Both the position numbers and the translations under genes were made by a program. Source: Candidatus Giovannonibacteria bacterium (GTDB lineage Bacteria > Patescibacteriota > Minisyncoccia > JACPKW01 > UBA11713). Taken from it: a stretch of DNA of 64,000 bases. Shown here in pieces: positions 1 through 64,000 of the stretch (positions within the stretch are counted from its first letter, which is position 1; the number at the start of each line of letters is the position of its first letter). A model generated the notes under the pieces. It saw only the letters and a list, made by a program, of their open reading frames with translations, made no database searches and was not told where the DNA came from. The DNA lies in contig JAHFOJ010000002.1 in assembly GCA_023266875.1 (NCBI GenBank), positions 3,163-67,162 on the forward strand, read 5' to 3'.

Positions 1-1
1 T

Positions 2-847
2 AAAATGAGGCCGCACGTATTTGAGGCAATCCTTCACGACATTATTCATGAATATGGTGACTTCTATAAAGAACTTTTGGAAAAAAATGGAGCTATCCGT
101 TCGGAATTTTCATCCGAGCGCGATAAATTTTCTAAAACGCTATCGCGCGGCCTTAAGGAAATGGATAAGGTTGACATTATTGACGCAAAATATGCCTTAG
201 GCATTTCGACAACACATGGATTGCCCTACGAAATTATAAGAGAAATGGGCGGGGAGAAAGCAAGGGGTTTAAAGAAAGAAGACTTTGATCGTGAGTTTAA
301 AAAACATCAAGAGATTTCGCGAGCCGGAGTTGAAAAAAAATTTGGGGGGCATGGGCTTCTTTTGGATACGGGGGAACTCAAAGCTAAAAACGAGGAAGAG
401 CTTAAAAAAGTAACTCGGCTCCACACAGCCACGCATCTATTGAACGCAGCAATGCATAAGATTCTTGGAGACAGCATAGAACAGCGCGGCTCCGACATAA
501 CAGTTGAACGAACTCGTTTTGATTTTCTTTTTCCGAGAAAACTGACCGCAGACGAGATAAAAAAAATCGAAGAACTGGTAAATTATGTTATTCTTAAAAA
601 TTTTCCGGTTTCTTCTAAAGAGATGCTTCTAGAAGAAGCAAAAAAATCCGGCGCTCTTTTTTTCTCGAAAGGCCGTTATCCCGACAAAGTCAGGGTGTAT
701 ACTGTAGGTATGGGCGAAAAGATATTCTCCCGCGAATTATGCGGCGGGCCTCACGTTTCAAACACGGGGACGATAGGGCATTTTAGAATAATTAAAGAGG
801 AGGCTTCTTCGGCTGGCATCAGAAGGATTCGCGCGATTATAGAATAA
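2..847 (+). CDS. alaS: Alanyl-tRNA synthetase, 3' portion (editing domain); open at the window start
   Basis: The translation carries AlaRS editing-domain hallmarks: HTATHLLNAAMHKILG ... TRFDF and CGGPHVSNTGTIGHFRII...AGIRRIRA. The reading frame is open to the window edge. Confidence 0.8.
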   Translation, partial: KMRPHVFEAILHDIIHEYGDFYKELLEKNGAIRSEFSSERDKFSKTLSRGLKEMDKVDIIDAKYALGISTTHGLPYEIIREMGGEKARGLKKEDFDREFKKHQEISRAGVEKKFGGHGLLLDTGELKAKNEEELKKVTRLHTATHLLNAAMHKILGDSIEQRGSDITVERTRFDFLFPRKLTADEIKKIEELVNYVILKNFPVSSKEMLLEEAKKSGALFFSKGRYPDKVRVYTVGMGEKIFSRELCGGPHVSNTGTIGHFRIIKEEASSAGIRRIRAIIE

Positions 848-866
848 TTTGAAATAAAAGAATTTA

Positions 867-2045
867 ATGAACTTATTCGATAAAAAAAATAAAAGACATA
901 TTGTAATGTTCGATATCAGAACTTCGTCGATAGGAGCATTCGCGTTTAAAAAAGAAAGCGGCAAGTTGCCGGAAGTACTTGCTTTCTCAAAAATACCACT
1001 CCGACTCCTTGATGCCCCGGGATCATCGTCAATGGAAAATTCTGTTCTGAAAACCTTTGAAGACACCTCTAAAGCCCTGACATCCAGCTTTAAAGATGTC
1101 ATTCCTGATATGATTTTTGTTGTTCTATCTTCTCCTTGGTTTCAATCACAAACTCGTTCAGTAAAAATATCGCGAGAATCACCATTCATAGTAACCCAAA
1201 AATTTCTAGACGATATAATTCGGGACGAAACTGATCTTTTTATAAAACGCTCGGAAGAAACTTTCTCGAGCCGCGCAGATCAGCTTGAAGTTCTGGAATG
1301 TGCTATCATGAAAATAACTTTAAATGGATATAGAGTTACCGAGCCGATCAAAAAAAACGCGCGGGAGATGACTATGTCGCTATATTTAAGCGCGTCAAGG
1401 CGCGAGTTTATCGAATTAATTCGCGAATCTCTGATTCACAATTTTGGTCCTGTGAAAATAGAATTGAAGTCCGAACCGCTGGCTCTCTTCCAAATCTTAA
1501 AAGATATGATTGACTGCGAAGAAGGATTTTTGACGATAGATGTCGGAGGGGAAATGACCGAGGTTTCTCTTGTGCGAAACTGCGTCATAGAAGGAGTTGG
1601 AACATTTAACAAGGGAGGGAATTTTATTATCAGGAGGGTGGCTTCGTCCCTTTCAACTGGGCTTGAAGAAGCGCTGTCTTTTATAAAATCAAAAAGCCGC
1701 GGCGATCTGAAAGAAGATATTGACCAGAAAATTTCAAAAATACTCGAAATAGCCGGAAATGAATGGCGGGACGGGTTAGTCGAGGCGCTTAAAATTATCG
1801 GCAAATCAAATACGCTTCCGCAAAATCTTGTGTTGACCGGAGGAGCCTCGGGCATAGAAATGCTTAAACAAAAAAGCCAGTCCGCGGAGCTCACCCCACT
1901 CACAATTTTAGGAAAACCATTTAATGTTATTGTCTTTATGCCGCAAGATTTAGAATCTAGAATAAATCCTGGGGCGCTCGACAAAAAAGATACGCAGTTG
2001 ACACTTCCTTTATTATTGGCAACCGACCTAATCAAAAATGTCTAA
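867..2045 (+). CDS. Actin-like ATPase, FtsA-like cell-division protein (or PilM-like)
   Basis: 392 aa. The N-terminal, central IDVGGEMTEVSLV and C-terminal LVLTGGASGIEML blocks resemble the FtsA/PilM actin-fold phosphate and adenosine motifs. Confidence 0.5.
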   Translation: MNLFDKKNKRHIVMFDIRTSSIGAFAFKKESGKLPEVLAFSKIPLRLLDAPGSSSMENSVLKTFEDTSKALTSSFKDVIPDMIFVVLSSPWFQSQTRSVKISRESPFIVTQKFLDDIIRDETDLFIKRSEETFSSRADQLEVLECAIMKITLNGYRVTEPIKKNAREMTMSLYLSASRREFIELIRESLIHNFGPVKIELKSEPLALFQILKDMIDCEEGFLTIDVGGEMTEVSLVRNCVIEGVGTFNKGGNFIIRRVASSLSTGLEEALSFIKSKSRGDLKEDIDQKISKILEIAGNEWRDGLVEALKIIGKSNTLPQNLVLTGGASGIEMLKQKSQSAELTPLTILGKPFNVIVFMPQDLESRINPGALDKKDTQLTLPLLLATDLIKNV

Positions 2046-3495
2046 CTTAAATAAAAACCAATTAAATACTTCGACCGGGCGGCCACGAATAAGCGACGTT
2101 GTGCCCAAAAGAGCTCCATCCTCAAATGTCCGCGGCCTCGAGGAACAAAAGAAAATTTTGGGAATAGACGAGCGCGAATCAAAGCGCCAAACTGAAAAAG
2201 ATGCCGGAATCAAAATATCGAGATCAAAAACAAAATCAGCGCAAAAAATTTCAGGATCTCCGGTTACTTCAGGTTTTTTTGCAGAATTTAACCCAAAAAG
2301 AACTGTAAGCGAACCAGTTCGAGAAAAAACATCTATTATTTCGCGTATCCCTTGGGCTAGTTTTTTAAGTTCCAAAAAATACTTATACGCCGGCGGAGGA
2401 GTTATTGTAATCTTTGTTGGAGGAATTATCATACTAAATTCCGCATCCAATGTTAAAGTGGTAATTACGCCGCGCCAGATGGACATGAACATCGAGCAGA
2501 CAATCCGCGCCTCTGGGGCAAAGACTGGTGACGTCGCTCTAGATTTAATCAATTTTGAAGATTCTGGAACCGGATCGAGCGAAACAATTTCTGTCGCCAA
2601 AGCCGAGACAAAATCCTCCGGTCGAGTTGTTGTATATAACGCTTTCGACACTAATCCCCAACAACTGATCGCAAGCACGCGCTTGGAAGCGCCGAACGCA
2701 AAAATATATCGCATTCCGAGCGCTATAACTGTTCCCGGAGCCAAGATTGAAAACGGGAAAATAGTTCCGCAGGGCATCGAAATAGAAGTGGTGGCCGATA
2801 GAGCAGGAGCTGAATATAATCTAGGCCTATCCGATTTTACAATCCCTGGATTTAAGGGATCGCCAAAATATAATAAATTTTACGCGCGCTCAAAAACTGA
2901 AATTAGCGGTGGGCTTATTGGTTCCGGGAAAATTGTTACGCAAGATCAAATAAATCAATTGGTAGCCAAGGCCAAGCAAAACTTTATACAAAATTTTGAA
3001 GATAGGGCCGCTAAAGATCTGCCACAAGGGACATATTTGCCCGAAGGGGCTTCAAGCGTGGAAACAAGCGTGGAAAATATAGACCCGCCGATTGGCTCTA
3101 AGGCTGATAGCGTTAACATAAAAATTAAAGGGAAATTTACGGGACTCGCGCTCAAAAAGAGCGAACTTTTCCAATTTCTCGCCAAAATATACGCTAAGCC
3201 CGATCCCGGAGACGAAATAAGCATCTCGAATTGGGAAAGTCTAGGCGTGGAGTTAATTTCAAAGAGCATAAGCGATAAAACTTTAGTCTTAAAAGTCAAA
3301 GGCAAGGCTCACTTTGTTTGGGAATTTTCCGATGATTTATTGATCTCCGATCTTATTTCATCGCGAGCCAACCGCAAAGAAGCATTCAGTAAATATAAAG
3401 CGATAACAAGAGCAGAAATTATTTTCAGCCCGCCTTGGTGGCGAATTTTCCCGGAAGATAAAGAAAAAATTAAAATTGAAAGAGTAATTGATTAA
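2038..3495 (+). CDS. Hypothetical membrane-anchored protein
   Basis: 485-aa ORF that overlaps the FtsA-like gene by 8 nt. It has a single hydrophobic segment (YAGGGVIVIFVGGIIIL). I recognise no family. Confidence 0.45.
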   Translation: MSNLNKNQLNTSTGRPRISDVVPKRAPSSNVRGLEEQKKILGIDERESKRQTEKDAGIKISRSKTKSAQKISGSPVTSGFFAEFNPKRTVSEPVREKTSIISRIPWASFLSSKKYLYAGGGVIVIFVGGIIILNSASNVKVVITPRQMDMNIEQTIRASGAKTGDVALDLINFEDSGTGSSETISVAKAETKSSGRVVVYNAFDTNPQQLIASTRLEAPNAKIYRIPSAITVPGAKIENGKIVPQGIEIEVVADRAGAEYNLGLSDFTIPGFKGSPKYNKFYARSKTEISGGLIGSGKIVTQDQINQLVAKAKQNFIQNFEDRAAKDLPQGTYLPEGASSVETSVENIDPPIGSKADSVNIKIKGKFTGLALKKSELFQFLAKIYAKPDPGDEISISNWESLGVELISKSISDKTLVLKVKGKAHFVWEFSDDLLISDLISSRANRKEAFSKYKAITRAEIIFSPPWWRIFPEDKEKIKIERVID

Positions 3496-3509
3496 TACTG
3501 TACGACCCC

Positions 3510-3538
3510 TTGACGACATAATATCAATTGAATACAAT
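3510..3538 (+). promoter_or_regulatory. Sigma70-like promoter upstream of infA (TTGACG-17 nt-TACAAT)
   Basis: TTGACG at 3510-3515, a 17-nt spacer and TACAAT at 3533-3538. A CCGCC..GCGG hairpin plus T6 (3548-3571) follows before the infA ATG. Confidence 0.45.
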
Positions 3539-3579
3539 GTAATAACTGCCCGCCTGAGCGGACGGTTTTTTACTGGTAA

Positions 3580-3801
3580 ATGCCTGAAAATAAGGATAAA
3601 ATCATACGTCAGGGCAAAATAATAGAAGCCCTACCCAACGCAACTTTCCGAATCCTACTTGATGACGATAACCGTCCAATTCTGGGACATCTGGCGGGAA
3701 AGATGCGCCTTTTTTACATCAGGGTGCTGATAGGTGATAAAGTTAAGGTAGAATTATCGCCATATGACGAGACAAAAGGAAGAATTGTCCAACGGCTTTA
3801 A
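3580..3801 (+). CDS. infA: Translation initiation factor IF-1
   Basis: 73 aa. [59 protein letters not shown] matches the IF-1 S1-like fold sequence. Confidence 0.93.
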
Positions 3802-3818
3802 ATAGCGATTTTTTTATT

Positions 3819-3932
3819 ATGAAAGTTCGATCTTCTGTCAAAAAAATTTGTACTTCCTGTAAAGTCGTGCGCCGAAAGAGACGCCTTTACGTGATTTGCA
3901 AAAATCCGAAGCATAAACAAAGGCAGGGATGA
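3819..3932 (+). CDS. rpmJ: 50S ribosomal protein L36
   Basis: Manual translation gives [37 protein letters not shown], a canonical L36 zinc-ribbon sequence. It is absent from the ORF track because it is under 60 aa. Confidence 0.92.
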
Positions 3933-4048
3933 GCCCCGTTAGAAATCGCGGATGATTAAGTAATGATATATCATGGAAAAATTAGTTTTTATTAATAATA
4001 ATTTAAAGCGTATGGCGCATTTTGCGTCTCCGTCCTATTTCTAACGAG

Positions 4049-4432
4049 ATGAGAATTGCGGGCACAAACATACCGGATAATAAACGCCTCGAAGTGGCGT
4101 TAACATACATTTATGGCATTGGCCCATTTTCCGCATTAAAAGCTTTGGGCACTTCAAAAGTTTCTCCGGATAAGCGCGCCAGAGATATCACACCAGATGA
4201 GATCAACCGCTTGCGCGACGTACTCGAAAAACAATTTAAGATAGAGGGAGAACTTCGCCGAGAAATGATGATGAATATCAAGCGTTTGCGCGACATCGGG
4301 TCATATCGCGGCATGCGGCATTCAAGAGGCCTTCCTACGAGAGGACAGAGAACCAAAACCAATTCCCGCACGCGAAGAGGCAATGTTCGAAAAACTATGG
4401 GATCAGGTAAACGCAAGCTGGATAAAAAATAA
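4049..4432 (+). CDS. rpsM: 30S ribosomal protein S13
   Basis: [25 protein letters not shown]...[19 protein letters not shown]. The true ATG is at 4049; the track's TTG start at 4022 lies inside a conserved RNA element. Confidence 0.93.
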
Positions 4433-4553
4433 TCCCGTTAGAAATCGCGGACGAATAAAATAATAATTATGATATTTATGAAGCAATCGAAATTTATAAA
4501 AACTAATTTAGTACGTAAGGCGTATTTTGCGTCTGCGTTCTATTTCTAATGGG

Positions 4554-4979
4554 GTGGGCAAAAAACGCATAATACAAAAAGGTGGGACAGATGATATCCG
4601 CGCTCGGGCGCTGGCGAAACTCCCGAAGAAAAAACTTTCTTTCGGCATTTTAAACGTTCTTTCGACATACAATAATACTATTATTTCTCTCGCTGATGAA
4701 GCTGGAAACACGATCATATCTTCGTCTTCTGGGGCGATGGGCTTTTCTGGGGCGCGAAAGGGCACTCCATACGCCGCATCAAAAGTGGCAGAGGTTTTGG
4801 CGGAACGAGCGAAACTTATGGGGGTTAAAGATATTGGAATTAAAGTAAAGGGGATAGGCGCCGGCAGGGAATCTGCCATTCGTTCTTTCGCGGCTCATGG
4901 CTTTAACATTCAATTTATTAGAGACATCACGCCGATCCCGCATAACGGACCTAAACCGGAGAAACCGAGGAGAGTCTAA
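4554..4979 (+). CDS. rpsK: 30S ribosomal protein S11 (probable GTG start)
   Basis: The ...NNTIISLADEAGNTIISSSSGAMGFSGARKGTPYAA... S11 signature is present. The in-frame GTG at 4554 sits immediately 3' of the conserved leader stem. Confidence 0.88.
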   Translation: MGKKRIIQKGGTDDIRARALAKLPKKKLSFGILNVLSTYNNTIISLADEAGNTIISSSSGAMGFSGARKGTPYAASKVAEVLAERAKLMGVKDIGIKVKGIGAGRESAIRSFAAHGFNIQFIRDITPIPHNGPKPEKPRRV

Positions 4980-4980
4980 T

Positions 4981-5595
4981 ATGGCGCGAATTCCATGTAA
5001 AATCTGCAGGCGTCTTGGTGTCTCAATTTGTGGACGCGAAAAATGCGCGATGAGGCGCAAACCCTACCCGCCCGGAGAACATGGGAGAGGATCACGCCAT
5101 TCACGCCGTTCTTCTTCAGAATTCGGCGCCCAGCTTAGGGAAAAACAAAAGTTGAAATTTCTTTATGGTCTTCGCGAAACACAATTTAGGAATTATGTCG
5201 TGGAAGCCTCGCAAAGAACAGGGAGCACATCAGAAATTTTATACCAGTTATTGGAATCCAGATTAGATAACGTTGTCTATCGGCTTGGATTTGCTTTTTC
5301 GAGAGCGCGCGCGAGGCAAATTGTGACTCACGGCCATATCTGGGTAAACGGCAGAAGCGTAAACATTCCGTCTTTCAGAACACGCAAAGGAGACATAATT
5401 TCCATTAGGCCCCAAAGCGCCGGCAAAGGGCTATTTAAAGATTTAGATATCCAATTAAAAAAATATAACGCCCCAGCGTGGATTGAATTAGACCGCGAAA
5501 AACGCGAAGGCAAAGTTCTTGGAGCCTCGGCGATAGAGCTCGAAGGCGCACTCGAATTAAACGTGAACGCGATCGTCGAATTCTATTCGCGATAA
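4981..5595 (+). CDS. rpsD: 30S ribosomal protein S4 (zinc-finger type)
   Basis: MARIPCKICRRLGVSICGREKC... and the S4 domain LDNVVYRLGFAFSRARARQIVTHGHIWVNGRSV. The ATG at 4981 is 1 nt after the rpsK stop. Confidence 0.93.
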   Translation: MARIPCKICRRLGVSICGREKCAMRRKPYPPGEHGRGSRHSRRSSSEFGAQLREKQKLKFLYGLRETQFRNYVVEASQRTGSTSEILYQLLESRLDNVVYRLGFAFSRARARQIVTHGHIWVNGRSVNIPSFRTRKGDIISIRPQSAGKGLFKDLDIQLKKYNAPAWIELDREKREGKVLGASAIELEGALELNVNAIVEFYSR

Positions 5596-5625
5596 TTTAT
5601 TATTAGTTTAATTAACGATTGAGTT

Positions 5626-6591
5626 ATGATTTACGATATTATTAAGCCTTTAAAACCGCGAATCGTTTCAGAAGATGATACGAAAGCTGTTTTTGAAATT
5701 GATTCGCTGCATCCAGGATATGGCCACACAATAGGCAACAGCCTAAGGCGAGTGCTTTTATCATCGCTTCCGGGTGCGGCTATTACGTCCGTAAAAATAT
5801 CAGGCGTGCCGCATGAATTTACAACCATACCAAACATAAAAGAGGACATCATTAACTTAATCTTGAATTTAAAACAGGTTCGCTTTGAATTGTATTCCGA
5901 TGGACCATTGACCGGAAAACTTTTAGCATCCGGAATAAAAAAAGTAACAGCAAAAGATTTTGAATTGCCTACGCAAGTTTCCATCATAAATAAAGACCAA
6001 CTAATTGCGACTTTAAACTCAAAGGACGCCACTTTAAATCTTGAAATCACGGTGGAAAAAGGTCTGGGATATGTACCGCGCGAAGTTCTAGAAAAAGACA
6101 AAGTTGGCGTCGGCATACTTACGCTTGATGCGATTTTCACCCCGGTCAGGCGGGTAAACTATGAAGTCGAAAACATGCGTGTTGGAGATAGAACCGACTA
6201 TAACCGCCTGCGCTTAATAATTGAAACCGATGGCTCCATCACTCCAAGAAACGCGCTTAAGAAAAGCATAGAAATATTGATGAGTCAGCTGGGAGCTTTG
6301 ACGTCATTTGACGATGAAATAACGACGACGAGCCGCGAAGAAGTATCGGTAGCCGACGAGGAGGCTCCCAGCGTTGAAACGGAAACTTCAGACCCCCTAA
6401 AAATCAGAATTGACGACCTTAGACTCTCGAGCCGCACTTTTAACGCGCTCTCAAACGCTGGGATTCGGACAGTCGGAGGGATTGTTAAAAAAAGCCGCGA
6501 AGAACTTCTTGGGCTCGCCGGTGTTGGCGAAAAAGCGGTCACAGAGATAGAAGATTCTCTTCACGCCCTCAATTTAGAATTAAAAGTATAA
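5626..6591 (+). CDS. rpoA: DNA-directed RNA polymerase subunit alpha
   Basis: 321 aa. The N-terminal dimerisation domain (GYGHTIGNSLRRVLLSSLPGAAITSVKI) and a C-terminal alpha-CTD (RIDDLRLSSRTFNALSNAGIRTVGGIV) are both present. Confidence 0.93.
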   Translation: MIYDIIKPLKPRIVSEDDTKAVFEIDSLHPGYGHTIGNSLRRVLLSSLPGAAITSVKISGVPHEFTTIPNIKEDIINLILNLKQVRFELYSDGPLTGKLLASGIKKVTAKDFELPTQVSIINKDQLIATLNSKDATLNLEITVEKGLGYVPREVLEKDKVGVGILTLDAIFTPVRRVNYEVENMRVGDRTDYNRLRLIIETDGSITPRNALKKSIEILMSQLGALTSFDDEITTTSREEVSVADEEAPSVETETSDPLKIRIDDLRLSSRTFNALSNAGIRTVGGIVKKSREELLGLAGVGEKAVTEIEDSLHALNLELKV

Positions 6592-6592
6592 G

Positions 6593-6943
6593 ATGAGGCA
6601 TAATAAAACCGGAAGAAAATTTGGAAGAGTAAGAAAAGTCAGGCGCGCTCTCATAAAATCGCTCCTGCGTTCTTTGATTATCAAAGAAAAGATCCGCACG
6701 ACCGAACCGAAGGCAAAAGAAATTCGCCCAAGAATCGAGAAACTTATATCAAAAGGAAAGTCCGGCAATCTTGACCAGCGCCGCCAAATAGCCTCTAGAA
6801 TAGACGTTGAAAGCGCAAATAAGATTGTAAATGTCTTGTCACCTCGATATAAAGAACGCAACGGAGGATATACCAGAATCACGAAACTGCCGCCGCGAAG
6901 ATCGGACAATACTAAAATGGCGCTAATAGAGTTTGTGAAGTAA
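6593..6943 (+). CDS. rplQ: 50S ribosomal protein L17
   Basis: MRHNKTGRKFGRVRKVRRALIKSLLRSLI... is typical L17. It starts 2 nt after rpoA. Confidence 0.93.
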   Translation: MRHNKTGRKFGRVRKVRRALIKSLLRSLIIKEKIRTTEPKAKEIRPRIEKLISKGKSGNLDQRRQIASRIDVESANKIVNVLSPRYKERNGGYTRITKLPPRRSDNTKMALIEFVK

Positions 6944-6944
6944 A

Positions 6945-7319
6945 TTGGCTAAATTTATGAGCACCAAACAAGATATACTAAATCAAATACTTCTGGATGT
7001 CAAAGGCAAATCACTCGGACGCGCTGCGTCTGCGGCCGCTATTTTGCTTCGCGGCAAAGGCAAATCCTCATTTGAGCCCCACATTCGCCCGACTCACAGC
7101 GTCGTAATTCAAAACGTGGGAGATCTTAAGATTTTCCCTGGAAAATTCAATACTAAAACCTATACGCGTTACTCCGGATATCCAAGCGGGCTTAGGACAA
7201 GCACCCTCGGCGATGTTTTTATGAAAAATCCGAAAGAAGTGTTCCGCCGCGCGGTATGGGGGATGCTGCCTAAAAACCGCTCTAGAAAATTCATAATAAA
7301 TAATTTGAAATTCGATTAA
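6945..7319 (+). CDS. rplM: 50S ribosomal protein L13
   Basis: LGRAASAAAILLRGKGK...HSVVIQNVGDLKI... is an L13 pattern. Confidence 0.9.
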   Translation: MAKFMSTKQDILNQILLDVKGKSLGRAASAAAILLRGKGKSSFEPHIRPTHSVVIQNVGDLKIFPGKFNTKTYTRYSGYPSGLRTSTLGDVFMKNPKEVFRRAVWGMLPKNRSRKFIINNLKFD

Positions 7320-7320
7320 T

Positions 7321-7863
7321 ATGCCGCCAAAAAAGACAAAAACAAAGAAACCTGCTAAGCCCGCTGAATTGCCAAAGCGCCATGTAAAAAAATCGTCCGT
7401 TCCTCTGCCAGTAATCCCTAAAAAAATAGCCCCCCCAGTAAAACTCGAGGAAATTCCGCCTGCCGAATTAAATAAAGAATATATAGAAACAATCGGACGA
7501 AGGAAAACTTCCGTTGCTAGAGTTCGAATGAAAAATTCAGGATCGTTTAAGATTGTAATCAATAACCGAGCACTTGAAAATTATTTCCCAACTTTCGAAC
7601 TTCGCGATATTATTGAAGCTCCATTCAAAAAAGGGGGCGTTCCGCCGAAGTTTGATGTGTCGGTTAAGGTAAATGGTGGAGGAATTCACTCACAAGCCGA
7701 AGCAATCAGGCACGGCATCTCGCGCGCGCTTGAAGAACAAACTCCGGAACTTCGCAAAATCTTAAAACCTTTAGGATTCCTGAAGCGCGACCCGAGAATG
7801 AAAGAGCGCCGCAAATTCGGCTTGAAAAAGGCGCGCAAAGCTCCGCAGTGGGCGAAGCGGTAA
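7321..7863 (+). CDS. rpsI: 30S ribosomal protein S9 with a Lys/Pro-rich N-terminal extension of about 55 aa
   Basis: The C-terminal 125 aa are S9 (GRRKTSVARVRMK...GGGIHSQAEAIRHGISRAL...RDPRMKERRKFGLKKARKAPQWAKR). The N-terminus MPPKKTKTKKPAKPAELPKR... is an unusual extension. Confidence 0.9.
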   Translation: MPPKKTKTKKPAKPAELPKRHVKKSSVPLPVIPKKIAPPVKLEEIPPAELNKEYIETIGRRKTSVARVRMKNSGSFKIVINNRALENYFPTFELRDIIEAPFKKGGVPPKFDVSVKVNGGGIHSQAEAIRHGISRALEEQTPELRKILKPLGFLKRDPRMKERRKFGLKKARKAPQWAKR

Positions 7864-7916
7864 ATATAAAAACTTCAAGAACGCTTTAATTAAGGCATTT
7901 TCTGGTGATTATAAAT

Positions 7917-7943
7917 TTAGCACTCTTGACATTAGACTGCTAA
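7917..7943 (+). promoter_or_regulatory. CIRCE operator (HrcA binding site) upstream of hrcA
   Basis: TTAGCACTC-ttgacatta-GACTGCTAA matches the CIRCE consensus TTAGCACTC-N9-GAGTGCTAA with 1 mismatch. It lies 20 nt upstream of the hrcA ATG. Confidence 0.85.
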
Positions 7944-7962
7944 TTGGGATATCATCAGATTA

Positions 7963-8691
7963 ATGGAACGCTTGGCCGAGCGCGAGGAAGAAATTTTGAA
8001 TTTTATATTGCGGGACTATATACGTTCCGCCCAACCGATTTCATCTTCTCGTATTTCGGATGCAGGGCGCGTTGAAGTCAGCCCGGCAACCATACGAAAT
8101 ACAATGCTCGAGCTGGATGAGAAAGGATTTCTTGAAAAACCTCACACCTCCGCCGGACGCGTCCCTACAGATAAAGCTTACCGCTATTTTGTGGATTTTC
8201 TGATGGAACCACGCTCTGCGAATCGCAGGGCTGAACAGACAATTAACGCCGCCGCAAAAAAAATCAGGCAGTCTCACGAATTGATGTTTGAAAATTTAAG
8301 CAAGGCAATTTCTTCCGAATTGAGATTATTTACAGGGATCGCTTCTTTTGGTGACGAGGCGAGAGTTTCTGGCTTTGGCCTCGGTGATGTTTTGGAAGAA
8401 CCCGAATTTTCTTCTCATGACCTATCGGTTGAGTTTGCGAAATTGGTTGATAATTTACACGAGGTTGCCGAAAGCTATTTTGATAAAACCTCGCTTGGGG
8501 CGCGCGCATTTATCGGCAATGAAAATCCGACGCGCGATGCCAAATCTTTCAGCTCGGTTGCGCTGAAGTTTAAAAATGATGAATTAGGCGAATGCGTTGT
8601 GTTCTCTCTCGGGCCGAAGCGGATGAATTATGAGCGCGCCTTTGCGCTTTTGGATTTTGCGGTTGAAGATTTAATGGAATCATTTGATTAA
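7963..8691 (+). CDS. hrcA: Heat-inducible transcription repressor HrcA
   Basis: N-terminal wHTH ...SPATIRNTMLELDEKGFLEKPHTSAGRVPTDKAYRYFVD. A CIRCE element lies upstream and grpE/dnaK/dnaJ downstream. Confidence 0.9.
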   Translation: MERLAEREEEILNFILRDYIRSAQPISSSRISDAGRVEVSPATIRNTMLELDEKGFLEKPHTSAGRVPTDKAYRYFVDFLMEPRSANRRAEQTINAAAKKIRQSHELMFENLSKAISSELRLFTGIASFGDEARVSGFGLGDVLEEPEFSSHDLSVEFAKLVDNLHEVAESYFDKTSLGARAFIGNENPTRDAKSFSSVALKFKNDELGECVVFSLGPKRMNYERAFALLDFAVEDLMESFD

Positions 8692-9322
8692 AATGGATGA
8701 CGACTTAAAAGAAAAAGAAATAGAGGAAGAAACAATCGAGCCGGATGAGCCCGCCCAAAGCGATAGCATTGAGGCGGGCCCGCCTGACTACGAAGTTGTC
8801 GGCGGAGAAGATACAGCTGAAGAGGAGGGGCTTGGTGAGAAACTCAAGAAAGTACGGAAGGAATTGAAGGTTTGCCAAAAAGAGCGCGACGATTATCTCG
8901 CGGGCTGGCAAAGGGCAAAAGCCGATTTCATAAACGCGAGAAAAGATGAGGAAAAAATGCGCGACGAATCTTTTAAAATAATGAAAGAGCATATTTTAAA
9001 AGAATTTCTGGAGGTGGGAGATTCGCTTGAAATGGCGATCAGGGCCGCACCAACGGAAGGTTTGGAGAGGATATATGGTCAGTTTCTGGATTTATTGAAA
9101 CAGCACGGAGTTACGCCTTACGAATCAAGCGGAAAGAAATTCGACCCAATGATGCATGAGGCGATTGAGCGAGAAGAAACTGATGACGAATCCAAAGACG
9201 AGATGATATTGGAAGAATTAGCAAAAGGTTATAAGTTTAATGGGCGGGTCTTGAGACCCGCAAGAGTGAAGGTAGGAGTTCTTTCCGCCAAAGGCGGATC
9301 CGCCTCGGGCGGAAAAAAATAA
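8684..9322 (+). CDS. grpE: Nucleotide exchange factor GrpE
   Basis: An acidic N-terminus, a coiled-coil and a C-terminal domain (...GVTPYESSGKKFDPMMHEAIEREE...). It is positioned between hrcA and dnaK. The start may be the ATG at 8693. Confidence 0.88.
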   Translation: MIKMDDDLKEKEIEEETIEPDEPAQSDSIEAGPPDYEVVGGEDTAEEEGLGEKLKKVRKELKVCQKERDDYLAGWQRAKADFINARKDEEKMRDESFKIMKEHILKEFLEVGDSLEMAIRAAPTEGLERIYGQFLDLLKQHGVTPYESSGKKFDPMMHEAIEREETDDESKDEMILEELAKGYKFNGRVLRPARVKVGVLSAKGGSASGGKK

Positions 9323-9331
9323 AATAAAAAA

Positions 9332-9357
9332 CCGGGACGAGATTGTTCTCGTCCCGG
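9332..9357. terminator. Perfect 10-bp hairpin (CCGGGACGAG/CTCGTCCCGG) with T-runs on both strands
   Basis: Seen directly in the sequence. On the minus strand it is followed by TTTTTTATTTT, so it is a likely terminator for the minus gene 9377..9724, and it also ends the grpE transcript. Confidence 0.6.
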
Positions 9358-9376
9358 GCGATGAACGGAATTAATG

Positions 9377-9724
9377 TTAGATTTCGCGGATACTTGGTCG
9401 GATGCGGATTTGCATGTCAGTCGTATTTACTTCAGTTTCGAGATAGCGCTGTTTTTTGCGAACCTGAGTATCGAGTCTTACTTTTAGCTCCGGGCTGCAA
9501 GCCGGAAGCTGGTAGCGCATAATCGGCATTACAAAAGAGTCGGATGTACCGTACTCTTCCCATGACCGCATGAAGCGGTTAACTATCTTTTTTTGCGCGA
9601 GTTCGATCTTTCTACGCTTTTCTCCGACCTTCATGCCTATAGACTTTCTCAGCCTACCGATGATTTTTTTCCTACAGATCCCATTCTTCCCATTCCGCTT
9701 GTGAAAATTTAATGTTCCCATCAA
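9377..9724 (-). CDS. Hypothetical small basic protein encoded antisense between grpE and dnaK
   Basis: 115-aa ORF that is K/R-rich (KRNGKNGICRKKIIGRLRKSIGMKVGEKRRK...). Its own terminator sits just downstream. There is a weak L34-like N-terminal pattern but no confident family. Confidence 0.4.
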   Translation of the reverse strand: MMGTLNFHKRNGKNGICRKKIIGRLRKSIGMKVGEKRRKIELAQKKIVNRFMRSWEEYGTSDSFVMPIMRYQLPACSPELKVRLDTQVRKKQRYLETEVNTTDMQIRIRPSIREI

Positions 9725-9801
9725 TCCTCCTTCAAAAACGTTAATATACTAACCCAAACCAAGCTTAAAATATTATTAATTTTTAGTCAAAATATAGAAA
9801 T

Positions 9802-11688
9802 ATGCCAAAAATATTAGGAATAGATTTAGGAACAACTAACTCCGCCATGGCTATCGTCGAGGGCGGAGTTCCCCGCGTGCTTGAAAATGACGAGGGCGCG
9901 CGCACAACCCCGTCAGTCGTCGGGCTTTCAAAAGGAGGGGATCGCCTAGTTGGGCTTCTAGCCAAGCGGCAAGCCGTCACAAACCCGCAAAACACAATAT
10001 ATTCGGTAAAGCGTCTCATAGGGCGCAAGTTTACCGATAAGATGGTCGAAAAAGATAAAACGCTGATGCCCTACGAAATTAAAGAATCCGCAAATGGCGG
10101 CGTGCAGATTAAAATGGGAGATAAATCGTACCGGCCAGAGGAAATCTCCGCAATGGTTTTACAAAAATTAAAGAAAGACGCCGAAGCGAAACTTGGCGAG
10201 AAAATCGAAGAGGCGATAATTACGGTGCCTGCGTATTTTGATGACTCTCAAAGGCAAGCGACCAAAAACGCAGGAGAAATTGCCGGATTCAAAGTCAAGC
10301 GAATCTTAAATGAGCCTACGGCTGCAGCTTTGGCTTACGGATTTGATAAGAAAAAAGACGAGCAAATAGTCGTTTATGATTTCGGAGGCGGGACTTTCGA
10401 CGTATCCGTGCTCGAAGTGTCTGCCGACACTATTGAAGTCAAAGCTACAGACGGCGACACGCATCTTGGTGGAGACGATTTTGATCAAAAAATTGTTTAT
10501 TGGATAGCTGCTGAATTTAGAAAAGAAGAGGGGATTGATCTCTCGAAAGACCCGCTTGCACTCCAGCGCCTGCGAGAGGCCGCAGAAAAAGCGAAACATG
10601 AGCTCTCAAGCACCGTTGAAACAGAAATTAATATACCATTCATTTCTTCAACCGATTCCGGACCCAAACATCTCCTGATAAAATTCTCGCGATCAAAACT
10701 GGAGGGACTTGTCTCCGATGAAATTGAGCGGTCGATTGAAATTACGAAACGCGCAGTGGGCGCCGCAGGATTCAAACTTGCGGATATTGATGAAGTTATT
10801 CTTGTCGGAGGCCAAACCCGCATGCCGCTTATTCAGGAAAAAGTGAAGGCGCTTTTCGGCCGCGAGCCGAACCGCTCAATCAATCCGGACGAAGTAGTGG
10901 CCATTGGCGCCGCCGTGCAGGCTGGAATTTTGCAGGGTGATGTAAAAGATGTTTTGCTTTTGGACGTAACGCCATTGTCGCTTGGGCTTGAAACATTGGG
11001 AGGGGTTATGACAAAAATCGTGGAGAAAAATACTACGGTGCCTTATTCAAAATCGCAAGTTTTTTCTACGGCTGCCGACAATCAAACTTCGGTTGAAATC
11101 CACGTCTTGCAGGGCGAACGCGAGATGGCCGCGGACAATAAAACACTCGGCCGCTTTATTCTTGATGGGATACCCCCAGCGCCGCGCGGGTTGCCTCAAG
11201 TTGAAGTCGCCTTCGATATTGATGCGAACGGCATCTTGTCCGTCAAAGCCAAAGACAAAGCTACAAACAAAGAACAGTCGATAAGAATAGAAGCCTCCAC
11301 GGGACTGTCGAAAGAAGAGATTGAGCGTATGAAGCGCGACGCGGAGGTGCATGCAGATGAAGACAAACAAAAAAAGGAACTCATAGAAATTAAAAACCAG
11401 GCGGAATCTATAATTTATACAGCAGAAAAGGCGCTCCGAGACGCGGGCGACAAAGTCCCAGCAGATATCAGAAAAGATATAGAAGAAAAAATAGGATCTC
11501 TTAAGTCTTCCAAAGATTCAGCCACTTCAGCTTCAGATCTTAAATCAAAATTTGAAGAACTTTCATATGCTCTTCAAAAAATCGGTGAAGCGATGTATAA
11601 AGATACTAAAGGGAACGAGTCGCAGCAAGATGAGAAAAAGGCGAAAGATGCCGACTTTGAAGATCTAAGCGGCGATCAAAACAAATAA
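9802..11688 (+). CDS. dnaK: Molecular chaperone DnaK (Hsp70)
   Basis: [18 protein letters not shown]..., [24 protein letters not shown] and the C-terminal lid. Confidence 0.96.
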
Positions 11689-11706
11689 CAGTCCCTTTTG
11701 AAAGCT

Positions 11707-12759
11707 ATGAGAGATTATTATGAAGTTTTAGGAATTGCGAGAAACGCCTCCCAAGACGAGATAAAAAAAGCGTTCAGGAAACTCGCGCATAAGCATCATC
11801 CAGACAAAGGAGGATCAGAAGTGAAATTTAAGGAATTAAACGAAGCATATCAGGTCTTGTCAGATGATAAAAAACGCGCGGAATACGACCGTTATGGGCG
11901 CGTCTTTGGGGCAGGCGGAGGACCCGCAAACCAAGATTTTGATTTTGATTTCAGTCAATTTAACGGCGTCGATTTAGGAGATATATTCGAAGATTTTTTT
12001 GGTATGGGGGGCACTGGCCGTGGGAAAGCGCAAAGAGTCCGGCGTGGCCGCGATATTTCAATTGATGTTGAATTACCCTTCGAAGAATCAATTTTCGGCA
12101 CAGAAAGGCGAGTGCTTATAAATAAATCTATTTATTGTTCGATCTGCAAAGGTTCAGGCGCAGCTCCCGGAACTAAATCAGAAAGCTGCAAGAAATGCAA
12201 TGGGAACGGAACAGTACGCGAGACAAGGCAATCATTTTTAGGAAGCTTTTCATCTATAAAAGAGTGCCCGACATGTCTCGGACGCGGAAACATTCCAGAA
12301 AAAAAATGCGATACTTGCCGAGGCTCCGGGATTGAGCGCGGACAGGAAGAAATTCAAATTGCGATTCCCGCGGGAATTCGCTCAGGCGAGATGATAAAAA
12401 TGTCAGCGAGGGGAGAAGCGGTTTCCGGAGGGCTCGCGGGCGATTTATATGTTAGAATTCATGTTTTGCCGCATGAAATCTTCCGCCGCGAAGACCGTGA
12501 TTTAGTAATGGATCTAGAAATTCCGCTTTCTGATGCGCTCTTAGGCGCTGATAATATTATAAACGCACCCGACGGGCAGATTAAATTAAAAATCCCAGCG
12601 GGGATTGATTCTGGAGAACTTCTGCGCGTTCGCGGCCGCGGCGTTCCGACAGAATCAAAGCGGGGAGATTTGATAATCCACGTCATAGTGAAAACCCCAA
12701 AACGGCTTTCAAAAAAGGCGCGCGAACTTATAGACGAACTCAAAAAAGAGGGGATTTAA
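11707..12759 (+). CDS. dnaJ: Molecular chaperone DnaJ
   Basis: The J-domain (HPD: [12 protein letters not shown]), a G/F-rich region and four CxxCxGxG zinc-finger repeats ([32 protein letters not shown]). Confidence 0.93.
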
Positions 12760-12771
12760 GATATTAAAAAT

Positions 12772-12963
12772 ATGGCAGCTTTTAAAGAAAACATAATAGG
12801 GCGCCTAGATCCGGTCTGCGGGCTTCAAATTGACGCGTCAAAAGCCAAGTTCCAAAGCACATTTGAAGAAACAACCTATTATTTTTGTCCCAAAAATTGC
12901 AAGGATCGTTTTGAAGAAGAGCCTGCAAAATACGACGGAGATTCAAACAACCGCGAGGATTGA
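12772..12963 (+). CDS. YHS/TRASH-like metal-binding domain protein
   Basis: 63 aa. DPVCGLQIDASKAKF...TYYFCPKNCKDRFEEEP resembles the YHS domain pattern. Confidence 0.55.
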   Translation: MAAFKENIIGRLDPVCGLQIDASKAKFQSTFEETTYYFCPKNCKDRFEEEPAKYDGDSNNRED

Positions 12964-12989
12964 TTCGACAACGTCAGAATTTTTCTTGT

Positions 12990-13065
12990 TGGTCCGCCCA
13001 GTAGGAGTTGAACCTACAACCTTGTCCTTAAGAGGGACCTGCTCTGCCAATTGAGCTATGGGCGG
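12990..13065 (-). tRNA. tRNA-Lys (anticodon CTT)
   Basis: Manual cloverleaf: acceptor CCGCCCA/TGGGCGG, D-arm GCTCAATTGGCAGAGC, anticodon loop CTCTTAA, T-arm GTAGG-TTCAACT-CCTAC and an encoded CCA. Confidence 0.8.
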
Positions 13066-13177
13066 ATTTTTATGGAATTATTAACTGGTCGGCGGGTTTG
13101 AGATATTTTAGACATTTTCTTGGCATTTTGCAATTTTTTGACTGGCACTTTTTTAACATCATGTTATAATTAAGTTC

Positions 13178-13852
13178 ATGAAAAAAATGGATTCAAGCGA
13201 CTTTACGCCATGGATTTTTACCGGCATCATCGTCCTTTTAACGGTCGGACTAATTGTTCTGATTTTTGCTTACGGCAACGGCTCTTCAGGCACAGCAAAA
13301 GAAACTACTGTCCCTGCCCTCACTCAAGAGGACTGGACGCATGGTCCTAATGACGCGAAAGTGAGTATAATCGAATACGGCGATTTCCAATGTCCGGCAT
13401 GCGCCGCTTACTATCCTCTGTTCCTCGAACTTGAAAATTATTACAAAGATAAATCGGTTATTTTTGCCTTCCGTAATTTTCCTCTTTATCAAGTACATAA
13501 AAACGCGGAGATCAGCGCAAAAGCTTCCGAAGCCGCGGGGCTCCAGGGAAAATATTGGGAGATGCACGACAAATTATACAAAGACCAAATTTCCTGGGGA
13601 GATGCTCCACAAAAAAAAGCAATGGAACAATTTGACGACTATGCTAAGTCGCTTAACCTTGATCTGGATAAATTACATAAAGACATGGAGTCCGCCAGCG
13701 TAAAAAATAAGATCGAAAAAGATGTTAAAAGCGCGAGCGACGCGTTTGTGGACCACACGCCAACATTTTTTATAAATCTGAAACAAATTAAGAATCCCAC
13801 AAGCCTTGATGAGTTTAAGAAAATTATAGACGATGCCCTCGCCGCTTCCTAA
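13178..13852 (+). CDS. DsbA-family thioredoxin-fold thiol:disulfide oxidoreductase (membrane-anchored)
   Basis: An N-terminal TM segment and a CPAC active site within a thioredoxin-like context (IEYGDFQCPACAAYYP). Confidence 0.8.
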   Translation: MKKMDSSDFTPWIFTGIIVLLTVGLIVLIFAYGNGSSGTAKETTVPALTQEDWTHGPNDAKVSIIEYGDFQCPACAAYYPLFLELENYYKDKSVIFAFRNFPLYQVHKNAEISAKASEAAGLQGKYWEMHDKLYKDQISWGDAPQKKAMEQFDDYAKSLNLDLDKLHKDMESASVKNKIEKDVKSASDAFVDHTPTFFINLKQIKNPTSLDEFKKIIDDALAAS

Positions 13853-14291
13853 ATCAAAGATCTGGGGGCTCGCTATCGCCAGTTTTTTAGGATTTGCTGA
13901 TGCAAGTTATCTTACAGCAGAGCATTATCTGAAATTGCCTCTGCCGTGTTCCATCACGCAAGGATGCGATACTGTTTTAAACAGCAGATACGCAATGCTT
14001 GCCGGGCTCCCGATAGCGTTTTTCGGAGCAATTTACTATTTGCTTTTGCTTTTCTTGGCGGTGAGTTTGCTTACCAACAAGAACAGCTCCGGCGCGCCGC
14101 AAATTAAAGCGGCTCTAGCCCTTAGCTCCTTTGGACTGCTGGTATCAATAATGCTTGTCTATCTGCAATTTTTTGTAATTTACCAGCTTTGCCTTTATTG
14201 CCTCGCTTCAGCCACATTCACGCTAATAGCGTTTGTCCTGTCCATAAGTATTTATAGGGCTCTCAAAAAATCTATTTTAAGCCATGGCTAA
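13833..14291 (+). CDS. Vitamin K epoxide reductase (VKOR) family protein
   Basis: A multi-TM protein with a conserved loop Cys pair (LPCSITQGCDTV) and a CxxC in a TM helix (LCLYCL). It pairs with the upstream DsbA-like gene. Confidence 0.75.
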   Translation: MPSPLPKSKIWGLAIASFLGFADASYLTAEHYLKLPLPCSITQGCDTVLNSRYAMLAGLPIAFFGAIYYLLLLFLAVSLLTNKNSSGAPQIKAALALSSFGLLVSIMLVYLQFFVIYQLCLYCLASATFTLIAFVLSISIYRALKKSILSHG

Positions 14292-15249
14292 AATTAAAAT
14301 AGGCGTTATCCGCGGCGGGCCATCTTTGGAATATGAAATATCCCTCCTCTCCGGCGAAAGTGTGATAAATAATCTTCCGCGCGGAAAATATGACATAACA
14401 GATATCCTCTGGACAAAAGACGGCATATTCCATGAGAACGGTTTTGCAAAGCGGCCAGCGCAAATCTTAAAAAAATTGGATTTGGTTTTCAACGCGCTAC
14501 ACGGAGAATACGGCGAAGACGGGCGGATCCAGCAAATATTCGAGTTAAATTCTATTCCATACACGGGCTCGGGAATCTTCGCTTCAGCCGTCGCAATGAA
14601 AAAACATCTCGCTCTAAACGCGTTAGAAAAGAGAAACATTAAGATGCCAAGATCGATAATAGTATCGAAAGGAGATGATCTTGAAGCGCGCGTATCTGAA
14701 ATTTGCAAAACTCTTTTCCCGTGGTGGGTCATAAAACCGGCCTCGCGGGGATCGTCTGTAGGCGTGACCATAGCAAAAAGCGAAAAAGAAATTCTCGCTG
14801 GATTAAAAGTCGCTCTCAAATTGGATAAAAAGGCTATTGCGCAAGAACATATAAAAGGTAAGGAAGCCACTTGCGCTGTTCTTGAAAATTTCCGCGGCCA
14901 GAAATATTACGCGCTCCCGATAATCGAAATAGTCCCGCCAAAAGGAAAATTTTTTAATTACGAAGTTAAATATGACGGCTCGACTAAAGAAATTTGCCCG
15001 GGCCGTTTTAGTGAAAAAACGGCTCTCGAAATTAAAAATATATCTATTTTGGCGCACGAGGCACTGGGGCTTCGCCATTATTCGCGATCAGATTTTATAG
15101 TAAGTCCGCGCGGCATATTCTTTTTAGAGACAAACACACTGCCGGGGCTCACAAGCCAATCTTTGTTGCCGAAGGCCGCCCAGGCAGCTGGACTTCCGTT
15201 CCCTCTGCTTCTTGACCATATTGCATCTTTGGCTATTAGAGGCGCCTAA
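14284..15249 (+). CDS. ddl: D-alanine--D-alanine ligase
   Basis: An ATP-grasp pattern: [45 protein letters not shown] and a C-terminal ...[11 protein letters not shown]. Confidence 0.9.
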
Positions 15250-15250
15250 T

Positions 15251-15811
15251 ATGTTAAAGAAGTCTTTTTTTAAAAGCCCAACGCTAGATGTTGCGCGTCG
15301 TCTCATTGGCAAAACCCTTATACGTAAATTTAAGGGGAAACTAAATAAAGGAATAATAACAGAGACCGAAGCTTATGTTGGTCCGCAGGACCTGGCCTCT
15401 CATGCCTCACGTGGGCGAACAGCCAGAACCGCAGCGATGTTCGGGGAAGCGGGGCGCATTTATGTTTATCTTATTTACGGCATGCATTTTTGCCTAAATA
15501 TCGTAACGGAGAAAAAAGAATTTCCTGCCGCCGTGTTAATCCGCGCAATCCGCGCTGGGAATCTAGACATAAGAGGACCGGGCAGAATTACAAAATATTT
15601 TCATATCGACAAAAGCCTTAATGCCAAAAAACTTGGGCACGAAAGTGGTTTATGGATAGCCGCCCCTTTGGGACAAGCCTCGCCCAGAAAACTCAGGGCG
15701 CAAAAGCTAAAAATTAAGAGCGGGGCGCGAATCGGGGTCGAATACGCCGGAGCGTGGGCAAGTAAACCCTGGAGGTTTTATGTTAAACTAACCGCATGGC
15801 GCGGCTTGTAA
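15251..15811 (+). CDS. mpg: DNA-3-methyladenine glycosylase (Mpg/AAG family)
   Basis: [10 protein letters not shown]...[50 protein letters not shown] is diagnostic of the MPG family. Confidence 0.85.
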
Positions 15812-16176
15812 AATATTTTGATAAACTTGAAGATAAAGTCCGCCGGGCACTCTCACGGCGCCCTATTGTCTATACCCTAATCGGCGGCATAGGCATTGTG
15901 CTTTTTTGGCGTGGCGTATGGATGACAGCGGATCTTTTCCCATTCTTAAGCGGCCCTGTTTCAATAGCCTTGAGCGTGGCAATACTTATGATAACCGGGC
16001 TTTTCGTTTCTTTTTTTATAGGAGATGAGATCATCATTGAAGGTTTGAAGCAGGAGAAAAAAATCACGGAGAAAACCGAGTCTGAAATAAAAACTGAAGA
16101 AACAACGCTGCGCCAAATTAAAAAAGACCTGGACGCGATAAAAGTAAAATTGGAACAAATGTCGAAGTCAATATGA
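15796..16176 (+). CDS. Hypothetical small membrane protein with a C-terminal coiled-coil
   Basis: 126-aa ORF with two predicted TM helices and a K/E-rich tail. Confidence 0.45.
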
Positions 16177-17207
16177 ATGAATTTTTATTTGTTGTTCTTG
16201 GTATAATTGCCGGCGCCGTAAGCGTTTATTTCGTTCTGCAGAAACACGCCCCGAAAGAATCGGAGGGGATGCTTATGCTTCAAAACCAGATGAATGAGCT
16301 TTCGCGGAAAATGGATCAGAATGTCGGCCAATCAACCGAAGTCTTGCAGCGCCAGCATTCTGAATCCATCAAAGCGGCGCGCGAACTTGCCGAACGCCTG
16401 ACTAAACTCGACGAAACGAACAGACAAGTTGTCGGCTTCGCCGACCAGCTTCAAAATCTTCAGGACATTTTGCAGAACCCAAAACAGCGCGGGGTTTTAG
16501 GCGAATATTATCTTGAAACAGTTTTAAAAAATGTTTTGCCACCTGGTTCGTATGAAGTTCAATATCCGTTTAAAGACGGGACAATTGTGGATGCCATAAT
16601 CCATGTTAAAGATAAAATAATTCCGATTGATTCCAAATTTTCGCTTGAAAATTATAATAGAATTATTGGCGAGCGCGATCCTGCCGAGCGCGAACGATAC
16701 GAAAGACTTTTTCGCCAAGACCTAAAAAATAGGATTGATGAAACCGCAAAATACGTGAAGCCATCCGAAAGCACGCTTGAATTCGCGTTTATGTTCATCC
16801 CATCGGAGGCCATTTATTACGACCTTTTAATCAACCAGGTCGGCGCAGTCAAGGTCGCAACCCAAGACTTGATTGAATACGCTTTTAAGCAAAAGCACGT
16901 CATTATAGTCTCTCCCACGTCATTTTTAGCCTATCTGCAGACGGTTCTTCAAGGTCTTAAAGCCCTCCAAATCGAGGAATCAGCCAAGGAGATGAAGAAG
17001 TTCGTGGAAGCGTTGATGCGCCATTTAATCACCTACGAAGATTATTTCCAAAAACTTGGCAAGAATCTAGGCACGACGGTCGGAATGTATGACAAAGCAT
17101 ATAGCGAATTCCAAAAAATAGACAAAGATATCTATCGCATAACAGGCGAGGGGATTGAATCAGAGCCGGTTTTGATAGCAAAACCCCACGCGGATGAGAT
17201 AGAATAG
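16173..17207 (+). CDS. rmuC: DNA recombination protein RmuC
   Basis: An N-terminal TM segment, a coiled-coil and a RmuC core (GVLGEYYLETVLKNVLPPGSYEVQYPFKDGTIVDAIIHVKDKIIPIDSKF). Confidence 0.8.
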   Translation: MNEFLFVVLGIIAGAVSVYFVLQKHAPKESEGMLMLQNQMNELSRKMDQNVGQSTEVLQRQHSESIKAARELAERLTKLDETNRQVVGFADQLQNLQDILQNPKQRGVLGEYYLETVLKNVLPPGSYEVQYPFKDGTIVDAIIHVKDKIIPIDSKFSLENYNRIIGERDPAERERYERLFRQDLKNRIDETAKYVKPSESTLEFAFMFIPSEAIYYDLLINQVGAVKVATQDLIEYAFKQKHVIIVSPTSFLAYLQTVLQGLKALQIEESAKEMKKFVEALMRHLITYEDYFQKLGKNLGTTVGMYDKAYSEFQKIDKDIYRITGEGIESEPVLIAKPHADEIE

Positions 17208-17250
17208 ACCTTGCTTTAAATTTATAATTTTGATACTATGGTTTTTATCT

Positions 17251-17565
17251 ATGCCACAATTCGCAGTAATCAAAACAGGCGGGAAACAATATCTTGTTAG
17301 TCCCGGGCTTAAATTAAAAATCGAAAAACTTCCTTCCACAGAAGTCAAAATTTTATTTGACGTCTTAGCTCTAGGCGATGAAAGTGTTTTGAACGCAGGA
17401 AAGCCCATCGTGTCCGGCGCTAAAGTTGAAGCAGAGGTTTTACGCGAAGGCAGAGCGGATAAAGTTATTATCCAACATTATCATTCCAAAACTCGTTACA
17501 GAAAGAAAAAAGGCCACCGCCAGCCCTTCACTGAAATTTTGATAAAAGAGATAGTTGTAAAATAG
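17251..17565 (+). CDS. rplU: 50S ribosomal protein L21
   Basis: MPQFAVIKTGGKQYLVSPGLKLKIEKL...HYHSKTRYRKKKGHRQPFTEI. It is not adjacent to rpmA. Confidence 0.9.
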   Translation: MPQFAVIKTGGKQYLVSPGLKLKIEKLPSTEVKILFDVLALGDESVLNAGKPIVSGAKVEAEVLREGRADKVIIQHYHSKTRYRKKKGHRQPFTEILIKEIVVK

Positions 17566-17616
17566 ATTTCTAGTGCTTGAATCGGGAGCGCCTGCTACCC
17601 CCTATTTTTTTGCCAC

Positions 17617-17640
17617 TATTTACATATTCGTACGAGTTAC
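17617..17640. repeat. Copy A of the same motif, CTATTTACATATTCGTACGAGTTACCC, in the rplU/recR convergent spacer
   Basis: It carries the 20-nt stretch shared by copies A, B and D, at a locus 22 kb away from them. Confidence 0.5.
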
Positions 17641-17659
17641 CCTATTATTGTGGAAATTT

Positions 17660-18262
17660 CTACTTTCTATTCTCAAACGCGTGTTTCAGAGTATCTCTGT
17701 CTGAATACTCAAGTTCCGTTCCTGTCGAAAGGCCCCGGCCAAGATTCGAAATTTTAAACTTCCGGCTTTTAATAATCGGCTCAAGAATTTTTTCAATATA
17801 GCGTTTTGTCATATCACCTTCGGTTGTGGCTGATAGCGCTAAAACTATCTCGCCTAATTTTTTATTTGCCTCAACGCGTTTATAGAGTTCCTTCAAACGC
17901 AATTTTTCCTGTATCTCCGGACGCAAGGGGGAAAGAAGCCCGCCTAAAACATGATAGCGTCCGTCGAAAATCTGGTTACGCTCCATATTTTCAAGATCAG
18001 CGTCTTTTTCGATAACTAACAGCTTCGAATCATCGCGGTTGGGATTTGAGCAGACAACGCATTCATTGCTTTTTCCTTCAAAAATTCTAAAGCATGTTGA
18101 GCATCGAGAAACTTCTTTATGAAATCTCACAAGCAATTTTGAAATTTCTTCAAGCGACTTGGGTTCGGATCCTGCCAAATGATATACAAATCTACGAGCC
18201 TGCCTCGGTCCAATCCCGGGAAAGCTTTGAAAAAAATTAATTAAATCGGCGATTATGCTCAT
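17660..18262 (-). CDS. recR: Recombination protein RecR
   Basis: An HhH motif (FPGIGPRQARRF), a C4 zinc finger (CSTCFRIFEGKSNECVVC) and a Toprim domain. Confidence 0.92.
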   Translation of the reverse strand: MSIIADLINFFQSFPGIGPRQARRFVYHLAGSEPKSLEEISKLLVRFHKEVSRCSTCFRIFEGKSNECVVCSNPNRDDSKLLVIEKDADLENMERNQIFDGRYHVLGGLLSPLRPEIQEKLRLKELYKRVEANKKLGEIVLALSATTEGDMTKRYIEKILEPIIKSRKFKISNLGRGLSTGTELEYSDRDTLKHAFENRK

Positions 18263-18313
18263 ACTTAGAAATAGCAGATATTTAGTTAGCTTAGCAAATT
18301 TTAAGCGGGCGGG

Positions 18314-19717
18314 CTAGACTTCAAAAGATTCAAAACCGCTCGACGCTTCCATTGACATAAATGAAACGCTCTCTTGATTGAAATATAATGTGGCCCTGCC
18401 GACAGGCCCGTTTCTATGTTTGGCAATGAGCACATCTGCTTGGTTTTGGCGCTGAGAATTTTCGCGATATCTGTCCTCGCGATATAGAAACATCACAACA
18501 TCAGCGTCTTGCTCAATTGAACCCGACTCACGCAGGTCAGAAAGGCGCGGAATTGGTGGGTGACGCTGTTCAACCGCGCGCGAAAGCTGGGAAATAGCCA
18601 AAACCGGCACATTAAGCTCGCGCGCAAGCTGTTTTAAAGATCGGGAGATCTCTGTTACTTGCTGAACCATGCTGTCAGATGCGCGCTGGGGCATCATTAA
18701 TTGGAGATAGTCGATAATAATCAGCCCGAGGTTTCCGGAATCCGACTGGAGACGGCGCGCCATTGCCCGCATTTGTAGCACAGTGTTAGATGATTCGTCA
18801 TCAATATAGATAGGCGCGTTGGACAATCTGCCCATCGCGTCCCGGATCCGTAAAAAATCGTCGTTACTTTCAGAAAGTCGCCCCGTGCGAAGCTTCCAAA
18901 GCCCAACGCCGGATTCCGAGGCGATTAACCGGTCCACCAATTGCTGGGACGACATTTCGAGCGAAAATATGCCGACGGGCACGTTTTTTTCAACGGCAAC
19001 ATGCCGCGCCACATCAAGCGCGAATGACGTCTTCCCGAATGAAGGGCGCGCGGCCACAATAATTAAATCAGATTTTTGAAGGCCGGCTAAAATGTTGTCG
19101 ATGTCCGCAAAACCTGTCGGAACGCCGCGAAGCTCATTTTTATTTTTATGCAAATGATCGATCCGCTCCCAAGCTTCTTCAAGCTCTTGTCCTAGCACTA
19201 AAAATCGCTGGGAGAGCGAGCGCTGTGAGATCGCAAAAATCCTTTTTTCAGCATTATCCAAAAGCTGGTCAACGTCATCCCCCTCCCGATATCCTAACTC
19301 AGCAATATCGGCAGAGGCCTGAATAAGATCCCGCAATATTCTTTTTTTCCGAACTATCTCCGCATGATAGACAACATGCGAAGATGACGGAGAAGCATTA
19401 ACCAGATCGGCGAGATAGGCGGTGCCTCCAATAGCTTCCAATTTGTTCTGTTCCCGGAGCCGTGAAGACATTGAAATTACGTCAATCGGCTGGGAGCGCG
19501 AAAAAAGCTCAAGGGCCGAGGCGAAAATCACTTGGTGCTGGGGGCGATAAAAATCTTCGGGACGCAAAACGTCGATTATCTTAATTATCGCCTTGCCGTC
19601 AATCATCAACGCTCCGAGCGTCGCGATTTCAGCTTCGATATTTTGCGGAGGCACACGAACGGCAGCAGCAAAAGGAGACGGAGTAAGCGCGTCTTTAATT
19701 AATCTTTCATCAGCCAT
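18314..19717 (-). CDS. dnaB: Replicative DNA helicase DnaB
   Basis: An N-terminal DnaB domain (PQNIEAEIATLGALM), Walker A (RPSFGKTSFALD) and the RecA-like H3/H4 motifs. Confidence 0.93.
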   Translation of the reverse strand: MADERLIKDALTPSPFAAAVRVPPQNIEAEIATLGALMIDGKAIIKIIDVLRPEDFYRPQHQVIFASALELFSRSQPIDVISMSSRLREQNKLEAIGGTAYLADLVNASPSSSHVVYHAEIVRKKRILRDLIQASADIAELGYREGDDVDQLLDNAEKRIFAISQRSLSQRFLVLGQELEEAWERIDHLHKNKNELRGVPTGFADIDNILAGLQKSDLIIVAARPSFGKTSFALDVARHVAVEKNVPVGIFSLEMSSQQLVDRLIASESGVGLWKLRTGRLSESNDDFLRIRDAMGRLSNAPIYIDDESSNTVLQMRAMARRLQSDSGNLGLIIIDYLQLMMPQRASDSMVQQVTEISRSLKQLARELNVPVLAISQLSRAVEQRHPPIPRLSDLRESGSIEQDADVVMFLYREDRYRENSQRQNQADVLIAKHRNGPVGRATLYFNQESVSFMSMEASSGFESFEV

Positions 19718-19765
19718 ACACTAACTATAAAAACTTATTTCAAAATGCGCAAAGGTAAAAGTGAT

Positions 19766-21112
19766 CTATTTGTTACTTAACTGTGATTTAAAAACTCTTG
19801 GACCTTGCTCCGAGTCTGACACTTCAAATCCAAGCGCTTTTATCTCGTCACGCAAACGATCTGCTTGAAGCCAATCATGGGCGCGGCGATATTCTTCTCT
19901 TTTATTGACCAATTCTTCCACCCGGGCGGGTATCTTTAATTTTTCTAACGCAGATATGCCTAGCCCAAAAACTCTATCCGCAAAAATTAAATTATTATAT
20001 GTGGCCTTACCTGATTTTAATAATCTCCAGACAAGATCGAGCGCGCCCGGGATATTTAAATCATTATTAATTTTTGCCGCAAATGCTTTTTTAAACTCCC
20101 CCGATAGAAGTTTGCCTCCCTCGGCCTTCAGCTCAAGCGCCCGCCTTTCCATATTGAGGCGGGCGCTTGAAGCCGCTTCTAGCGAGCGCCAAGAAAATGA
20201 AAGGGGAGAGCGGTAATGAGCGGTTAGCGTAAGATATCTAAAATCAAGCGGAGAAAATCCGCGCTCCGCCATGTCTCGGAGTGTGAAAGTATTTTTAAGC
20301 GACTTGGACATTTTATGTCCCTCTACAGACATCATTTCACCTTCGATAAAAAACCGGGCGAATTTGTCGCCGCGCGCGCCCTCGGACTGGGCAATTTCAT
20401 TTTCATGGTGGGGAAAAATCAAATCGACTCCGCCAGCATGGATGTCTATTGGCATTCCTAAATATTTCACCGACATCGCGGAACATTCTATGTGCCAACC
20501 GGGACGACCGGCGCCGAATGAAGACGGCCACCACGGTTCATCGCCCCGCTTCTTCTTCCACAATACAAAATCTTTTGCCTGGTCTTTATCATATTCATCA
20601 GAGTTCACGCGGGCGCCAATTTTCAGCTCGCGTTTTTTGACTCTTGAAAGCCTCCCATAGTTTTTAAACTTCGAAATATCAAAATATACCCCGTCGTCGG
20701 TTTCGTAGGCCAATTTCTTTTTGACCAAGTTTCTTATCATTTTTACCATGTCGGGAACATGCTCAGTAGCTTTCGCGTATTTGGATGCTGGGAGAATATT
20801 TAATTTTTCTATATCGGAGAAAAATTCTTTAGTGTAACGCTCTGTGAAATCTTTCAGCCCTTCTCCAGATGCCTTGGAATCGCGAATCGTTTTGTCGTCA
20901 ACATCCGTAATATTCATGACTTTCTTCACCTTCAATCCAGCCAAAATAAGCGCCCTATGCAATAAATCTTCAAATATATAAGTACGGAAATTACCTATAT
21001 GCACAAATCCATATACGGTAGGCCCGCAAGCGTAAAAAGTAACGCGGCCCGCGTGTTTAGGCCTGAAAATCTCTTTTTTGCGCGTAAGTGCGTTAAAAAG
21101 CTTAATCGGCAT
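19766..21112 (-). CDS. cysS: Cysteinyl-tRNA synthetase
   Basis: A class I HIGH motif (HIGNFRTY) and KMSKS, with CysRS-specific blocks (YACGPTVY, WHIECSAMS). Confidence 0.93.
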   Translation of the reverse strand: MPIKLFNALTRKKEIFRPKHAGRVTFYACGPTVYGFVHIGNFRTYIFEDLLHRALILAGLKVKKVMNITDVDDKTIRDSKASGEGLKDFTERYTKEFFSDIEKLNILPASKYAKATEHVPDMVKMIRNLVKKKLAYETDDGVYFDISKFKNYGRLSRVKKRELKIGARVNSDEYDKDQAKDFVLWKKKRGDEPWWPSSFGAGRPGWHIECSAMSVKYLGMPIDIHAGGVDLIFPHHENEIAQSEGARGDKFARFFIEGEMMSVEGHKMSKSLKNTFTLRDMAERGFSPLDFRYLTLTAHYRSPLSFSWRSLEAASSARLNMERRALELKAEGGKLLSGEFKKAFAAKINNDLNIPGALDLVWRLLKSGKATYNNLIFADRVFGLGISALEKLKIPARVEELVNKREEYRRAHDWLQADRLRDEIKALGFEVSDSEQGPRVFKSQLSNK

Positions 21113-21149
21113 ATTCAGATTCTATCAACTTCTCAAATAAGCTTCTATC

Positions 21150-22070
21150 TTAAATCCACCTTCTGTATTTGAAGAAGGCGACCATAACCGCGACAACGCC
21201 AGCCATTATTCCTATGATCACCCAAAAATCGTTTGGTTGACCCACAATTGGGCGGGAAACTGCATCGATTGAAAATACCGTGGCGATAAGTGTGAGTGGA
21301 AACGTCAAAAGCGCGAGCATGGTGAACGCTTTGATAATTTCAGAAGAGCGGTGCGTTATCAATGAATTTGTCGTGTCATATAGCGTCTCAAGGGTATCTT
21401 TATTATTTAAGAGCAGGTTCGAAAGCCGGCGATATTGCGCGGCAAGCTCGGGAATTAAGCGCTTGAATGAATTGCCAAAAAAATCCGGGCCAATTTCCGC
21501 AAACGATTCCAAAAGAGAATCGTGCGGGCGGACCGCACGGGAAAAATCAAGCACGTCGCGGCGCAAATAGGAAATGTCTTCAATCAGCTTTTTTTCCTGC
21601 CCCGTAAAAATTCTCTCTTCGATTTGGTCTATTTTCTTTTGCAGAAAATCTATTTCAGCCAATAAATGATCATAAAGTTTTTTCCAAAGCATATAGAGCA
21701 GGGTATCAGTAGAGCCCGATACGCTAAAACAGCGTTCGCGAAGGGCCAAATTGAGCTCACAATGTTTGAAAAATTCTGCCATTGGCTCTATTGGCTCCTG
21801 GTGGACTGTTATTAAAAATTTTTTCCCGACAACTATGTCAAGCTCACGCGCCCGATGCGAACGGCCTTCAGGATCAAAAAGCGGAAGATGCAGTATGAAA
21901 TATAAGTGTGATCCATAATTTTCAGCGCGGGGTCTGAAAGACGGGCGGGAAAGCTCTTCTGCCACAAAATGAGAAAGTTCAAACTCCTTAGTGAGCGCCA
22001 AAATATCTTCAGGAGTCAGGCTCGGCACGTCAACCCACGATATGCCCTTGTAATCAATTCTTGAAATCAT
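21150..22070 (-). CDS. CorA-family divalent cation transporter with a variant pore motif (GMN replaced by SID)
   Basis: The N-terminal CorA cytoplasmic-domain pattern and two C-terminal TM helices are present. The loop reads ...IATVFSIDAVSRP where the canonical YGMNF is expected. The probable ATG is at 22070; the track used an upstream GTG. Confidence 0.65.
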   Translation of the reverse strand: MISRIDYKGISWVDVPSLTPEDILALTKEFELSHFVAEELSRPSFRPRAENYGSHLYFILHLPLFDPEGRSHRARELDIVVGKKFLITVHQEPIEPMAEFFKHCELNLALRERCFSVSGSTDTLLYMLWKKLYDHLLAEIDFLQKKIDQIEERIFTGQEKKLIEDISYLRRDVLDFSRAVRPHDSLLESFAEIGPDFFGNSFKRLIPELAAQYRRLSNLLLNNKDTLETLYDTTNSLITHRSSEIIKAFTMLALLTFPLTLIATVFSIDAVSRPIVGQPNDFWVIIGIMAGVVAVMVAFFKYRRWI

Positions 22071-22169
22071 GATGATTTTATACAGCACCTTTCAGATTAA
22101 TACTTTCCGGGGCTTTCACCCCTTGGAAAGGTGCTAAATTTATCTTACTATAGAAAGACTTAACTACAT

Positions 22170-23390
22170 ATGGAAATCAGAGGACGATCAAGAGCGATAT
22201 TTATAGCAATCACGGTAGCGGTCATCGTGGTTTCTTTTGCGCTTGGAGCATTTTTTGGCTATTCGCACCGCTCCGAACTTGAGAAAATAGGCGGTATAAA
22301 AAATGGCGCGTCAGGCAAACCGGACGATATTGATTTCGAACCGTTTTGGAATGCGTGGGCGATTATCGGAAATAAATTCGCCGGCTCCGACAATATAGAC
22401 AGGCAAAAAATGGTCTGGGGGGCGATTCAAGGCGCGCTCAACTCGCTTGGCGATCCTTATACAACCTTTTTCCCGCCTGAAGAGAAAAAACTATTCGATT
22501 CGGAGATTAAAGGGAGCTTCGCCGGCGTTGGGATGGAAATCGGGGTTAGGAAAGGAATACTGACTGTAATCGCCCCATTAAAAGATACTCCGGCCTATAA
22601 CGCGGGCATTAAGTCTGGAGATGCGGTTCTTAAAATAGACAGCAAAGAAACCGCCGGGATGACCGCAGATGAAGCCGTAAGATTGATCCGAGGAGAGCGC
22701 GGGACAAAGTTGAAATTGATAATACTGCCCTTAAATAAAGACAAAACCCGAGAGTTAACTTTAATCCGCGACATAATAAAAATACCAATCATTGAGACAA
22801 AAAAAGAGAAAAATAAAATATTTGTGATCAAGCTATACAGCTTTGCTGAAAATTCAGCGAACGAATTCAGAAACTCGATGCGCGACATGTATTTTTCCGG
22901 CTCAAATAAATTGATAATTGACCTGCGTGGGAATCCCGGAGGATATTTGGAAGCGGCAGTTGACATCGCTTCATGGTTTCTCGACACCGGGAAAGTGGTA
23001 GTCCGTGAAAAATTTAAGTCCGGCGAAGAACAGCTCTATCGATCACGCGGATATAAACCTTTCAGCAGCCTGATGATTGTCGTTTTAGTCGATAAGGGCT
23101 CGGCTTCTGCATCCGAGATTTTAGCTGGCGCTCTTCAAGATTACGGCGCGGCGAAGCTAGTGGGCGAAAAAACCTTCGGAAAAGGCTCGGTGCAGGAATT
23201 GGTGGATGTGACCAACAATACATCACTTAAAGTTACCATAGCGCGCTGGCTTACTCCGAACGGCCGAAGCATTTCCCAAAACGGCCTCGACCCAGATGTC
23301 AAAGTGGATCAAACTGAAAATGATGATACGAAGGGGATTGACAAGGCAATGGCGCGAGCGCTAGAAATACTAGAATCTTGGAATAAATAA
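22170..23390 (+). CDS. ctpA: Carboxyl-terminal processing protease (S41 family)
   Basis: An N-terminal TM segment, a PDZ domain (GVGMEIGVRKGILTVIAPLKDTPAYNAGIKSGD) and the S41 catalytic region (IIDLRGNPGGYL... VDKGSASASEILAGALQD). Confidence 0.88.
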   Translation: MEIRGRSRAIFIAITVAVIVVSFALGAFFGYSHRSELEKIGGIKNGASGKPDDIDFEPFWNAWAIIGNKFAGSDNIDRQKMVWGAIQGALNSLGDPYTTFFPPEEKKLFDSEIKGSFAGVGMEIGVRKGILTVIAPLKDTPAYNAGIKSGDAVLKIDSKETAGMTADEAVRLIRGERGTKLKLIILPLNKDKTRELTLIRDIIKIPIIETKKEKNKIFVIKLYSFAENSANEFRNSMRDMYFSGSNKLIIDLRGNPGGYLEAAVDIASWFLDTGKVVVREKFKSGEEQLYRSRGYKPFSSLMIVVLVDKGSASASEILAGALQDYGAAKLVGEKTFGKGSVQELVDVTNNTSLKVTIARWLTPNGRSISQNGLDPDVKVDQTENDDTKGIDKAMARALEILESWNK

Positions 23391-23403
23391 TTAATATCAT
23401 AAT

Positions 23404-23883
23404 ATGGCAAAAGTAATACTATTAAAAGACGTAATTAATCTCGGCCAAAAGGGCGACTTAAAGGAAGTAAAAGATGGGTACGTGAGAAATTTTCTTCTGC
23501 CAAGAAAACTAGCGGAACTTGCGACAAAGGCCAATATCCGCACACTTGAAGCAGAACAATCAAAAAGAGAAATTTTGAAAAGTGAGATATCATCTCGAAC
23601 GCAGGACGACTTAGAAAAGCTCGCCCGAGAAAAAATCATTTTCAAAATGCCAGCAAATGAAAAAAGACATCTTTTTGACAGTATTAGCATTTCAGAAATC
23701 GAGGCAAAGCTTCAAGAATTAGGAATTAAGAATATCAAAAAAGAGTGGATCAAACTTGCCTCACCGATAAAAGAAGTAGGGGAGAGCGAATTTGAAATTA
23801 AACCTCCTACGGGCGAAGCCGCAAGTTTCAAGATAACTGTAACCGAGAAAAAAACGCCCAAGAAAAGGTCTAGAAAAAAGTAG
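23404..23883 (+). CDS. rplI: 50S ribosomal protein L9
   Basis: MAKVILLKDVINLGQKGDLKEVKDGYVRNFLLPRKLA... is canonical L9, with a basic C-terminal tail. Confidence 0.9.
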   Translation: MAKVILLKDVINLGQKGDLKEVKDGYVRNFLLPRKLAELATKANIRTLEAEQSKREILKSEISSRTQDDLEKLAREKIIFKMPANEKRHLFDSISISEIEAKLQELGIKNIKKEWIKLASPIKEVGESEFEIKPPTGEAASFKITVTEKKTPKKRSRKK

Positions 23884-23905
23884 GTAGAAAAAAAATGGTA
23901 AGGGT

Positions 23906-24181
23906 TTATGCTACAATGCTTACCTTTTTTATACGTTTCGATCTTCCATCAAATCTCGTTTTTCTGACGTCAGAAAATTTAATAGTCCCAGGTGCGATTG
24001 CAAAAATCGTGTGGTCTTTGCCTATTGATGTGTTTTCTCCGGCAATAAAGTGTGTACCACGCTGGCGGATAATTATTGACCCCTTTTTCGCAGTCTCGCC
24101 CGCAAAAAGTTTAACCCCTAGATATTTAGGGTTAGAATCCCTGTTATTCTGTGTCGATCCTGTGGCTTTTGTATGTGCCAT
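23906..24181 (-). CDS. rpmA: 50S ribosomal protein L27
   Basis: [29 protein letters not shown]...[26 protein letters not shown] is canonical L27. The overlapping plus-strand ORF is spurious. Confidence 0.92.
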
Positions 24182-24225
24182 TTTAAGTTAGAATCTCTGG
24201 ATAAAACTCGTGCTATTATTTAACC

Positions 24226-24672
24226 ATGTTAAACGAGTGGGCGAGGAAAATCAAGTCCTGGTATAAAGACAACGAAAATGAGATCGTTTGGGTCGCGGTT
24301 GTTTTATTCGCTACGGGAGTCGGCTTTGGCGCCGGCCGTGTTGCAATTTTCAATTCAAATAAAACTCCTATAGAGATAAATCCGCCTGCAAGTAATCTTG
24401 GCGCAAACGCGATTAGCTCGCTTAATAGTTCTAGAGACGAAGCCGCCGCAGAAACAGAAAATAACTCTATAACTCAAATCACGGATAAAGAGCCCGTAAT
24501 CATGGAACAATCGCCTAAGATATATGTCGCCTCAAAAAATGGGAGTGTTTTTTATCTGCCAAGTTGCGGTGGCGTTAGATTAATTAAAGAAGCAAACAAA
24601 ATCTGGTTTTCGTCAAAAGAGGAAGCGTCGCGCGCGGGCTACAAACCGGCCGCAAATTGCAAAGGTTTATAG
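24226..24672 (+). CDS. Hypothetical membrane-anchored protein with a C-terminal two-cysteine module
   Basis: An N-terminal TM segment, a low-complexity linker, and a C-terminal KIYVASKNGSVFYLPSCGGVRLIKEANKIWFSSKEEASRAGYKPAANCKG. I cannot confidently place this small cysteine module in a named family. Confidence 0.45.
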   Translation: MLNEWARKIKSWYKDNENEIVWVAVVLFATGVGFGAGRVAIFNSNKTPIEINPPASNLGANAISSLNSSRDEAAAETENNSITQITDKEPVIMEQSPKIYVASKNGSVFYLPSCGGVRLIKEANKIWFSSKEEASRAGYKPAANCKGL

Positions 24673-25839
24673 ATCTTTTTCGATTTGTAATCGTTTGCGG
24701 CTTATGGTCAATGTTGAAACTTTTTTGATATCTTTTACTATGCCGTCAAACTTTTTTTGTTTTTGTTCCGGAAGTGTTTTTAAAATTTTCTCAAGTTTTT
24801 TCTCATCCACCTTCAAAACTTCCTGCCAAAGCCCCAAAGGCTGAAGCATAACGCGCGCGCGTTCCAAATCATAGTTTTTTTTCTCCGCCGTGCGCCGAGT
24901 TATATAACCATCTGGGCCAAATATGCGCTCGAGCCCTTTTTCATCTAAATAATGATGGATCTTAGCTTGAAGCATTTCAATCTTATCATATTGGCCTAGA
25001 ACGCTGTTTTTCGCCTCAAAATAATCCCTGATTATGCTTTTAATCTCTTCGTCTGAAGGCGCGTCTTCTTTTTTATACAAATGCTTCCACATCGGGCATA
25101 TAGGGCGATATGGACAAAATCCGCACCACGGACCCGGAGTAGGGGGAAATTCAGAAGACCTTTCGCGCTCTCTTATGTCTTTAATAGCCAAGAGTATCTG
25201 GTTTTTTGTTGAAGCAAGGTCGTCGCTACTTCTCTTTGAAGAAAGTTTTTCTCCATGCTCGAGAAAATAAAGCGAAAGCGTAACTTGATCCGGACTAATA
25301 TGAGTCCAGCGTTTCACCAAACCGAGATTATAAATGGAAAGTTGAAGATTTTTATCAACAAAATCTTGGCTTGGCATCCGGCGAGATGTTTTATAATCTA
25401 TGATCTCGTACGTATCGTCCGTAGGCTTATCTACCCGATCTATTATTCCCGCCAAAATATGACTTTCTTTCTGGTTTGGATCTTCAATAATCACTTCAAA
25501 TCTTGATTCTAGATCGACGATATTAAAATTCCACGGCTGATTTTTAAGAAAGAATTTCCTTAAAATCTTTTTTCCTTCTTCTAAATAAGAATCGGTTTGG
25601 TTTTCGGGAATTTTCAAAGTCAGTGACTCGCCTGACCAAATATCGGAAAAATAATTCAAAACCTCATCTATGGTAGGGAAGAGGGGATTCTTAGTGAACA
25701 TGAAACGGAGCGCGGAATGTATAACTGAACCAAAAACAGCTTCCTTGGATTTTTCCCCTTTGATCTTATCTATCTGGGAAAATTTATATTTTAGAGGGCA
25801 GATTTTAAATGTTTCGAGCGCGGAATATGATGTTCGCAT
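24667..25839 (-). CDS. PD-(D/E)XK nuclease, Cas4/RecB-like with a 4-Cys Fe-S cluster, plus a C-terminal extension
   Basis: N-terminal SYSALETFKICPLKYKF; motif II IIDRVD; motif III EIIDYKT; QLSIYNLG; and a C-terminal Cys triad WCGFCPYRPICP. Confidence 0.7.
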   Translation of the reverse strand: MRTSYSALETFKICPLKYKFSQIDKIKGEKSKEAVFGSVIHSALRFMFTKNPLFPTIDEVLNYFSDIWSGESLTLKIPENQTDSYLEEGKKILRKFFLKNQPWNFNIVDLESRFEVIIEDPNQKESHILAGIIDRVDKPTDDTYEIIDYKTSRRMPSQDFVDKNLQLSIYNLGLVKRWTHISPDQVTLSLYFLEHGEKLSSKRSSDDLASTKNQILLAIKDIRERERSSEFPPTPGPWCGFCPYRPICPMWKHLYKKEDAPSDEEIKSIIRDYFEAKNSVLGQYDKIEMLQAKIHHYLDEKGLERIFGPDGYITRRTAEKKNYDLERARVMLQPLGLWQEVLKVDEKKLEKILKTLPEQKQKKFDGIVKDIKKVSTLTISRKRLQIEKDL

Positions 25840-25975
25840 TGATAAATTATACTGCAGTTTGACGCACTGCGCTCAAGCGGGGAGACAAAGCCGCATATAA
25901 ATACAATGTCGCACAACATAGATTTTGCGTCATTCTAGCCGTATATAGTTGAAAGCCTTCATAGTATGTGATCTT

Positions 25976-26257
25976 TTAATCGCCCGTAACCGGTTTTAGC
26001 TTGTGTTCCACATTGAGAATCCACTCACCGAATGTATTTCGAAAATTCTTGATTATAAACTCGCGGGCAATCTTAAACCAGCTGGAAATATAATTATTCC
26101 AAACATATTGGATCCCTCGCCATAGAAATGAAAAATTGGACTTGAGGATTGGGTTTGTGACGAAATTAGATATGCTTACACCAAGAAAACTTAATATCAC
26201 CACGGATAAGATCAAAATAATTATGAGTTGTAGAAAACCCTGATTACTTGGGTGCAT
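25976..26257 (-). CDS. Hypothetical small membrane protein
   Basis: 93-aa ORF with one strong TM helix (LQLIIILILSVVILSFLGV). Confidence 0.35.
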   Translation of the reverse strand: MHPSNQGFLQLIIILILSVVILSFLGVSISNFVTNPILKSNFSFLWRGIQYVWNNYISSWFKIAREFIIKNFRNTFGEWILNVEHKLKPVTGD

Positions 26258-26510
26258 AATATATTTCCCTTAATTATAGGCATTTTCTTATGTTTTATAG
26301 GTGTGAATATCTGGCTTGACCAATTAACAATTGAATATGTATCATATAAGTAGCAATTCTCTTGCCGCATAGTTCTTTGTGTCGGGCATGCAACAAGACA
26401 AGCCCAGCAATTTTAAATCTAAATTTCGTTCTTTCTAACAACCAAATAGAATCATTACCGATTCAACAAACCCTTTAATTTGGAGGATCCTCGGTAAGAG
26501 AGCAATAAAA

Positions 26511-26547
26511 GCCCTAGCGGGGCAATCAATCAAAACCTGCCTAGGGC
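26511..26547. terminator. Hairpin GCCCTAG...CTAGGGC, a probable terminator for the M23 peptidase gene
   Basis: A 7-bp perfect stem with a 23-nt loop, flanked by T-rich runs on both strands. It lies 50 nt past the stop of the 26597..27856 minus-strand gene. Confidence 0.5.
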
Positions 26548-26596
26548 ATTTTTGTTTAAAGAATTATTATTCTTTATTAAAGTTATATATCTCAGC

Positions 26597-27856
26597 TTAT
26601 AAGTAAATTTTAGGATCTAAATATCCACCATATGGCAATACCCCGCAGACTCTGGATTTTCTCATTTCTACTGTTCTTGCGTCGTATACTGTGAAATGCA
26701 AATGCGGGCCTGTTGTATACCCGGTATTCCCGGAATATCCTATCAATTGTCCCCTATTCACCGATGCCCCTTGTGGGATACTTTGAAACGAGAGATGCGC
26801 GTATAAAGTTGCCAGATGGTTTGGATGTTCAATCAATATCCATTTTCCATATGATCCTCCTGGGCATACCAAATCGCTATTTCCTTCTGATTTTATAGTC
26901 CCACTCTCTGACGCTAAAATCGGCGTGCCGACTGAAGCCTTAAGATCAATACCGTTGTGGCCGGAATTCCCATAAACATCGCCTACAGATGACAGAGCGA
27001 AAGCTGTTAATCCGAAAGATTGAGTTATGATGGGATTTTGGACTGGCCAAGCTAAAACTCCTGATCTTGCACCCGGCAAGCTGGATGGATCAATTAGCAA
27101 TTTCAATTGATCTTCAATTTTAGAAATTTCCTGCTCAATTTCTGCTCGCTTATTTCGACGGGTACTAACAAGTTTTTGATATTCCGATTCTTTATTTTTA
27201 GTGTCGCGCAAAAGCTGATCCTTAGCTTTACGCGTGGACACCTCAATAGATTGCTCGACTTTCAGTTCAGAAAAATAATTTTGAAGGTCTGCTTTCGTGC
27301 TTTCCTCTTCCCGCTTATTTGACTCTAAATTATCTTTCAACCCCTTCAAGCGATCAAGATTTTCTCTGACTGAAGCTTGTAAATTTTCGATTCTTTCGAC
27401 ATCAGTGAAAAATTCCGAAAACTCGCTTTTTCTCACTAAGATTTCCAAAAGAGACTCCCCGTCTGTTTCACGAAGAGTTCTTATTATCTCCGCAAGAGCG
27501 GTTTTCCTGGAATCAATGTCTGAGGTACTTCTATTTATTTCGAGTGCCAAGCGCTTTAAAATTAGCTGGGATGTATTAATTTTGCTTTGTGTGAGCGTAA
27601 TTTTTGCGGCAAGCTGCTTTATTGAAACATCTCTTTTTTGAATTTCGTTTTTAAGAGTATTTACTTGGTTCTCTGCCGATTCGATTTGGGCTTGATACGC
27701 AGCGATCTCTTGCTCAATTTGCTTTATTTGATTCTGCCTTTCGGCTATGGAATTTTTTAGATCGTCAATAGGCGCGGCGAAACTCACCCGGCCATGGAAA
27801 ACTGCTAACGAGAAAAATAATAAAAAAATAGAAAATAGCTTGGGGCGGTTTTTCAC
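26597..27856 (-). CDS. M23-family metallopeptidase with an N-terminal coiled-coil (EnvC/LytM-like)
   Basis: A signal/TM segment and about 230 aa of coiled-coil. The C-terminal M23 motifs are HNGIDL, the AHLS section and PHLHF. Confidence 0.85.
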   Translation of the reverse strand: MKNRPKLFSIFLLFFSLAVFHGRVSFAAPIDDLKNSIAERQNQIKQIEQEIAAYQAQIESAENQVNTLKNEIQKRDVSIKQLAAKITLTQSKINTSQLILKRLALEINRSTSDIDSRKTALAEIIRTLRETDGESLLEILVRKSEFSEFFTDVERIENLQASVRENLDRLKGLKDNLESNKREEESTKADLQNYFSELKVEQSIEVSTRKAKDQLLRDTKNKESEYQKLVSTRRNKRAEIEQEISKIEDQLKLLIDPSSLPGARSGVLAWPVQNPIITQSFGLTAFALSSVGDVYGNSGHNGIDLKASVGTPILASESGTIKSEGNSDLVCPGGSYGKWILIEHPNHLATLYAHLSFQSIPQGASVNRGQLIGYSGNTGYTTGPHLHFTVYDARTVEMRKSRVCGVLPYGGYLDPKIYL

Positions 27857-27864
27857 TCTTATTA

Positions 27865-29172
27865 TTATACCTTATAGCTTGTGATATTTAGAGCAAAATC
27901 AATCCGCCTTAATGATTCCTCTTTCCCTAAAATTTCTGCGATCTCAAACGGTCCTGGAGATACTTTCCTACCCGTAAGAGCGACGCGAAAAGGCCATAAA
28001 ATTCTACCCTTATCCCCTTCCCCTATAGCCTTCAAGAATATACTCTCTAGTCTTTCCTTATCAAACCCGCCTGCCGAAACATCCTCTACTAATTTCTTAA
28101 TTTTGTTCAGAGCCTCCAAAACTTCGCTTGTGACCATTTGTTTCCAAACTAAAAGATTCTTGTCGTATTTTGGTGCTTCATAAAAATATTGGACTTTGTT
28201 CGGCAATTCGGATAACTTCTTCAGCCGCGGTTTTTCAAGCGCGATTATTTTCTCGTTATCTAGCCCGGATTCAAAAAATTCAATAGGCAGAAAAGGGCTT
28301 GCGATCTCCAATAATGCCTTATTATCTTTCTCTCTAATATACTCCCCGTTCATCCAATCCATTTTTTTATTATCAAATATCGCGCCCGCTTTGCCTACCC
28401 TTTCGAGTGAAAATGACTTAAAAAGTTCATCCTTTGACATAACCTCTTTATCTCCCTCTGGATGCCATCCCAAAAGCGCCAAAAAATTATATAAAGCCTC
28501 CGGCAAATAACCTTGGTTCTTGTATTCCTCTACCGATTCAGCGCTGTGCCGTTTTGATAATTTAGATCGATCTGGACCCAAGATCAAAGGGAGGTGAGCA
28601 TAAATAGGCTGAGGAAAAGTCAACGCGGATTGAAGTAAGATTTGGCGCGGGGTATTGGAAATATGATCCTCACCGCGAATGACATGCGATATTTTCATTT
28701 CCGCGTCATCAACAACCACCGCCAAATGGTAAAGCGGTTCATCTAAGCTCTTCGCCACCACAAAATCCCCGAGATCGGATGTATCAAATTCTATTTTACC
28801 GCGGACAATATCCTCAAACTCGACCCGCTTCTTGGGATTTTTAAATCTTATAACTTCAGATCGCTCGCCTTTCGACTCCTTCGATAAATAAGCATTTCCG
28901 GAATCTATAAGTTTTTTTAAATATTTCTTATGGATCTCTATCCGCTCAGATTGCCGATAAAATTCCCCCCAATTTATGCCGAGCCACGACAAACCATTCG
29001 TGATGCTTTTTTCGTATTGCTCAAGCGACCTCGCTTTATCCGTATCTTCAATGCGCAAAATAAATTTACCCGCAGGCGGCTTTGCGAATAATAAATTAAA
29101 TAAGGCAGTCCGAGCTCCGCCTAAATGAAAAGGCCCTGTGGGGCTCGGTGCGTAACGAGTTCTGATTTCCAT
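27865..29172 (-). CDS. gltX: Glutamyl-tRNA synthetase (short form)
   Basis: A class I HIGH motif (PSPTGPFHLGGARTALFN) and KMSKS (KLSKR), with the GluRS catalytic-domain pattern. It is 435 aa long with a reduced anticodon-binding domain. Confidence 0.88.
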   Translation of the reverse strand: MEIRTRYAPSPTGPFHLGGARTALFNLLFAKPPAGKFILRIEDTDKARSLEQYEKSITNGLSWLGINWGEFYRQSERIEIHKKYLKKLIDSGNAYLSKESKGERSEVIRFKNPKKRVEFEDIVRGKIEFDTSDLGDFVVAKSLDEPLYHLAVVVDDAEMKISHVIRGEDHISNTPRQILLQSALTFPQPIYAHLPLILGPDRSKLSKRHSAESVEEYKNQGYLPEALYNFLALLGWHPEGDKEVMSKDELFKSFSLERVGKAGAIFDNKKMDWMNGEYIREKDNKALLEIASPFLPIEFFESGLDNEKIIALEKPRLKKLSELPNKVQYFYEAPKYDKNLLVWKQMVTSEVLEALNKIKKLVEDVSAGGFDKERLESIFLKAIGEGDKGRILWPFRVALTGRKVSPGPFEIAEILGKEESLRRIDFALNITSYKV

Positions 29173-29174
29173 AA

Positions 29175-30299
29175 TTAATGCGACAATGCTAGTTTAAGTA
29201 TTTCTTCAGCAATCTTATCCGCAGCATCAAGCCGAGCAAATGCAGTCGCGGCCTTACGCATTCGTTCCACGGCCGCCTTATCCGCCTGCAGTTTTTTAAT
29301 TTCAAAAATAAGGAGGTGCGGTGTCAGATTTTTTTCTTCCATAACTATTGCCGCCCCGCATCTTGCATAGGCATAAGCGTTTTCGCGCTGTTCGTCCTGC
29401 GCGGCCGTCGGGAAAGGAATTAATATCGAAGGGAGCCCCCAGGCTGCAATCTCGAAAATAGCCCCCGCTCCCGCTCTTGAAACCACTAACGCGCTAACCA
29501 GCGCGGCATTTCTATACGCACCCTCATCTAAAAATTCGTAAACATGGTAGCGGTTTTTAGCATCCGTATTTTCAAAAACAATAGAGGCTCGCAATTTTGC
29601 TTCGCGAAAATTATTACGACCGGTAACGTGTATTATCTGGAAATCCCTGATTAATTCGGGCGCTATATCCAAGACAAAGTCGTTTAAAGCTTTGGCGCCA
29701 AGCGATCCTCCTAAGAATAAAATAGTGTCAACGCCGCTGTCTAAATTGAAAATTTCATTCGCTTCAACGACATTTCCGCCAATAATTTGTTTGCGCACTG
29801 GGTTCCCGGTAAGCGCAGTTCTTTCGGCCGGAAAATATTTTGCGGTTTCAGGGAAAGAAACCGCGATACGACTAGCGAACTTTGACGCCCATTTAGTGAC
29901 CTTGCCCGGAATTATATCCGACTCATGAATCACAAGCGGAATTTTGAATATTTTAGCCGCGACTAACGCTGGGAAACTATCATATCCGCCTTTCGCAAAA
30001 ATTACGTCCGGAAAATCAAGATAAATCTTAAATATAGCTTTTATAGCCCCCCAGAGCGTTTTAAAAGGATCGATTAAATTCATTATGGAAAAATACCGCC
30101 TAATTTTTCCTGACGGCAATTTCATGAATCTTATTTCCTCTTCAGAAAGCAATTGCGGATCGTATGGCTTGGATGCACCATATATCAGTTCCAGATCAAA
30201 TATCTTATCTCGTTCAGTTTTATCTTTAAGCGCCCGCGCTACGGCGATTAAAGGGTAAAAGTGCCCCCCAGTTCCACCTCCGGTTAAAAAAATTTTCAT
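29175..30299 (-). CDS. murG: Undecaprenyldiphospho-muramoylpentapeptide beta-N-acetylglucosaminyltransferase MurG
   Basis: MKIFLTGGGTGGHFYPLIAVARAL, the GT28 N- and C-domains and a C-terminal ...GAAIV motif region. Confidence 0.9.
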   Translation of the reverse strand: MKIFLTGGGTGGHFYPLIAVARALKDKTERDKIFDLELIYGASKPYDPQLLSEEEIRFMKLPSGKIRRYFSIMNLIDPFKTLWGAIKAIFKIYLDFPDVIFAKGGYDSFPALVAAKIFKIPLVIHESDIIPGKVTKWASKFASRIAVSFPETAKYFPAERTALTGNPVRKQIIGGNVVEANEIFNLDSGVDTILFLGGSLGAKALNDFVLDIAPELIRDFQIIHVTGRNNFREAKLRASIVFENTDAKNRYHVYEFLDEGAYRNAALVSALVVSRAGAGAIFEIAAWGLPSILIPFPTAAQDEQRENAYAYARCGAAIVMEEKNLTPHLLIFEIKKLQADKAAVERMRKAATAFARLDAADKIAEEILKLALSH

Positions 30300-30306
30300 A
30301 GATAAT

Positions 30307-31392
30307 CTATAATCTAGCCCTAGAAATATTCAGTAAAATTCCTATTTCAGCAAGCGTGATCGCGAGAGCCGAACCGCCTTGAGAAACAAACGGCAAAGGT
30401 ATACCCGTGAGCGGCAAAAGTCCGGACAGAGCCGCTATATTCACCAATGCTTGTACAATAATAAGTATAACAATTCCCGACCCAAAAAGTCTACCGAAAG
30501 AATCAGAAGCCTCGAGTGAAACCACAACTCCACGCCAAGCAAATAAAATAAATAAACTAACCAATATCGCGCTGCCCACAAATCCGAATTCTTCAGCGGC
30601 TACCGCGAAAATCGAATCACCCACCGGCTCCGGGAGATACTGAAACTTTTGCCTCGACATGCCAAACCCGCGCCCAAAAATACCGCCTGAACCAATGGCT
30701 ATAAGCGCTTGGCGCAATTGATATCCGGAACCCTGAGGATCGTGCGTCCGATCCGTAAAAACTTTAAAGCGCTCGAGGCGATACGGCTCAAAACGAACTA
30801 AAGCCGAAAAGAGCACTGCCCCAGCGAGAATTATTAAACAAATATGTTTAAGCGAACCACCCGCCGCTAGAAATAAAAAAAGTCCGGAGATGGCCATAAC
30901 TCCAAACGTCCCCACGTCCGGCTCTGATATTATAAGCGTGCCAGCCAAAACGCTGACTAAAATGAATGGCAATAACCCTTCTCTAAAAGTTTTTATGGCG
31001 GCGTATTTGGCTGAAAAGACGGCGGAAAGATAGGCGATATATGCGAATTTAATGAATTCCGATGGCTGAAAATTGACAGGCCCGAAGCCGATCCAGCGCC
31101 TCGCTCCGCCAAAAGATATTCCGATACTCGGGATAAGCACTAAAACTCCTAATATCAACCCTGCGACATATAGAGGAATAGCAAATTTTCGCCAAAATCT
31201 ATAAGGAATCCTTGAAGTTATGGCCATTGAAACAAGCCCCAAAGCTCCTCCCATGGCCAGTTGGCGCAAAACGTAATAGTAAGGAGACAGATCCTTCTTA
31301 GTAGTGAGGCCAATAGACGCTGAAGACAGTATAAAAAACCCAGCGAGCACTAGAATTAAAACAATCCATTTCAAAAGCGCGTCGGATCTCAT
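30307..31392 (-). CDS. ftsW: SEDS-family peptidoglycan glycosyltransferase FtsW/RodA
   Basis: A 10-TM profile with conserved blocks (PSEFIKF, SEPDVGT, AEEFGFVGS, TGIPLPFVSQGGSA). Confidence 0.88.
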   Translation of the reverse strand: MRSDALLKWIVLILVLAGFFILSSASIGLTTKKDLSPYYYVLRQLAMGGALGLVSMAITSRIPYRFWRKFAIPLYVAGLILGVLVLIPSIGISFGGARRWIGFGPVNFQPSEFIKFAYIAYLSAVFSAKYAAIKTFREGLLPFILVSVLAGTLIISEPDVGTFGVMAISGLFLFLAAGGSLKHICLIILAGAVLFSALVRFEPYRLERFKVFTDRTHDPQGSGYQLRQALIAIGSGGIFGRGFGMSRQKFQYLPEPVGDSIFAVAAEEFGFVGSAILVSLFILFAWRGVVVSLEASDSFGRLFGSGIVILIIVQALVNIAALSGLLPLTGIPLPFVSQGGSALAITLAEIGILLNISRARL

Positions 31393-32699
31393 TTAAGTTC
31401 GCGCACCCACCTTTTAAATTTGTTACCGCGGTCCTCATAATTTTTAAATTCATCAAAGCTTGTTGTACTTGGCTCTAATGCGACTGTGTCGCCTGGCTTT
31501 GCCAGTGTCGCTGCAGATTTCAATGCACCTTGAAGAGTTAACGCTACTTTAAAATTTTTCTTGCCCGATTTTTTAAAGTGGCGTGAAAGTTCTCGCCTCG
31601 CTTGCCCAAAGAATATTACGAATTTGACATCCGGATGAGCAAGCCGGCGCGCGAGTTGCCCGAGATTTAGATTTTTATTATGCCCGCCGGAAAGAACGAT
31701 CTTTTGGCCTCCAATAGAATTTATACCTTCGATTGCGGAGCCGACATTCGTCGCTTTCGAATCATTAAAATAATTAACACCATGTAATTCTCGCACAAAT
31801 TCATTTCGATGCGGCAAACCTTTAAAAGTTTTTAGCGCTTTTTGAATTGATTTTATTTTGACACCGAGGGCAATCGCCGCGAGAATCGCCGCCATGGCAT
31901 TTTTCAAATTATGATTTCCTACTAAGTGAAAATCGCTAAGCGGAAAAATCGCCCCCAATTTTTTATGGAAAATGTGATTTTCGCTCACATAGATATCCGC
32001 GTTCTTATTTTTTAGCGAGAATTTATATTTTTTTCCTTTTGAGTAGGAGGAGGCTCTTTGCGAACGGCGGTTGTCCAAATTATATATAACTGTATCCGAC
32101 CTTTCTTGGAACCGAGAAATGTTCGCTTTAGCGGAATAATATTCAGACAAGGTTTTATGCTTATCTAAATGCTCATCGTAAATATCAAGGATAACCGCGA
32201 TTTCCGGAGAAATTTCTAAGTCCTGAAGCTGGAAACTCGAAAGCTCAAGAATCGTAATATCTCTCTTGCTTAATTTACCCAAAAGCGGCAAAGGGTTTAT
32301 TCCAATGTTGCCAGCTAAATTAACACGCTTGCCTGATTCGCGAAGAATTTTGTAAATTAAAGAAACGGTGGTGGTCTTTCCTGCGCTCCCCGTTACGCCC
32401 ACGACCTTGCCAAGTTTTTTTGACATAAAAAGGCGAGTAAGACTAGAAACATTCCCACTTAGTTTATTTAATTGCGGAAGGTTTAACGGGATGCCCGGGC
32501 TTCTATAAACCACATCAAAGCTACCCAAATTATCGAGATAACGACTACCAAGTATGGCGTGCGTCCCTTTAGGCAATTTTATATTTTCATTCTTATCTCG
32601 AATTTCTATATTAACCTCATCTTTTTTCTTCAGATAAGAAAAGAGGGCTTGGCCCTCGAGCCCAAAACCCAGAATCGCGATCTTCTCCTTATTCTTCAT
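31389..32699 (-). CDS. murD: UDP-N-acetylmuramoylalanine--D-glutamate ligase MurD
   Basis: A Mur ligase Walker-like GVTGSAGKTTT and the central and C-terminal Mur ligase domains. It sits in dcw-cluster context. Confidence 0.88.
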   Translation of the reverse strand: MKNKEKIAILGFGLEGQALFSYLKKKDEVNIEIRDKNENIKLPKGTHAILGSRYLDNLGSFDVVYRSPGIPLNLPQLNKLSGNVSSLTRLFMSKKLGKVVGVTGSAGKTTTVSLIYKILRESGKRVNLAGNIGINPLPLLGKLSKRDITILELSSFQLQDLEISPEIAVILDIYDEHLDKHKTLSEYYSAKANISRFQERSDTVIYNLDNRRSQRASSYSKGKKYKFSLKNKNADIYVSENHIFHKKLGAIFPLSDFHLVGNHNLKNAMAAILAAIALGVKIKSIQKALKTFKGLPHRNEFVRELHGVNYFNDSKATNVGSAIEGINSIGGQKIVLSGGHNKNLNLGQLARRLAHPDVKFVIFFGQARRELSRHFKKSGKKNFKVALTLQGALKSAATLAKPGDTVALEPSTTSFDEFKNYEDRGNKFKRWVRELK

Positions 32700-34294
32700 A
32701 ATTTCCTGATTACCCGGCCTGCAAGTTTCCCTGTAACTTCTCCGGATTTCGCCGCAAGTTCTCCATTCACATAAACCGCCTCAACTCCTTCATTTCTTAA
32801 ATAAGGGTCCTTATAATCGGATGGGGCGTGAAGAGACGCCGGATCCAGTATAACCAAATCAGCATAATAGCCCTTCTCTATTTTCCCTCTGTTTTTAATC
32901 CCCAACACATCTGCTGGAAATTCCGTCAATTTATAAATGACTTCTCCAAGAGCTAATTTTGATTTTCCGCTGGCGTAATTCTCAATCGCCTTAATCATCG
33001 CGCCGAGCGATCTTGGATGGGGCGAATCAAAATCCATGCCGGTTTTCGGCCAACTTCGCCCTTCCCCGTCGGTAGCGAACATCGAATAATCTTTAGACGC
33101 GAGCGCGCTTAAATGATCTGAAGAAATTACTTCATTGAAAATGGATACGCCAAGCCCGTTGATTTCGATCATTTTTATCAGGCATTCTTCAGGAGAAATG
33201 CCAGCCCTCGATGCAAGATCAGAAATTGTCTTTCCTAAAACAGTTTTATCTTCAAACGCCGAAGCTACAATTATCTTATCGTAATGAAGCGTGAGCGAGG
33301 AAAGATAATCAATGACCTCTCGGCGTTTTGCCCTGTCGTGAAGTGAAAATAATATTTTTTCCTTGCCGTCTTCTAAGATCCAAGGCGGCAAGAGCTGATA
33401 GAGAAGCGAGCCCGTCTTGGTGTAAGGGAAAAAATCTATGGTCAGACGCGCGCCCTCAGAGCGGGCGCTTTCAATTAGCGCGAGCGCATCATTAAACGAG
33501 TTCCATGACTGTCGTCCCAGCACCTTAAAATGCGAAAATTGCATTTTTCCTCCCGATTCGTGGAAGACGTCTATTAATTCCACGATCGCGGGCATAATAT
33601 TTCGTCCTTCATCTTTCAAGTGATGTTTTGTAATTCCCTCTTCCTTCGATACCACCTTAAAAAGTCGTAGAAGTTCTTCTTTCGCCGTTCCCCGCCCATG
33701 CGCCGCTCCAAGAGCGGTAGACATGCCAAAGGCGCCTTCGTCCATAGACTCGCGGAGCAATATTTCCATCTCTGAAATTTCTTCTCTGTTAGCCGGGCGG
33801 GACTCGTCGCCTACGATGCCCCTCCTTAGAGTGCCATGCCCAACCAAAGCCCCAAAATTTACACCCAATGACCGACGGCTAAGCTCGCTTAAAAGTTCAG
33901 AAACACGACGCCAATTGATATTGATATCTCGAATATTAACCCATTTCTGGATTCCTTCTATATCTTCCCCCTTAACCAGCGGCGCGAGCGACGAACCGCA
34001 ATTCCCGCCAATTATGGTGGTTACCCCTTGAAGAAGCATGCTCTCCTGCCCGGGCGCGTTAAATAAAGTCCAATGCGTATCGGAATGATTTGTGATATCT
34101 ATAAAACCTGGCGTGATGATTTTTCCGGTCGCGTCAATAATTGTTTTAGCATTCGCGCCTGTAAGATCGCCTGTATCCGCGATAGCATCGCCTTTGATAG
34201 CGACATCCATGCGTGAAAATTTTCTATCCTTATGGACATCAGCGTTTTTTATCAATACCGAATATTCCGCCATATAATTATTATAGCAAATCAA
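32696..34294 (-). CDS. N-acyl-D-amino-acid deacylase (D-aminoacylase) family amidohydrolase
   Basis: PGFIDITNHSDTHW...QGVTTIIGGNCGSS is an amidohydrolase metal-binding pattern typical of D-aminoacylases. It is inserted between murD and mraY. Confidence 0.75.
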   Translation of the reverse strand: MICYNNYMAEYSVLIKNADVHKDRKFSRMDVAIKGDAIADTGDLTGANAKTIIDATGKIITPGFIDITNHSDTHWTLFNAPGQESMLLQGVTTIIGGNCGSSLAPLVKGEDIEGIQKWVNIRDININWRRVSELLSELSRRSLGVNFGALVGHGTLRRGIVGDESRPANREEISEMEILLRESMDEGAFGMSTALGAAHGRGTAKEELLRLFKVVSKEEGITKHHLKDEGRNIMPAIVELIDVFHESGGKMQFSHFKVLGRQSWNSFNDALALIESARSEGARLTIDFFPYTKTGSLLYQLLPPWILEDGKEKILFSLHDRAKRREVIDYLSSLTLHYDKIIVASAFEDKTVLGKTISDLASRAGISPEECLIKMIEINGLGVSIFNEVISSDHLSALASKDYSMFATDGEGRSWPKTGMDFDSPHPRSLGAMIKAIENYASGKSKLALGEVIYKLTEFPADVLGIKNRGKIEKGYYADLVILDPASLHAPSDYKDPYLRNEGVEAVYVNGELAAKSGEVTGKLAGRVIRKL

Positions 34295-34324
34295 ATAGAA
34301 AATTCTTGCATATCCAATATCAAG

Positions 34325-35377
34325 TCAGCGCCCCAATAGAGCCGTAACCATGCCGACTATGGCAGAGACAGCGGCGAGAACCCATGTCCTCATTACCACT
34401 TTGTACGAGGGCCATCCCAAAGCCTCAAAATGATGGTGCAGAGGGGCAACCAAAAAAACTTTGCGTCCTAAAAAACGCTTGGAGAAAAGCTGGATTATCA
34501 CAGATGAAGAATCTAGAACAAGGGGCAGGGCGATAATCGGAAGAACTAAAACTGCATCGGTTAAAAATGCTATGACCGTAAGCGCGGCCGTGAGTCCAAT
34601 TATGCCCGTCTCCCCCATATAAAATCTGGCGGGAGGAATGTTAAACCACAAAAAAGCTGAAATGGCGCCCGCGATAACCGCCGAAAGAGTCGCAAGGTCT
34701 ATTTGGTTTTGGAAAAAAGCGATGCCGGCGTAAGCAGAAAAAATCATAGCCATCACTCCCCCAGCAAGCCCGTCAAGCCCGTCAATTACGCCGCCTGAAA
34801 AAGTAGCGAGCATCACGAGCACAAAAAATATCGGGAAAAACCAGCCGAGCGAAAAATCTCCCTGAAATGGAATATAAATATGGTTAATATCGAGCTTCAC
34901 GAAAAACCACCACGCACCCACGAGTGCGATTAAAATAACCAAAAATATGCGCGCCGTTAGCCGCATGCCTCCGCCGGCATAACTTCCCTTGCCGAATACC
35001 TGCTCTAAATCGTCCGCCAAACCGACAAGTGACGCCGCAACAAGAGTGAAAAGCGGAAGCCATGTCTGCGAACGAGAAAGAAAATTCAACTTAGAAAAAA
35101 GCGGGCTGCCGGCGAGCGACAATGCCCAGATCGCAAGTGAAATAACAAGCGTCACTCCCCAAACTAAAATCCCGCCCATTCGGGGAGTCTTTTTTTCTTC
35201 GTCGTTATGCAAACGCTGGGAAATTTGCGCGACCTTGCCATCAATTGTTTTCGGAACGCTATGCTTCTTCCAAAGCTTATATTTGTAAAGATAATGCGTT
35301 AAAATCGGCGTGGTCAAAATGCCAACAATAAACGCCAGCGCCGAGAGTCCAAAAACTTTTAAGACATTTAAGATCAT
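34325..35377 (-). CDS. mraY: Phospho-N-acetylmuramoyl-pentapeptide transferase MraY
   Basis: A 10-TM protein with ...GLADDL..., ...VIDGLDGLAGG... and ...PLHHHFE... motifs. Confidence 0.92.
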   Translation of the reverse strand: MILNVLKVFGLSALAFIVGILTTPILTHYLYKYKLWKKHSVPKTIDGKVAQISQRLHNDEEKKTPRMGGILVWGVTLVISLAIWALSLAGSPLFSKLNFLSRSQTWLPLFTLVAASLVGLADDLEQVFGKGSYAGGGMRLTARIFLVILIALVGAWWFFVKLDINHIYIPFQGDFSLGWFFPIFFVLVMLATFSGGVIDGLDGLAGGVMAMIFSAYAGIAFFQNQIDLATLSAVIAGAISAFLWFNIPPARFYMGETGIIGLTAALTVIAFLTDAVLVLPIIALPLVLDSSSVIIQLFSKRFLGRKVFLVAPLHHHFEALGWPSYKVVMRTWVLAAVSAIVGMVTALLGR

Positions 35378-36429
35378 AATCCTACATTACTTCCATTTTT
35401 TTCTGATGCAAAATAAATTAAGACGGCGTTAGCAATCTGTGCAGCATCAAAAAAACGCCCCTCTTCGCTTGAACCTAAGATTGAAACAACAATGGGATGT
35501 TCAAAACCGGCATCGAAAATAAAAACTAAGTTTCCTCCCGCAAGATCAGTATATCCTGTTTTTGACGCGAGGATACGCGGAACTAAGCTAAATGATTTGT
35601 TCGTGCTTACGCCAGATATGACTCTATTCTTATCTGAAACAATTTTTATACTCTCGGCTCCAGTCGCAAGCATCATGCTGTTATGATTTTGAAACAAGTA
35701 CTCCATAAGTCCCGCAACATCTTTCGCGCTGCCTTCTGCCCCATCCGCATCACCGCCGCCATCTTTAATATCGAGTCCATTTGGATTTGAAAACGACAGG
35801 CTTAAAAAATCTAATTCTCTTGCGCGTTGGTTCATAAGCATTACAAACCTTGCCGGCGTGCTCCCGTTGCCATCAAGGCTAGAACCAACAAATCCGGCAA
35901 GGGCATATGCCGCATCATTTGAAGAGGAGACAAGCATATAGTTTAATAAGTCTTCTTTCTTAAATTTATCCCCGGCCCGGAAGCCATCATCGCCTTCTTC
36001 GCGTATCGCTTCGATTGAAATCGGGACATAAAATCCAGCGGGGATGCGCTCCTCGGATACAAGCGCGGTCATCAGTTTGGTTATGCTCGCAAGCGGCCTT
36101 AAAACATCGCTGTCTTTTTCAAATAAAACTTTATTTTCTTTCAGATCAAAAACATACGCGCTCTTTGCTTCAATATCCAGATTCTTGAAAGGATCAACTG
36201 ACTCTGTGTTTTCACGTTTCGCCCCTTCGCTTCTAGGCACGCTTAAATTAATAGACGAGAATGCACCTGCCTCTTGATCTTTAAATATCTTATAATCTAC
36301 CGCCCTAGCACCAGTGACAATCCCCAATTCTGGCACCGACGTCCTAAAAACGAAAAATGAGAACAAAAAGAAAATCCCGAGAACAATTATTTTCTGTAAC
36401 TTTTCATCCATTGTTTTTCTCTCCATTTT
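35374..36429 (-). CDS. D-alanyl-D-alanine carboxypeptidase (S11 serine peptidase, DacA-like)
   Basis: SxxK (SITKLM), SxN (SSSND) and KTG (KTGYT) motifs. The track start at 36474 overlaps scpB; the internal Met at 36429 or 36414 is more likely. Confidence 0.8.
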   Translation of the reverse strand, partial: KMERKTMDEKLQKIIVLGIFFLFSFFVFRTSVPELGIVTGARAVDYKIFKDQEAGAFSSINLSVPRSEGAKRENTESVDPFKNLDIEAKSAYVFDLKENKVLFEKDSDVLRPLASITKLMTALVSEERIPAGFYVPISIEAIREEGDDGFRAGDKFKKEDLLNYMLVSSSNDAAYALAGFVGSSLDGNGSTPARFVMLMNQRARELDFLSLSFSNPNGLDIKDGGGDADGAEGSAKDVAGLMEYLFQNHNSMMLATGAESIKIVSDKNRVISGVSTNKSFSLVPRILASKTGYTDLAGGNLVFIFDAGFEHPIVVSILGSSEEGRFFDAAQIANAVLIYFASEKNGSNVGL

Positions 36430-36958
36430 TTTCGCTTTTACGCAAATTTTCCATCTCGGTTCTGAATTCTTCAAAGTCCGGCAATTTTTTAATCTCCCCT
36501 ATTCCGACAAATTTAAGAAATTCAAAAGTCGGGCGATATAGCCACGCGCGCGCGTCTTTAGGGTCAGAAACTCGCTCTATAAGCCCGCGTATCATTAAAT
36601 TTCTCACAGTGAAACTCGAATTTACAGCTCTTATATAATCAATTTCGGAACGCGTAAGCGGGCCTTTGTAAACAATAATGGCGAGCGTCTCAAGCACCGC
36701 GCGCGATAAATCTTGCCCGATCTCATCTTTGGCGAAATCAGCTGTAAATTTTGCGAGTTCGGGTGCTGATGCCATCATAAATTCTCCGTCTTTTTTGACA
36801 ATGGCGAGCCCGCGGGATTGAAGCGACTCCTCTAGCTCTTTGATGCCGCGGTTTACCAAATCCTCTTTCACTTTTAGAAATAAGGCGAGACGCGAAAGAG
36901 ACATTGGCTCACCTTTTAGAAATAATATTGCTTCTATTTTTTTAGAAATGTCGCTCAT
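36404..36958 (-). CDS. scpB: Segregation and condensation protein B
   Basis: Tandem wHTH pattern (IEAILFLKGEPMSLSRLA...; LETLAIIVYKGPLTRSEID). It lies downstream of scpA. Confidence 0.88.
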   Translation of the reverse strand: MSDISKKIEAILFLKGEPMSLSRLALFLKVKEDLVNRGIKELEESLQSRGLAIVKKDGEFMMASAPELAKFTADFAKDEIGQDLSRAVLETLAIIVYKGPLTRSEIDYIRAVNSSFTVRNLMIRGLIERVSDPKDARAWLYRPTFEFLKFVGIGEIKKLPDFEEFRTEMENLRKSEKNGEKNNG

Positions 36959-37656
36959 TAATTCGTTTTTTCGAGCTCAATATTTCCAAACCGTTCCTCT
37001 TGGCTGACCAATAGCGCCCCTTCTTTCACAAGCTCGAGAAGCGCTAAAAATCCAATGATCACTTCCGTTTTGTTTTTCGCGCCTACCACATCCTTAAACG
37101 AAGCCTTTAAGCGCTCAGACAATCGCCTAATCAATTCCACCATTTTTTCTTCAATTGAGATTACTTTCTCAAGCGTTTTGGATGGCAATTCTTTTAACTT
37201 TGGGAATCCAGCGACTAAATTTTTCAGAGACAAATTAAGCGACCCAATCGAAACTCCTATTGGCTCAATAAACCCAAAATCCATGCCTTTGAAAGCTTCT
37301 CTTGAAAACATTTGGTTTAGCCCCCAAGCTTCCTTAATATTAAGCCCAAGTTCGCGCAGGCGCTGAAGCAGCTTCAATCTTGTTTCTAAATCATAAATCC
37401 CTTCCGTTTCTTCCTTTGTCAATTCAAGCGTTGGTAAAAGCGATCGGGATTTTATAAGCATCAAAGTGGAAGCAACCACAAGAAAATCAGCGGCTTCAGC
37501 GCGCGGGAAATCAGTCAACTTTCTCATGTGCTTGATATACTCATCCGTAACGGCCGACAAAGAAACAACTGATATCGAAAGCTTTTGCACCTCAATTAAA
37601 TCGAGGAGCAAATCAAGCGGCCCTTCAAATCCGCTAAGTTTTACGTTGAATTTCAT
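36958..37656 (-). CDS. scpA: Segregation and condensation protein A
   Basis: FEGPLDLLLDLIEVQKLSISVVSLSAVTDEY... is a kleisin ScpA pattern. Confidence 0.88.
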   Translation of the reverse strand: MKFNVKLSGFEGPLDLLLDLIEVQKLSISVVSLSAVTDEYIKHMRKLTDFPRAEAADFLVVASTLMLIKSRSLLPTLELTKEETEGIYDLETRLKLLQRLRELGLNIKEAWGLNQMFSREAFKGMDFGFIEPIGVSIGSLNLSLKNLVAGFPKLKELPSKTLEKVISIEEKMVELIRRLSERLKASFKDVVGAKNKTEVIIGFLALLELVKEGALLVSQEERFGNIELEKTN

Positions 37657-39071
37657 TTTTTGTCTTTTTTAATTTCGAGCCCCAATTCTTTCAGCTGCGC
37701 TTCTGATACTTCCGAAGGCGCCCCCATCATCAGATCTCGCCCTTCGCCTGTCTTTGGAAACGCGATCACTTCGCGGATATTCGGCTCATTCATTAAAATC
37801 ATAATGAGCCGGTCTATGCCAGGCGCGATCCCGCCGTGCGGAGGCACGCCAAAGCGAAATGCCTCAAACATATGTCCAAACTGGCGCTTGATATCTTCTT
37901 TTTTGTTGCCAAGTGCTTCAAAAACTGCTTTCAGAAGTTCCGGATCATGAACGCGGATCGACCCGCCTCCAACTTCAAAACCGTTTAGGACAAAATCATA
38001 TTGATCAGCAAGCATCTCCCCGGGGCGTTCCTTAAATTCCTTCCAAAATTCATCTACATTTTCCACTTGCGGTTTCGTGAATGGATGATGTGTCGCATCC
38101 CATCTCTTCTCCATTTCTCTCCATTCAAACGCCGGAAAATCCTCGACGAAAAGAAACGCAAGCTCATCGGGATTATTTTTGTCATTTCGAATATCAGGCT
38201 TGTCAGAACCATATTTTTTCATTGCTTCCTTATAAGTAATCCGCGGAATTTTGCCATCGGGATCGAGCGTAAGTTTTTTTTCTGGATACAGAGACCTGGC
38301 GAGAGCCAGGAACAAACCTTCAGTCAAGCGAAGCACATCTTCCTTTGTTACAAAACTCATTTCCAAATCCAGCTGGGTGAATTCGGGCTGGCGATCGCCC
38401 CGCGTGTCTTCGTCCCTAAAGCAGCGCGCAATCTGAAAATATTTTTCAAAGCCCGCGACCATTAATAGCTGCTTATATTGTTGCGGGGATTGCGGCAAGG
38501 CGTAAAAAGAACCCTGTTCAAGACGCGACGGCACAAGATAGTCTCGCGCGCCTTCCGGAGTTGACTTTGATAGAATTGGAGTTTCTATTTCTATAAAATC
38601 GCGCTCGGTCAAAAAATCTCGAATGAATTTTATTATCCTTGCGCGCTCGCGGAGATTCTTTGAAAGCCGTGGTCTGCGTAAATCTAGATATCGGTATTTC
38701 ATCCGAACATCCTCACCAATGTCATAGCCGGCGCTGGAAAGATCGAATGGCGGAGTATTTGCCTCGGCCAATATTCTTATCTCCGCGACCTTCATCTCAA
38801 TTTTACCCGTCGGGCTTTCAGAATTTATCATATCTGCCGGCCGCTCCTTGATCTCACCTGTAACAGAAACCACCCATTCCGGACGCAATTTCTGCGCTAA
38901 AACGCGCAGTTCTTCCGGTTTCGGAGCAACCACTAACTGGATTTTCCCCAAACTGTCGCGCAGGTCAAAAAAAATAAGCTTGCCGTGATCTCGTCTGACA
39001 TCAATCCATCCGCAAAGCTCTACTTTTTCGCCCAAATGCTCCGCGCTATCTGTGGTATATATCCTTGACAT
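37653..39071 (-). CDS. aspS: Aspartyl-tRNA synthetase (short type lacking the GAD insertion)
   Basis: An N-terminal OB domain and class II motifs (FYALPQSPQQYKQLLMV; FRDEDTRGDRQPEFTQLD; GGGSIRVHDPE...GIAPGIDRL). It is 472 aa. Confidence 0.92.
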   Translation of the reverse strand: MSRIYTTDSAEHLGEKVELCGWIDVRRDHGKLIFFDLRDSLGKIQLVVAPKPEELRVLAQKLRPEWVVSVTGEIKERPADMINSESPTGKIEMKVAEIRILAEANTPPFDLSSAGYDIGEDVRMKYRYLDLRRPRLSKNLRERARIIKFIRDFLTERDFIEIETPILSKSTPEGARDYLVPSRLEQGSFYALPQSPQQYKQLLMVAGFEKYFQIARCFRDEDTRGDRQPEFTQLDLEMSFVTKEDVLRLTEGLFLALARSLYPEKKLTLDPDGKIPRITYKEAMKKYGSDKPDIRNDKNNPDELAFLFVEDFPAFEWREMEKRWDATHHPFTKPQVENVDEFWKEFKERPGEMLADQYDFVLNGFEVGGGSIRVHDPELLKAVFEALGNKKEDIKRQFGHMFEAFRFGVPPHGGIAPGIDRLIMILMNEPNIREVIAFPKTGEGRDLMMGAPSEVSEAQLKELGLEIKKDKK

Positions 39072-39212
39072 AAAAAAATAATAGCATAATTAATTAATTT
39101 TTTACATATGCTAACTTTCTGACAATCATCTTCTTTAACTCATAATTGACTATCTTGCGTATTTCCTGCTAAACCTCAACTATCTTTAAATCATCTTAAT
39201 GCAAAATATTAT

Positions 39213-39239
39213 CTATTTACATATTCGTACGAATACATC
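39213..39239. promoter_or_regulatory. Copy B of the repeated motif CTATTTACATATTCGTACGAATAC (palindromic core ATTCGTACGAAT)
   Basis: A 14-bp perfect palindrome TATTCGTACGAATA lies in the aspS upstream region, downstream of arsR. Confidence 0.5.
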
Positions 39240-39279
39240 ACCAACATTAGCAACTAACAATTACACACAAGCAGTCATA

Positions 39280-39561
39280 TTATAGAATAAACGGAAATAT
39301 TTTCGTCAATACTCTCGGCACACTATCGGCAATCCTATATTCAATAATATTCATCCTTCTTTGATTTTCTAGAACGCCCGCGTTCAGAAGTGTTTTTAAA
39401 TGGTGTGAGGTAGACCGAAACGATAAATCAATCTCATCAGCAATCTCGCCGACAGACAGCTCTTTTTTAGATTTTAATGTTCTAATAATTGCAAGCCGTT
39501 TGTCATTAGCAAGCGCCTTTAAAAGGTTTTCTAGGTTTTTCATAATTGCATTATAGTCCAT
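39280..39561 (-). CDS. ArsR/SmtB-family transcriptional regulator
   Basis: 93 aa with a wHTH (LKALANDKRLAIIRTLKSKKELSVGEIADEIDLSFRSTSHHLKTLLNAGVLE). Confidence 0.85.
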   Translation of the reverse strand: MDYNAIMKNLENLLKALANDKRLAIIRTLKSKKELSVGEIADEIDLSFRSTSHHLKTLLNAGVLENQRRMNIIEYRIADSVPRVLTKIFPFIL

Positions 39562-39570
39562 GAAAGGTTA

Positions 39571-39590
39571 CTTACAAATTCGTACGAATA
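39571..39590. promoter_or_regulatory. Copy C, the palindrome AATTCGTACGAATA, immediately upstream of the arsR start
   Basis: Seen directly. It lies 10-30 nt upstream of the ArsR ATG on the minus strand, between a TATAAG -10-like box and the start codon. Confidence 0.5.
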
Positions 39591-39663
39591 CTTCTTATAA
39601 AATACTTCTACATAAGTTCGGCATCAGATAATTCTAAATCTGTCTGTCGCGCTGCCTCTCAAT

Positions 39664-39690
39664 CTATTTACATATTCGTACGAATTACCC
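39664..39690. promoter_or_regulatory. Copy D of the motif, CTATTTACATATTCGTACGAATTACCC
   Basis: The 20-nt stretch CTATTTACATATTCGTACGA is shared across copies A, B and D; A and D share the flanking TTACCC. It sits between the HK stop and arsR. Confidence 0.5.
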
Positions 39691-39719
39691 GTTTAATTAG
39701 AAGCTGGCTTTATACTAAT

Positions 39720-41354
39720 CTATGCCCCATATGGAGCTGGATTCGGAAGATTTCGGCGTAGCGGCAGTCGGATCAAGAACGTGCTGCCTCTGCCTACGCC
39801 TGGTGATTCTGCCCAAATTTCTCCTCCGTGATCAGATACTATTCGTTTCGCGAGATAAAGCCCAAGCCCTATTCCTTCCGCGTTCGCTTTCGCGCCCGTA
39901 TTTCCTCTGGTAAATCGGCTGAATATTCTTTCAAGATCTTCTTTCACCATGCCAACACCCGAATCGAGGAAAGTAATCAATAAAACCTCCCCCCCGCCGC
40001 TGCTTTTCGTTTCAATTTTTATTTTTACAAAACCTCGCGGGGTGTATTTGAGGTCATTGTCTATAATATTTGTAATAACTTGGCGGAACTTTTCCTTATC
40101 CACCGAAACATCTGGCAAAGTAGAGTCCGGCTTTTCGAAAATAAGTTCAATTTGCTTATCACGTGCTGGTCCTTGAAATTCGTCAACAACATTAGCGATC
40201 ATAGGAGCGATCTGGGTTGATTCAAAATTGTAATTCATGCGCCCCGATTCAATCCGTGACAAATTAAGAAAATCATTCACTAAATTAATTAAGCGCTCAT
40301 TTGAAAGATAAACTTTCGAGAGAGTTTCTCTGACTTTAGAAGATATTTCCCCAAAACTTCCCTCCTGAATCATAGAAATATATCCTTTAATAATTGAAAG
40401 CGGAGTCCGAAGCTGATGAGTGGCAAGCGAAAGAAATTCCGATTTCAGCTGATCAAGTTTCTTTAGTTCCACATTGGCTTTCTCCAAATCCTCCGCCAAC
40501 TTCTGAATCTGTTCTCTGGAGCGAACTTCTTGTAAAACACTGCGTATTAAAAGTAACCCAAAGAGAATAACCAATACCAGAAGGCCACCGTCAAGAAATG
40601 CATCCTGTAAAGTTCTAGCAATAACTGTTCTTACTAAAAGAAATACACAAATTGAAAAAACCAGTAGTTCGGTAGCAATAACACGCACATTAAATAAACG
40701 ATGCTTTATGACAGCATATCCAAGGAAAAAGGGAAAAAAAGAAACTAAAAAATTACCAAATGGCGGGATAGGAACTCCATACCATAAAAAAAAGTTCGTA
40801 GCCCCACCTCCGAATCCAAAAATCGCCCCAAGGACAACATAAGAGATCTGCCCTTTCTTTGATTTATCGGATAGCTTATAAGATTTTGCCAATAAAATGA
40901 AAGCATATAAAACCAGCACAAAATAGAAAAAGATTAGATAAAAAGTATAAAGCGGTCCAGGACTCGGCCAAAATGGGAAAAATAATTTTGGCCCTATGCT
41001 CTTTATAAATAAATTAGAGGTAGAAAAAAGGGTAAGTAAAATCGAAATAATATAAATTAAATATAAAAAACTGCGCTTATTTTTAGACTGACCCAACAGC
41101 TCTAAAACCCAGTGAAAGTAAAAAACTGGGATAAAAATTGATCCTATAGAGAAAAATCTTATCCAGAAAAGCGCTGGTTCAACACTTGCACTCGAAAGCC
41201 ACTGCCAATATCCAAAACTCCAGACTGCTATAGCAGCCGTCATAAGAAAAAACAATTGGTTAATTCTATCCCGGAAGCTTTTATAAATAAGAAGGAACCC
41301 AAAACTTAAAGCAAATATTCCGTTTACTAATCCAGATAAAGCAAAAATATTCAT
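39720..41354 (-). CDS. Sensor histidine kinase with an N-terminal multi-TM sensor domain
   Basis: About 7 predicted TM helices, a coiled-coil, HisKA (LSLATHQLRTPLSII) and HATPase_c (...DSGVGM...GLGLYLAKRIV...). Confidence 0.85.
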   Translation of the reverse strand: MNIFALSGLVNGIFALSFGFLLIYKSFRDRINQLFFLMTAAIAVWSFGYWQWLSSASVEPALFWIRFFSIGSIFIPVFYFHWVLELLGQSKNKRSFLYLIYIISILLTLFSTSNLFIKSIGPKLFFPFWPSPGPLYTFYLIFFYFVLVLYAFILLAKSYKLSDKSKKGQISYVVLGAIFGFGGGATNFFLWYGVPIPPFGNFLVSFFPFFLGYAVIKHRLFNVRVIATELLVFSICVFLLVRTVIARTLQDAFLDGGLLVLVILFGLLLIRSVLQEVRSREQIQKLAEDLEKANVELKKLDQLKSEFLSLATHQLRTPLSIIKGYISMIQEGSFGEISSKVRETLSKVYLSNERLINLVNDFLNLSRIESGRMNYNFESTQIAPMIANVVDEFQGPARDKQIELIFEKPDSTLPDVSVDKEKFRQVITNIIDNDLKYTPRGFVKIKIETKSSGGGEVLLITFLDSGVGMVKEDLERIFSRFTRGNTGAKANAEGIGLGLYLAKRIVSDHGGEIWAESPGVGRGSTFLIRLPLRRNLPNPAPYGA

Positions 41355-42232
41355 ATCTTACTAACCTTAGCAATAATATGGACTTTTAGTGGTTCAAATA
41401 TTATGTCTGGTTCACTCGAAAAACCGGCCTCAACCAATAGCTTCTTTAAATCCTTAGGTTCGCGATAATACATAAAAGGCCATCCTAAATTTGTGACAAA
41501 CGGCATTTCCTCATTTGGATGAACATTCGCCACAATAAAAACACCACCAGGCTTTAATATATTGTAAACACTTCTTATAAGTTCTGCTCCGCTTTCTTCC
41601 GAAAAATAATCTAAGAGCCCAACCATTTCTGCAATATCAAAAAAGTCCCCGCCCGATATTAACGTTTTTAAGTTACGTGCATCACCCCTAATCCAATCAA
41701 AAAGATCTGTGGAATCAAACTCCCCAGCGAGCTTTTTGCCAGCATCAATGGCGCGCTCATCCTTATCTATGTTTAAAACTTTTATATTTAAATGCCTCTC
41801 TTGGGAGATACGGTTTATAGATTGAATAAGAGCTCGCATCGAACCACCCCCAACGCTTATAATTTTGATTAAACGAGTATCGTCTATCCTCGTTAACCTT
41901 AAAATTTCTTCGTCCATATTCATTTCAACCAGCGCAAGCCGATTTCTTAAGGCTTTCGGCTGAGAGAAACAATGATGCCAAAATAAATCCGCCAAGCCCT
42001 GCATAATTCCTCTCGAAAATAAGCCACGTTGGTGTCTGGTATACATTGCATCTAAAGCAGCGGCAGTTCCTGTATTTTGAACTACAGTTTTAGAATCATG
42101 GCTTGTAGATCGCATCATCTTCTTTAGAAATTCCGGAGAAACATGATTCATAATTGGAACGCTAAAAATCCTGATAAACTTTGTCACCAGTCCATGAGTT
42201 TCCATTTCATTAGATATGGTTGTCGTTCCCAT
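41351..42232 (-). CDS. Class I SAM-dependent methyltransferase translationally coupled to the histidine kinase
   Basis: Motif I IISVGGGSMRA, an acidic motif II and motif IV in a Rossmann-fold MTase arrangement. It overlaps the HK gene by 4 nt. Confidence 0.65.
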   Translation of the reverse strand: MGTTTISNEMETHGLVTKFIRIFSVPIMNHVSPEFLKKMMRSTSHDSKTVVQNTGTAAALDAMYTRHQRGLFSRGIMQGLADLFWHHCFSQPKALRNRLALVEMNMDEEILRLTRIDDTRLIKIISVGGGSMRALIQSINRISQERHLNIKVLNIDKDERAIDAGKKLAGEFDSTDLFDWIRGDARNLKTLISGGDFFDIAEMVGLLDYFSEESGAELIRSVYNILKPGGVFIVANVHPNEEMPFVTNLGWPFMYYREPKDLKKLLVEAGFSSEPDIIFEPLKVHIIAKVSKI

Positions 42233-42287
42233 AAATCAAGGATAGATCATTAAGAAGATAAAACCTGACGCGAACTATACCCAAATT

Positions 42288-42325
42288 ATCCCACAAAAAG
42301 CCCTTGGGAATAAGGGATAAAAAAA
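42288..42325. repeat. Direct repeat copy 1, TATCCCACAAAAAGCCCTTGGGAATAAGGGATAAAAA
   Basis: About 38 nt with 34/38 identity to copy 2, 360 nt away. It contains a CCCTT/AAGGG hairpin plus A/T runs. Confidence 0.55.
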
Positions 42326-42352
42326 ATCGCTAGTTGATTTAAAACTTCTAAC

Positions 42353-42604
42353 CTATACCTCAACACCGAGTTTGTCTTTGAGAACTCTTTTTATATGCTC
42401 ATGCTCTATCTTCAGTGTTGTATATTCTAAAACCCTATCTAGCAGCTGGGGGAATTCTTCTCTATCCGGTTTTTTGTTAATTTCTTCGGTTAGTCTCTCA
42501 AATCTCTTATCAATATTAATAAGATCGGGATTTAATTCTTTCCTGATTTGTTTAGCAAATGTCTTCAATTCATCCTTTAGATCCTGCTTTGTGATTTGTT
42601 TCAC
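42353..42604 (-). CDS. Hypothetical small charged protein
   Basis: 83-aa ORF that is K/E-rich and predicted helical. It is flanked by the two direct-repeat copies. Confidence 0.4.
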   Translation of the reverse strand: MKQITKQDLKDELKTFAKQIRKELNPDLINIDKRFERLTEEINKKPDREEFPQLLDRVLEYTTLKIEHEHIKRVLKDKLGVEV

Positions 42605-42647
42605 TTTTTTATTCTATTATTTAAATAAAATTATTGCAAATTTATAA

Positions 42648-42685
42648 TATCCCACAAAAAGCCCGTGGAAATAAGGAATAAAAAT
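42648..42685. repeat. Direct repeat copy 2, TATCCCACAAAAAGCCCGTGGAAATAAGGAATAAAAA
   Basis: See copy 1. Confidence 0.55.
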
Positions 42686-42767
42686 TACATGTTGCGTCGC
42701 ATTTAGACCTGTTATAAAATGGGGACGAATTTAAATTCTTTAATAACCGAAAGGAGAACGGAAGATA

Positions 42768-44687
42768 ATGAAGACGAAGAAAGCACGATGGATAATCGGA
42801 GGTTTAATTTTTTGGATAGTTGGATTGCTTGAGGGAAAAACTGAAGCAAATTTTGGTGGGCTCCATAGGGAATTTTCCCCATGCGCCCCAGGCAACGGCC
42901 GCGCAGTCGCGTTCAGCCCGGAGAGCAAAAATATTTTCTACACGCTCTGGAACGATACGCGAATATTCATAACCGACCCTAACAACACCACTTGCTCGGC
43001 GATTAATACTGGAATTGTTTTCGGAGCGCTCGCATACGACGGAAAACGCAAACGTCTCTGGGGCGCCGGTTATGACTATGGCCACCGCGGCGGAATTTAT
43101 CTGATTGATTCAAATGGTGCGTCCTCGCTCCAATTCAGCTTCATCCCCAACGAAACAACCTGCCTTCAGAACCAATATCATGGATATTTCACCGGACTTT
43201 CATATGATGAAGGCCCGACTTCATCGAACAGCGATGACTCGCTCTGGCTCGTCGACAATGACGGGAAAACAATTTACCACATGAGTCTGCAAGGCAATTT
43301 AATATCAAGTTCGGTAATTCCAAAGGGACCTCGTACCGGTCTCGTCGGCTGTGCAAATGGCATCGCCTCTGACAGGGACTTCTTGTGGATCACACTTATA
43401 TCTGGGTTGCATGCAGACATAAGCGGCATAATGCCTTTTGACATCGTAAAAGTCAGAAAATCTGACCCATCCACGATCGTCGAAAGTTTTTCTGCGGACA
43501 ACATAAACAACAACAGTCCAATAGGAATAGCGATCGAACGAGGAAAAACCATTCCAGGAAGAACCGGCCTATGGGTCAATTTTACCGGCGGAAATAATAT
43601 TAGACTCTTTGAAGCCGATAAAATCACTCCGGTCATTCTCGTAAACGGCTTTAGTGGCAACGCGGAAAGTTTCGGTCAAATGGCAGAATATCTAGCGCTT
43701 GACGGTTTTCCGGTGTATGTATTTGACTACGGAGAATTTACCGGACTAAATAGCGACATCTCAATCGAAGAAATCGCGGCGCTGTTCGCAGGATATGTTA
43801 ACGACGTCTTAAGAGTGACAGGAACCGGTCAAGTTGATATTGTAGTCCACTCAATGGGCGGACTTGTGGCAAGAGCATGGATCGCCGGCCTTGCGACAGT
43901 TCCGGTAAAATACACAGGACAAATTCGACGTATGATAACGCTCGGCACACTTAATTACGGAGCAGTGGCGGCGTCAATCGCAGATTTGATTATGACCAAT
44001 AACTCACCGATTCAGGGAGACGAGATGGCCCTTGGCAGTAACTTTCTATTAAACCTCCACAAGAATTGGATGGCCTTGAAATCATCAGGCGCGATTCTTC
44101 CTGATATTCTTTTTGTTGCAGGAACAAGCGGCATCGAAAATACTATTGATGAATGCGGCGGGATCGGCTGCTCGGATCAGATTGTCGATATCACAAGCGC
44201 CATTATGCCGGATGCCCCAGCAAACATGGTTCGTTACGTCCCATACATCCACGCGCATATCATGCCGTTGCCGTTCTCTCCGACGTCGATCGCTGAAATA
44301 GATTCAAAGGATCACGCCAGTTACAGAATTGCGAAAGCCTTCCTTGACGACGTAGTCTTGGACCAATGCTGCGACTCCGCCTCAATCGGATACACCCCGC
44401 CCCACGAAAGAAATGTGCCTAAAGAAAAAACGGGGACTCTGATTTTCCAGCTGATTGATAAGAAAGCCCTCACCCCGATTCTCGGCAAAAAAATAACAAT
44501 AAAACTCGATCGCGCAGCAAAAGCCGCGCTAATAGACATCAATTCGGGCACAGCCGGTGTGACAATCTTGAATCTGCCGGAGGGTTTACGCAAAGTAACC
44601 GTATCGGTAAAAGGTCGCAAAAACATAATTCTAAACATTGCAATTAAAGCTGCATACCCAATCGTGATATCAGAAATTGCAATGTGA
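42768..44687 (+). CDS. Secreted multi-domain protein with a class-2 (Bacillus LipA-like) alpha/beta-hydrolase lipase domain
   Basis: A signal peptide and an N-terminal domain of about 280 aa, followed by PVILVNGFSGNAESF ... VDIVVHSMGGLVARAW (the lipase GXSXG nucleophile elbow AHSMGG) and a C-terminal domain of about 230 aa. Confidence 0.75.
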   Translation: MKTKKARWIIGGLIFWIVGLLEGKTEANFGGLHREFSPCAPGNGRAVAFSPESKNIFYTLWNDTRIFITDPNNTTCSAINTGIVFGALAYDGKRKRLWGAGYDYGHRGGIYLIDSNGASSLQFSFIPNETTCLQNQYHGYFTGLSYDEGPTSSNSDDSLWLVDNDGKTIYHMSLQGNLISSSVIPKGPRTGLVGCANGIASDRDFLWITLISGLHADISGIMPFDIVKVRKSDPSTIVESFSADNINNNSPIGIAIERGKTIPGRTGLWVNFTGGNNIRLFEADKITPVILVNGFSGNAESFGQMAEYLALDGFPVYVFDYGEFTGLNSDISIEEIAALFAGYVNDVLRVTGTGQVDIVVHSMGGLVARAWIAGLATVPVKYTGQIRRMITLGTLNYGAVAASIADLIMTNNSPIQGDEMALGSNFLLNLHKNWMALKSSGAILPDILFVAGTSGIENTIDECGGIGCSDQIVDITSAIMPDAPANMVRYVPYIHAHIMPLPFSPTSIAEIDSKDHASYRIAKAFLDDVVLDQCCDSASIGYTPPHERNVPKEKTGTLIFQLIDKKALTPILGKKITIKLDRAAKAALIDINSGTAGVTILNLPEGLRKVTVSVKGRKNIILNIAIKAAYPIVISEIAM

Positions 44688-44699
44688 CCCGCAAAGCAA

Positions 44700-44739
44700 A
44701 AGCCTGACTAGAGGACAGTTTACTCCTCTAGTCAGGCTT
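44700..44739. terminator. Perfect 15-bp stem-loop (AGCCTGACTAGAGGA/TCCTCTAGTCAGGCT), a bidirectional terminator
   Basis: Seen directly. It is followed by TTTTCAG on the plus strand and lies between the convergent lipase and plsC-like genes. Confidence 0.7.
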
Positions 44740-44745
44740 TTCAGA

Positions 44746-45378
44746 TTAAGCGCGAATATTTTCAAAAAGCGCAAGTATTTTTTCGTGTATAACCGCCGTC
44801 CCCTCTTCTACCGTAATCGAATTAGAATCGTCAAGCCTAAACGGCTCCCCGACGCAAATTTGAATATTTCGGCCTTGGGCTTTTATTGCGATGGGGATCA
44901 CCGGGACTTTCGCGCCTAGCGCGATTGCAGATGCCCCGTGGCGAAAAACTCCAAGCGCGCCGCTTTTTTGCACTCGTCCCTCTGGGAACATCACAACCGT
45001 CTCGCCTGACCTTAGAATATCGAGCGGGGTTTTTATGGCAGCGTCTATCCCTTCCCCGCGCTTCGACGGGAAAACCCCCATAATTCTGAACAGCAACGGG
45101 ATGAGGCCAATTTTCCGCAAAAAATCAAGAAATCTGTGATTAAATTTTATATATTCCCCCATATAACGAAGCGGAACGAGCGGCGAGAAAAGCGGCAAAG
45201 AAAGTCCGATTAAAAATGAGTCGTAAAACGCAATATGATTTGAAACTATAAGCACCGGCCCTGCGACGCGTTTAAACTCTTCGCGGCCCGAAATTTTGAC
45301 CTTACGAAAAATATGAAATAGCAGCCAAGAGCCGGGTTTTATTATAAAATTCTGACTAAATTTATACCAATATTTCAT
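44746..45378 (-). CDS. Lysophospholipid/glycerol-3-phosphate acyltransferase family protein (PlsC-like)
   Basis: The NHxxxxD motif (VSNHIAFYDS) and FPEGR motif. Confidence 0.8.
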   Translation of the reverse strand: MKYWYKFSQNFIIKPGSWLLFHIFRKVKISGREEFKRVAGPVLIVSNHIAFYDSFLIGLSLPLFSPLVPLRYMGEYIKFNHRFLDFLRKIGLIPLLFRIMGVFPSKRGEGIDAAIKTPLDILRSGETVVMFPEGRVQKSGALGVFRHGASAIALGAKVPVIPIAIKAQGRNIQICVGEPFRLDDSNSITVEEGTAVIHEKILALFENIRA

Positions 45379-45500
45379 TGCGCGACCTAATTGACGATGT
45401 TAGAAATTATTTAATTTTGTCTTTTAAATATGGTGAGTAAAAATTTCTATACTTAGATTGAAATTCAAAGTCTTTCCAACTATTAGAATCTATAATTTTT

Positions 45501-46646
45501 CTACATTTTAAACATTCCGGCTAGTAAATCTCGAACAATCTCCGCCGTGCCGGCCGCCAGTGAAAAAGCCTGAGAATCTTGCCGAACATGCGAAAGCCAA
45601 TGATCTTCTAAAAATCCCTCGGCTCCGTGTAGGTGAACACATTCGCTAATAATTTTTTGACAATTCTCGTAACTAAATATTTTCAGCATTAAAATTTCTT
45701 TATCCACCGGCTTACCTTCTGCAAAAGCATCACATACCAAGTAGGTAAACTGTCTAGCGGCTTCTATGGTGGTACGCAACTCGACCATTCTATGACGAAT
45801 GACCTGTTTTTTACTAAGCGCTTCGTCAAATCGATGGCGGCTTTGAAGAAAATTAAGAGTGTCCTCCCAAATATAAAGAGCCAAAGAATTCAGCGCCACA
45901 GCTCCAATTAAACGTTCTCTTTGTAATCCGCGTAATAAGTATAGAAACCCTCGCGTGGAATCTCCAAGTAAACTACCCTTGGAGATTGAACAATCCTTAA
46001 AGCAGATCGATGCGGTATCACTTGTCTTTAATCCAACAGTAACGAGTTTCTCTCTTTTTATACCCCTTGCATCACCTGGCACTAAAAACAAACCAAGCGC
46101 CCAAATATCTTTTTGAGTTTTAGTTCGCGCTAATACAACTGTATAGTTGGCAATGGATCCATTTGTTATATATCTTTTTTCACCATTCAATATATAATTT
46201 TTACCTTTTAGCAGAGCCACTGTAGTAATAGATGCTAAGTCTGACCCGCTACTAGGATCAGTGGCAGCAAGCGCAAGATAAAATTTCCCGGCAAGTGCGG
46301 GTTTTAATATTTTTTCCTTTTGCTCATTATTTCCTAATTGAAAAATTAAAGGAGCAACCATGTTGCTTTGCACTAAAATAGACAACGCCCAGCCTAGTAC
46401 TCTAGATCGAGCTAATTCTTCGGCCAAGATAACTTCATGCCAAAAATCTTTATTACCACCCCCAACACTTTCAGGCAGGGAAAGACCGATAAATCCATGC
46501 TCGCCGACTTTCTGAAGTAGATTTACAGGAATACTTCTTGTTTTTTCCCATTCGAGCGCGTGAGGAATTACTTCTTTTGCTATAAATTTTCTAACAGTTT
46601 GCCGGAAATTTTTATGTGGTACATCTTCAAAAATAATAGGCTCCAT
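45501..46646 (-). CDS. Acyl-CoA dehydrogenase family protein, a possible acyl/aminoacyl-carrier-protein dehydrogenase
   Basis: 381 aa with the ACAD N/M/C-domain pattern (...YITNGSIANY..., C-terminal ...GAEGFLEDHWLSHVRQDSQAFSLAAGTAEI). An ACP gene lies immediately upstream. Confidence 0.8.
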   Translation of the reverse strand: MEPIIFEDVPHKNFRQTVRKFIAKEVIPHALEWEKTRSIPVNLLQKVGEHGFIGLSLPESVGGGNKDFWHEVILAEELARSRVLGWALSILVQSNMVAPLIFQLGNNEQKEKILKPALAGKFYLALAATDPSSGSDLASITTVALLKGKNYILNGEKRYITNGSIANYTVVLARTKTQKDIWALGLFLVPGDARGIKREKLVTVGLKTSDTASICFKDCSISKGSLLGDSTRGFLYLLRGLQRERLIGAVALNSLALYIWEDTLNFLQSRHRFDEALSKKQVIRHRMVELRTTIEAARQFTYLVCDAFAEGKPVDKEILMLKIFSYENCQKIISECVHLHGAEGFLEDHWLSHVRQDSQAFSLAAGTAEIVRDLLAGMFKM

Positions 46647-46650
46647 AATA

Positions 46651-46908
46651 TTAAAAAGATTCTATTGGTAGCTTACGCTTACTACTACCCTTGTTCTGAA
46701 TTACATAATCCACAATATCGCCAACTGTCTTAATATGATTCATTTTACTAGGCTCTATTGAAACTTTATATTCATCACTCAAAACAGCAATTAATTCGAC
46801 TATATCCATTGAGTCCTTGGCGATATCTTCGAGAAGTGTAGAATCATTAACCTGATTCGGTTCTTTATATAACGTAGCTCTTATTATTTCTATAATTTCA
46901 TCTTTCAT
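46651..46908 (-). CDS. Acyl carrier protein (phosphopantetheine attachment DSMD)
   Basis: 85 aa with LEDIAKDSMDIVELIAVL, a PP-binding serine motif. Confidence 0.75.
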   Translation of the reverse strand: MKDEIIEIIRATLYKEPNQVNDSTLLEDIAKDSMDIVELIAVLSDEYKVSIEPSKMNHIKTVGDIVDYVIQNKGSSKRKLPIESF

Positions 46909-47456
46909 AATAAATCCTTAAAATAAGTCTTGAATGGCTCTGTGTTTGAAAGCTTGTCATAAACCTCCTCGTCCATTTTCTCCAATTTCTGCATAATCGC
47001 ATCCAATTTCCCCTGACCATTTTCCCGGGCATACTTATCTAATTCTTCGCGTATCCATCCGATGTGACCAGTCTCATCATCAATCATTTTTTGTAAGGCC
47101 TCTTTAACCAGAGGATTTGTATCGGGTAGGTTTAGATGTTTGGTGAATTGATTAAGTGTGCGTTTTTCAAAAACTTGGGTCAAGCAAAAAATCTCAAGGG
47201 TATTTTCCGGCATCCCGAATAATTTCCCATACTCAGTTTGATAAGTTTCCGTCACCTTAACTGGTATACGTCCAAGATCCTTAATCACTTTTGTCCAACG
47301 CCAAGCATGCTCGGCCTCCTCGAGGCAGTGTTCGGTTAGTGGAATTCGATATTCACCTATAGTGGTGTGAAAAGCAAGTTTACCAAACAAGATTGAGCCA
47401 GATAGTTCACACGCACGATAGTAACTGAGAATATATAATTCTTGGTCTGACATCAT
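46905..47456 (-). CDS. Ferritin-like or diiron-carboxylate protein (putative oxidase/oxygenase subunit)
   Basis: 183 aa with the paired EEAEHAWRW and DDETGHIGW (E..H) motifs typical of diiron sites. It overlaps its neighbours by 4 nt. Confidence 0.5.
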   Translation of the reverse strand: MMSDQELYILSYYRACELSGSILFGKLAFHTTIGEYRIPLTEHCLEEAEHAWRWTKVIKDLGRIPVKVTETYQTEYGKLFGMPENTLEIFCLTQVFEKRTLNQFTKHLNLPDTNPLVKEALQKMIDDETGHIGWIREELDKYARENGQGKLDAIMQKLEKMDEEVYDKLSNTEPFKTYFKDLL

Positions 47457-47458
47457 AT

Positions 47459-48157
47459 TTATATTTGTTTATCGGCAAGAGCTTCACTCGGTCGTTTGCC
47501 CACTAATCGTCCCACTTTTTCATTAAAACCTTGGATGATTCTTATATTATCTTCTTTTGCCGGTGAAACTTGTGGCATAACGTACTCTCCTATGTGTTGA
47601 TAGTTTAGTGCGTGTTCAAGTACCTGACCCTTAACCTTAGGGTCTGCTTTGATCATTTCTTCAAGTAAATCAAAAGCGAATTGAGAATGACTGACTTCTT
47701 CGGCAGAAAATCTTGGCAGAAGATTTTTTAAAACCGGCTCTTCGGTGAGTTGTATGAGGTCTCTAAAGAATTCGGCGGCAAAATGTTCGGTGCCCATAAA
47801 ATTTACTAACTCACGTACTTTGTCCGTATATCTTTTATCCTTATCTTTTGAACGCACATCTCTAACTTCTTCATCTGTTACTGGATTGTATCCGACAATT
47901 TCAAGGTATCGTCGTAAAATAAAATAATGACCATATGCCTCAAACGCCTCTATTGTAAAAATTGAAGTTGCCGCCACGTTGTCCCAAAATAGTTCGTTCA
48001 TTTTTCCTGTGTAAATGGGGAGGTAGCACTCCACAAGACAAGCTTCGCGCAACAAGTCTAAACATTTAGTGTTCTTTAATGCCAATTCTTTATTGATTGA
48101 TTTCCAATCAACCCTGCTATCAAAAATTTTACTATTAGCGAAGTCAATGGTTGTCAT
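47459..48157 (-). CDS. Diiron oxidase/oxygenase-like protein (ferritin-like or heme-oxygenase-like fold)
   Basis: 232 aa with EAFEAYGHY, TEHFAAEFF and AEEVSHSQF His/Glu helices. Confidence 0.5.
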   Translation of the reverse strand: MTTIDFANSKIFDSRVDWKSINKELALKNTKCLDLLREACLVECYLPIYTGKMNELFWDNVAATSIFTIEAFEAYGHYFILRRYLEIVGYNPVTDEEVRDVRSKDKDKRYTDKVRELVNFMGTEHFAAEFFRDLIQLTEEPVLKNLLPRFSAEEVSHSQFAFDLLEEMIKADPKVKGQVLEHALNYQHIGEYVMPQVSPAKEDNIRIIQGFNEKVGRLVGKRPSEALADKQI

Positions 48158-48158
48158 A

Positions 48159-48989
48159 TTAGTCTTTTACTCCAATTAGTATTGTTTGTAACTCATTTTG
48201 ATAAGCGTGAATTGTATTAAATCCGGCTTGATTAGCAAGGATTTTTAAAAAATCCTCTGAACGATAGTGGGTATAAAGTTCTGCAATATTTTTCATTAGA
48301 TATTCGGAAAATTTATGCGGCATCATTCCTGATGTAAAAAATATCCCACCTTCTTTTAAATTATTGTGGGCAATTTTATAAAAATGCAGAGTATCCTCAT
48401 CGCTTAAGAACTCAGTGAACCCCGTACAGATAATCATATCGTATTTTTTGTTTTTTCGGTAGCTCTCTTCATTAAACGCATCCCCTTGCCAAAAAAACAT
48501 TTGATGCTTGTGATGATCATTTTTCTTTCCTAATACCTCTATGAGTTCACGATCCAAATCAATTCCATGCCATCTGATGCGCTTATAAAATGGGTGACTC
48601 GCGATTTGTAGTTCATGGGCGACTTCAAAAATTTCTCTCCCGAGTCCACATGGCACTGCTAAAATATCAATCGGCTCTTTGTGACGCACGTTATCTATAA
48701 GATTGTAGATTTCTTCTTTAGCGTGAATATATCTTGATCGGAGGGAACGAGACGACTTTAAATTTAAGAGTATGGAATCAAGTATTTTTCCGATAACAAA
48801 TTTACCCTTGGGTTTATTGGCATAGATATGATCAGCAAATTGATAGCTTCCTGAATTTTTAATTCCTTCACGAGCCAGCTCACTTGTTAATAGTAAATAA
48901 TAAATAGGCAAAAGATAGGACTTTCCCTCTCTCAATAATTTTCTAGGGATCGAGGAAGATTGGCGAGTTTTATTGTAACATTTTGGCAT
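48159..48989 (-). CDS. Class I SAM-dependent methyltransferase
   Basis: Motif I ILAVPCGLGREIF and WHGIDLD, with a Rossmann MTase arrangement. Confidence 0.7.
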   Translation of the reverse strand: MPKCYNKTRQSSSIPRKLLREGKSYLLPIYYLLLTSELAREGIKNSGSYQFADHIYANKPKGKFVIGKILDSILLNLKSSRSLRSRYIHAKEEIYNLIDNVRHKEPIDILAVPCGLGREIFEVAHELQIASHPFYKRIRWHGIDLDRELIEVLGKKNDHHKHQMFFWQGDAFNEESYRKNKKYDMIICTGFTEFLSDEDTLHFYKIAHNNLKEGGIFFTSGMMPHKFSEYLMKNIAELYTHYRSEDFLKILANQAGFNTIHAYQNELQTILIGVKD

Positions 48990-49743
48990 ATTTTTTGAAT
49001 TTCTTTGGCCAGGTCTTTTGGTCGCCCCCCCAAACTTTTAAACTATAGGCGGTCAATCTTTCTATACCAAAAGCAACACAGAGAGAGTTTGAAAAAGTCT
49101 TGCCATTTTTTATGTCGAAGCGTTTCCCAAAAAAATCTTCGTGATTGTTTATTGAAGCTAACGCGATTTTTCTTTTTCCATCATGTACTATAAATTCTTG
49201 TTTGAGACCTTTAAGTTGCTGAATCATTTTTGCCCCCTCATCTTGTCCAAGAAAGAAAGCATCTGTGGCATTTTTAAACTCACCATTGAACCCGAAATCA
49301 GTAAGGGTTGTTTTTACTAAATCTTCAATCCTCTTAATTTTTTCGATAATCTCTTTTTCATTTCCAATAATTACCAATTCAACCATATGAAAATCTGGGA
49401 GACGATATGGTGATTGCCAATTTCCATTCTCATATCTTGCGCAATGAGCCATTCCAAATGCGGCGTACTTCTTTACGTCTTTACCTTTTAGTTCGGGATA
49501 TACATGTAGGCAAGCCGCCGGTGTTACAAATTGCTCTGTTGAATTAAGAGTATTCATTGCAGTAAAAAGTTGATTTGGAAAATGTTTAAAATATTTTGCA
49601 TCAAACAAAACCTTTTTCGAAATGAAAAGAGGCGGGTTGAAAACTGAATCATAATGGGGACGGAAAATGTTATGCAAAAATAACACCCACGCTTGGAATA
49701 AGCGTATTTTTTGCAACATCGATTTATTATGAGTTTTAGTCAT
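48970..49743 (-). CDS. Truncated seryl-tRNA-synthetase-like class II catalytic core, a putative amino acid:[carrier-protein] ligase
   Basis: 257 aa lacking the N-terminal tRNA-binding arm. Motif 2-like is ...HCARYENG...YRLPDFHMVELVI (compare SerRS CFRREAG...RVHQFEKVE). Motif 3-like is CVAFGIERL. It overlaps the downstream ACP gene by 8 nt. Confidence 0.65.
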   Translation of the reverse strand: MTKTHNKSMLQKIRLFQAWVLFLHNIFRPHYDSVFNPPLFISKKVLFDAKYFKHFPNQLFTAMNTLNSTEQFVTPAACLHVYPELKGKDVKKYAAFGMAHCARYENGNWQSPYRLPDFHMVELVIIGNEKEIIEKIKRIEDLVKTTLTDFGFNGEFKNATDAFFLGQDEGAKMIQQLKGLKQEFIVHDGKRKIALASINNHEDFFGKRFDIKNGKTFSNSLCVAFGIERLTAYSLKVWGGDQKTWPKKFKKYAKMLQ

Positions 49744-49969
49744 CGCTCTTCAAAAATGTTTCCACTATCTTCCGAACAGATTCAAAATTTGGCATTATAA
49801 CTTCATCGTCTGTTAATTTTCGTCCCAAATGCTTTTCTATATAGCCGATAAGATCGAGAATATTCATTGAATCTAATACTTTATCCTTAAATAGGAGGGT
49901 ATTTGAATCGATGGTTCGACCCTTATCACGACAAATGCTTTTTATAAATTTTAGAAGTTCCTGTTGCAT
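49736..49969 (-). CDS. Acyl/aminoacyl carrier protein (phosphopantetheine attachment DSMN)
   Basis: 77 aa with KVLDSMNILDLIGYIE, a PP-binding serine. Confidence 0.75.
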   Translation of the reverse strand: MQQELLKFIKSICRDKGRTIDSNTLLFKDKVLDSMNILDLIGYIEKHLGRKLTDDEVIMPNFESVRKIVETFLKSDD

Positions 49970-49970
49970 A

Positions 49971-51131
49971 TTATTGAATTTTACCCCATTTAGATTTTAT
50001 GCAGTACTCTATAACTTTTCCGTAGTAATCGCGAATACCCGGCAAATGCTTTTTATAATCTGGGAGCATCGCCAACAGACTGTTTTGGAAAAAGTTTTTT
50101 GGATAGAGAAGTTGATGGGCAAAATGATTAAGAGCGGATAATACGTTTTTTAAAACGGGATTATTTGCGGATACCGCTGAATTCATAAAGAGGTCAAAAG
50201 CCTCTTCTGATACAATAGCTGGTTTAGGATAGTTTTTTTCTACCCAGCTAGAGTCTGCTTCTGCCATGCCCTTAAAACTCTCATCTATGATTTCTTGCAG
50301 GGTTAGTGATCCTGATCCGTGTGTAATATGAAAAGTTTTATTTGGGGAAAAGTTATTCCAAAAGAGGTTAAAAAGAGTACTCGCCGTATAGTCACTCGAA
50401 ATGAGATCAACAGAGTAGTTAGGAGTACCAGGAAACATTGAAGCTAAGCCAAGATACATCATGCGTATTGCTTGGTGGGGTGCAGTAAAATGACTAACCT
50501 TTCCTGTTTTACTATCGCCAATTACCGTAGAAAGGCGGTATATAGCCACAGGAACACTTTTAGCCAAGTTCTTCAAAAATACCTCCGCTTCATATTTGGA
50601 TTGCTCGTATGTATTTACAAAACCAGCCTCATGTTCTAACTCGTTTTCTTTGATAATCCCTATTCTTTTGCCGCTTACGTAAGCTGTGCTTATAAAGCCA
50701 AATTGTTTGAGGTTAGAACACTTTTGACCAAAGTCAGCAACATTTTTTGTGCCGGTAACATTTATTTGTCTTGCTTCACCCAGCGGAAGATCAAATCTCG
50801 TAGAGGCGGCACAGTGAAAAATATGGGTCGTTTTACCAAGTAGATCGTTATAGTCGGAAGAACTTTCTACCCCCATATTCTGTTTTGTGATATCGCCCTT
50901 TATAATTTGTAATCTTTCCATGAATTCTTTTTTATTTTGCAATGCAAAAAATGATTGTAAAATCGTTTTTTTATCACCACCCGATCCCTTGTCATGTACT
51001 AAAAGATAGATATTTGCTTGAGTATTTTTAAACAAAAGAGAAACGAGCTCTCTCCCTACCATCCCCGTGCCACCGGTAATAAAAATTTGTTGCGCCATAT
51101 ACTCTAATGTTGCAAGATTAGACAAGACCAA
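49971..51131 (-). CDS. NAD(P)-dependent thioester reductase (fatty acyl-CoA/ACP reductase-like, NAD_binding_4/SDR fold)
   Basis: Rossmann ITGGTGMVG, catalytic YEQSK (YxxxK), and a length and organisation typical of terminal reductase (R) domains. Confidence 0.7.
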   Translation of the reverse strand: MVLSNLATLEYMAQQIFITGGTGMVGRELVSLLFKNTQANIYLLVHDKGSGGDKKTILQSFFALQNKKEFMERLQIIKGDITKQNMGVESSSDYNDLLGKTTHIFHCAASTRFDLPLGEARQINVTGTKNVADFGQKCSNLKQFGFISTAYVSGKRIGIIKENELEHEAGFVNTYEQSKYEAEVFLKNLAKSVPVAIYRLSTVIGDSKTGKVSHFTAPHQAIRMMYLGLASMFPGTPNYSVDLISSDYTASTLFNLFWNNFSPNKTFHITHGSGSLTLQEIIDESFKGMAEADSSWVEKNYPKPAIVSEEAFDLFMNSAVSANNPVLKNVLSALNHFAHQLLYPKNFFQNSLLAMLPDYKKHLPGIRDYYGKVIEYCIKSKWGKIQ

Positions 51132-52075
51132 TTGGCTCCAAAGCCAAACGTAAATAACGCCAGATAATCTCCTTTTTTAAGATAGCCATCTTTATCCATA
51201 TCTACGAGATTAATAATATGATCACAAGAAACGGTGTGACCAACTCGTGATATATTTTTTGACCAAATCTTTTCCATTGGAGTGTGAAGTAGCTTTGAGA
51301 GTATCTCCCAACTCCTTAAACTCACATTATGAGGTACAAACCATTTAATATCTGACATGGTTAATCCCGCCCCCTTAACTGCGTTTTCAATTGTCCGTTG
51401 TGCCATTGGAAAATAAGAAGCTAATAATTCGTTTTCATGTTGCGGGGTATCCCAGTAGTAGGATTGAAATTCTTGATGAAAATATACTATCCTATTCTTT
51501 TCGGAATTTTTGGTGACTACAAGTGCTGCCGTGGCATCACTCATAATGTTGTACATAATTTCTCTTTTGGTTCCAGCTGGTAATGCATCAACAGCTGCGC
51601 ATAGTATTGATTCTTGTTGCGTGTTTGAGTTAGAAAGCAATTGATCCGCCAGATCAATTGCAGATAACAATCCGCTGCAACCCTGTTGAGATAGACCAAT
51701 TGCGTTCGCATTAAAAAGCCCAAGCTTATGTCGAAGCTCTGCGGCCGGATAACGAAATAAATTCAATGCGTTACCCTCATCTTGGTTATTAGCACTGTTG
51801 ATTCCGGAGTATAAAAAAATTCGAGTAATACTATCACCGGTAGTTTTATTTTCGCGCAAGACTTCTTCGGCGCTATTTAATAAAAGACCCTCAATGCTCT
51901 CGTTGTTGCTTTGAACATAACATTCCCTAAATCCAAAATCGTGCAATACTGATACAGGCGAAGTGATCTTCTTTTCTTCCTCGAGTTGTTCAAGCGACTT
52001 CTTATTTCTGGGAAGCCGATATGCCAGCGCCGCTATACCAATTGATGTTTGGCTTTTGTCTATATTTTTTTTCAT
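51104..52075 (-). CDS. 3-oxoacyl-ACP synthase III (FabH-like) ketosynthase/acyltransferase
   Basis: The active-site Cys block GCSGLLSAIDLA, the His block WFVPHNVS and the C-terminal FGFGANWSCLIL, all in the thiolase fold. Confidence 0.75.
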   Translation of the reverse strand: MKKNIDKSQTSIGIAALAYRLPRNKKSLEQLEEEKKITSPVSVLHDFGFRECYVQSNNESIEGLLLNSAEEVLRENKTTGDSITRIFLYSGINSANNQDEGNALNLFRYPAAELRHKLGLFNANAIGLSQQGCSGLLSAIDLADQLLSNSNTQQESILCAAVDALPAGTKREIMYNIMSDATAALVVTKNSEKNRIVYFHQEFQSYYWDTPQHENELLASYFPMAQRTIENAVKGAGLTMSDIKWFVPHNVSLRSWEILSKLLHTPMEKIWSKNISRVGHTVSCDHIINLVDMDKDGYLKKGDYLALFTFGFGANWSCLILQH

Positions 52076-52694
52076 AAGCTACGCTGATATAAAAATCTTT
52101 TACCTTAAATGGCCAAACATACCAAATAGGCGATTTAAATTTATGCATCTTAACTTTAAAAGTTGTATTTTTAATCTTATCAATAATTTCTGCTTGTTTG
52201 GGAGGTATAGCAAAACCAACCCCGACTCCTTTCATAACTGACTCTTTGATAACCCAGATTAGGCTTATTATATCTGTTCTACTCCCAAAAAAATTTTGCA
52301 CTAAGTCTATCTCATTCTGGTCAGCAACATAGTTAAGAAGAGATTTTTTATGAGGTCTAATCTTCTCTATGTCGATACCTACTTTATATGGAGCGACAAC
52401 TCCAATTCCTCGATCATACGAATGACTCAATGAATAATAAATATTATACCGTCCTTCAATATACGGCAATCCATTTTCGGCATTTTTAATAGTTACATCC
52501 TTATCTAAATCCTCGGCGACATAGTTGGTCAGGGCTTGTTTTAATGCAATGCGTCCTAGCAAAAAATCTTTCTTTCTATTATTGGAGAGTTGGCGATATT
52601 GATGAAGTTCGTTTTTATTTAGCTTCGACTTGGCATTGGAATCGATTTTATTAATGCCGACTATACTGGATGTCATGCTTATATAATCACACAA
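52002..52694 (-). CDS. 4'-phosphopantetheinyl transferase (Sfp type)
   Basis: VGIDIEKI (GxDxE) and WVIKESVMKGVGVG (W..KEA..K motif). Confidence 0.75.
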   Translation of the reverse strand: MCDYISMTSSIVGINKIDSNAKSKLNKNELHQYRQLSNNRKKDFLLGRIALKQALTNYVAEDLDKDVTIKNAENGLPYIEGRYNIYYSLSHSYDRGIGVVAPYKVGIDIEKIRPHKKSLLNYVADQNEIDLVQNFFGSRTDIISLIWVIKESVMKGVGVGFAIPPKQAEIIDKIKNTTFKVKMHKFKSPIWYVWPFKVKDFYISVAYEKKYRQKPNINWYSGAGISASQK

Positions 52695-52713
52695 AATCTG
52701 TTATAATTCAACT

Positions 52714-53214
52714 ATGATTTTAACCTACATTTATTTGGGTTTGGTATTACTTGGACTTTGTTTTATTGCTTTTCGAAATAAGACTTCACTATTAAGGGGC
52801 GATAGATTTTTAAGATTCAACTTATTTTTTTTAATAATATCAGTGGTAATTGTTTTTGTAAGAAAAACATCCCTAGAAGACTTAATCATGATTGGTCTAG
52901 CATTTGTTGTAATAATTTCGTTTTTGTTTAGAAACAAGTGGCTGCTATTTAAATACTCATCTCTTAAAACATCGGCTGTTGTAGAAGACTCATTATCAAG
53001 AGTTTTGATACCATTTCAAAAAACAGAGAGTGGATATATACTTAAACCGACACCAGAAGGAAGTACTTATTTGCGATTGGCGAATTTTTGGCCAAATTGT
53101 GCTATTATTATTTTCGGAGGCGATTGGCATTTAAAAAAGGTCGAGGTGCTAAAAAACCTTCTCAAGAAAAATTTTTCTGGGGTATTCCCCAAACTAGTAA
53201 TTAAATTAAAATAA
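52714..53214 (+). CDS. Hypothetical integral membrane protein
   Basis: 166 aa with about 4 TM helices. It is divergent from the biosynthetic operon. Confidence 0.4.
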   Translation: MILTYIYLGLVLLGLCFIAFRNKTSLLRGDRFLRFNLFFLIISVVIVFVRKTSLEDLIMIGLAFVVIISFLFRNKWLLFKYSSLKTSAVVEDSLSRVLIPFQKTESGYILKPTPEGSTYLRLANFWPNCAIIIFGGDWHLKKVEVLKNLLKKNFSGVFPKLVIKLK

Positions 53215-53218
53215 CCTT

Positions 53219-53656
53219 ATGTCACGAGTTACTAAAGTAGCTTCAATAAAAGCAGAGCCAGCTAAGGTGATAGAGTACATTGCTAATGTAAAAAATCATC
53301 CAGCTTTTATTTCGGCACTAAAATCAATCGACAACCTCAATGGGGATCCAAAGCACATGGGTGAAAGCTGGGATTGGACATTCGTTATGGGCGGAGTTGA
53401 GATCAATGGTAAGGCAGAGACGGCTGACTATGTGGCAGGCAAACACTATTCGTTCAAAACCACCGGTGGTATAGTAAGCGCTTTTAGCTACAGTGTTGAG
53501 CCCGAAGATGGCGGTGCAAGACTGACTATGGATGTGAACTATGAAGTTCCACAAAATGTGCTTGCCAAAGCAATGGACAAAGCTGTTGTTGAGCGATTGA
53601 ACAATCAAGAAGGTGATCGAGCGGTTGAGAATCTTCAAGCTATACTCGGAGTTTAA
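53219..53656 (+). CDS. SRPBCC (START/Bet v1/polyketide cyclase-like) ligand-binding protein
   Basis: 145 aa with ...AEPAKVIEYIANVKNHPAF... and a fold-typical pattern. Confidence 0.65.
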   Translation: MSRVTKVASIKAEPAKVIEYIANVKNHPAFISALKSIDNLNGDPKHMGESWDWTFVMGGVEINGKAETADYVAGKHYSFKTTGGIVSAFSYSVEPEDGGARLTMDVNYEVPQNVLAKAMDKAVVERLNNQEGDRAVENLQAILGV

Positions 53657-53687
53657 TGAATTTCTTGTCCGGCATTGTTCCAATGCT

Positions 53688-54287
53688 ATGGTTGTATTTG
53701 CTCAATATTGCTTTTACCTTATCTCCCATCCTCTATTTAAGATATTTTTTCAACCAAAAATCGTTGGCATCGAACATATACCAACGAGGCCTTTCATTGT
53801 AGCGGCAAATCATACTTCAAAAATAGACCCGTTTCTTTTGTGTCTATTACCTTTTTCAGCAGCTAAACAATTGATGCCAATTTATTTTTTAACCAGTGAA
53901 TATTATTATAAAAAATGGTATCTCAAGCCTATATTAAAATTGTTTGGTTGTTATCCCGTAGCGAAAAGGGCATGGACAATGGAAGAATTTTTGTCCAGCA
54001 GTCTTAAGAAACTAAAGAATGGAAAGGTAATCATGTTTTTCCCTGAGGGGAAAATTATAAATGATGGCAAGAGAGATAAACCTCGGCCAGGGATTGGATA
54101 TTTAATCGAAAAATCAAGTAAGCCGATTTTACCCTTACACATAGAGTGGGGTAAAAACAAAGCCCTCGCTCCTAAAAAATTAAAACTTTCTTTTGGTAAG
54201 TTACTGTCATTCCAAAATGAGAGTGGACAACTAAATTCTTATGGAAAAACAGCAGAAAAAATAATGGCAAATATTTATTCATTATAA
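53688..54287 (+). CDS. Second PlsC-family acyltransferase
   Basis: The NHxxxxD motif (AANHTSKIDP) and FPEGK motif. The ATG at 53688 is more likely than the track start. Confidence 0.75.
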   Translation: MVVFAQYCFYLISHPLFKIFFQPKIVGIEHIPTRPFIVAANHTSKIDPFLLCLLPFSAAKQLMPIYFLTSEYYYKKWYLKPILKLFGCYPVAKRAWTMEEFLSSSLKKLKNGKVIMFFPEGKIINDGKRDKPRPGIGYLIEKSSKPILPLHIEWGKNKALAPKKLKLSFGKLLSFQNESGQLNSYGKTAEKIMANIYSL

Positions 54288-54376
54288 ACTATTAGCTATC
54301 GGAAAATCTCTCATAATTGAGCATATCGGTCGCGCAAGTGGGTTAGCCCACATACTTCCTCGATACAAAATGTTGT

Positions 54377-54454
54377 TGGCGCCCCCGCCGGGATTTGAAC
54401 CCGGGTTACATGGATGAGAACCATGCGTCCTGGACCAGGCTAGACGACAGGGGC
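54377..54454 (-). tRNA. tRNA-Glu (anticodon CTC)
   Basis: Manual cloverleaf: GCCCCTG acceptor, anticodon stem CATGG/CCATG with loop TTCTCAT, T-arm CCGGG-TTCAAAT-CCCGG and 3' GCCA. The 5' half resembles canonical tRNA-Glu. Confidence 0.8.
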
Positions 54455-54552
54455 ATTGTTTTTAAAATAATATCTTTTTCTGATTAAAAATTCAATAAAA
54501 TTATACCTCATAGACCTTTTCGTGCGAAAAGGTCTATGCTGTTTTGATCTAA

Positions 54553-55851
54553 TTAAATCTTCTTCCATTCCTCTTCCTGCCTCACCAAAAGTCCAGATTT
54601 TCGCTCCGGCTCTGCCATAATTTGCTCCACAACTTTTTCCATCCGCATCGATTGCGAGCCTTTCACTAAAATTAGATCGCCGGACTCAAGTTTTCTTTCA
54701 AGATCAATCCCCGCCTCTGCTGAATCGTTAAAATAAAAAATATTCTCCTTTATAAATCCTGAAGCAATCGCGCCCTCCGCGAAAAATTTAGAGCGCACTC
54801 CTACAATAAAAAGAATATTAGTATATTTTGATAGTTTCTCCCCTATCTCGCGGTGCGCTGGAATAGTGAAGCGACCGAGTTCGGTCATATCTCCCAAAAC
54901 AGCGATGCGGCGTTTCGCTTTAAGCGCCCGCAGAACCTCAAGCGACGCTAAAAGTGCCTTAGGCGAAGAATTATATGTGTCGTCCAAAACGTAAGAATCT
55001 TTTAGTCCGCGGATCAAGTTTAAGCGTCCGGGCGGAGATTCGAAACGTGACAATGCGCTTACCGCGTCCTCCAACTTTATTTTCATTGCAAGGCCGCATC
55101 CAAGCGCCGCAAGCGCGGCATATATTTGATGTTTGCCGAACGTATTTAAAATTTTTACAGGATATTCTTCTTCAAGATGCTTAACTTTAAATTCCATACC
55201 CTCAGGAACAGACATCCTCCCCTCTTTTCTTGTGAATATTTCATATTTAGATCCAGAAAAATCGGCTTTTTTTGAAAAACCGAAAGTTAAAATTTTCGCG
55301 CTTATTTTCTCGCGTATTTTCATAATCTCTTCGTCATCTGAATTCAACAGGACTGTATCATCCGGCCCTAAATCTTTAACCAATTCAAATTTTTCACGGA
55401 ACACTTCCTCAGGCCCAGAAAAAAATTCCACATGCACAGGAGTCGGCTGAAGCGCTGTTATGACCGCAATGTCTGGTTTAAGATATGTGCGAATTTTTTG
55501 GATATCGCCGGGGCGATCAGCTCCAATTTCAAGCACAAGCAACTTGGGATATTTCTCGCGAAATAAAATAAGCTTAAGCCCCTTAGCGATCGCATCGAGC
55601 CATTTGGAAACTGAATGCCATCCGGTTTCCGCTCCAATAATCGTAAGCGGAACGCCAAGTTCGCTATTGTAGCTTTTCTGGCTTTTGCGAATTTCTATAG
55701 ATTGGCCAAGCACCAAAGCGATAGCGTCTTTGGCAGAAGTTTTTCCAACCGATCCAGTCACCGCAACAATTTTTGGCTTATATTTCTTGAGAATTAGCCT
55801 CGATTCCCAAGTTAAAATAGCTACGACAATTTTCTTAAGGAAATCCCGCAT
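54553..55851 (-). CDS. murF: UDP-N-acetylmuramoyl-tripeptide--D-alanyl-D-alanine ligase MurF
   Basis: Mur ligase P-loop VTGSVGKTSAKD and the central and C-terminal Mur ligase domains. Confidence 0.88.
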   Translation of the reverse strand: MRDFLKKIVVAILTWESRLILKKYKPKIVAVTGSVGKTSAKDAIALVLGQSIEIRKSQKSYNSELGVPLTIIGAETGWHSVSKWLDAIAKGLKLILFREKYPKLLVLEIGADRPGDIQKIRTYLKPDIAVITALQPTPVHVEFFSGPEEVFREKFELVKDLGPDDTVLLNSDDEEIMKIREKISAKILTFGFSKKADFSGSKYEIFTRKEGRMSVPEGMEFKVKHLEEEYPVKILNTFGKHQIYAALAALGCGLAMKIKLEDAVSALSRFESPPGRLNLIRGLKDSYVLDDTYNSSPKALLASLEVLRALKAKRRIAVLGDMTELGRFTIPAHREIGEKLSKYTNILFIVGVRSKFFAEGAIASGFIKENIFYFNDSAEAGIDLERKLESGDLILVKGSQSMRMEKVVEQIMAEPERKSGLLVRQEEEWKKI

Positions 55852-55867
55852 ATCCCAATTATACCAA

Positions 55868-56374
55868 TTATACCAAGAATGGCTCTCTTTTGCGCTTGCG
55901 CGCGAAAAACCAAATATACAAAATAACAAGTAATATTACGTCGGGAATTAAAATTTCGGGCGAAGCCCAAGGGTGCCCATTTATTTCAAAATGCGAGAAA
56001 GGCCATAAAAATGGAGTTGGAAAAAATTTATAGGAGTGGGTTGGTATGTCCATTAAGATGTGAAGTCCCCAAGCGGAAAATTCCCAAAGCGGCCGCCTTA
56101 AAATAATCCACAAAAGACCGAACAGAAGCACAAAGACGAATAGACTGTGGCTTATATTGTAAACTTGATAGACAAACTGCGGAATAGAATCCGGCACCGG
56201 CGGCTCCGCTGAAAAATTTGGTCTCGGAACAATCCTCAAAAACATTAAAACAAAAAATGGCCCGAAGGCGATGAGGTCTGGCAGGATTCCGAACACAAAA
56301 GAAAGCCAGAAACTTTTTTTTGATTTCCGTCCGAACGCAACGCCTCCCCATAGGCCGTGCGAGATTATATCCAT
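55868..56374 (-). CDS. Membrane-bound metal-dependent hydrolase (YdjM/DUF457-like)
   Basis: 168-aa polytopic membrane protein with conserved His residues (MDIISHGLWG..., ...DIPTHSY...). Confidence 0.5.
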   Translation of the reverse strand: MDIISHGLWGGVAFGRKSKKSFWLSFVFGILPDLIAFGPFFVLMFLRIVPRPNFSAEPPVPDSIPQFVYQVYNISHSLFVFVLLFGLLWIILRRPLWEFSAWGLHILMDIPTHSYKFFPTPFLWPFSHFEINGHPWASPEILIPDVILLVILYIWFFARKRKREPFLV

Positions 56375-56422
56375 GTCTTAATCCTAAAAGTTTGTGACCT
56401 TAAAAAAATTTTAATTATTAGG

Positions 56423-56863
56423 CTAATTATTATTTTCCGGCATCTTTGGCCTAATTTGGATTGACTGGGCATTAATGCTGCCTTCCGAATTTACGCTTCC
56501 GTTTGCTGATACAGTTTCGCCAACAGCCAAATCGGCGATCGAGCCCCCGGCGGATTTTACTATCTGGGTTGAGGCAGATAAGAATACTATTTTTGATCCG
56601 CCGTTATTAGGAAGTTTTATTGTAATTGATTTATCGTCTTTTGCAATAATATCGCCGGCTATAAATCCAACTCCCGCTGTCCCGCCGCCCCTGCCAACGC
56701 GCGCACCGCCTCCTCCATTAGCATTAGGCGCAAACTGGCCATTTGCGAAATTGGCTCTGGAAGCGGCCCGAACGCTATCAGCATATTTCATACCGCAGTA
56801 AAATGAACCTCCGGCAATAACGATTGCTCCTATCACTAACCCTGTAATTATTTTCTTATCCAT
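56423..56863 (-). CDS. Hypothetical membrane-anchored Gly-rich protein, paralogous to 60553..61032
   Basis: An N-terminal TM segment, a G/N-rich linker and a C-terminal domain (...DIIAKDDKSITIKL...GETVSANGSVNSEGSINAQSIQIRP). Confidence 0.45.
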   Translation of the reverse strand: MDKKIITGLVIGAIVIAGGSFYCGMKYADSVRAASRANFANGQFAPNANGGGGARVGRGGGTAGVGFIAGDIIAKDDKSITIKLPNNGGSKIVFLSASTQIVKSAGGSIADLAVGETVSANGSVNSEGSINAQSIQIRPKMPENNN

Positions 56864-56902
56864 AATTAATAATAAATTATATTAATAAATTAACCTTTTC
56901 AA

Positions 56903-58126
56903 TTATTCGTACCTCAAAGCATCTATAGGATTCAGCCCCGCCGCGCGGCGCGCCGGATAAAAGCCGAATATAATTCCTATGGCGGCGGAAACTCCGAATG
57001 CAAGTAAAATCGAAGATATGGATACGCTCGTCTGAATAATTCCAAAATACGTTACCGCATATGATATAGTCCAGCCAAAAACAATCCCGATAAGTCCGCC
57101 AATAAATGTCAGCATGACCGCTTCCGTCAAAAATTGGAGGTTAATATCCCGCTTTGTCGCACCAATTGCTTTTCTAAGCCCGATTTCTTTAGTCCGCTCC
57201 GTTACCGTGGTCAACATCATATTCATGATCCCGATGCCCCCGACCAAAAGCGAGATCCCTGCAACCGCGCCCAAGAGAATCGTAAAAGTTTGAGTGACTG
57301 AAGATGCCGCCTGCACAATATCAGCTTGATTGAGCGTGTTAAAATCGGCCAGCTGTGGATCGGATATGCGATGGCGATCAAGCAGGAGATTTGTAATTTG
57401 TTCTTGAACTGTAGGCATCGACTGCTGATCTTGAGCTTGAATGCTGATCGTAGTTACATACGAGTCTCCCGCTAAAAAACGCTGGGCTGACGTAAGCGGG
57501 ACAAAAATCATATCATCTTGGCTCCCGAAACCAGATCCTCCTTTCGATTTGGTAATCCCGATTATCTTAAACTCGATACTTTTTATCCGAATTGCCTGCC
57601 CTATAGCGCTAGATCCTTCTCCAAAAAGATCATCGCGCGCCGTCGGCCCTAAAATCGCAACCTTTGAAAAGCTGAGCAAATTTTGCTCCGTGATAAACGA
57701 ACCTTCATCAATCTGGACATTCCGAACCTCCGGATAAAGAGAATTAGTTCCGATCACGGAGGTGTTTGTATTTTTTCCTTTGGCGGTTATCTGATAGCGT
57801 CCGGAGATTTCCGGGGCGACAGCACTCACTGAAGTAACATCTTTCGCTACAGCATCAGCATCCGCTTGTGTAAGCGTCCGCGCAGAGCCACGGCCTGAAG
57901 AAACCTGAAATCCAGGCCCCCGCTGAGCCCCCGGCATCACCAAAATGAGATTTGACCCAAGCGACTGTATAGATGATTGGATTGTCCCCTGCGCCCCCTG
58001 GCCGATCGCGACCAATGCGATAACCGAACTTATGCCGATTATGATGCCGAGCATTGTAAGTCCGGAGCGGGCTTTGTTCGCGGATAGCGCAGTATAAGTT
58101 TCCTCTAGAATATCGACAATAGTCAT
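56903..58126 (-). CDS. ABC transporter permease (MacB/FtsX family)
   Basis: An N-terminal TM segment, a periplasmic MacB_PCD-like domain and the C-terminal FtsX 3-TM domain. Confidence 0.85.
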   Translation of the reverse strand: MTIVDILEETYTALSANKARSGLTMLGIIIGISSVIALVAIGQGAQGTIQSSIQSLGSNLILVMPGAQRGPGFQVSSGRGSARTLTQADADAVAKDVTSVSAVAPEISGRYQITAKGKNTNTSVIGTNSLYPEVRNVQIDEGSFITEQNLLSFSKVAILGPTARDDLFGEGSSAIGQAIRIKSIEFKIIGITKSKGGSGFGSQDDMIFVPLTSAQRFLAGDSYVTTISIQAQDQQSMPTVQEQITNLLLDRHRISDPQLADFNTLNQADIVQAASSVTQTFTILLGAVAGISLLVGGIGIMNMMLTTVTERTKEIGLRKAIGATKRDINLQFLTEAVMLTFIGGLIGIVFGWTISYAVTYFGIIQTSVSISSILLAFGVSAAIGIIFGFYPARRAAGLNPIDALRYE

Positions 58127-58128
58127 TG

Positions 58129-58836
58129 TTATGTATGTTTTATGATTCTTTGCGAATGTTTTTTTGAATCACTTAAAATGAGCCCGTCTTTAATTTGGAT
58201 AATCCGATCCGCGTGCTCCGCCAAATCCTGCTCGTGAGTAATTAAAATTATCGTTCTTCCCTCGGTTTGATTCAGCTTTTGGAATGTGCCCATAACAATC
58301 TCTCCGGTTATTGAATCTAAATTTCCTGTCGGTTCATCCGCTAGAATTAGTTTTGGATCGTTAACAAGAGCGCGGGCGATTGCGACGCGCTGGATTTGTC
58401 CTCCAGAAAGCTGGTTCGAAAGATATTGGAAACGATCTTCATCAAGCCCCGCGGCCTTGAGCGCGATTTTCGCGCGTTCTTCGCGCTTCTCACGGTTCAC
58501 CCCGGTATAAACCAGCGGCAAGGTAGTGTTTCGCATTACTGTCGAGCGCGCCAAAAGATTGAAAGTTTGAAACACAAAACCGATCTTATCTTTTCTTATA
58601 TTCGCCAATTCATCATCAGAAAGTTTGGAAACGTCTTCGCCGTCAAGCAGATATGTCCCACTTGTCGGCGTATCGAGCGCGCCTAAAATATGCATCAATG
58701 TCGATTTTCCTGAACCGGACGGGCCCATGATAGCGACAAACTCGCCGTCGTCAATTTCAAAACTCACTCCGCGAAGCGCCCGAAATTCCACATCGCCCGT
58801 CTTATAAATCTTCGTTACGTTTTTAATTTCTATCAT
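58129..58836 (-). CDS. ABC transporter ATP-binding protein (MacB/LolD type)
   Basis: Walker [10 protein letters not shown], signature [15 protein letters not shown] and Walker [12 protein letters not shown]. Confidence 0.9.
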
Positions 58837-58837
58837 A

Positions 58838-60550
58838 CTATCGCCCTCCTCCAGTTGTTGGAATCCGCACGCCGCCGCCACCGATTCGAGCCCCTCCTCC
58901 AAGCAAACTTGGCGCTTGCTGGGTTGTCGTCACGGCCGCCGCAGCAATGATTCTTGTGACCACCTGATCGCCCTCCTTTAATCCGGATACAATTTCCGTG
59001 AAAGTATCATTCGAAAGTCCAATCTCGACTTGAAACTGTTTAGGCGGTATCGTCGATGGAGCGCCCTGAATTCTTTGGCTACCCTGGAGTGGCGCTTCAA
59101 AAATCTCAACATATTTAGTATTTCCTTGTGTCTTGACCGCGCTATTCGGAACCATCAAAACATCTTGTTTTATCTCGGTGATAATAGCTGCATTTACGCT
59201 CATGCCCGATTTCACTCTATCGTCTTGCGTATCAAAATTTATTTTCACGGCATAGGTTACGACACCCTGCGTAACAGCCCCGATAGAATCAATTTCAGAA
59301 ACTTGCCCTGCGATGCTTAAATTTTCGATAGCATCAAAAGTAAGCATAACCTTTTGCCCTGCGTTAATTTTTGCGGCATCGACTTCGTTTAAAGAAATTT
59401 CGGCGATTTTCTGTTTTGTGATAAGGGTCGCGACAATAGTAGCCGAAGAGATCGAGTCGGCTTTTTTAACACTGACTTTTGCCACTGTTCCCGAAAAGGG
59501 AGTACGGATTGAATAGTCAGCAAGTTTTTCTTTGGCGTCCGCTAGGGCATTTTCGCTCCTAGCAACTGAAAGTTCTCCGGATCGTACGTCTAAATCAGCG
59601 TTTAAAATAGAGTCTTTATCCGTTTTTATTTGATTTACGACATTGGCCAAATCAGCTAAGTGTGAATTGTTTTTAGAGGTATAGCTGTTGAGCGCAGTAA
59701 GATGTGTATTTGAAATAGAATTTGCCGCCGAGCCTTTTTGTGATAATTGATCCTGATAAAACTGAATAAAATTATTAGTATTCTTTGTGGCATCAGAAAT
59801 GCCAATCACAGTCGCGTATGTTTCGTTGATCAGTGCTTCAATTGCAGTGGGATCGGCAGCGCGCGAAGCGGATTGGAAATCCGCGAAGTTTTTGTCGTAG
59901 GCGATCCGCACTTTTTGATAGGCTGAAGTCGCAGCATTTCTATAATCAAGAATCTTGGAGTTAAAATTACTCACCGCGTCATTATAATAATCCACATTAT
60001 ACTGGCTCTTATTTAGATCATTTCCATAGAGAATATTCTGGATCCCCGTGATTACGGCCGGCAAATCCAAAAAAGAATTGGCGATAGCGGTATATCCTTC
60101 GTCATATGATTTTTTCAAACTATCTTGGGCATCCTGTTTATTTTTTGGCGTGGTTGCGCCTTCGGCTCCCCTCAATTTTTCAAGCGTGATCTTGGCGCTC
60201 TCGAGATTCGCTTCGGCGTCTCGAACAGCTTTTCTCGCATCAGCTTCGTCAATTTGTAAAATCAGCGCTCCTGCTTGGGCATAATCTCCATCCCTAACTC
60301 CAACAAAAATAACATCGCCGGATACTTTCGGCTTAATGTCAACCTGGCTTGTCGCCGAAACCTGACCCGATCCGGTTACAGAAACCGCGATGGTGCCCTT
60401 TTCTGCCATAGCCGTGACATAGCTCGTGACACTTTTCGCGCCGTATATTTTCTGATAGCCCCAATATGCGATCACGGCGGCAATAAGAATGATGACCGCG
60501 GAAAGTAATTTTCTTTTAGCCATCTTAGCTATAAGTTTTTTCATAAACAC
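58838..60550 (-). CDS. Periplasmic adaptor (membrane fusion protein, MacA/HlyD family) with a long coiled-coil
   Basis: An N-terminal TM segment, a beta-barrel/lipoyl pattern, an extended coiled-coil and a C-terminal Gly-rich tail. It is adjacent to the ABC components. Confidence 0.8.
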   Translation of the reverse strand: MFMKKLIAKMAKRKLLSAVIILIAAVIAYWGYQKIYGAKSVTSYVTAMAEKGTIAVSVTGSGQVSATSQVDIKPKVSGDVIFVGVRDGDYAQAGALILQIDEADARKAVRDAEANLESAKITLEKLRGAEGATTPKNKQDAQDSLKKSYDEGYTAIANSFLDLPAVITGIQNILYGNDLNKSQYNVDYYNDAVSNFNSKILDYRNAATSAYQKVRIAYDKNFADFQSASRAADPTAIEALINETYATVIGISDATKNTNNFIQFYQDQLSQKGSAANSISNTHLTALNSYTSKNNSHLADLANVVNQIKTDKDSILNADLDVRSGELSVARSENALADAKEKLADYSIRTPFSGTVAKVSVKKADSISSATIVATLITKQKIAEISLNEVDAAKINAGQKVMLTFDAIENLSIAGQVSEIDSIGAVTQGVVTYAVKINFDTQDDRVKSGMSVNAAIITEIKQDVLMVPNSAVKTQGNTKYVEIFEAPLQGSQRIQGAPSTIPPKQFQVEIGLSNDTFTEIVSGLKEGDQVVTRIIAAAAVTTTQQAPSLLGGGARIGGGGVRIPTTGGGR

Positions 60551-60552
60551 AG

Positions 60553-61032
60553 CTAACGACCAAATACGCGGATAAATTTCGCTTCAATCTGCCCCTTATC
60601 GTCAGGCGAGCCAATGATTACGATATTTTGGTCTACCTTTAGATCAGCAGGCTTAAGATTTTCCAGTCCGCTCCGGATGGCGGCTAAGTTAGAAACAATT
60701 ATAGTTTGTTCTTTATTGTTGCGTCCTTTAATAACGAGAGTTGTCTCTTGACCTGCTGCCACCGGATCAATTTTTATGATTACTCCAGAAATTCCGTGGG
60801 CGTTCATAAAATCCCCGTCGCCGTCGAGGTCTCCGAACATCATACCCATTGGGCCAATTCTCGGGCCTCCGAAATTACGGTGATAATTTTCCGCAAATCG
60901 ATAAGAAAAACCTGCCTTGCTAAACCCGACAAATTCTCCGGCTTTGAAAACCAAAAGAAATACGACAATAATCCCGATCGCAATAAGAATTTTTATAAAA
61001 AGTTTTGATTCAAAAAATGTTTTTATATCCAT
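60553..61032 (-). CDS. Hypothetical membrane-anchored protein, paralog of 56423..56863
   Basis: It shares an architecture and a C-terminal domain pattern (GISGVIIKIDPVAAGQETTLVIK...) with the gene at 56423. Confidence 0.45.
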   Translation of the reverse strand: MDIKTFFESKLFIKILIAIGIIVVFLLVFKAGEFVGFSKAGFSYRFAENYHRNFGGPRIGPMGMMFGDLDGDGDFMNAHGISGVIIKIDPVAAGQETTLVIKGRNNKEQTIIVSNLAAIRSGLENLKPADLKVDQNIVIIGSPDDKGQIEAKFIRVFGR

Positions 61033-61049
61033 AGTTTAATATGAATGGC

Positions 61050-61457
61050 CTATGCGCTTGCCCCGAACACGGCGTTTATATCGCGAACCAATAATTTAAG
61101 AGACCCTAGAAAAATAAATATTGCCGCAAGAACTCCTGTGACGCTGAAAATCGGAAGAGACTCCAAAGTTAACGACAAAGTGTCCGACCATGCCAGAAAC
61201 ACCTGGTCTAGATCGAAAAAAATAAGCGATAATAACTGCAGTAAACCTGAACGATAAAGCTCCGCCTGCATCAATTTAAAAGCAAGGACAAAAAGAAATA
61301 GCGAAACGGCTGATGTAAGTGAGTAAAGCCATACTCTCTGGCGCGCCGTCTTTCTATACTTTTCAGCCACAATTTTTTCCAAGATTCTCTCAAAAAGCCC
61401 ATTTGGCATTTTTGGCTTTTTAAGGTCTTTGTATGGTTTTGGCATATCTTTGGCCAC
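61050..61457 (-). CDS. Putative anti-sigma factor (membrane protein downstream of the ECF sigma)
   Basis: 135 aa with a short N-terminal cytoplasmic segment and 2-3 TM helices. It lies immediately downstream of the ECF sigma factor gene. Confidence 0.45.
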   Translation of the reverse strand: MAKDMPKPYKDLKKPKMPNGLFERILEKIVAEKYRKTARQRVWLYSLTSAVSLFLFVLAFKLMQAELYRSGLLQLLSLIFFDLDQVFLAWSDTLSLTLESLPIFSVTGVLAAIFIFLGSLKLLVRDINAVFGASA

Positions 61458-61533
61458 ACCTGGCTCTATATACTAATACGAAAGAAAAGGCGTATTTGGT
61501 GCGCTCTTTTGGTATAGCGTCAATTAGGCCTTA

Positions 61534-62094
61534 TTATTCGGACAAAAGACCTCTAAGAGCGGACATGGCTCTTCGGTGCCGGCTTTTAACCGTATGAATT
61601 GATTCGCCGGTTATTTTAGCAATCTCGGCAAAAGAAAGATCGCTATTGTAGCGGAACGCTAAAACATCGCGGTATTTGCGAGAAAGCGATCCGGCAACTT
61701 TACGAACAGAATCCATTAAGCTTTTTCTGTTAGAAACCATATCCGGCATAGGCGCTTCATCAATAAGCGTTTCCGCCAAGACATTTTTGCCAAGAACGTT
61801 TTCAAATGAAGAGAAAGAAACTGATGATTTTTTCTTCAAAAAATCAATCGCTGTATTTTTAGCAATGCTATAAACCCAAGTTTTAAAATTTTTTTCCTTG
61901 TCAAATTTTTTTATGCTTTTCCAGACTTTCACGAACACTTCTTGTGTCACATCTTCCGCTATTTCAGAAGTCCCAACCCAGCGATAAGCGAACCTATATA
62001 TCGGAACTAAATAGCGTTTAATTAAAATTTCAAGCGCCGATTCATCCCCTCTTAAGTATCTAGCCACAAGCTCTTTGTCTATAAATTCATACAT
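61534..62094 (-). CDS. RNA polymerase sigma-70 factor, ECF subfamily
   Basis: Sigma region 2 (YLVPIYRFAYRWVGTSEIAEDVTQEVFVKVWK) and region 4 HTH (LSFAEIAKITGESIHTVKSRHRRA). Confidence 0.85.
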   Translation of the reverse strand: MYEFIDKELVARYLRGDESALEILIKRYLVPIYRFAYRWVGTSEIAEDVTQEVFVKVWKSIKKFDKEKNFKTWVYSIAKNTAIDFLKKKSSVSFSSFENVLGKNVLAETLIDEAPMPDMVSNRKSLMDSVRKVAGSLSRKYRDVLAFRYNSDLSFAEIAKITGESIHTVKSRHRRAMSALRGLLSE

Positions 62095-62113
62095 ATACTG
62101 ATTATAACGTATT

Positions 62114-62710
62114 TTACTGAACTTTGTTTTTATATATTGCCGCACTCATCGCTCTTCGCCTCCAAAAATCGCCAGCGGAGTCGAGAATAAAACTTAAAAT
62201 AAGAACGGCGACCATCCCCGCGCCTATCATTTTAGTAAGATCATCTTCCCTTTTTTCAACTTCGCGCATATTGCGCCCTGAGGCAACAAACCATCCAGAA
62301 TTATCCGGCACAGGCCGAACCACCAGCGCGATGCGAGTGGAAGAATTTGGCTGCCACGTTACCTTATTTTCACCGTAAGATTTAGCATGCTCAAAAACTC
62401 CAGCCGGCGGTTTTGGCAGTGCATTATCAATTATCGCAGAAGATTCTAGAGGATTCCCGTCTTTATCAAAAATAGCTATGAACGGAGCAAGATCTTCTGA
62501 AATGTTAATTATAGTTCCGCGCGGCACAACATCAACCGGTTTTTTACCGGACGCAAGCGCCCTCGCTCCATCCTCTGCTATTTGAATTTGCGGGTCGTTT
62601 AGTGACTGACGGTAATTTTGCTGTACCGTAACATACAAAAGCCCGCATATTCCGATGATTGCGGCCCCTAGGGGTAGCCAGTGAAAAAATAGTCCGTTAA
62701 ATCTATTCAT
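62114..62710 (-). CDS. Hypothetical membrane protein
   Basis: About 199 aa with N- and C-terminal TM helices and no recognisable family. The start is chosen to avoid tRNA-Trp. Confidence 0.4.
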   Translation of the reverse strand: MNRFNGLFFHWLPLGAAIIGICGLLYVTVQQNYRQSLNDPQIQIAEDGARALASGKKPVDVVPRGTIINISEDLAPFIAIFDKDGNPLESSAIIDNALPKPPAGVFEHAKSYGENKVTWQPNSSTRIALVVRPVPDNSGWFVASGRNMREVEKREDDLTKMIGAGMVAVLILSFILDSAGDFWRRRAMSAAIYKNKVQ

Positions 62711-62725
62711 TATAAAGTTTAATTG

Positions 62726-62797
62726 CGGGGGCTGAGGGAATCGGACCCCCAACCGCGGTTTTGGAGACCGCTATTATACCATTTAACTAAGCCCCCC
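62726..62797 (-). tRNA. tRNA-Trp (anticodon CCA); the 3' CCA is not encoded
   Basis: Manual cloverleaf: acceptor GGGGGCT/AGCCCCC, anticodon stem GCGGT/ACCGC with loop CTCCAAA and T-arm GGGGG-TCCGATT-CCCTC. Confidence 0.7.
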
Positions 62798-62905
62798 GAT
62801 TTAAATTTTATTTAATCAACTTTGCTCCTTAATTAAAGCATATTTGTAATTAACCGCAAAAAATAGGCCTCAATATAAGCAATTGTTACAGAACCATAAG
62901 ATAGA

Positions 62906-63064
62906 TTATACCTTTGCTTCTTTGTGAGCTGTGCGTTTATCACACCACTTACAGAATTTTTGAAGCTCAATCTTGCGCTCCACCGTTTTCTTATTTTTGG
63001 TCGTATAATAGTTATCCCTCTTGCAAACCGAGCACCGCAATTTAAAAAGTTTATCCTGTGACAT
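62906..63064 (-). CDS. rpmG: 50S ribosomal protein L33
   Basis: Manual translation gives MSQDKLFKLRCSVCKRDNYYTTKNKKTVERKIELQKFCKWCDKRTAHKEAKV, an L33 zinc ribbon. It is absent from the ORF track because it is under 60 aa. Confidence 0.88.
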   Translation of the reverse strand: MSQDKLFKLRCSVCKRDNYYTTKNKKTVERKIELQKFCKWCDKRTAHKEAKV

Positions 63065-63113
63065 ATTAACAGATGTTAGCAGAGATGCTTTATTATTTCA
63101 AGAATTAAAACGC

Positions 63114-64000
63114 CTACCAAATCTTAGCCCGCGCTTCTGACTCGCGAAACATTTTATCGCCAATTTTTAATCCGAAAGTTTTGTAGAACGGCTCGAAGTT
63201 TGAAAGAGGAATATTGACTCTATAACGAGCCGGGGAATGAGGATCGATTGTAGCAAGCCTTCGCGCCTCTTCCGGGCGCTCGTGCCCGCATTCAGCGACC
63301 GCAAAGCCAAAAAAGAAAAGTTCTTCAGGATTATATTTTCCATGAGAACCGGAAATGTTTTTGCCTGACACCGCTTCCTTGAAAGCGTCATAAGCGATCG
63401 TAAGCCCCGCAAGATCCGCGATATTTTCTCCGAGCGTGAGCTCACCCTTTACATGGGCCTCATCAACCGCCATAAGCTCGTCAAATTGAGACACTAGGAT
63501 GCGCGCTCTATCTTCGAACTTCTTTCTATCTTCCTCGAGCCACCATTCATTCATATTGCCAAATTCATCAAATTTGCTTCCTTTATCATCAAACGCGTGG
63601 GAAAGTTCGTGTCCAATTATCGAACCTATTGCGCCGTAATTTATCGCTTCAAAAGCATCGGGATCAAAAAAAGGCGGCTGCAAAATTCCGGCTGGGAAAA
63701 CAATTTCGTTAAAGGTAAAATTGCAATAGGCATTCACTGTCTGCGGCGTCATCCCCCATTCCGTCCTGTCCACTGGTTTTCCTACTTTCGAAAGCCGGCG
63801 CCTTGATTCAAACTCTGATGCCCTGAAAATATTCTCTGCAAAAGAATCATTCATAATTTCAAGCGCCGAATAATCCCTCCATTTTTCCGGATAACCAAGC
63901 TTCCTCGTAATTGCCCCGAGCTTCAAAAGTGCCCTTTCCTTGGTTTCCGCTGTCATCCATTCGAGGACTTTAATTCTATTCTCAAAGGCATGGGTTATGT
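63114..64000 (-). CDS. M13-family zinc metallopeptidase (PepO/neprilysin-like), C-terminal part; the 5' end lies beyond the window
   Basis: HExxH (IIGHELSHAFD), ENIADLAG and the C-terminal M13 pattern ...NIPLSNFEPFYKTF...W. The frame stays open to the window end. Confidence 0.8.
   Translation of the reverse strand, partial: ITHAFENRIKVLEWMTAETKERALLKLGAITRKLGYPEKWRDYSALEIMNDSFAENIFRASEFESRRRLSKVGKPVDRTEWGMTPQTVNAYCNFTFNEIVFPAGILQPPFFDPDAFEAINYGAIGSIIGHELSHAFDDKGSKFDEFGNMNEWWLEEDRKKFEDRARILVSQFDELMAVDEAHVKGELTLGENIADLAGLTIAYDAFKEAVSGKNISGSHGKYNPEELFFFGFAVAECGHERPEEARRLATIDPHSPARYRVNIPLSNFEPFYKTFGLKIGDKMFRESEARAKIW

Follow-up and report, generated by a model that had tools for sequence, protein, structure and literature searches.

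A probable insertion element with a predicted hairpin fold forms the spacers upstream of rpsM and rpsK and recurs at hundreds of unrelated Patescibacteria gene starts

The two spacers that precede rpsM and rpsK in the window, the 64-kb stretch of DNA analysed here, are copies of a small hairpin-forming element that lies at hundreds of unrelated Patescibacteria gene starts and is not restricted to ribosomal-protein operons. In our view the two probably represent separate copies, not derived from each other, of a MITE-like palindromic repeat that is dispersed and non-autonomous, is directed to gene starts and brings a translational relay with it. An earlier note on this DNA had taken the spacers for a ribosomal-protein autoregulatory leader, of the type bound by S4 in the alpha operon; absence from orthologous operons and dispersal over unrelated genes have refuted that proposal.

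The rpmJ–rpsM spacer measures 116 nt (rpmJ stop at 3930-3932, rpsM ATG at 4049) and the rpsM–rpsK spacer 121 nt (rpsM stop at 4430-4432, rpsK GTG at 4554). They contain the two similar stretches of about 115-120 nt with conserved complementary ends (3934-4048 and 4433-4553) that the earlier note had described (Table 1). The window contains the 5'-end 18-mer CCCGTTAGAAATCGCGGA at 3935 and 4434 and nowhere else, against a chance expectation of 0.10, and a 28-nt motif of the 3' end is likewise present twice, at 4019 and 4524, with none expected by chance. Aligned to each other, the copies are 84% identical, with near-identical ends and a diverged interior; a search of the window with an nhmmer profile of the element family found no third copy. 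The view that the element had been duplicated within one operon does not hold, because the interior of each is more similar to that of copies from other genomes than to that of the adjacent copy. Copy 1 would represent an insertion into an overlapping rpmJ stop and rpsM start (ATGA), and copy 2 would have been placed between the rpsM stop and the rpsK start.

Table 1. Genes, element copies and element parts in the window
Feature	Position	Strand	Remarks
rpmJ (L36)	3819-3932	+	5' neighbour of copy 1; ORF call, relatives' rpmJ compared
Copy 1, 5' direct repeat ATGAG	3929-3933	+	overlaps rpmJ stop TGA (3930-3932); recurs at 4049-4053
Copy 1, 9-codon frame from ATGAG	3929-3955 (stop included)	+	8-residue peptide MSPVRNRG, then stop; spans the 5' arm
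Element copy 1, rpmJ–rpsM spacer	3934-4048	+	nhmmer E = 5e-17
Copy 1, Y	3934	+	C
Copy 1, 5' arm	3935-3953	+	followed by AT-rich interior
Copy 1, internal short ORF	3973-4044	+	stops at family-conserved TAA (4042-4044), 4 nt 5' of rpsM ATG
Copy 1, 3' arm	4026-4048	+	GTCTCCGTCCTATTTCTAACGAG
rpsM (S13)	4049-4432	+	PF00416, E = 1e-30; first 5 nt ATGAG are the 3' direct repeat of copy 1
Element copy 2, rpsM–rpsK spacer	4433-4553	+	nhmmer E = 2e-17; without flanking repeat
Copy 2, Y	4433	+	T; abuts rpsM stop TAA (4430-4432)
Copy 2, 5' arm	4434-4452	+	followed by interior
Copy 2, internal short ORF	4469-4549	+	26 codons, MIFMKQSKFIKTNLVRKAYFASAFYF, then stop; alternative ATG at 4478; stop is the conserved TAA (4547-4549), 4 nt 5' of rpsK GTG
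Copy 2, 3' arm	4531-4553	+	GTCTGCGTTCTATTTCTAATGGG
rpsK (S11)	4554-4979	+	GTG start; ATG in relatives

The long paired stem around an AT-rich interior, on the sense strand and directly 5' of each start codon, stands as the earlier note proposed. The predicted fold of copy 2 has 14 bp, a 4-nt bulge (UUCU) and 8 bp (-37.3 kcal/mol, z = -5.1), which none of 200 shuffled controls equalled. Copy 1, by contrast, gave 10 bp, an asymmetric bulge and 5 bp (-27.5 kcal/mol, z = -1.7); 13 of 200 shuffles were as good, and its fold taken alone is therefore unconvincing. Six further copies form the same closing helix, with z-scores from -4 to -5.8, and the RNAalifold consensus agrees with it. The predicted helix includes the A and U of the real start codon, and at its base in copy 2 the first base of rpsK (G4554) is in a wobble pair with T4433. 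Differences between the copies do preserve pairing (U-G versus C-G, G-C versus G-U), as had been pointed out, although they are one-sided and not double compensatory changes.

The TTG-initiated ORFs at 4022 and 4527 indeed start within the 3' arm. They are artefacts, because one reading frame of the arm is open (RPISN), and alignment to the N-termini of S13 and S11 from relatives places the true starts at ATG 4049 and GTG 4554. Long S13 homologues (144-148 aa) were considered as a sign of the element in relatives and set aside, their extensions being gene-calling read-through of rpmJ in another frame. We also rejected a promoter within the 3' arm (TATTTC, 7 nt before the ATG), since a C occupies the place of the invariant last T and a -35 element is lacking.

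Nine loci from six relatives identified by S13 (73–83% identity; L001, L002-L005, L006/L007, L008 and L010) have spacers of 1-25 nt at both sites and lack the element, an outcome that the earlier note had named beforehand as speaking decisively against a leader; a seventh relative (L009) carries an unrelated repeat at the site. An operon-specific autoregulatory leader bound by S4 or S13 would account for the position before rpsM and rpsK and for a stem, the position being what the element shares with the alpha-operon leader (RF00140) and other S4 leaders in the same operon. Some other copies also precede ribosomal-protein genes, namely rpmJ (L108, L115, L123), rpmE (L035), rplF (L037) and rplM (L110). 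Against such a leader, the relatives' operons do without the element, and its copies precede genes of 132 Pfam families. The Rfam scan that had been proposed returned nothing relevant for the window region and one canonical copy, at gathering thresholds or at E ≤ 10: Alpha_RBS (RF00140) reached 15.4 bits against a gathering score of 38, in a weak match at 4050-4078 that lies outside the element, and no other ribosomal-protein leader family appeared in the scan. We give a leader of this kind almost no credence.

The dispersal of the element was examined in two scans. Its 5' 18-mer matched at least 120 stretches in GTDB genomes, with up to five loci per genome among the matches listed, and its 3' arm matched at least another 120 stretches in metagenomes, which places the element, as a lower bound, at more than 240 other sites in Paceibacteria-type genomes and metagenomes. 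Hosts among the listed GTDB matches were nearly all Kaiser-, Giovannoni-, Wolfe-, Lloyd-, Sungii-, Nomura- or Brennerbacteria, or were labelled Parcubacteria/Paceibacterota. Many of the loci come from the Hainich and Rifle sites. Among the matches listed, the 3' arm was found 74-219 nt downstream of 119 of 126 5'-arm matches, and an RTG followed it directly in 111 of 119 GTDB and 113 of 115 metagenome copies, with a downstream ORF of at least 50 aa in 104 and 102 cases, respectively. The 104 downstream proteins hit those 132 Pfam families, none of which occurred in more than three members among the matches listed. Orientation relative to the gene is near-absolute (three reversed copies among about 119 listed). 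Viral contigs yielded one chance match to the 5' arm, without a 3' arm. The element had no match in Rfam, Pfam, NCBIfam or the searchable literature, and four of its peptides belonged to no Pfam or NCBIfam family.

The family shares the layout (ATGNN)-Y-CCCGTTAGAAATCGCGGAC-(45-90 nt, variable)-GTCCGCGTCCTATTTCTAACGGG-(RTGNN, gene). From CCCG to TAA it spans 74-219 nt, mostly 105-116 nt, with length peaks at 105, 108, 111 and 114 nt, and its only ORF has at most 40 codons. The inverted-repeat arms consist of 12 and 7 nt split by the 4-nt bulge and are 91–100% conserved per position, bulge included, while the interiors diverge. In 171 of the 181 copies listed, both flanks carry the same 5-nt start-codon repeat; the two bases after xTG agree in 88 of 91 GTDB and 83 of 90 metagenome copies listed. 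Repeat length varies (about 3-6 nt), one copy (L083) has its repeat at a site other than a start codon, and operon-internal copies, among them copy 2 of the window, L037, L110 and L115, have none. The Y of the layout pairs with the R of the start codon in 223 of 230 listed copies (T:A 96, C:G 18 and T:G 1 in the GTDB sample; T:A 96, C:G 13, C:A 5 and A:A 1 in the metagenome sample).

Several observations point to mobility. The orthologous operons of relatives represent empty sites, two loci (L200 and L160) hold tandem double insertions of different copies with the target in triplicate, and L037 and L110, at different genes of one genome, have 99%-identical interiors. As in MITEs, small size without transposase coding, terminal inverted repeats, and dispersed copies with both filled and empty sites are found together. 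The element would thus insert at, or survive only at, the very start of genes, and the start codon plus two bases would end up on both flanks in the manner of a target-site duplication. Against a MITE-like element stands the finding that about 1.5 Mb of loci contained no transposase and no longer autonomous element with the same ends; 5'-arm/3'-arm pairs 300-3000 nt apart were absent from the loci examined, and transposase families, including Y1-transposase, were absent from the 132 downstream Pfam families. Repeats of such variable length that are missing from operon-internal copies would also be unusual for a cut-and-paste transposase.

A purely DNA-level repeat, akin to REP/REPIN sequences or a recombination site, of which the RNA fold and the ORF would be by-products, appears improbable. 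REPINs are hairpin doublets of about 100 nt whose arms are conserved and whose loop varies; RAYT transposases mobilise them, and a genome contains many of them. In size, arms, loop and copy number the element resembles them. Substitutions in the 5' arm fit this reading, showing no wobble-tolerant bias (C>T 7 and A>G 5 versus G>A 8 and T>C 5), whereas in the 3' arm C>T opposite G (33 times) exceeds G>A opposite C (12 times); tolerance of wobble pairs, as expected of a constraint on RNA and not on DNA, is thus hinted at by one arm and not by the other. The near-absolute orientation, the preserved reading frame and the Y:R pairing that extends into the start codon, where GTG replaces ATG when Y is C, are further points against it. 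REPINs moreover are extragenic, lie mostly at gene 3' ends, lack flanking duplications and any orientation or frame relation to start codons, and have a cognate RAYT, whereas the element lies directly against the start codon, in a fixed orientation and between flanking repeats; no RAYT-like gene was seen among the downstream families or the loci examined. A resemblance to integron attC sites was rejected because the order of the boxes is opposite to R'' (RYYYAAC) ... R' (GTTRRRY), where the loop is at the AAC/GTT end: here GTTAGAA is 5' and TTCTAAC 3', which puts the loop at the other end of the duplex.

The frame that starts at the upstream ATG is preserved. In 104 of 178 listed copies it stays open as far as the conserved TAA that lies 4 nt upstream of the gene, or as far as a TGA that overlaps the start codon, against about 34 with shuffled interiors. 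Considered up to the 3' end, this frame is open in 60 of 91 and 44 of 87 copies in the two samples (18.5 and 15.2 with shuffled interiors), and the other two frames in 3 and 0. Among 27 copies without an upstream ATG, 19 have an ORF from an internal ATG that ends at the same TAA. A premature stop is found in about 35–50% of upstream-ATG copies, and in-frame fusion to the gene is rare (1 of 92 and 3 of 90 copies). The last seven codons of the short ORF fall in the 3' arm. Codon-position entropies of the interior are flat (1.49, 1.51 and 1.53), so that protein-level selection on the interior peptide is not supported and the ORF looks selected for openness, not for its peptide. In 55 of 90 GTDB and 39 of 88 metagenome copies listed, a -10-like TANNNT box lies upstream of this ATG, with 5-9 nt between its end and the ATG, a spacing that would point to leaderless transcripts; an SD-like tetramer precedes this ATG in only 3 of 88 copies.

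Other known systems combine hairpins with open frames or repeated codons. Translational bypass elements, such as the hop of T4 gene 60 and the byps of Magnusiomyces mitochondria, are mobile hairpins between identical take-off and landing codons, comparable with the AUGNN repeated on both sides of the element's stem. The element, however, has no stop right after the take-off codon, and its open frame crosses the insert to a conserved stop; we know of no precedent for bypass from the initiator tRNA. Rickettsia palindromic elements are mobile palindromic repeats with an open frame, tolerated because translation passes through them (PMC10969869). These form in-frame fusions within coding regions, whereas the element usually provides a separate upstream ORF that stops before the gene.

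A leader-peptide attenuator recruited by the host, with a regulon of many housekeeping genes, is quite unlikely in our judgement. Under it, ribosomes on the short ORF (M-x-PVRNRGR ... N-R-I-G-F-G ... SASYF-stop) would respond to some signal, and their behaviour there would determine if the helix opens. In erm and cat leaders, translation of a leader ORF governs access to a helix-buried next start codon, and here too the leader ORF overlaps the predicted structure that hides the downstream start, with its stop 4 nt from that start and the start codon paired in the predicted helix. The conserved peptide ends, an internal I-x-x-N-[RQK]-[IV]-G-[FY]-G block, and arms retained per locus over long divergence (for instance in the orthologous loci L016 and L025, both with intact ORFs) are also in keeping with attenuation. 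In mycobacterial Cys-responsive leaderless sORFs, a short first ORF at a 5'-terminal AUG governs the next start; attenuation of downstream genes by leaderless short ORFs is known from these bacteria (bioRxiv 10.1101/834739). Against attenuation, the interior has no third-position excess, the conserved peptide ends are encoded by arms that are conserved at all codon positions, and the long ORF is broken in one third to one half of copies. There is no Pfam or NCBIfam family for the peptide, and the short ORF has no evident sensing codons or regulatory codon run. Leader-peptide attenuators are also locus-specific and evolved in place, whereas the element is one portable cassette at hundreds of unrelated genes.

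The element may instead serve as an RNA-processing site, its bulged helix cut by RNase III, as the earlier note had offered as its second suggestion, or by another nuclease, with the short ORF incidental; we hold this to be unlikely. Such a cut would separate the mRNA from upstream sequence or set its stability, and is compatible with mobility. A helix of 19-24 bp with a conserved 4-nt bulge was predicted in every copy examined, arms and bulge are conserved by sequence and not by covariation, as for a protein recognition site, and operon-internal copies sit exactly between a stop and a start codon. The stems formed by the terminal inverted repeats of Correia elements in Neisseria are cut by RNase III, as reported in a review of MITEs (PMC10969869). 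Like Correia elements (CREE/NEMIS) and the ERIC sequences of enterobacteria, the element is small (those being about 100-200 bp), lacks a transposase, has terminal inverted repeats that give a long RNA stem, and occurs in many dispersed copies with flanking direct repeats, often just upstream of genes; those repeats are co-transcribed with neighbouring genes and affect their mRNA. Correia elements insert at TA and at a variable distance from the gene, whereas the element abuts, duplicates and pairs with the start codon; it differs from both families in its frame-preserved short ORF ending 4 nt before the gene and in its Patescibacteria hosts, and no sequence similarity to either was seen. Processing leaves the 3-nt periodicity of lengths and the threefold excess of TAA-ended open frames unexplained, and after a cut within the stem the AUG would not be leaderless but preceded by about 10-16 nt that lack an SD.

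The reading we favour, that of a MITE-like element with a translational relay, would work as follows. The element would be co-transcribed with its gene, usually from a promoter whose -10 box lies 5-9 nt before the upstream ATG, and a promoter placed so close would make that ATG a leaderless 5'-AUG, as we propose. In the RNA, the arms would pair over about 14 bp and, past a 4-nt UCCU bulge, over a further 7-10 bp, and this helix would take in the first two bases of the real start. The upstream AUG would open the short ORF; operon-internal copies, those of the window among them, would use an internal AUG instead. The ORF would cross the element, and its stop would be the conserved UAA, 4 nt short of the real start, or a UGA that overlaps that start. 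A ribosome translating the ORF would melt the helix, arrive at the real start and re-initiate there; delivered in this way, ribosomes would keep the insertion from silencing the gene. The premature stops weigh against such a relay, as does the expectation that a helix of -30 to -55 kcal/mol beginning at +5 should hinder leaderless initiation unless ribosomes load co-transcriptionally.

A further point against our reading is that arms and bulge are kept while interiors diverge, a pattern that suggests selection at each locus or recognition by some factor and not the neutral decay of selfish DNA. More tentatively, and with less confidence than in the relay itself, we consider a mobile cassette that would have the initial nucleotides of leaderless genes as its target and be kept by the host as a shared 5' module (bulged helix, relay ORF and re-initiation) on dozens of housekeeping genes per genome. 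Homing may occur at the transcription or translation start itself, possibly via the RNA 5' end or microhomology and not by a classical transposase.

To our knowledge, mobile repeats are usually regarded as tolerable only in the space between genes. The family described here, by contrast, occupies the start codon itself in hundreds of essential genes, including those for ATP synthase, FtsK, FtsW, Mur ligases, glycolysis enzymes and ribosomal proteins. The regenerated start codon, the open relay frame and the stop 4 nt upstream of the start give the impression of a design that maintains expression of the gene. If our reading is correct, the element would allow leaderless initiation, 70S re-initiation and hairpin melting to be tested in a natural system, in a phylum not yet accessible to genetics, and would supply evidence from sequence that many Paceibacteria genes are leaderless. 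It would also be a warning for annotation, as gene callers extend S13 and S11 into the element through the TTG ORFs, and would raise the question of which enzyme places DNA so precisely at gene starts. Should the cassette be kept as a shared 5' module, it would constitute a portable, lineage-wide layer of translational control in the ultra-small, regulator-poor Patescibacteria.

The rpmJ–rpsM and rpsM–rpsK spacers, of 116 and 121 nt, proved to be true look-alikes that carry the same element (copy 1 and copy 2), as the earlier note had reported. The 18-mer CCCGTTAGAAATCGCGGA and a 28-nt 3' motif each occurred exactly twice in the 64 kb, versus 0.1 and 0 expected. The two copies share 84% identity, with near-identical ends and diverged interiors, and are not each other's nearest relatives. 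The paired stem described from the sequence was recovered in copy 2 as helices of 14 and 8 bp on either side of a 4-nt bulge (-37.3 kcal/mol, z = -5.1); copy 1 also folds, but more weakly (-27.5 kcal/mol, z = -1.7). The TTG-start ORFs noted in the two spacers are artefacts of an open frame within the 3' arm. Copy 2 begins one base past the rpsM stop and has no flanking repeat. In copy 1, a 9-codon frame (MSPVRNRG, stop included) spans the 5' arm exactly, with the purine-rich end of rpmJ ahead of its ATG. The window also holds a four-copy direct repeat unrelated to the element, three copies of which lie within 500 nt (~39.2–39.7 kb), and a 37-nt repeat with copies 361 nt apart.

Coordinates of features in the window and at loci outside it (L-numbers: relatives' operons or scan matches)
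Sequence	Feature	Position	Remark
Window	infA	3580-3801	r-protein operon
Window	rpmJ	3819-3932	r-protein operon
Window	ATG of 9-codon frame	3929	copy 1
Window	23-codon ORF	3973-4044	copy 1; ends 4 nt before rpsM ATG
Window	rpsM	4049-4432	r-protein operon
Window	26-codon ORF	4469-4549	copy 2; ends 4 nt before rpsK GTG
Window	rpsK	4554-4979	r-protein operon
Window	rpsD	4982-5595	r-protein operon; then rpoA, rplQ, rplM, rpsI
Window	CTATTTACATATTCGTACGA(A/G)TTACCC	17616-17647, 39213-39244, 39568-39599, 39664-39695	69-91% identity
Window	TATCCCACAAAAAGCCC(T/G)TGG(G/A)AATAAGG(G/A)ATAAAAA	42287-42323, 42648-42684	92% identity
L007	extended S13 homologue	334-384	
L008	extended S13 homologue	804-860	
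L009	inverted repeat between infA and rpmJ	287-366	25-nt arms
L009	repeat copies	498-759, 1144-1294	
L037	copy before L6-like gene	5367-5496	VSRLAKKPI...
L102	solo 5' arm	2660-2690	minus strand
L110	copy before L13-like gene	3784-3913	MKKEIIIDAKNKRLGRI...
L140	tandem pair	6131-6366	near-identical members
L160	tandem pair	11635-11880	minus strand; targets ATGAG, ATGAG, ATGAA
L183	tandem pair before one gene	4101-4242	start-codon repeat in triplicate
L200	tandem pair	3480-3680	target ATGAG three times

The earlier note had proposed an r-protein leader of this operon. Judged by its S13 homologues, the organism is a Giovannonibacteria- or Paceibacteria-type member of the Patescibacteria, and both elements are missing from the orthologous operons of six S13 relatives (73–83% identity), in which the rpmJ–rpsM and rpsM–rpsK spacers measure 4–19 and 1–25 nt. 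The leader reading fails because of this absence, the very finding that the note had named as counting against it; the element also failed the r-protein leader tests, and an Rfam scan gave no relevant match. The relatives' S11 start, ATG-GGx-AAR-AAR, aligns exactly with GTG-GGC-AAA-AAA in the window; the rpsK start codon is GTG here and ATG in all relatives examined. One relative (L009, GCA_041643115.1; S13 83% identical to that of the window) has a different, longer repeated hairpin element on either side of rpsM. Its unit is at least 114 nt long, with two copies 96% identical and a 15-bp stem (ACCCAGCCGTAGTTT/AAACTACGGCTGGGT) closing an AT-rich 71-nt loop; in a sister lineage, therefore, hairpin elements unrelated to this one have settled at the same junctions of the operon. 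A separate inverted repeat lies further upstream in L009. The N-terminal extensions of two S13 homologues (P0006 and P0016, 144–146 aa) are gene-calling artefacts, the ORFs having been called from a start inside rpmJ in another frame.

The window copies belong to a dispersed family. A scan of one GTDB genome per species with the 5' 18-mer returned at least 120 stretches, nearly all in MAGs of Patescibacteria, and among the matches listed a single genome had up to five loci; depositors named them Kaiser-, Giovannoni-, Wolfe-, Lloyd-, Sungii-, Nomura- and Brennerbacteria, Parcubacteria, Paceibacterota and, in many cases, 'uncultured Saccharibacteria'. The 3' arm followed 74–219 nt downstream in 119 of the 126 listed, the few exceptions being chance hits in other phyla, truncated loci and solo arms. 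A metagenome scan made independently with the 3' arm, likewise a lower bound, gave copies whose 5' arm was exact in 73/127 and within two mismatches in 114/127 of those listed. Among the matches listed, the arms and the 4-nt bulge TCCT are 91–100% conserved at each position; interiors differ between copies in both sequence and length. Solo 5' or 3' arms without a partner occur among the loci and resemble copies that have decayed or been partly deleted; at L102 a 5' arm leads directly into a P-type ATPase-like ORF.

The family consensus, [ATGNN]-Y-CCCGTTAGAAATCGCGGAC...GTCCGCGTCCTATTTCTAACGGG-[RTGNN...], adjoins gene starts. Among the matches listed (GTDB, then metagenome), RTG directly followed the 3' arm in 111/119 and 113/115, and the ORF it opened was 50 aa or longer in 104 and 102 copies. 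The downstream proteins of the listed matches fall into 132 Pfam families, each with at most three members and none of them a transposase family. The NN after the start codon was identical on both sides in 88/91 and 83/90 listed copies, against a chance identity that we estimate at ~35% from NN frequencies in the GTDB sample. The position just before CCCG pairs with the opening base of the start codon of the gene (among listed copies, T:A 96, C:G 18, T:G 1; metagenome T:A 96, C:G 13, C:A 5, A:A 1). C there accompanies a GTG start while the upstream copy remains ATG. The window, with T before CCCG in copy 2 and GTG as the start of rpsK, supplies the only T:G wobble among the 115 GTDB copies listed. 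An RNAalifold consensus adds one further pair to the helix, with the start codon's U, and this closing helix recurred in the folds of six other copies (z = -4 to -5.8). That arms and bulge are so strictly conserved in sequence suggests recognition by some factor; arm substitution spectra are compatible with constraint on RNA or on DNA. Nuclease processing of the helix, for which the Correia element is a parallel (PMC10969869), we consider unlikely. A few copies (L083, L088 and L112) lie away from a start codon with flanking repeats still present. Three are reversed relative to the gene (L057, L079 and the first copy of L127), with TTCAT on both sides, and two of these are short variants of 74–77 nt. 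In another subgroup (L017, L042, L055, the second copy of L070, L113) the 5' flank is AC-N-TGT, not ATGNN-Y; TG alone is repeated, no upstream ATG is in register, and most members retain an internal ATG ORF ending at TAA.

Several observations point to insertion of the copies and to present or past mobility of the family. The orthologous sites are empty in the six S13 relatives, and the flanking repeat differs from site to site, matching the host gene. Tandem pairs occur before a single gene, each pair with the start-codon repeat in three copies, with unrelated interiors at L200 and L160 and near-identical members at L140; L183 is a further pair. Two loci of one Giovannonibacteria MAG (JAUYMO01), L037 and L110, share 99% identical interiors before different r-protein genes; both copies, like window copy 2, stand straight after the upstream gene's TAA without an ATGNN repeat. 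Closely similar copies also occur at two genes of one metagenome (L200, L160). Against a classical transposon stand the variable repeat length, about 3–6 nt, and several operon-internal copies, copy 2 included, that lack the repeat; no autonomous partner was seen in the loci examined or among the downstream genes.

The element keeps a reading frame open. Its length peaks at 105, 108, 111 and 114 nt among the matches listed. From the upstream ATG, 51/92 listed GTDB copies stop exactly at a conserved TAA that lies 4 nt short of the gene start, 8/92 at a TGA overlapping it (ATGA) and 1/92 is an in-frame fusion (metagenome: 34/90, 7/90 and 3/90). Frame 0 was open to the 3' end in 60/91 and 44/87 listed copies, against 18.5 and 15.2 with shuffled interiors and 3 and 0 in the other frames; ATG ORFs of at least 20 codons ended at the TAA in 77/116 (other frames, 5 and 9). 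Listed copies without an upstream ATG reach the same TAA from an internal ATG, typically over 26 codons, in 19/27, and both window copies have such an ORF. The peptides begin with M-x-PVRNRGR, carry an I-x-x-N-[RQK]-[IV]-G-[FY]-G block and end in SASYF; they matched no Pfam or NCBIfam family. Because the arms encode these conserved ends and are themselves conserved at every codon position, and the interior has no third-position excess, we read selection as acting on the open frame, not on a functional peptide. A shared leader-peptide attenuator, comparable to mycobacterial leaderless short ORFs (bioRxiv 10.1101/834739), is likewise unlikely.

Size, inverted repeats, dispersal and empty sites agree with a MITE, and the element failed the tests for REP/REPIN and attC. 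It would act most like the co-transcribed bacterial MITEs Correia and ERIC combined with a leaderless upstream ORF, and shares with Rickettsia RPEs the property of staying translatable. In a 2024 review of prokaryotic MITEs, neither start-codon-associated elements nor Patescibacteria appear (PMC10969869). Searches of open-access papers and bioRxiv for the sequence, peptide and related terms found nothing; an earlier description elsewhere is possible.

The 3' end of a TANNNT motif lies 5–9 nt before the upstream ATG, peaking at 6–7 nt, in 55/90 and 39/88 listed copies; an SD-like tetramer lies upstream in only 3/88. This is the standard spacing from a sigma-70 -10 box to the transcription start, which would coincide with the A of the upstream ATG or adjoin it; most host genes would therefore have been leaderless, with the element now forming the first ~120 nt of the transcript. 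Start-site homing together with a lineage-wide translational module seems doubtful to us. We think it probable that MITE-like insertion at gene starts is tolerated through a translational relay, whose transcription, translation and re-initiation steps we infer. A MITE-like element would land at a gene start, as copy 1 probably did in the rpmJ-stop/rpsM-start overlap, where the old ATG now opens the 9-codon frame. Translation from the original AUG would pass through the element, melt the helix in which the real start codon is buried and end 4 nt upstream of that codon; the insertion would be tolerated because translation traverses the element and allows re-initiation.

Follow-up and report, generated by a model that had tools for sequence, protein, structure and literature searches.

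The GMN motif is held to define the CorA/Mrs2/Alr1 superfamily and to be essential in it, and the G-x-N that it represents has given the family its name, 2-TM-GxN. The question raised by the locus described here is what should be made of a CorA-family gene in which all three of these residues are replaced, and whether its product is an artefact, an inert relative, a channel for another ion or a working CorA whose filter has been rebuilt. The gene lies in a 64-kb stretch of DNA (64,000 nucleotides, hereafter the window) from a tiny groundwater bacterium of the Giovannonibacteria group, and the named genomes of its clade are those of Candidatus Giovannonibacteria, in the Parcubacteria group. Natural variants of G-x-N are known in ZntB (GIN or GVN) and in plant MRS2/MGT paralogs (AMN, GIN), and those of the ZntB type have been tied to differing ion preferences. 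A ring of Asn side chains at the polar entry of the pore, together with Gly backbone carbonyls below it, engages partly hydrated Mg2+ (PMC3629940; PMC11919701). Single substitutions in the GMN of tested CorA and Mrs2 proteins abolished Mg2+ transport or left a current that could not be measured, an intolerance that covers TmCorA, Salmonella CorA and Mrs2 (PMC4613352; PMC11919701; PMC12933068), and residues outside GMN also shape selectivity (PMC12933068). Our literature search returned no account of a prokaryotic CorA without GxN, nor of CorA motif variation in Patescibacteria.

The gene occupies positions 21150..22070 on the minus strand and encodes 306 amino acids followed by a stop codon. 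The open reading frame spans 21150..22088 (-), where an alternative GTG start at 22088 is without homolog support; we took the ATG at 22070 as the working start because the homologs all open with MISRIDY or MLSRIDY and because an independent public gene call (P0001) gives the identical 306-aa protein. An earlier reading of the window made from its letters alone (the sequence-only reading) had placed the gene at 21150-22070, which is correct, since it agrees both with the frame opened by this ATG and with the public call.

The same reading described the CorA architecture as intact, and the profile and structure comparisons bear this out. Pfam CorA (PF01544) matched residues 8-301 over positions 2-291 of its 292 (E 1.4e-45; 156.3 bits, the gathering cutoff being 27), and a phmmer search of PDB sequences with the window protein found Thermotoga maritima CorA (TmCorA) at E 1.4e-18. 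The AlphaFold2 monomer model, built with 102 homologs, has a pLDDT of 94.1 and a pTM of 0.83; it shows one long stalk/TM1 helix over residues 206-267, ending at S267, then a loop (268-280) and TM2 (281-302), and Foldseek matched it to TmCorA and MjCorA chains with a probability of 1.00 and TM-scores of 0.75-0.85. The alpha/beta/alpha domain at the cytoplasmic N-terminus (about residues 1-115; 21726..22070, -) was delimited from the secondary structure of this model and from the similarity that Foldseek reported with the cytoplasmic parts of the same two proteins. Several of the characters that delimit the CorA/MIT superfamily are thus present, namely a full-length HMM match above the gathering score, an N-terminal alpha/beta/alpha domain, a stalk running into TM1 and a second C-terminal transmembrane helix. 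The acidic cytoplasmic sensor of divalent cations (D89 and D253 in TmCorA) has counterparts, at the level of alignment, in E39 (21954..21956, -) and E208 (21447..21449, -), which align respectively with D89 and D253, both of them ligands of M1, the regulatory metal site on the cytoplasmic side. What is lacking is the G-x-N signature at the end of TM1 (where x is M, V or I), to which the hydrophobic middle residue alone conforms.

The CorA equivalog model TIGR00383 (NCBIfam) gave 112.4 bits, below its cutoff of 200.75. However, GMN-type Parcubacteria orthologs (139-176 bits) and SID-type relatives (123-128 bits) all fall under this cutoff as well, so that the shortfall is a trait of the subfamily that the SID changes have deepened. 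Other assignments found no support. The ZntB model (NCBIfam NF007092), whose cutoff is 292, scored 24.9 bits, the motif being SID and neither GIN nor GVN, and an identity with ZntB was rejected. Among the PDB sequence matches at E <= 1, which comprise TmCorA, MjCorA and, weakly, CmaX, there was no Mrs2 chain to indicate the Mrs2/Alr1 branch. Membership of a different two-TM family was likewise rejected, because the significant matches are to CorA models alone and DUF2207, holin and SLATT remain far under their cutoffs. The sequence-only reading had proposed a comparison with CorA, ZntB and Mrs2 and had named placement in another two-TM family by HMM as the result that would overturn it; the comparison matched CorA, left ZntB under its cutoff and gave no match to Mrs2, and the HMMs assign the protein to CorA. 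The window protein is therefore a homolog of CorA of the TmCorA/MjCorA type, although it is without the name-giving GxN.

TmCorA (PDB 4I0U, 3JCF, 8TM*) is its best match in both sequence and fold (TM-score about 0.8). Both have the alpha/beta/alpha cytoplasmic domain, a stalk helix continuous with TM1, a short periplasmic loop and TM2, and both have acids at the D89 and D253 positions, a hydrophobic pore with a conserved Pro (P303 in TmCorA, P258 here) and a basic C-terminus with a Trp. The N-terminus of the window protein is about 45 residues shorter. From residue 215 to the C-terminus the two sequences align without a gap, with ATVFSIDAVSRP opposite AGIYGMNFEYMP, and S267-I268-D269 stand in frame with G312-M313-N314 in the phmmer alignment. 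Where TmCorA reads YGMNF the window protein reads FSIDA, so that both the G and the N of GxN are lost, as had been claimed when SID was first noticed in the place of GMN between the two C-terminal helices. The acidic MPEL loop of TmCorA is also absent, the window protein having VSRPIV; MjCorA lacks it as well (SYLPLA), and this acidic type of loop is absent from the entire subfamily.

Could an error have produced such a motif? The codons TCA ATC GAT (21264..21272, -), which occupy the position of the selectivity filter, lie in an uninterrupted frame with conserved sequence on either flank, and they differ from GGN ATG AAY by no fewer than 4 bases. The public assembly holds the identical protein, and the same class of motif is common to 31 relatives, including those at SID-type loci that share the synteny described below. 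A sequencing or assembly error, a frameshift (which the sequence-only reading had named as able to restore GMN) or a decaying copy would have to account for all of this, and we rejected sequencing error and frameshift and give the artefact or pseudogene explanation a vanishingly small probability.

A homolog search over 5.8 billion proteins returned 112 matches, all of the type of about 300 aa. Those bearing a taxon name, a minority of the matches, are all from Patescibacteria except for one weak match in Myxococcota (P0107), and two are named just 'bacterium'. The closest 25 matches, at 52-67% identity, all have [S/A/G]-[I/L]-[D/N/E] at the motif. When protein matches and GTDB genomes were combined, 31 sequences of at least 50% identity made up the clade set; all 31 are intact open reading frames of about 292-306 aa, and their motifs are SID (11), AID (9), SIN (4), SLN (2), AIN (2), SIE (1), GLD (1) and AIE (1). 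Position 267 is thus S, A or G, position 268 I or L, and position 269 D, N or E, with D and N interchanging. The motif positions are more variable in the clade alignment than the adjoining TM1, and the stretches that are invariant or nearly so are the TM1 segment FTMLALLTFPL[T/S]LIA, P274, G277, D281-F-W and W305. The clade was recovered in 100 of 100 neighbour-joining bootstraps after the loop columns 262-278 had been removed, its nearest outgroups being mostly GMN proteins at 35-38% identity. In a library of 1.84 billion representatives the clade is contained in one 50%-identity representative (507 bits), and the next match scores 335 bits. The SID replacement is therefore conserved across the whole lineage and is not the product of an error or of a stray paralog. 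To judge from the residues involved, it is also a chemically conservative replacement, by a small residue, an aliphatic residue and Asp, Asn or Glu.

The position of the gene on the chromosome bears on its origin. It is followed on the same strand, after a gap of 37 nt in which no terminator-like site was seen, by cysS (19766..21112, -), then by dnaB (18314..19717, -) and by recR (17660-18262), which are co-oriented with it. On the other side an S41 (Ctp-type) peptidase gene (22170..23390, +), itself preceded in the window by rplI and rpmA, is read divergently and is the conserved upstream neighbour of corA across Parcubacteria; the short intergenic region holds, just 5' of corA, a promoter-like site that is a match to consensus only (TTTCCA, an 18-nt spacer and TATAGT; 22147..22176, -). 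The block rpmA/rplI-S41 with the divergent corA-cysS-dnaB-recR is common to the window, to SID-type loci and to GMN-type loci. The gene order of the window recurs in 7 of 8 SID-type GTDB loci (L001, L003-L008), the sequence of the remaining one (L002) stopping before cysS, and also in GMN-type loci of Yonathbacteria, of Campbellbacteria (L017, from the complete genome CP011215) and of other Parcubacteria MAGs. Across 80 species-level loci, each from a different assembly, corA has S41 upstream and cysS downstream in 48, of which 20 encode GMN and 28 do not, the latter reading SID, AID, AIN, SIE, DIN, DID, SMD, SMN, SMR, AMD, EVN or QMN.

A tblastn search with 114 CorA sequences found no second CorA copy in the 64-kb window or within 10 kb in the 80 loci. 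We rejected on these grounds, and because the synteny is that of positional orthology, the idea of a divergent paralog kept beside a normal CorA within these stretches. By position, the SID gene is orthologous to the ordinary GMN-type CorA of related Parcubacteria, and it looks like the single CorA gene of its subfamily; given the shared synteny and the absence of a second copy at the loci, the change from GMN to SID would have occurred in place. The GMN-type proteins (for example those of Campbellbacteria CP011215, Yonathbacteria and Kaiserbacteria; L010-L022) share with the window protein the architecture of about 304 aa, the position between S41 and cysS-dnaB-recR, the TM1 core TFPL(T/S)LIA, P-I-V-G and DFW. 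They are only 34-41% identical to it, however, and have G-M-N with L, M or T at 273 where the window protein has S-I-D with R273. ZntB and the plant MRS2/MGT proteins offer the other natural departures from GMN, with Ile in the middle (GIN) or Ala in the first place (AMN), but in them one residue is changed and the Asn is always kept, whereas here all three residues differ and Asn has become Asp. The plant AMN and GIN members are, moreover, paralogs that stand beside GMN copies, unlike the window gene, which is a positional ortholog.

Searches for other Mg2+ genes were limited to the window and the loci. A TtMgtE query, validated against PDB 2YVX at 952 bits, gave no tblastn match in the 64-kb window or the loci, and an overly strict regular expression for MgtE motifs gave zero matches. 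Pfam scans of the multi-TM proteins of the window reported only FtsW, MraY, a 7TM histidine kinase, MacB/FtsX and VKOR. No M-box riboswitch occurs in the window, for which Rfam reports only three tRNAs.

Around the motif, several features of CorA proteins are kept. The pore-lining helix TM1 (about residues 244-267; 21270..21341, -) keeps its pore positions according to the model and the alignment, I246, F249, A253, F257, P258 and T260 corresponding to M291, L294, A298, M302, P303 and T305 of TmCorA. TM2 (residues 281-302; 21165..21230, -) begins with the conserved D281-F-W, and the basic C-terminal tail K-Y-R-R-W-I (21153..21170, -), in which K-x-R-R-W-I is kept, is the counterpart of KKKKWL in TmCorA. 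The sensor position at E39 is E in 7 of 9 SID-clade sequences and E or D in 38 of 38 GMN-type orthologs; the position of E208 is E in 8 of 9 SID-clade sequences, while the GMN-type orthologs have a conserved E or D at 212, one helical turn later. Other positions have moved. Outside the motif about 20 positions are specific to the clade, R231Y, F254L and M162L among them, and Q/T242S is also seen. Position 231 is Y in 31 of 31 clade members versus R in 83 of 126 GMN relatives, N243 (N288 in TmCorA) is relaxed to S, N, T or A, position 246 has gone from M to I or V, and the middle motif position 268 is I or L in the clade versus M in 126 of 126 GMN relatives. Several of these shifts along the pore axis (N243, R231 and M246) would fit an altered permeation.

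One change appears to be coupled to the motif itself. R273 (21252..21254, -) lies 4 residues past D269, and a basic residue there co-varies with an acid at 269, since R or K is found at 273 in 33 of 62 sequences with an acidic 269 versus 3 of 180 in which 269 is N. When the sequences were clustered at 45% identity with the loop excluded, the proportions were 8 of 16 for acidic clusters and 1 of 60 for those with Asn (Fisher p = 5.5e-6). Separate lineages show the same pairing, as SID...SRP, TID...GRP, QID...SRP, DID...SRP, SID...HKP and AMD...SKP. Of the 8 Asn variants in the SID clade, 6 (SIN and SLN) have L or T at 273, like GMN proteins, and both AIN sequences keep Arg. This covariation points to selection on the pore mouth itself and to compensation of the charge of Asp269 by R273; we infer that the two residues may be in direct contact.

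The departure from GMN extends beyond the clade. The subfamily of about 300 aa counts 888 representatives at E < 1e-30. We ranked 148 of its clusters by similarity to the SID clade, and GMN is kept in 62 of these best representative clusters, a fraction that is indicative only. The other clusters include SMN (13), GMS (5), SMR (4), AMD, SMD, ALD, QIN and QID, motifs with Lys or Arg at the Asn position (GMK, SMK, GLR, NLR) and motifs with Pro there (SLP, ALP, TFP), and the Kaiserbacteria loci from GTDB have DIN or DID. These motifs make it clear that SID is no one-off and that GMN is degenerate across the whole Parcubacteria CorA subfamily, a point that the sequence-only reading had missed.

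Of the explanations that we considered, we lean, if only slightly, towards a working CorA channel for cations, regulated by metal, whose filter has been rebuilt with its charge compensated and which probably still serves as the housekeeping route for Mg2+. The protein would be a presumably pentameric channel of the CorA type, in which the Giovannonibacteria lineage may have rebuilt the filter at the pore mouth from G-M-N to [Ser/Ala]-Ile-[Asp/Asn]. A small residue at the end of TM1 would let its backbone carbonyl line the pore, the aliphatic middle residue would pack the loop, and an oxygen-donor side chain at 269 would form a five-fold polar ring that meets the hydrated cation; Arg273 would presumably offset the negative charge that Asp269 adds. 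Such a channel could still admit hydrated divalent cations, most likely Mg2+, and would still be closed by cytoplasmic metal at the acidic E39/E208 site, though its affinity for divalent cations and its discrimination among them may differ from those of GMN channels. Pentamer formation, ion conduction and Mg2+ as the substrate are all steps that we infer. This reading seems the best supported because Ser or Ala can supply the backbone carbonyl, Asp is an oxygen donor like Asn, and Ile already replaces Met in GIN. From the S-I-D loop the sequence-only reading had suggested either a changed ion specificity or a role other than transport, an interpretation that is supported in part. The synteny, the kept pore, sensor and C-terminal residues and the conservative, compensated nature of the replacement argue against a dead or non-transporting protein; the same evidence is compatible with retained Mg2+ transport and with shifted selectivity. 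Several points run counter to a working Mg2+ channel: the published GMN substitutions, which are the main counter-evidence, would lead one to predict that SID does not transport Mg2+; other pore-axis positions (N243, R231 and M246) have shifted in the clade; and the middle Ile resembles the ZntB-type GIN.

The main substrate could instead have moved off Mg2+ through the Asp ring and the other pore changes, so that the pore would carry Ca2+, Mn2+, Zn2+ or Co2+/Ni2+, or be much less selective, while Mg2+ came from another transporter or from the host. The link between the ZntB variants and differing preferences, the loss of M at 268 throughout the clade, the concurrent changes along the pore axis (relaxed N243, R231Y and Q/T242S) and the loss of Mg2+ transport on GMN substitution in the CorA and Mrs2 proteins tested all speak for such a shift, as does the fact that carboxylate rings at the pore mouth typify Ca2+-selective filters (DIME in MCU, E106 in Orai). 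Yet in MgtE hydrated Mg2+ is likewise recognised at a site lined by Asp (Asp432), and with both MgtE and MCU the likeness would be one of analogy, a carboxylate ring at a channel entrance, in proteins of unrelated fold and oligomeric state for which we claim no homology. Moreover, D and N swap freely in the clade and R273 offsets the Asp, so that the mouth would not simply be more negative; the gene is orthologous by position to GMN CorA, with no second copy of the subfamily seen at the loci of the same assemblies; and members of the CorA family already show a broad permeability, to Mg2+, Co2+, Ni2+ and Zn2+, whatever the subfamily (PMC6972854). We regard a change of main substrate as rather unlikely. 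Still more improbable, in our judgement, is a protein that no longer conducts and is kept as a cytoplasmic Mg2+ sensor, a scaffold or a membrane-structural element. The experimental intolerance of GMN to substitution would suit it, the motif positions do vary more than the flanking TM1, and subfamily variants such as SMR, GMK, GLR, NLR, SLP, ALP and TFP cannot form a cation-coordinating ring, so that the family, having Arg, Lys or Pro at the Asn position in some members, may tolerate non-conducting forms. In the SID clade, however, the TM1 pore residues, P258, TM2 and the basic/Trp motif of the C-terminus are conserved as in GMN orthologs, and the restriction of substitutions to small, aliphatic and Asp/Asn/Glu residues together with the covariation of R273 suggests selection on the pore mouth; streamlined genomes would also seldom retain an inert membrane protein at a conserved locus throughout a lineage.

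A broader proposal takes in the whole subfamily. Parcubacteria may have repeatedly re-engineered the CorA filter in a single syntenic gene, with [S/A/T/Q]-I-D...R-P as a distinct, recurrent alternative whose selectivity or conductance is unlike that of GMN, which we hold as a tentative possibility. An Asp ring buttressed by the Arg at +4 might then allow Ca2+ or Mn2+ to permeate or give a weakly selective uptake of divalent cations, and the latter could suit an episymbiotic, transporter-poor cell. If this were so, the subfamily would amount to a natural mutational scan, in which GMN would prove dispensable for CorA function and the changes that compensate for its loss would be revealed.

What sets the locus apart is that all three GMN residues appear to have been replaced throughout a lineage and maintained by selection, in a gene orthologous by position to a normal CorA and with a compensating Arg, a result that would surprise CorA specialists and that gives experiments a direct way into the question of why GMN is conserved. 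Should the protein conduct Mg2+, it would be the chemistry of the filter (small, aliphatic, oxygen donor) that matters and not the exact residues, and D269N, R273L, SID to GMN and the reverse graft into TmCorA would be ready constructs with which to address GMN conservation; should it conduct another ion, it would define a new selectivity class. As for annotation, the label 'magnesium transporter CorA' in Patescibacteria calls for caution, since it reflects a fold in which over half of the clusters sampled depart from the canonical filter.

[quoted passage not shown] Judged from these clusters and from loci L009-L080, GMN is degenerate throughout this subfamily. Some variants carry Arg or Lys at the Asn position (SMR, GMK, SMK, GLR, NLR) and others Pro (SLP, ALP, TFP); neither kind of residue can supply a cation-coordinating ring.

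A separate CorA lineage, most of whose members come from MAGs that bear the label Kaiserbacteria, is marked by the motif F-D-I-N/D-A, in which the Gly of GMN is replaced by Asp (loci L028, L036, L039, L043, L049, L051, L055, L058, L060, L062, L073, L076 and L079). Most of its genes share the S41-corA-cysS synteny, in which corA lies between a Ctp-type peptidase gene and cysS. Both of these flanks were present in 48 of the 80 loci, and the longer order, rpmA / rplI-S41 peptidase divergent from corA-cysS-dnaB-recR, is kept in many Parcubacteria lineages (17660-25839 in the window; loci L001-L025), so that orthologs in these genomes can usefully be assigned with this block as a reference point.

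In some Giovannonibacteria-labelled genomes, this syntenic position holds an SMN-type CorA rather than the SID type. Two such loci, L021 and L023, from MAGs labelled Giovannonibacteria or simply 'bacterium', encode proteins reading FSMNITPD... that are 36-37% identical. Either several lineages share the name Giovannonibacteria, or the group has seen repeated changes of the filter. The title 'uncultured Candidatus Saccharibacteria' is attached to many co-assembly MAGs of the 'binchicken' and ERP/SRP sets (L001, L002, L010, L013 and others); this title looks generic or wrong, since their CorA sequence type and synteny are those of Giovannonibacteria and other Parcubacteria.

The ENA public gene call on the identical contig places a 98-aa product without Pfam match at 23895-24191 (+). 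The strand chosen there is probably incorrect, as the overlapping ORF at 23906-24181 (-) is ribosomal protein L27, conserved at 52-66% identity across related loci.

Elsewhere in the window, a division and cell-wall cluster at 29175-35377 (-) encodes a MurD-like ligase, FtsW, MurG and a MraY-type glycosyltransferase, and an S11 D-Ala-D-Ala carboxypeptidase (35374-36474) is counted with it; at 39720-41354 (-) lies a histidine kinase whose N-terminus is a 7TM domain (HisKA_7TM). A 63-aa YHS (metal-binding) domain protein, present as a public gene call at about 12772-12963 (+), adjoins a tRNA (12993-13065), and a DsbA/thioredoxin-like gene and VKOR (13833-14291) stand beside it.

Follow-up and report, generated by a model that had tools for sequence, protein, structure and literature searches.

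A gene of the D-aminoacylase family, hereafter called AH, lies between mraY and murD in the window, the 64-kb stretch of Candidatus Giovannonibacteria DNA that was analysed here. The clade to which AH belongs is specific to Patescibacteria, occurs in at least 591 species genomes and has repeatedly lost catalytic residues while under purifying selection. It is likelier that the AH product is a helper of the D-glutamate step, ligand-binding or retooled, than that it is an enzyme salvaging D-Glu, and the first-pass annotation of this locus, which had proposed salvage, is partly supported.

Gene and operon setting

The amidohydrolase ORF had been placed between mraY and murD, with ftsW and murG beyond, and this arrangement was borne out by ORF, Pfam and TIGR matches. 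AH sits within a long co-directional block:

26597..27856, minus strand: M23 peptidase, downstream end of the conserved block
27865..29172, minus strand: gltX, downstream member of the block
29175..30299, minus strand: murG (TIGR01133), in the conserved block 3' of AH
30307..31392, minus strand: ftsW (TIGR02614), in the conserved block 3' of AH
26597..31392, minus strand: downstream part of the block as a whole, in the same order in many related loci
31389..32699, minus strand: murD, UDP-MurNAc-L-Ala:Glu ligase (TIGR01087, 336.6 bits; cutoff 212)
32696..32699, minus strand: 4-nt ATGA overlap of the AH stop TGA (32698..32696) and the murD start ATG (32699..32697), read in the sequence
32696..34273, minus strand: AH, 525 aa (ORF, exact database protein, Pfam/NCBIfam and PDB matches, fold model)
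34325..35377, minus strand: mraY (PF00953; TIGR00445)
35374..36411, minus strand: S11 D-Ala-D-Ala carboxypeptidase, upstream member of the block
36404..36958, minus strand: scpB, upstream member of the block
36958..37656, minus strand: scpA, upstream member of the block
37653..39071, minus strand: aspS, upstream member of the block
35374..39071, minus strand: upstream part of the block as a whole, which recurs in related loci

An ORF spanning 32696..34294 on the minus strand is present in the window, and the first-pass annotation had taken its full length as the gene. The ORF stands but its start does not: the TTG at 34294 is an upstream in-frame alternative, and the gene almost certainly begins at the ATG at 34273: database protein P0001 matches that form exactly (100% identity and coverage), a gene call on a Logan contig agrees (the contig is in run SRR14366766), and all homologues begin there with the consensus MAxYS... 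The overlap with murD, also noted earlier, is a signature of translational coupling. Co-transcription with murD, proposed on the strength of that overlap, is plausible, and the promoter and terminator scan found no terminator-like site on the coding strand of the 51-nt spacer between mraY and AH. The translation has no N-terminal signal or transmembrane segment, and the protein is predicted to be cytoplasmic.

At the positions of the E. coli MurD stereospecificity residues D182, K348, A414 and L416, the MurD of the window has Glu, Lys, Thr and Phe, respectively. Read by the residue rules for MurD and MurD2 (PMC8788868), this is a mixed MurD/MurD2 signature in which Glu182 and Lys348 leave D-Glu versus L-Glu undecided. 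A search for D-Glu supply genes that covered the 64-kb window found ddl (14284..15249) and a murF-like ligase (54553..55929) and no murI, murL or alanine racemase; for the genome, the lack of murI in this stretch says little. The absence of murI and murL from the window and the translational coupling to murD both speak for the salvage reading, in which AH would be an active deacylase of N-acyl-D-Glu, or of N-acyl-D-amino acids in general, and would supply scavenged D-Glu to MurD in a racemase-less genome. Weighed with the residue and synteny evidence given below, this explanation appears quite improbable.

Family assignment and predicted structure

AH matches the Pfam models Amidohydro_3 and Amidohydro_1, and its top NCBIfam match, PRK09061, falls under the curated cutoff (145 bits versus 340). 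The closest solved relatives are D-aminoacylase 1M7J (phmmer E 3e-58 with the single sequence and 3e-93 with the profile), KleDacyl 9G5M, PpOngB 9KB1 and N-acyl-D-Glu deacylase 3GIP. An AlphaFold2 model of AH (pLDDT 88, pTM 0.89) superposes on these four structures with TM scores on the query of 0.82-0.85 (Foldseek); the next fold match is an allantoinase at 0.60, and CRMPs are found among the distant fold matches. The characterised D-aminoacylases and AH share a (beta/alpha)8 barrel, a beta-sandwich and an alpha/beta insertion domain over the whole length, at 26-27% identity. On both sequence and predicted fold, AH is a member of the D-aminoacylase family (COG3653; subtype V amidohydrolases), in agreement with the family assignment made earlier. 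Assignment as a dihydroorotase-, allantoinase- or hydantoinase-like protein was rejected, since the catalytic barrel is not best matched there: such matches fall mainly in the N-terminal beta-domain or in short C-terminal stretches (E 1e-8 to 1e-4 with the single sequence, TM 0.55-0.60). Identity as a MurL epimerase was also rejected. None of the MurL models NF041275, PF26298 and PF26299 was among the matches listed for AH; they match a neighbouring fusion protein, with the MurL model covering the N-terminal half of the 838-aa neighbour of AH in locus L047 at E 6e-104.

Several features set AH apart from the characterised D-aminoacylases. Their context is catabolic, whereas that of AH is dcw/murD. 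The insertion domain is about 30 residues longer in AH and its clade, as it is in long-form homologues of Halobaculum, Tsukamurella and Gemmatirosa, and seven residues are inserted between the catalytic Asp and the HPR motif. The longer domain lies at the r-site, where the alignment is unreliable. In Bb3285, the N-acyl-D-glutamate deacylase of Bordetella bronchiseptica (3GIP/3GIQ, EC 3.5.1.82), the r-site residue Arg295 pairs with the gamma-carboxylate of D-Glu (PMC12149444, PMC12017989). The corresponding specificity position of AfDam is Leu298.

Bb3285 belongs to the same family as AH (profile E 3e-81, TM 0.83), and the existence of a D-Glu-directed member makes a D-Glu-type ligand plausible for AH. 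That the nearest characterised families are D-aminoacylases, Bb3285 included, also favours salvage. Bb3285 is no closer to AH than other D-aminoacylases are, and unlike AH it has the full catalytic set (PMC12017989). The best structural match to AH is PpOngB, a GlcNAc1A deacetylase (9KB1; E 4e-47, TM 0.84), which shows that members of the family can turn to N-acetyl carboxylates other than amino acids, using one zinc at the beta-site (PMC12017989).

Active-site residues of the window copy

The first-pass annotation had proposed comparing the substrate pocket with those of characterised D-aminoacylases, and in that comparison AH keeps the Cys/His/His beta-site, the Asp base and the Lys/Arg carboxylate clamp but has Thr, Ala and Phe in place of His67, Tyr192 and Tyr283. 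Clade positions are numbered according to A. faecalis D-aminoacylase. The codons concerned are:

34091..34093, minus strand: Thr61, at the His67 position, first His of HxH (three independent alignments agree)
33998..34000, minus strand: Cys92, equivalent to beta-site metal ligand Cys96, retained (alignment)
33704..33706, minus strand: Ala190, at the n-site Tyr192 position (alignments)
33620..33622, minus strand: His218, equivalent to beta-site His220, retained (alignment)
33530..33532, minus strand: His248, equivalent to beta-site His250, retained (alignment)
33524..33526, minus strand: Lys250, equivalent to Lys252 of the carboxylate clamp, nearly invariant across the clade
33428..33430, minus strand: Phe282, at the carboxylate-binding Tyr283 position, first Tyr of YPY (alignments)
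33068..33070, minus strand: Asp402, equivalent to catalytic general base Asp366, retained (alignments)
33011..33013, minus strand: Arg421, equivalent to Arg377 of the alpha-carboxylate clamp, invariant across the clade

The HxH motif of AH reads Thr61-x-His63 and its first His is gone. At the c-site Lys250 and Arg421 are present, but the YPY motif (Tyr279 of KleDacyl; PMC12149444) reads FPY. The equivalent of Tyr192 forms the n-site, where it hydrogen-bonds to and polarises the scissile amide carbonyl (PMC12017989). In PpOngB, activity was abolished by H68A and H70A, and alanine mutants of substrate-binding residues, including Tyr194, Tyr285, Lys254, Asp368 and Arg379, showed complete or significant loss of activity (PMC12017989). 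These residues are strictly conserved in AfDam-, BbDam- and OngB-like enzymes (PMC12017989; PMC12149444). OngB keeps His68, His70, Tyr194 and Tyr285, each of which, when mutated, costs all or most of the activity, and AH is without three of those four. Judged from the alignments, then, the window copy lacks three residues (His67, Tyr192 and Tyr283) that are each needed for activity in characterised homologues, which argues against salvage, although retention of Cys/His/His, Asp, Lys252 and Arg377 speaks for it. Small residues occupy the acyl pocket of AH, with His67 replaced by Thr, Phe191 by Gly and Tyr192 by Ala. As it keeps the metal triad and the Asp, the window copy may simply be an active hydrolase whose specificity has shifted, which counts against the accessory role proposed below.

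Residue loss and selection across the clade

Ten active-site residues were checked in 120 clade rows, representing 114 distinct sequences. All ten were kept in only six of the 114. His67 survives in six as well, with Thr at that position in 83 of the 120 rows, while Tyr283 is kept in 36 and Tyr192 in 47. Asp366 is kept in 84, the other 30 having Asn, Gly, Ala or Ser instead; Cys96 is kept in 102 and lost in 12, and His220 is kept in 109 and lost in five. His69, His250 and Arg377 are present in all 114 sequences and Lys252 in 112, and Glu224 and the Pro-Tyr of the YPY hinge are invariant. The Asp or a metal ligand (Asp366, Cys96 or His220) is missing in 36 of the 114, and on a neighbour-joining tree the losses are spread over several separate lineages. 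Such clade-wide erosion of the active site is absent from the characterised enzymes. The window copy shows the pattern T-H-C-A-H-H-K-F-D-R over the ten positions; the AH of L069 (9980..11572) is fully canonical, and that of L047 (9998..11569) is an Asp-to-Asn member. Fewer residues are gone from the window copy than from the Asp-to-Asn members of its own clade.

For pairs of sequences without Asp366/His67, dN/dS was 0.04-0.10, likewise for pairs also without Cys96/His220; one pair with the full catalytic set gave 0.08. The "dead" forms are under strong purifying selection, so the function that is conserved cannot be the hydrolysis that these residues serve. Loss of catalytic residues could also signify a decaying pseudogene or an annotation artefact, but this is hardly credible: the ORFs are intact (507-587 aa, 114 distinct sequences) and the fold is confidently predicted, and ORF lengths and dN/dS together effectively refute the idea.

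A different possibility is that AH is a working metallohydrolase whose target has become a peptidoglycan-derived amide with a bulky acyl group, in which case it would serve in precursor recycling or remodelling. Candidate substrates would be the L-Ala-D-Glu bond of muropeptides and the terminal D-Ala of stem peptides or of D-Ala-D-Ala, all formally N-acyl-D-amino acids with a free alpha-carboxylate. Cummings and colleagues are said to have found in 2009 that Bb3285 also cleaves L-Xaa-D-Glu dipeptides, which would count in favour. The window copy and most of its sub-clade have the beta-site triad, the Asp and the carboxylate clamp intact, the acyl-pocket residues are exchanged in the alignment for smaller ones (His67 to Thr, Phe191 to Gly, Ala or Ser, Tyr192 to Ala, Ser or Thr, Leu368 to Val, Ala or Ser), genes for a DD-carboxypeptidase and an M23 peptidase lie in the block too, and OngB illustrates that the family can evolve new substrates (PMC12017989). 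On the other hand, position 192 is hypervariable within the sub-clade of the window copy (Ala, Arg, Ser, Thr, Leu, Phe, Ile, Val and His), a pattern more suggestive of relaxed constraint than of a new catalytic solution. Members that have lost Asp366, Cys96 or His220 are conserved all the same, and cytoplasmic cleavage of L-Ala-D-Glu beside the enzyme that makes this bond would be futile unless tightly specific. We regard a retargeted hydrolase as unlikely.

Association with murD and the routes to D-glutamate

Neighbours were counted in 73 related loci with downstream DNA and, for the upstream gene, in 69 loci. The gene directly 3' of AH is murD in 33 of the 73, a MurL::MurD2 fusion in five (L045, L047, L053, L076 and L080) and ftsW in 24. 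Either ligase gene thus lies immediately downstream in 38 of 73 and within two genes in 42, and mraY lies upstream in 26 of 69. MurL::MurD2 ligates L-Glu and then epimerises it in place, and free D-Glu is not needed (PMC8788868). Other loci have the order murI-AH-murD (L069, L071) or AH-murD-murI (L036). AH coexists, then, with both known routes to D-Glu. MurL and MurL::MurD2 resemble AH as an extra gene beside murD that handles the D-Glu problem, but MurL has no amidohydrolase domain.

These neighbourhoods weigh against the earlier proposal that AH releases D-Glu from scavenged N-acyl-D-amino acids in place of glutamate racemase, given that clade members adjoin murI, or a fusion that requires no free D-Glu. 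The AH of L036 adjoins both murD and murI and carries Asp366 to Asn together with His67 to Asn. A functional MurI has moreover been reported in a Patescibacterium (Penalver et al. 2024, as cited in PMC11974145). With essential residues gone in most of the clade and the dead forms under purifying selection, D-Glu salvage by hydrolysis is not supported as the function of the family, although ancestral, fully canonical members adjoining murD may have had such activity.

AH could instead be a positional passenger, a catabolic D-amino-acid or N-acyl-amino-acid enzyme or a relic lodged in a permissive slot of the dcw operon and passed on with it, with no role in wall synthesis. Elsewhere in Patescibacteria the mraY-murD slot holds unrelated genes, including a methyltransferase and a Cys-rich membrane protein, and an M23 gene is the insert in L007, L010 and L016. 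Compact genomes keep unrelated genes in long co-directional blocks (aspS, scpAB and gltX here), and much of the synteny could reflect shared ancestry in a few lineages. AH precedes ftsW without murD nearby in a third of loci; the complete chromosome OZ246412.1 has this AH-ftsW arrangement, and L074 suggests that the murD of such genomes may be of the MurL::MurD2 type. In many MurL::MurD2 genomes no AH adjoins the ligase. With a slot that accepts unrelated inserts, position alone is weak evidence, and this counts against the accessory role proposed below as well. However, the AH-murD pair is also found outside the dcw cluster, behind a GAPDH gene, and in that lineage AH remains in place although its 3' partner is in some cases canonical murD, accompanied by murI or not, and in others MurL::MurD2. 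The pair has thus survived both a move out of the cluster and replacement of its partner. The number of species genomes with the clade also speaks against a passenger, and strong purifying selection even without catalytic residues is hard to square with a dispensable catabolic enzyme in minimal genomes; the passenger explanation appears very improbable. The functional tie to the MurD (D-Glu) step that had been suggested earlier gains from this, as the synteny holds across different genomic settings.

No AH-MurD fusion was found among the 150 best cluster representatives. The long proteins P0124 and P0125 are secreted D-aminoacylases in tandem, and P0160 is apparently a frameshift product. A 320-aa gene in the mraY-murD2 slot of L091 was considered as an AH remnant and rejected, as it has no HMM match and encodes a Cys-rich membrane-anchored protein. 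A search of one literature library found no paper linking D-aminoacylase-family proteins with Patescibacteria or the dcw cluster.

Discussion

The AH clade is a new variant of the D-aminoacylase family, for which family membership, synteny, residue losses and purifying selection are observed, and the ligand and the accessory role inferred. Its ancestor was a genuine N-acyl-D-amino-acid amidohydrolase, and every catalytic residue survives in a few members. In most lineages the catalytic apparatus was dismantled piecemeal, with retention of the carboxylate clamp, His69, His250, Glu224 and Pro-Tyr, and AH is inherited along with dcw genes and the gene of the Mur ligase that adds D-Glu. Given these invariant residues, and purifying selection on the whole protein, the conserved job is most likely to recognise a ligand that has a free alpha-carboxylate and an N-acylated D-amino acid. 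AH would act as an accessory to the MurD step, through binding, hand-off or control, and not by bulk release of free D-Glu. The window copy keeps the beta-site triad (Cys92, His218, His248) and Asp402, and so may still hydrolyse a bulkier N-acyl substrate, either slowly or with a changed target. The best explanation, which we advance tentatively and with slightly less than even confidence, is a murD-linked accessory protein with a D-aminoacylase fold that recognises an N-acyl-D-Glu-type ligand, perhaps with residual or retargeted hydrolysis.

Non-catalytic proteins with an amidohydrolase fold include PyrC', the inactive dihydroorotase subunit of Pseudomonas aspartate transcarbamoylase, and CRMP/DPYSL. 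The enzyme encoded beside PyrC' depends on it. Like the AH clade, these proteins keep the amidohydrolase-superfamily fold under selection though catalytic or metal residues are gone; they differ in belonging to another subfamily, and the partner of AH is putative.

For most members of the AH clade, current names such as "D-aminoacylase" or "N-acyl-D-amino-acid deacylase" probably misstate the function, and these proteins should not enter metabolic reconstructions as sources of D-amino acids. Within one clade there is a natural series from enzyme to pseudoenzyme, useful for understanding how the amidohydrolase fold is repurposed. Peptidoglycan precursor synthesis, a major antibiotic target, is regarded as a closed and fully enumerated pathway. 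It is a speculative and somewhat unlikely proposition that a D-aminoacylase-derived pseudoenzyme, or strongly retooled enzyme, is an unrecognised part of its cytoplasmic stage in Patescibacteria, a huge and mostly uncultured branch with minimal genomes in which each retained gene likely matters. If true, AH would be an extra, unstudied player in the precursor pathway of hundreds of Patescibacteria species.

Gene context and family assignment

The window has a GC content of 42% and Patescibacteria (Parcubacteria-like) gene content, with Giovannonibacteria MAGs as its closest relatives. The D-aminoacylase-like amidohydrolase (hereafter AH) lies in a co-directional block:

Co-directional genes around AH
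37653-39071, minus, aspS
36958-37656, minus, scpA
36404-36958, minus, scpB
35374-36411, minus, S11 D-Ala-D-Ala carboxypeptidase
34325-35377, minus, mraY
32696-34273, minus, AH amidohydrolase
31389-32699, minus, murD
30307-31392, minus, ftsW
29175-30299, minus, murG
27865-29172, minus, gltX
26597-27856, minus, M23 peptidase

The first-pass annotation had placed AH between mraY and murD, overlapping murD, and this was confirmed by the open reading frame, its neighbours and the ATGA in which AH ends and murD begins. The reading frame itself is real; its TTG start at 34294 is an upstream in-frame alternative to the ATG at 34273, which yields a 525-aa database protein that all homologues match over its full length. 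The order aspS-scpA-scpB-dacS11-mraY-(AH)-murD-ftsW-murG-gltX-M23 (window 26597-39071) is kept across many Parcubacteria-type genomes (related loci L002, L019, L022, L025, L030, L031 and others), with the glutamyl-tRNA synthetase gene always directly after murG and the M23 peptidase next. The mechanically called S11 carboxypeptidase ORF (35374-36474) has a TTG start and a 71-nt overlap with scpB; in the public gene call (345 aa), with its start at 36411, the overlap shrinks to 8 nt. The protein has a hydrophobic N-terminal segment, which is consistent with export.

Elsewhere, window 44746-54287 holds a gene cluster unusual for a minimal genome, which resembles a small pathway for lipids or aminoacyl-lipids:

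Genes of the 44746-54287 cluster
44746-45378 and 53613-54287, two PlsC-type acyltransferases
45501-46646, acyl-CoA dehydrogenase
48159-48989, SAM methyltransferase
48970-49743, truncated class-II aminoacyl-tRNA-synthetase-like protein
49971-51131, thioester-reductase-type NAD_binding_4 protein
51104-52075, KAS III-like protein
52002-52694, 4'-phosphopantetheinyl transferase

Pfam gave nothing at E<=1e-5 for three sizeable ORFs of 392, 485 and 293 aa (window 867-3495 and 41351-42232), the last of which is translationally coupled to a histidine-kinase-like ORF (39720-41354).

AH is a D-aminoacylase-family protein, as first annotated. Pfam matches were Amidohydro_3 and Amidohydro_1, and the best solved relatives were the Alcaligenes faecalis D-aminoacylase 1M7J (E 3e-58; profile 3e-93), KleDacyl 9G5M, the GlcNAc1A deacetylase PpOngB 9KB1 and the N-acyl-D-Glu deacylase Bb3285 3GIP. 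The AlphaFold2 model (pLDDT 88, pTM 0.89) superposed on these four structures with TM 0.82-0.85. A dihydroorotase-like assignment does not apply because Pfam, solved relatives and model all indicate the D-aminoacylase family; TM was only 0.55-0.60 against allantoinase, hydantoinase and dihydroorotase.

The best 120 database matches were all about 525 aa, with 44-59% identity, and the named ones were Patescibacteria; with one genome scanned per species, relatives turned up in at least 591 species genomes. The 80 best loci came from Giovannoni-, Niyogi-, Taga-, Ryan-, Portnoy-, Sung-, Moranbacteria and similar groups, MAG taxonomy labels being unreliable (some read Saccharibacteria or Bdellovibrionales). 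Database names were "amidohydrolase family protein", "D-aminoacylase" and "N-acyl-D-amino-acid deacylase", and the literature search found no paper tying the D-aminoacylase family to Patescibacteria or the dcw cluster. On a simple neighbour-joining tree with few outgroups (five canonical D-aminoacylases from plasmids and two PDB sequences, A. faecalis and Klebsiella having been rebuilt from HMMER output, so that 1M7J lacks 296-361), the Patescibacteria proteins formed one group. Its neighbours were long-form D-aminoacylases of Gemmatirosa, Tsukamurella and Halobaculum, which share its longer insertion domain. Two secreted database proteins from non-Patescibacteria sources, P0124 (1077 aa) and P0125 (955 aa), carry the canonical long form duplicated in tandem, with two complete catalytic units per polypeptide and an N-terminal signal-like segment.

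Active site of the window protein and its relatives

Residues were mapped to A. faecalis numbering by phmmer, profile HMM and MAFFT L-INS-i, and all three agreed:

Active-site residues, A. faecalis followed by window AH
His67, Thr61
His69, His63
Cys96, Cys92
Tyr192, Ala190
His220, His218
His250, His248
Lys252, Lys250
Tyr283, Phe282
Asp366, Asp402
Arg377, Arg421

The protein thus retains the mononuclear beta-site, the base and the carboxylate clamp. Family metal ligands are conserved, and Tyr194, Tyr285, Lys254, Ser291, Asp368, Leu370 and Arg379 (OngB numbering) are strictly conserved across AfDam-, BbDam- and OngB-like enzymes; in OngB, H68A and H70A abolished activity, and alanine substitution of binding residues caused complete or significant loss (PMC12017989). 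The carboxylate-binding residue is the first Tyr of the YPY motif (PMC12149444). From the mapping and these published data, window AH lacks three residues important in every characterised relative. Acyl-pocket residues are smaller (His67 to Thr, Phe191 to Gly, Tyr192 to Ala), and Leu368 is Val, Ala or Ser in the clade and Glu in window AH.

Across 114 distinct clade sequences the complete catalytic set was found in only six (L030, L032, L069, L071, L076, L080), two of which adjoin murI and two a MurL::MurD2 fusion. Retention was 6/114 for His67, 47/114 for Tyr192, 36/114 for Tyr283, 84/114 for Asp366, 102/114 for Cys96 and 109/114 for His220; at least one of Cys96, His220, His250 and Asp366 was missing in 36. 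A Moranbacteria group carries His67 to Asn and Asp366 to Asn (17 rows of the 120-row alignment), with Cys96 to Ser and His220 to Tyr added in a subgroup (five rows); a Tagabacteria-like group has Cys96 to Gly, and Asp366 was lost separately in L039, L051, L037, database protein P0051, L042/L044 and L074. Position 192 is hypervariable in the window's sub-clade (Ala, Arg, Ser, Thr, Leu, Phe, Ile, Val, His). No sequence departs from His69, His250, Glu224, Pro284, Tyr285 or Arg377, and 112/114 keep Lys252.

The dN/dS of pairs with "dead" active sites ran from 0.039 (L045/L047; dS 0.17, unsaturated) to 0.10, in line with 0.078 for a pair with the full catalytic set and 0.055 for a pair within the window's sub-clade; clade ORFs span 507-587 aa. 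The "dead" members are functional proteins, and their conserved function is therefore not ancestral hydrolysis.

Association with the D-Glu-adding ligase

ORFs were called in the 80 loci and labelled by window proteins, E. coli dcw proteins and MurI; these best-scoring loci share ancestry, and locus counts are not independent events. Among the 73 with at least 1.2 kb downstream, AH was directly followed by murD in 33, ftsW in 24, an 814-870-aa protein in five and other genes in 11; mraY was directly upstream in 26/69. The 814-870-aa protein is a MurL::MurD2 fusion, whose ligase half has Glu/Arg/Pro at the positions discriminating MurD2 from MurD (E. coli D182, K348, A414), following the residue rules for the L-Glu ligase MurD2 (PMC8788868).

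MurL::MurD2 fusions by locus
L047, 11577-14093; also L045, L053, L076, L080
L089, 5001-7502
L090, 2426-4879
L091, 5001-7514
L092, 5001-7442

Such fusions abound in Patescibacteria: each of the 120 top database matches, mostly named plain MurD, was a fusion, with sources in Moran-, Buchanan-, Uhr-, Staskawiczbacteria and others. A 2021 pathway review lists some Proteobacteria and rare Actinobacteria only. The window MurD (31389-32699) has Glu at the E. coli Asp182 position, as in L-Glu-ligating MurD2, but Lys at Lys348, as in canonical MurD; it also has Thr at Ala414 and Phe at Leu416. This is a mix from which Glu stereospecificity is unreadable; the Glu/Lys combination recurs in Giovannonibacteria relatives L002-L004.

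In a Moranbacteria-like lineage the AH-murD pair follows a GAPDH gene and is not part of the dcw cluster; AH is followed there by canonical murD in some loci and by the fusion in others. The order is murI-AH-murD in L069 and L071, with the glutamate racemase gene directly before AH (TIGR00067, 215 bits), and AH-murD-murI in L036; in L074 a divergent murL lies upstream of AH-ftsW. From these arrangements, the link of AH to the D-Glu-adding ligase outlasts relocation and ligase replacement and occurs beside both known routes to the D-Glu residue. A third of loci had no murD nearby, and AH was absent beside the ligase in four other MurL::MurD2 loci looked up; two of these are in dcw context, with a methyltransferase or a Cys-rich membrane protein in the mraY-ligase slot. 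A search of the 150 top-ranked representatives found no AH-MurD fusion.

What is inserted between mraY and the D-Glu ligase gene varies among Patescibacteria:

Inserts downstream of mraY
L089, 4257-5000, methyltransferase
L091, 4024-4986, Cys-rich membrane-anchored 320-aa protein, no Pfam match
L007, L010, L016, M23 peptidase between mraY and AH

In some relatives AH-ftsW-murG is preceded by mreB-mreC and a small ORF instead of mraY: in L006 (7928-9988) the two genes have MreB_Mbl and MreC Pfam matches, and L011 (7750-9962) is laid out similarly, judged by ORF size and an actin-family phmmer match. AH therefore travels with elongation and division genes too.

The first-pass annotation had proposed that AH salvages free D-Glu in place of MurI. 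Neither murI nor murL was found within the 64-kb window. Relatives nevertheless carry AH together with murI or MurL::MurD2, the AH that accompanies murD and murI in L036 is catalytically dead, and window AH is missing His67, Tyr192 and Tyr283; a functional MurI is also reported in another Patescibacterium (Penalver et al. 2024, cited in PMC11974145). Salvage replacing MurI in this genome is thus disfavoured and appears improbable.

Proposed role

Amidohydrolase folds selected in non-catalytic roles include the CRMP proteins, which are distant fold matches of the AH model, and PyrC', the partner of aspartate transcarbamoylase. Window-like copies that keep Cys/His/His/Asp may have a residual or redirected hydrolytic activity on a substrate with a bulky acyl group, and the shrunken acyl-pocket residues are compatible with that. 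On the combined evidence the ancestor was a real D-aminoacylase recruited beside murD, and the clade has since been selected for a role needing the fold, the carboxylate clamp and two histidines, not the catalytic machinery, and connected with the D-Glu-installing ligase by whichever route the D configuration arises. An L-Ala-D-Glu muropeptide is in kind an N-acylated D-amino acid with a free alpha-carboxylate. We tentatively favour a role at the MurD step, in ligand recognition or as an accessory, with putative ligand and partner, as a reading that may well be right but falls somewhat short of probable.
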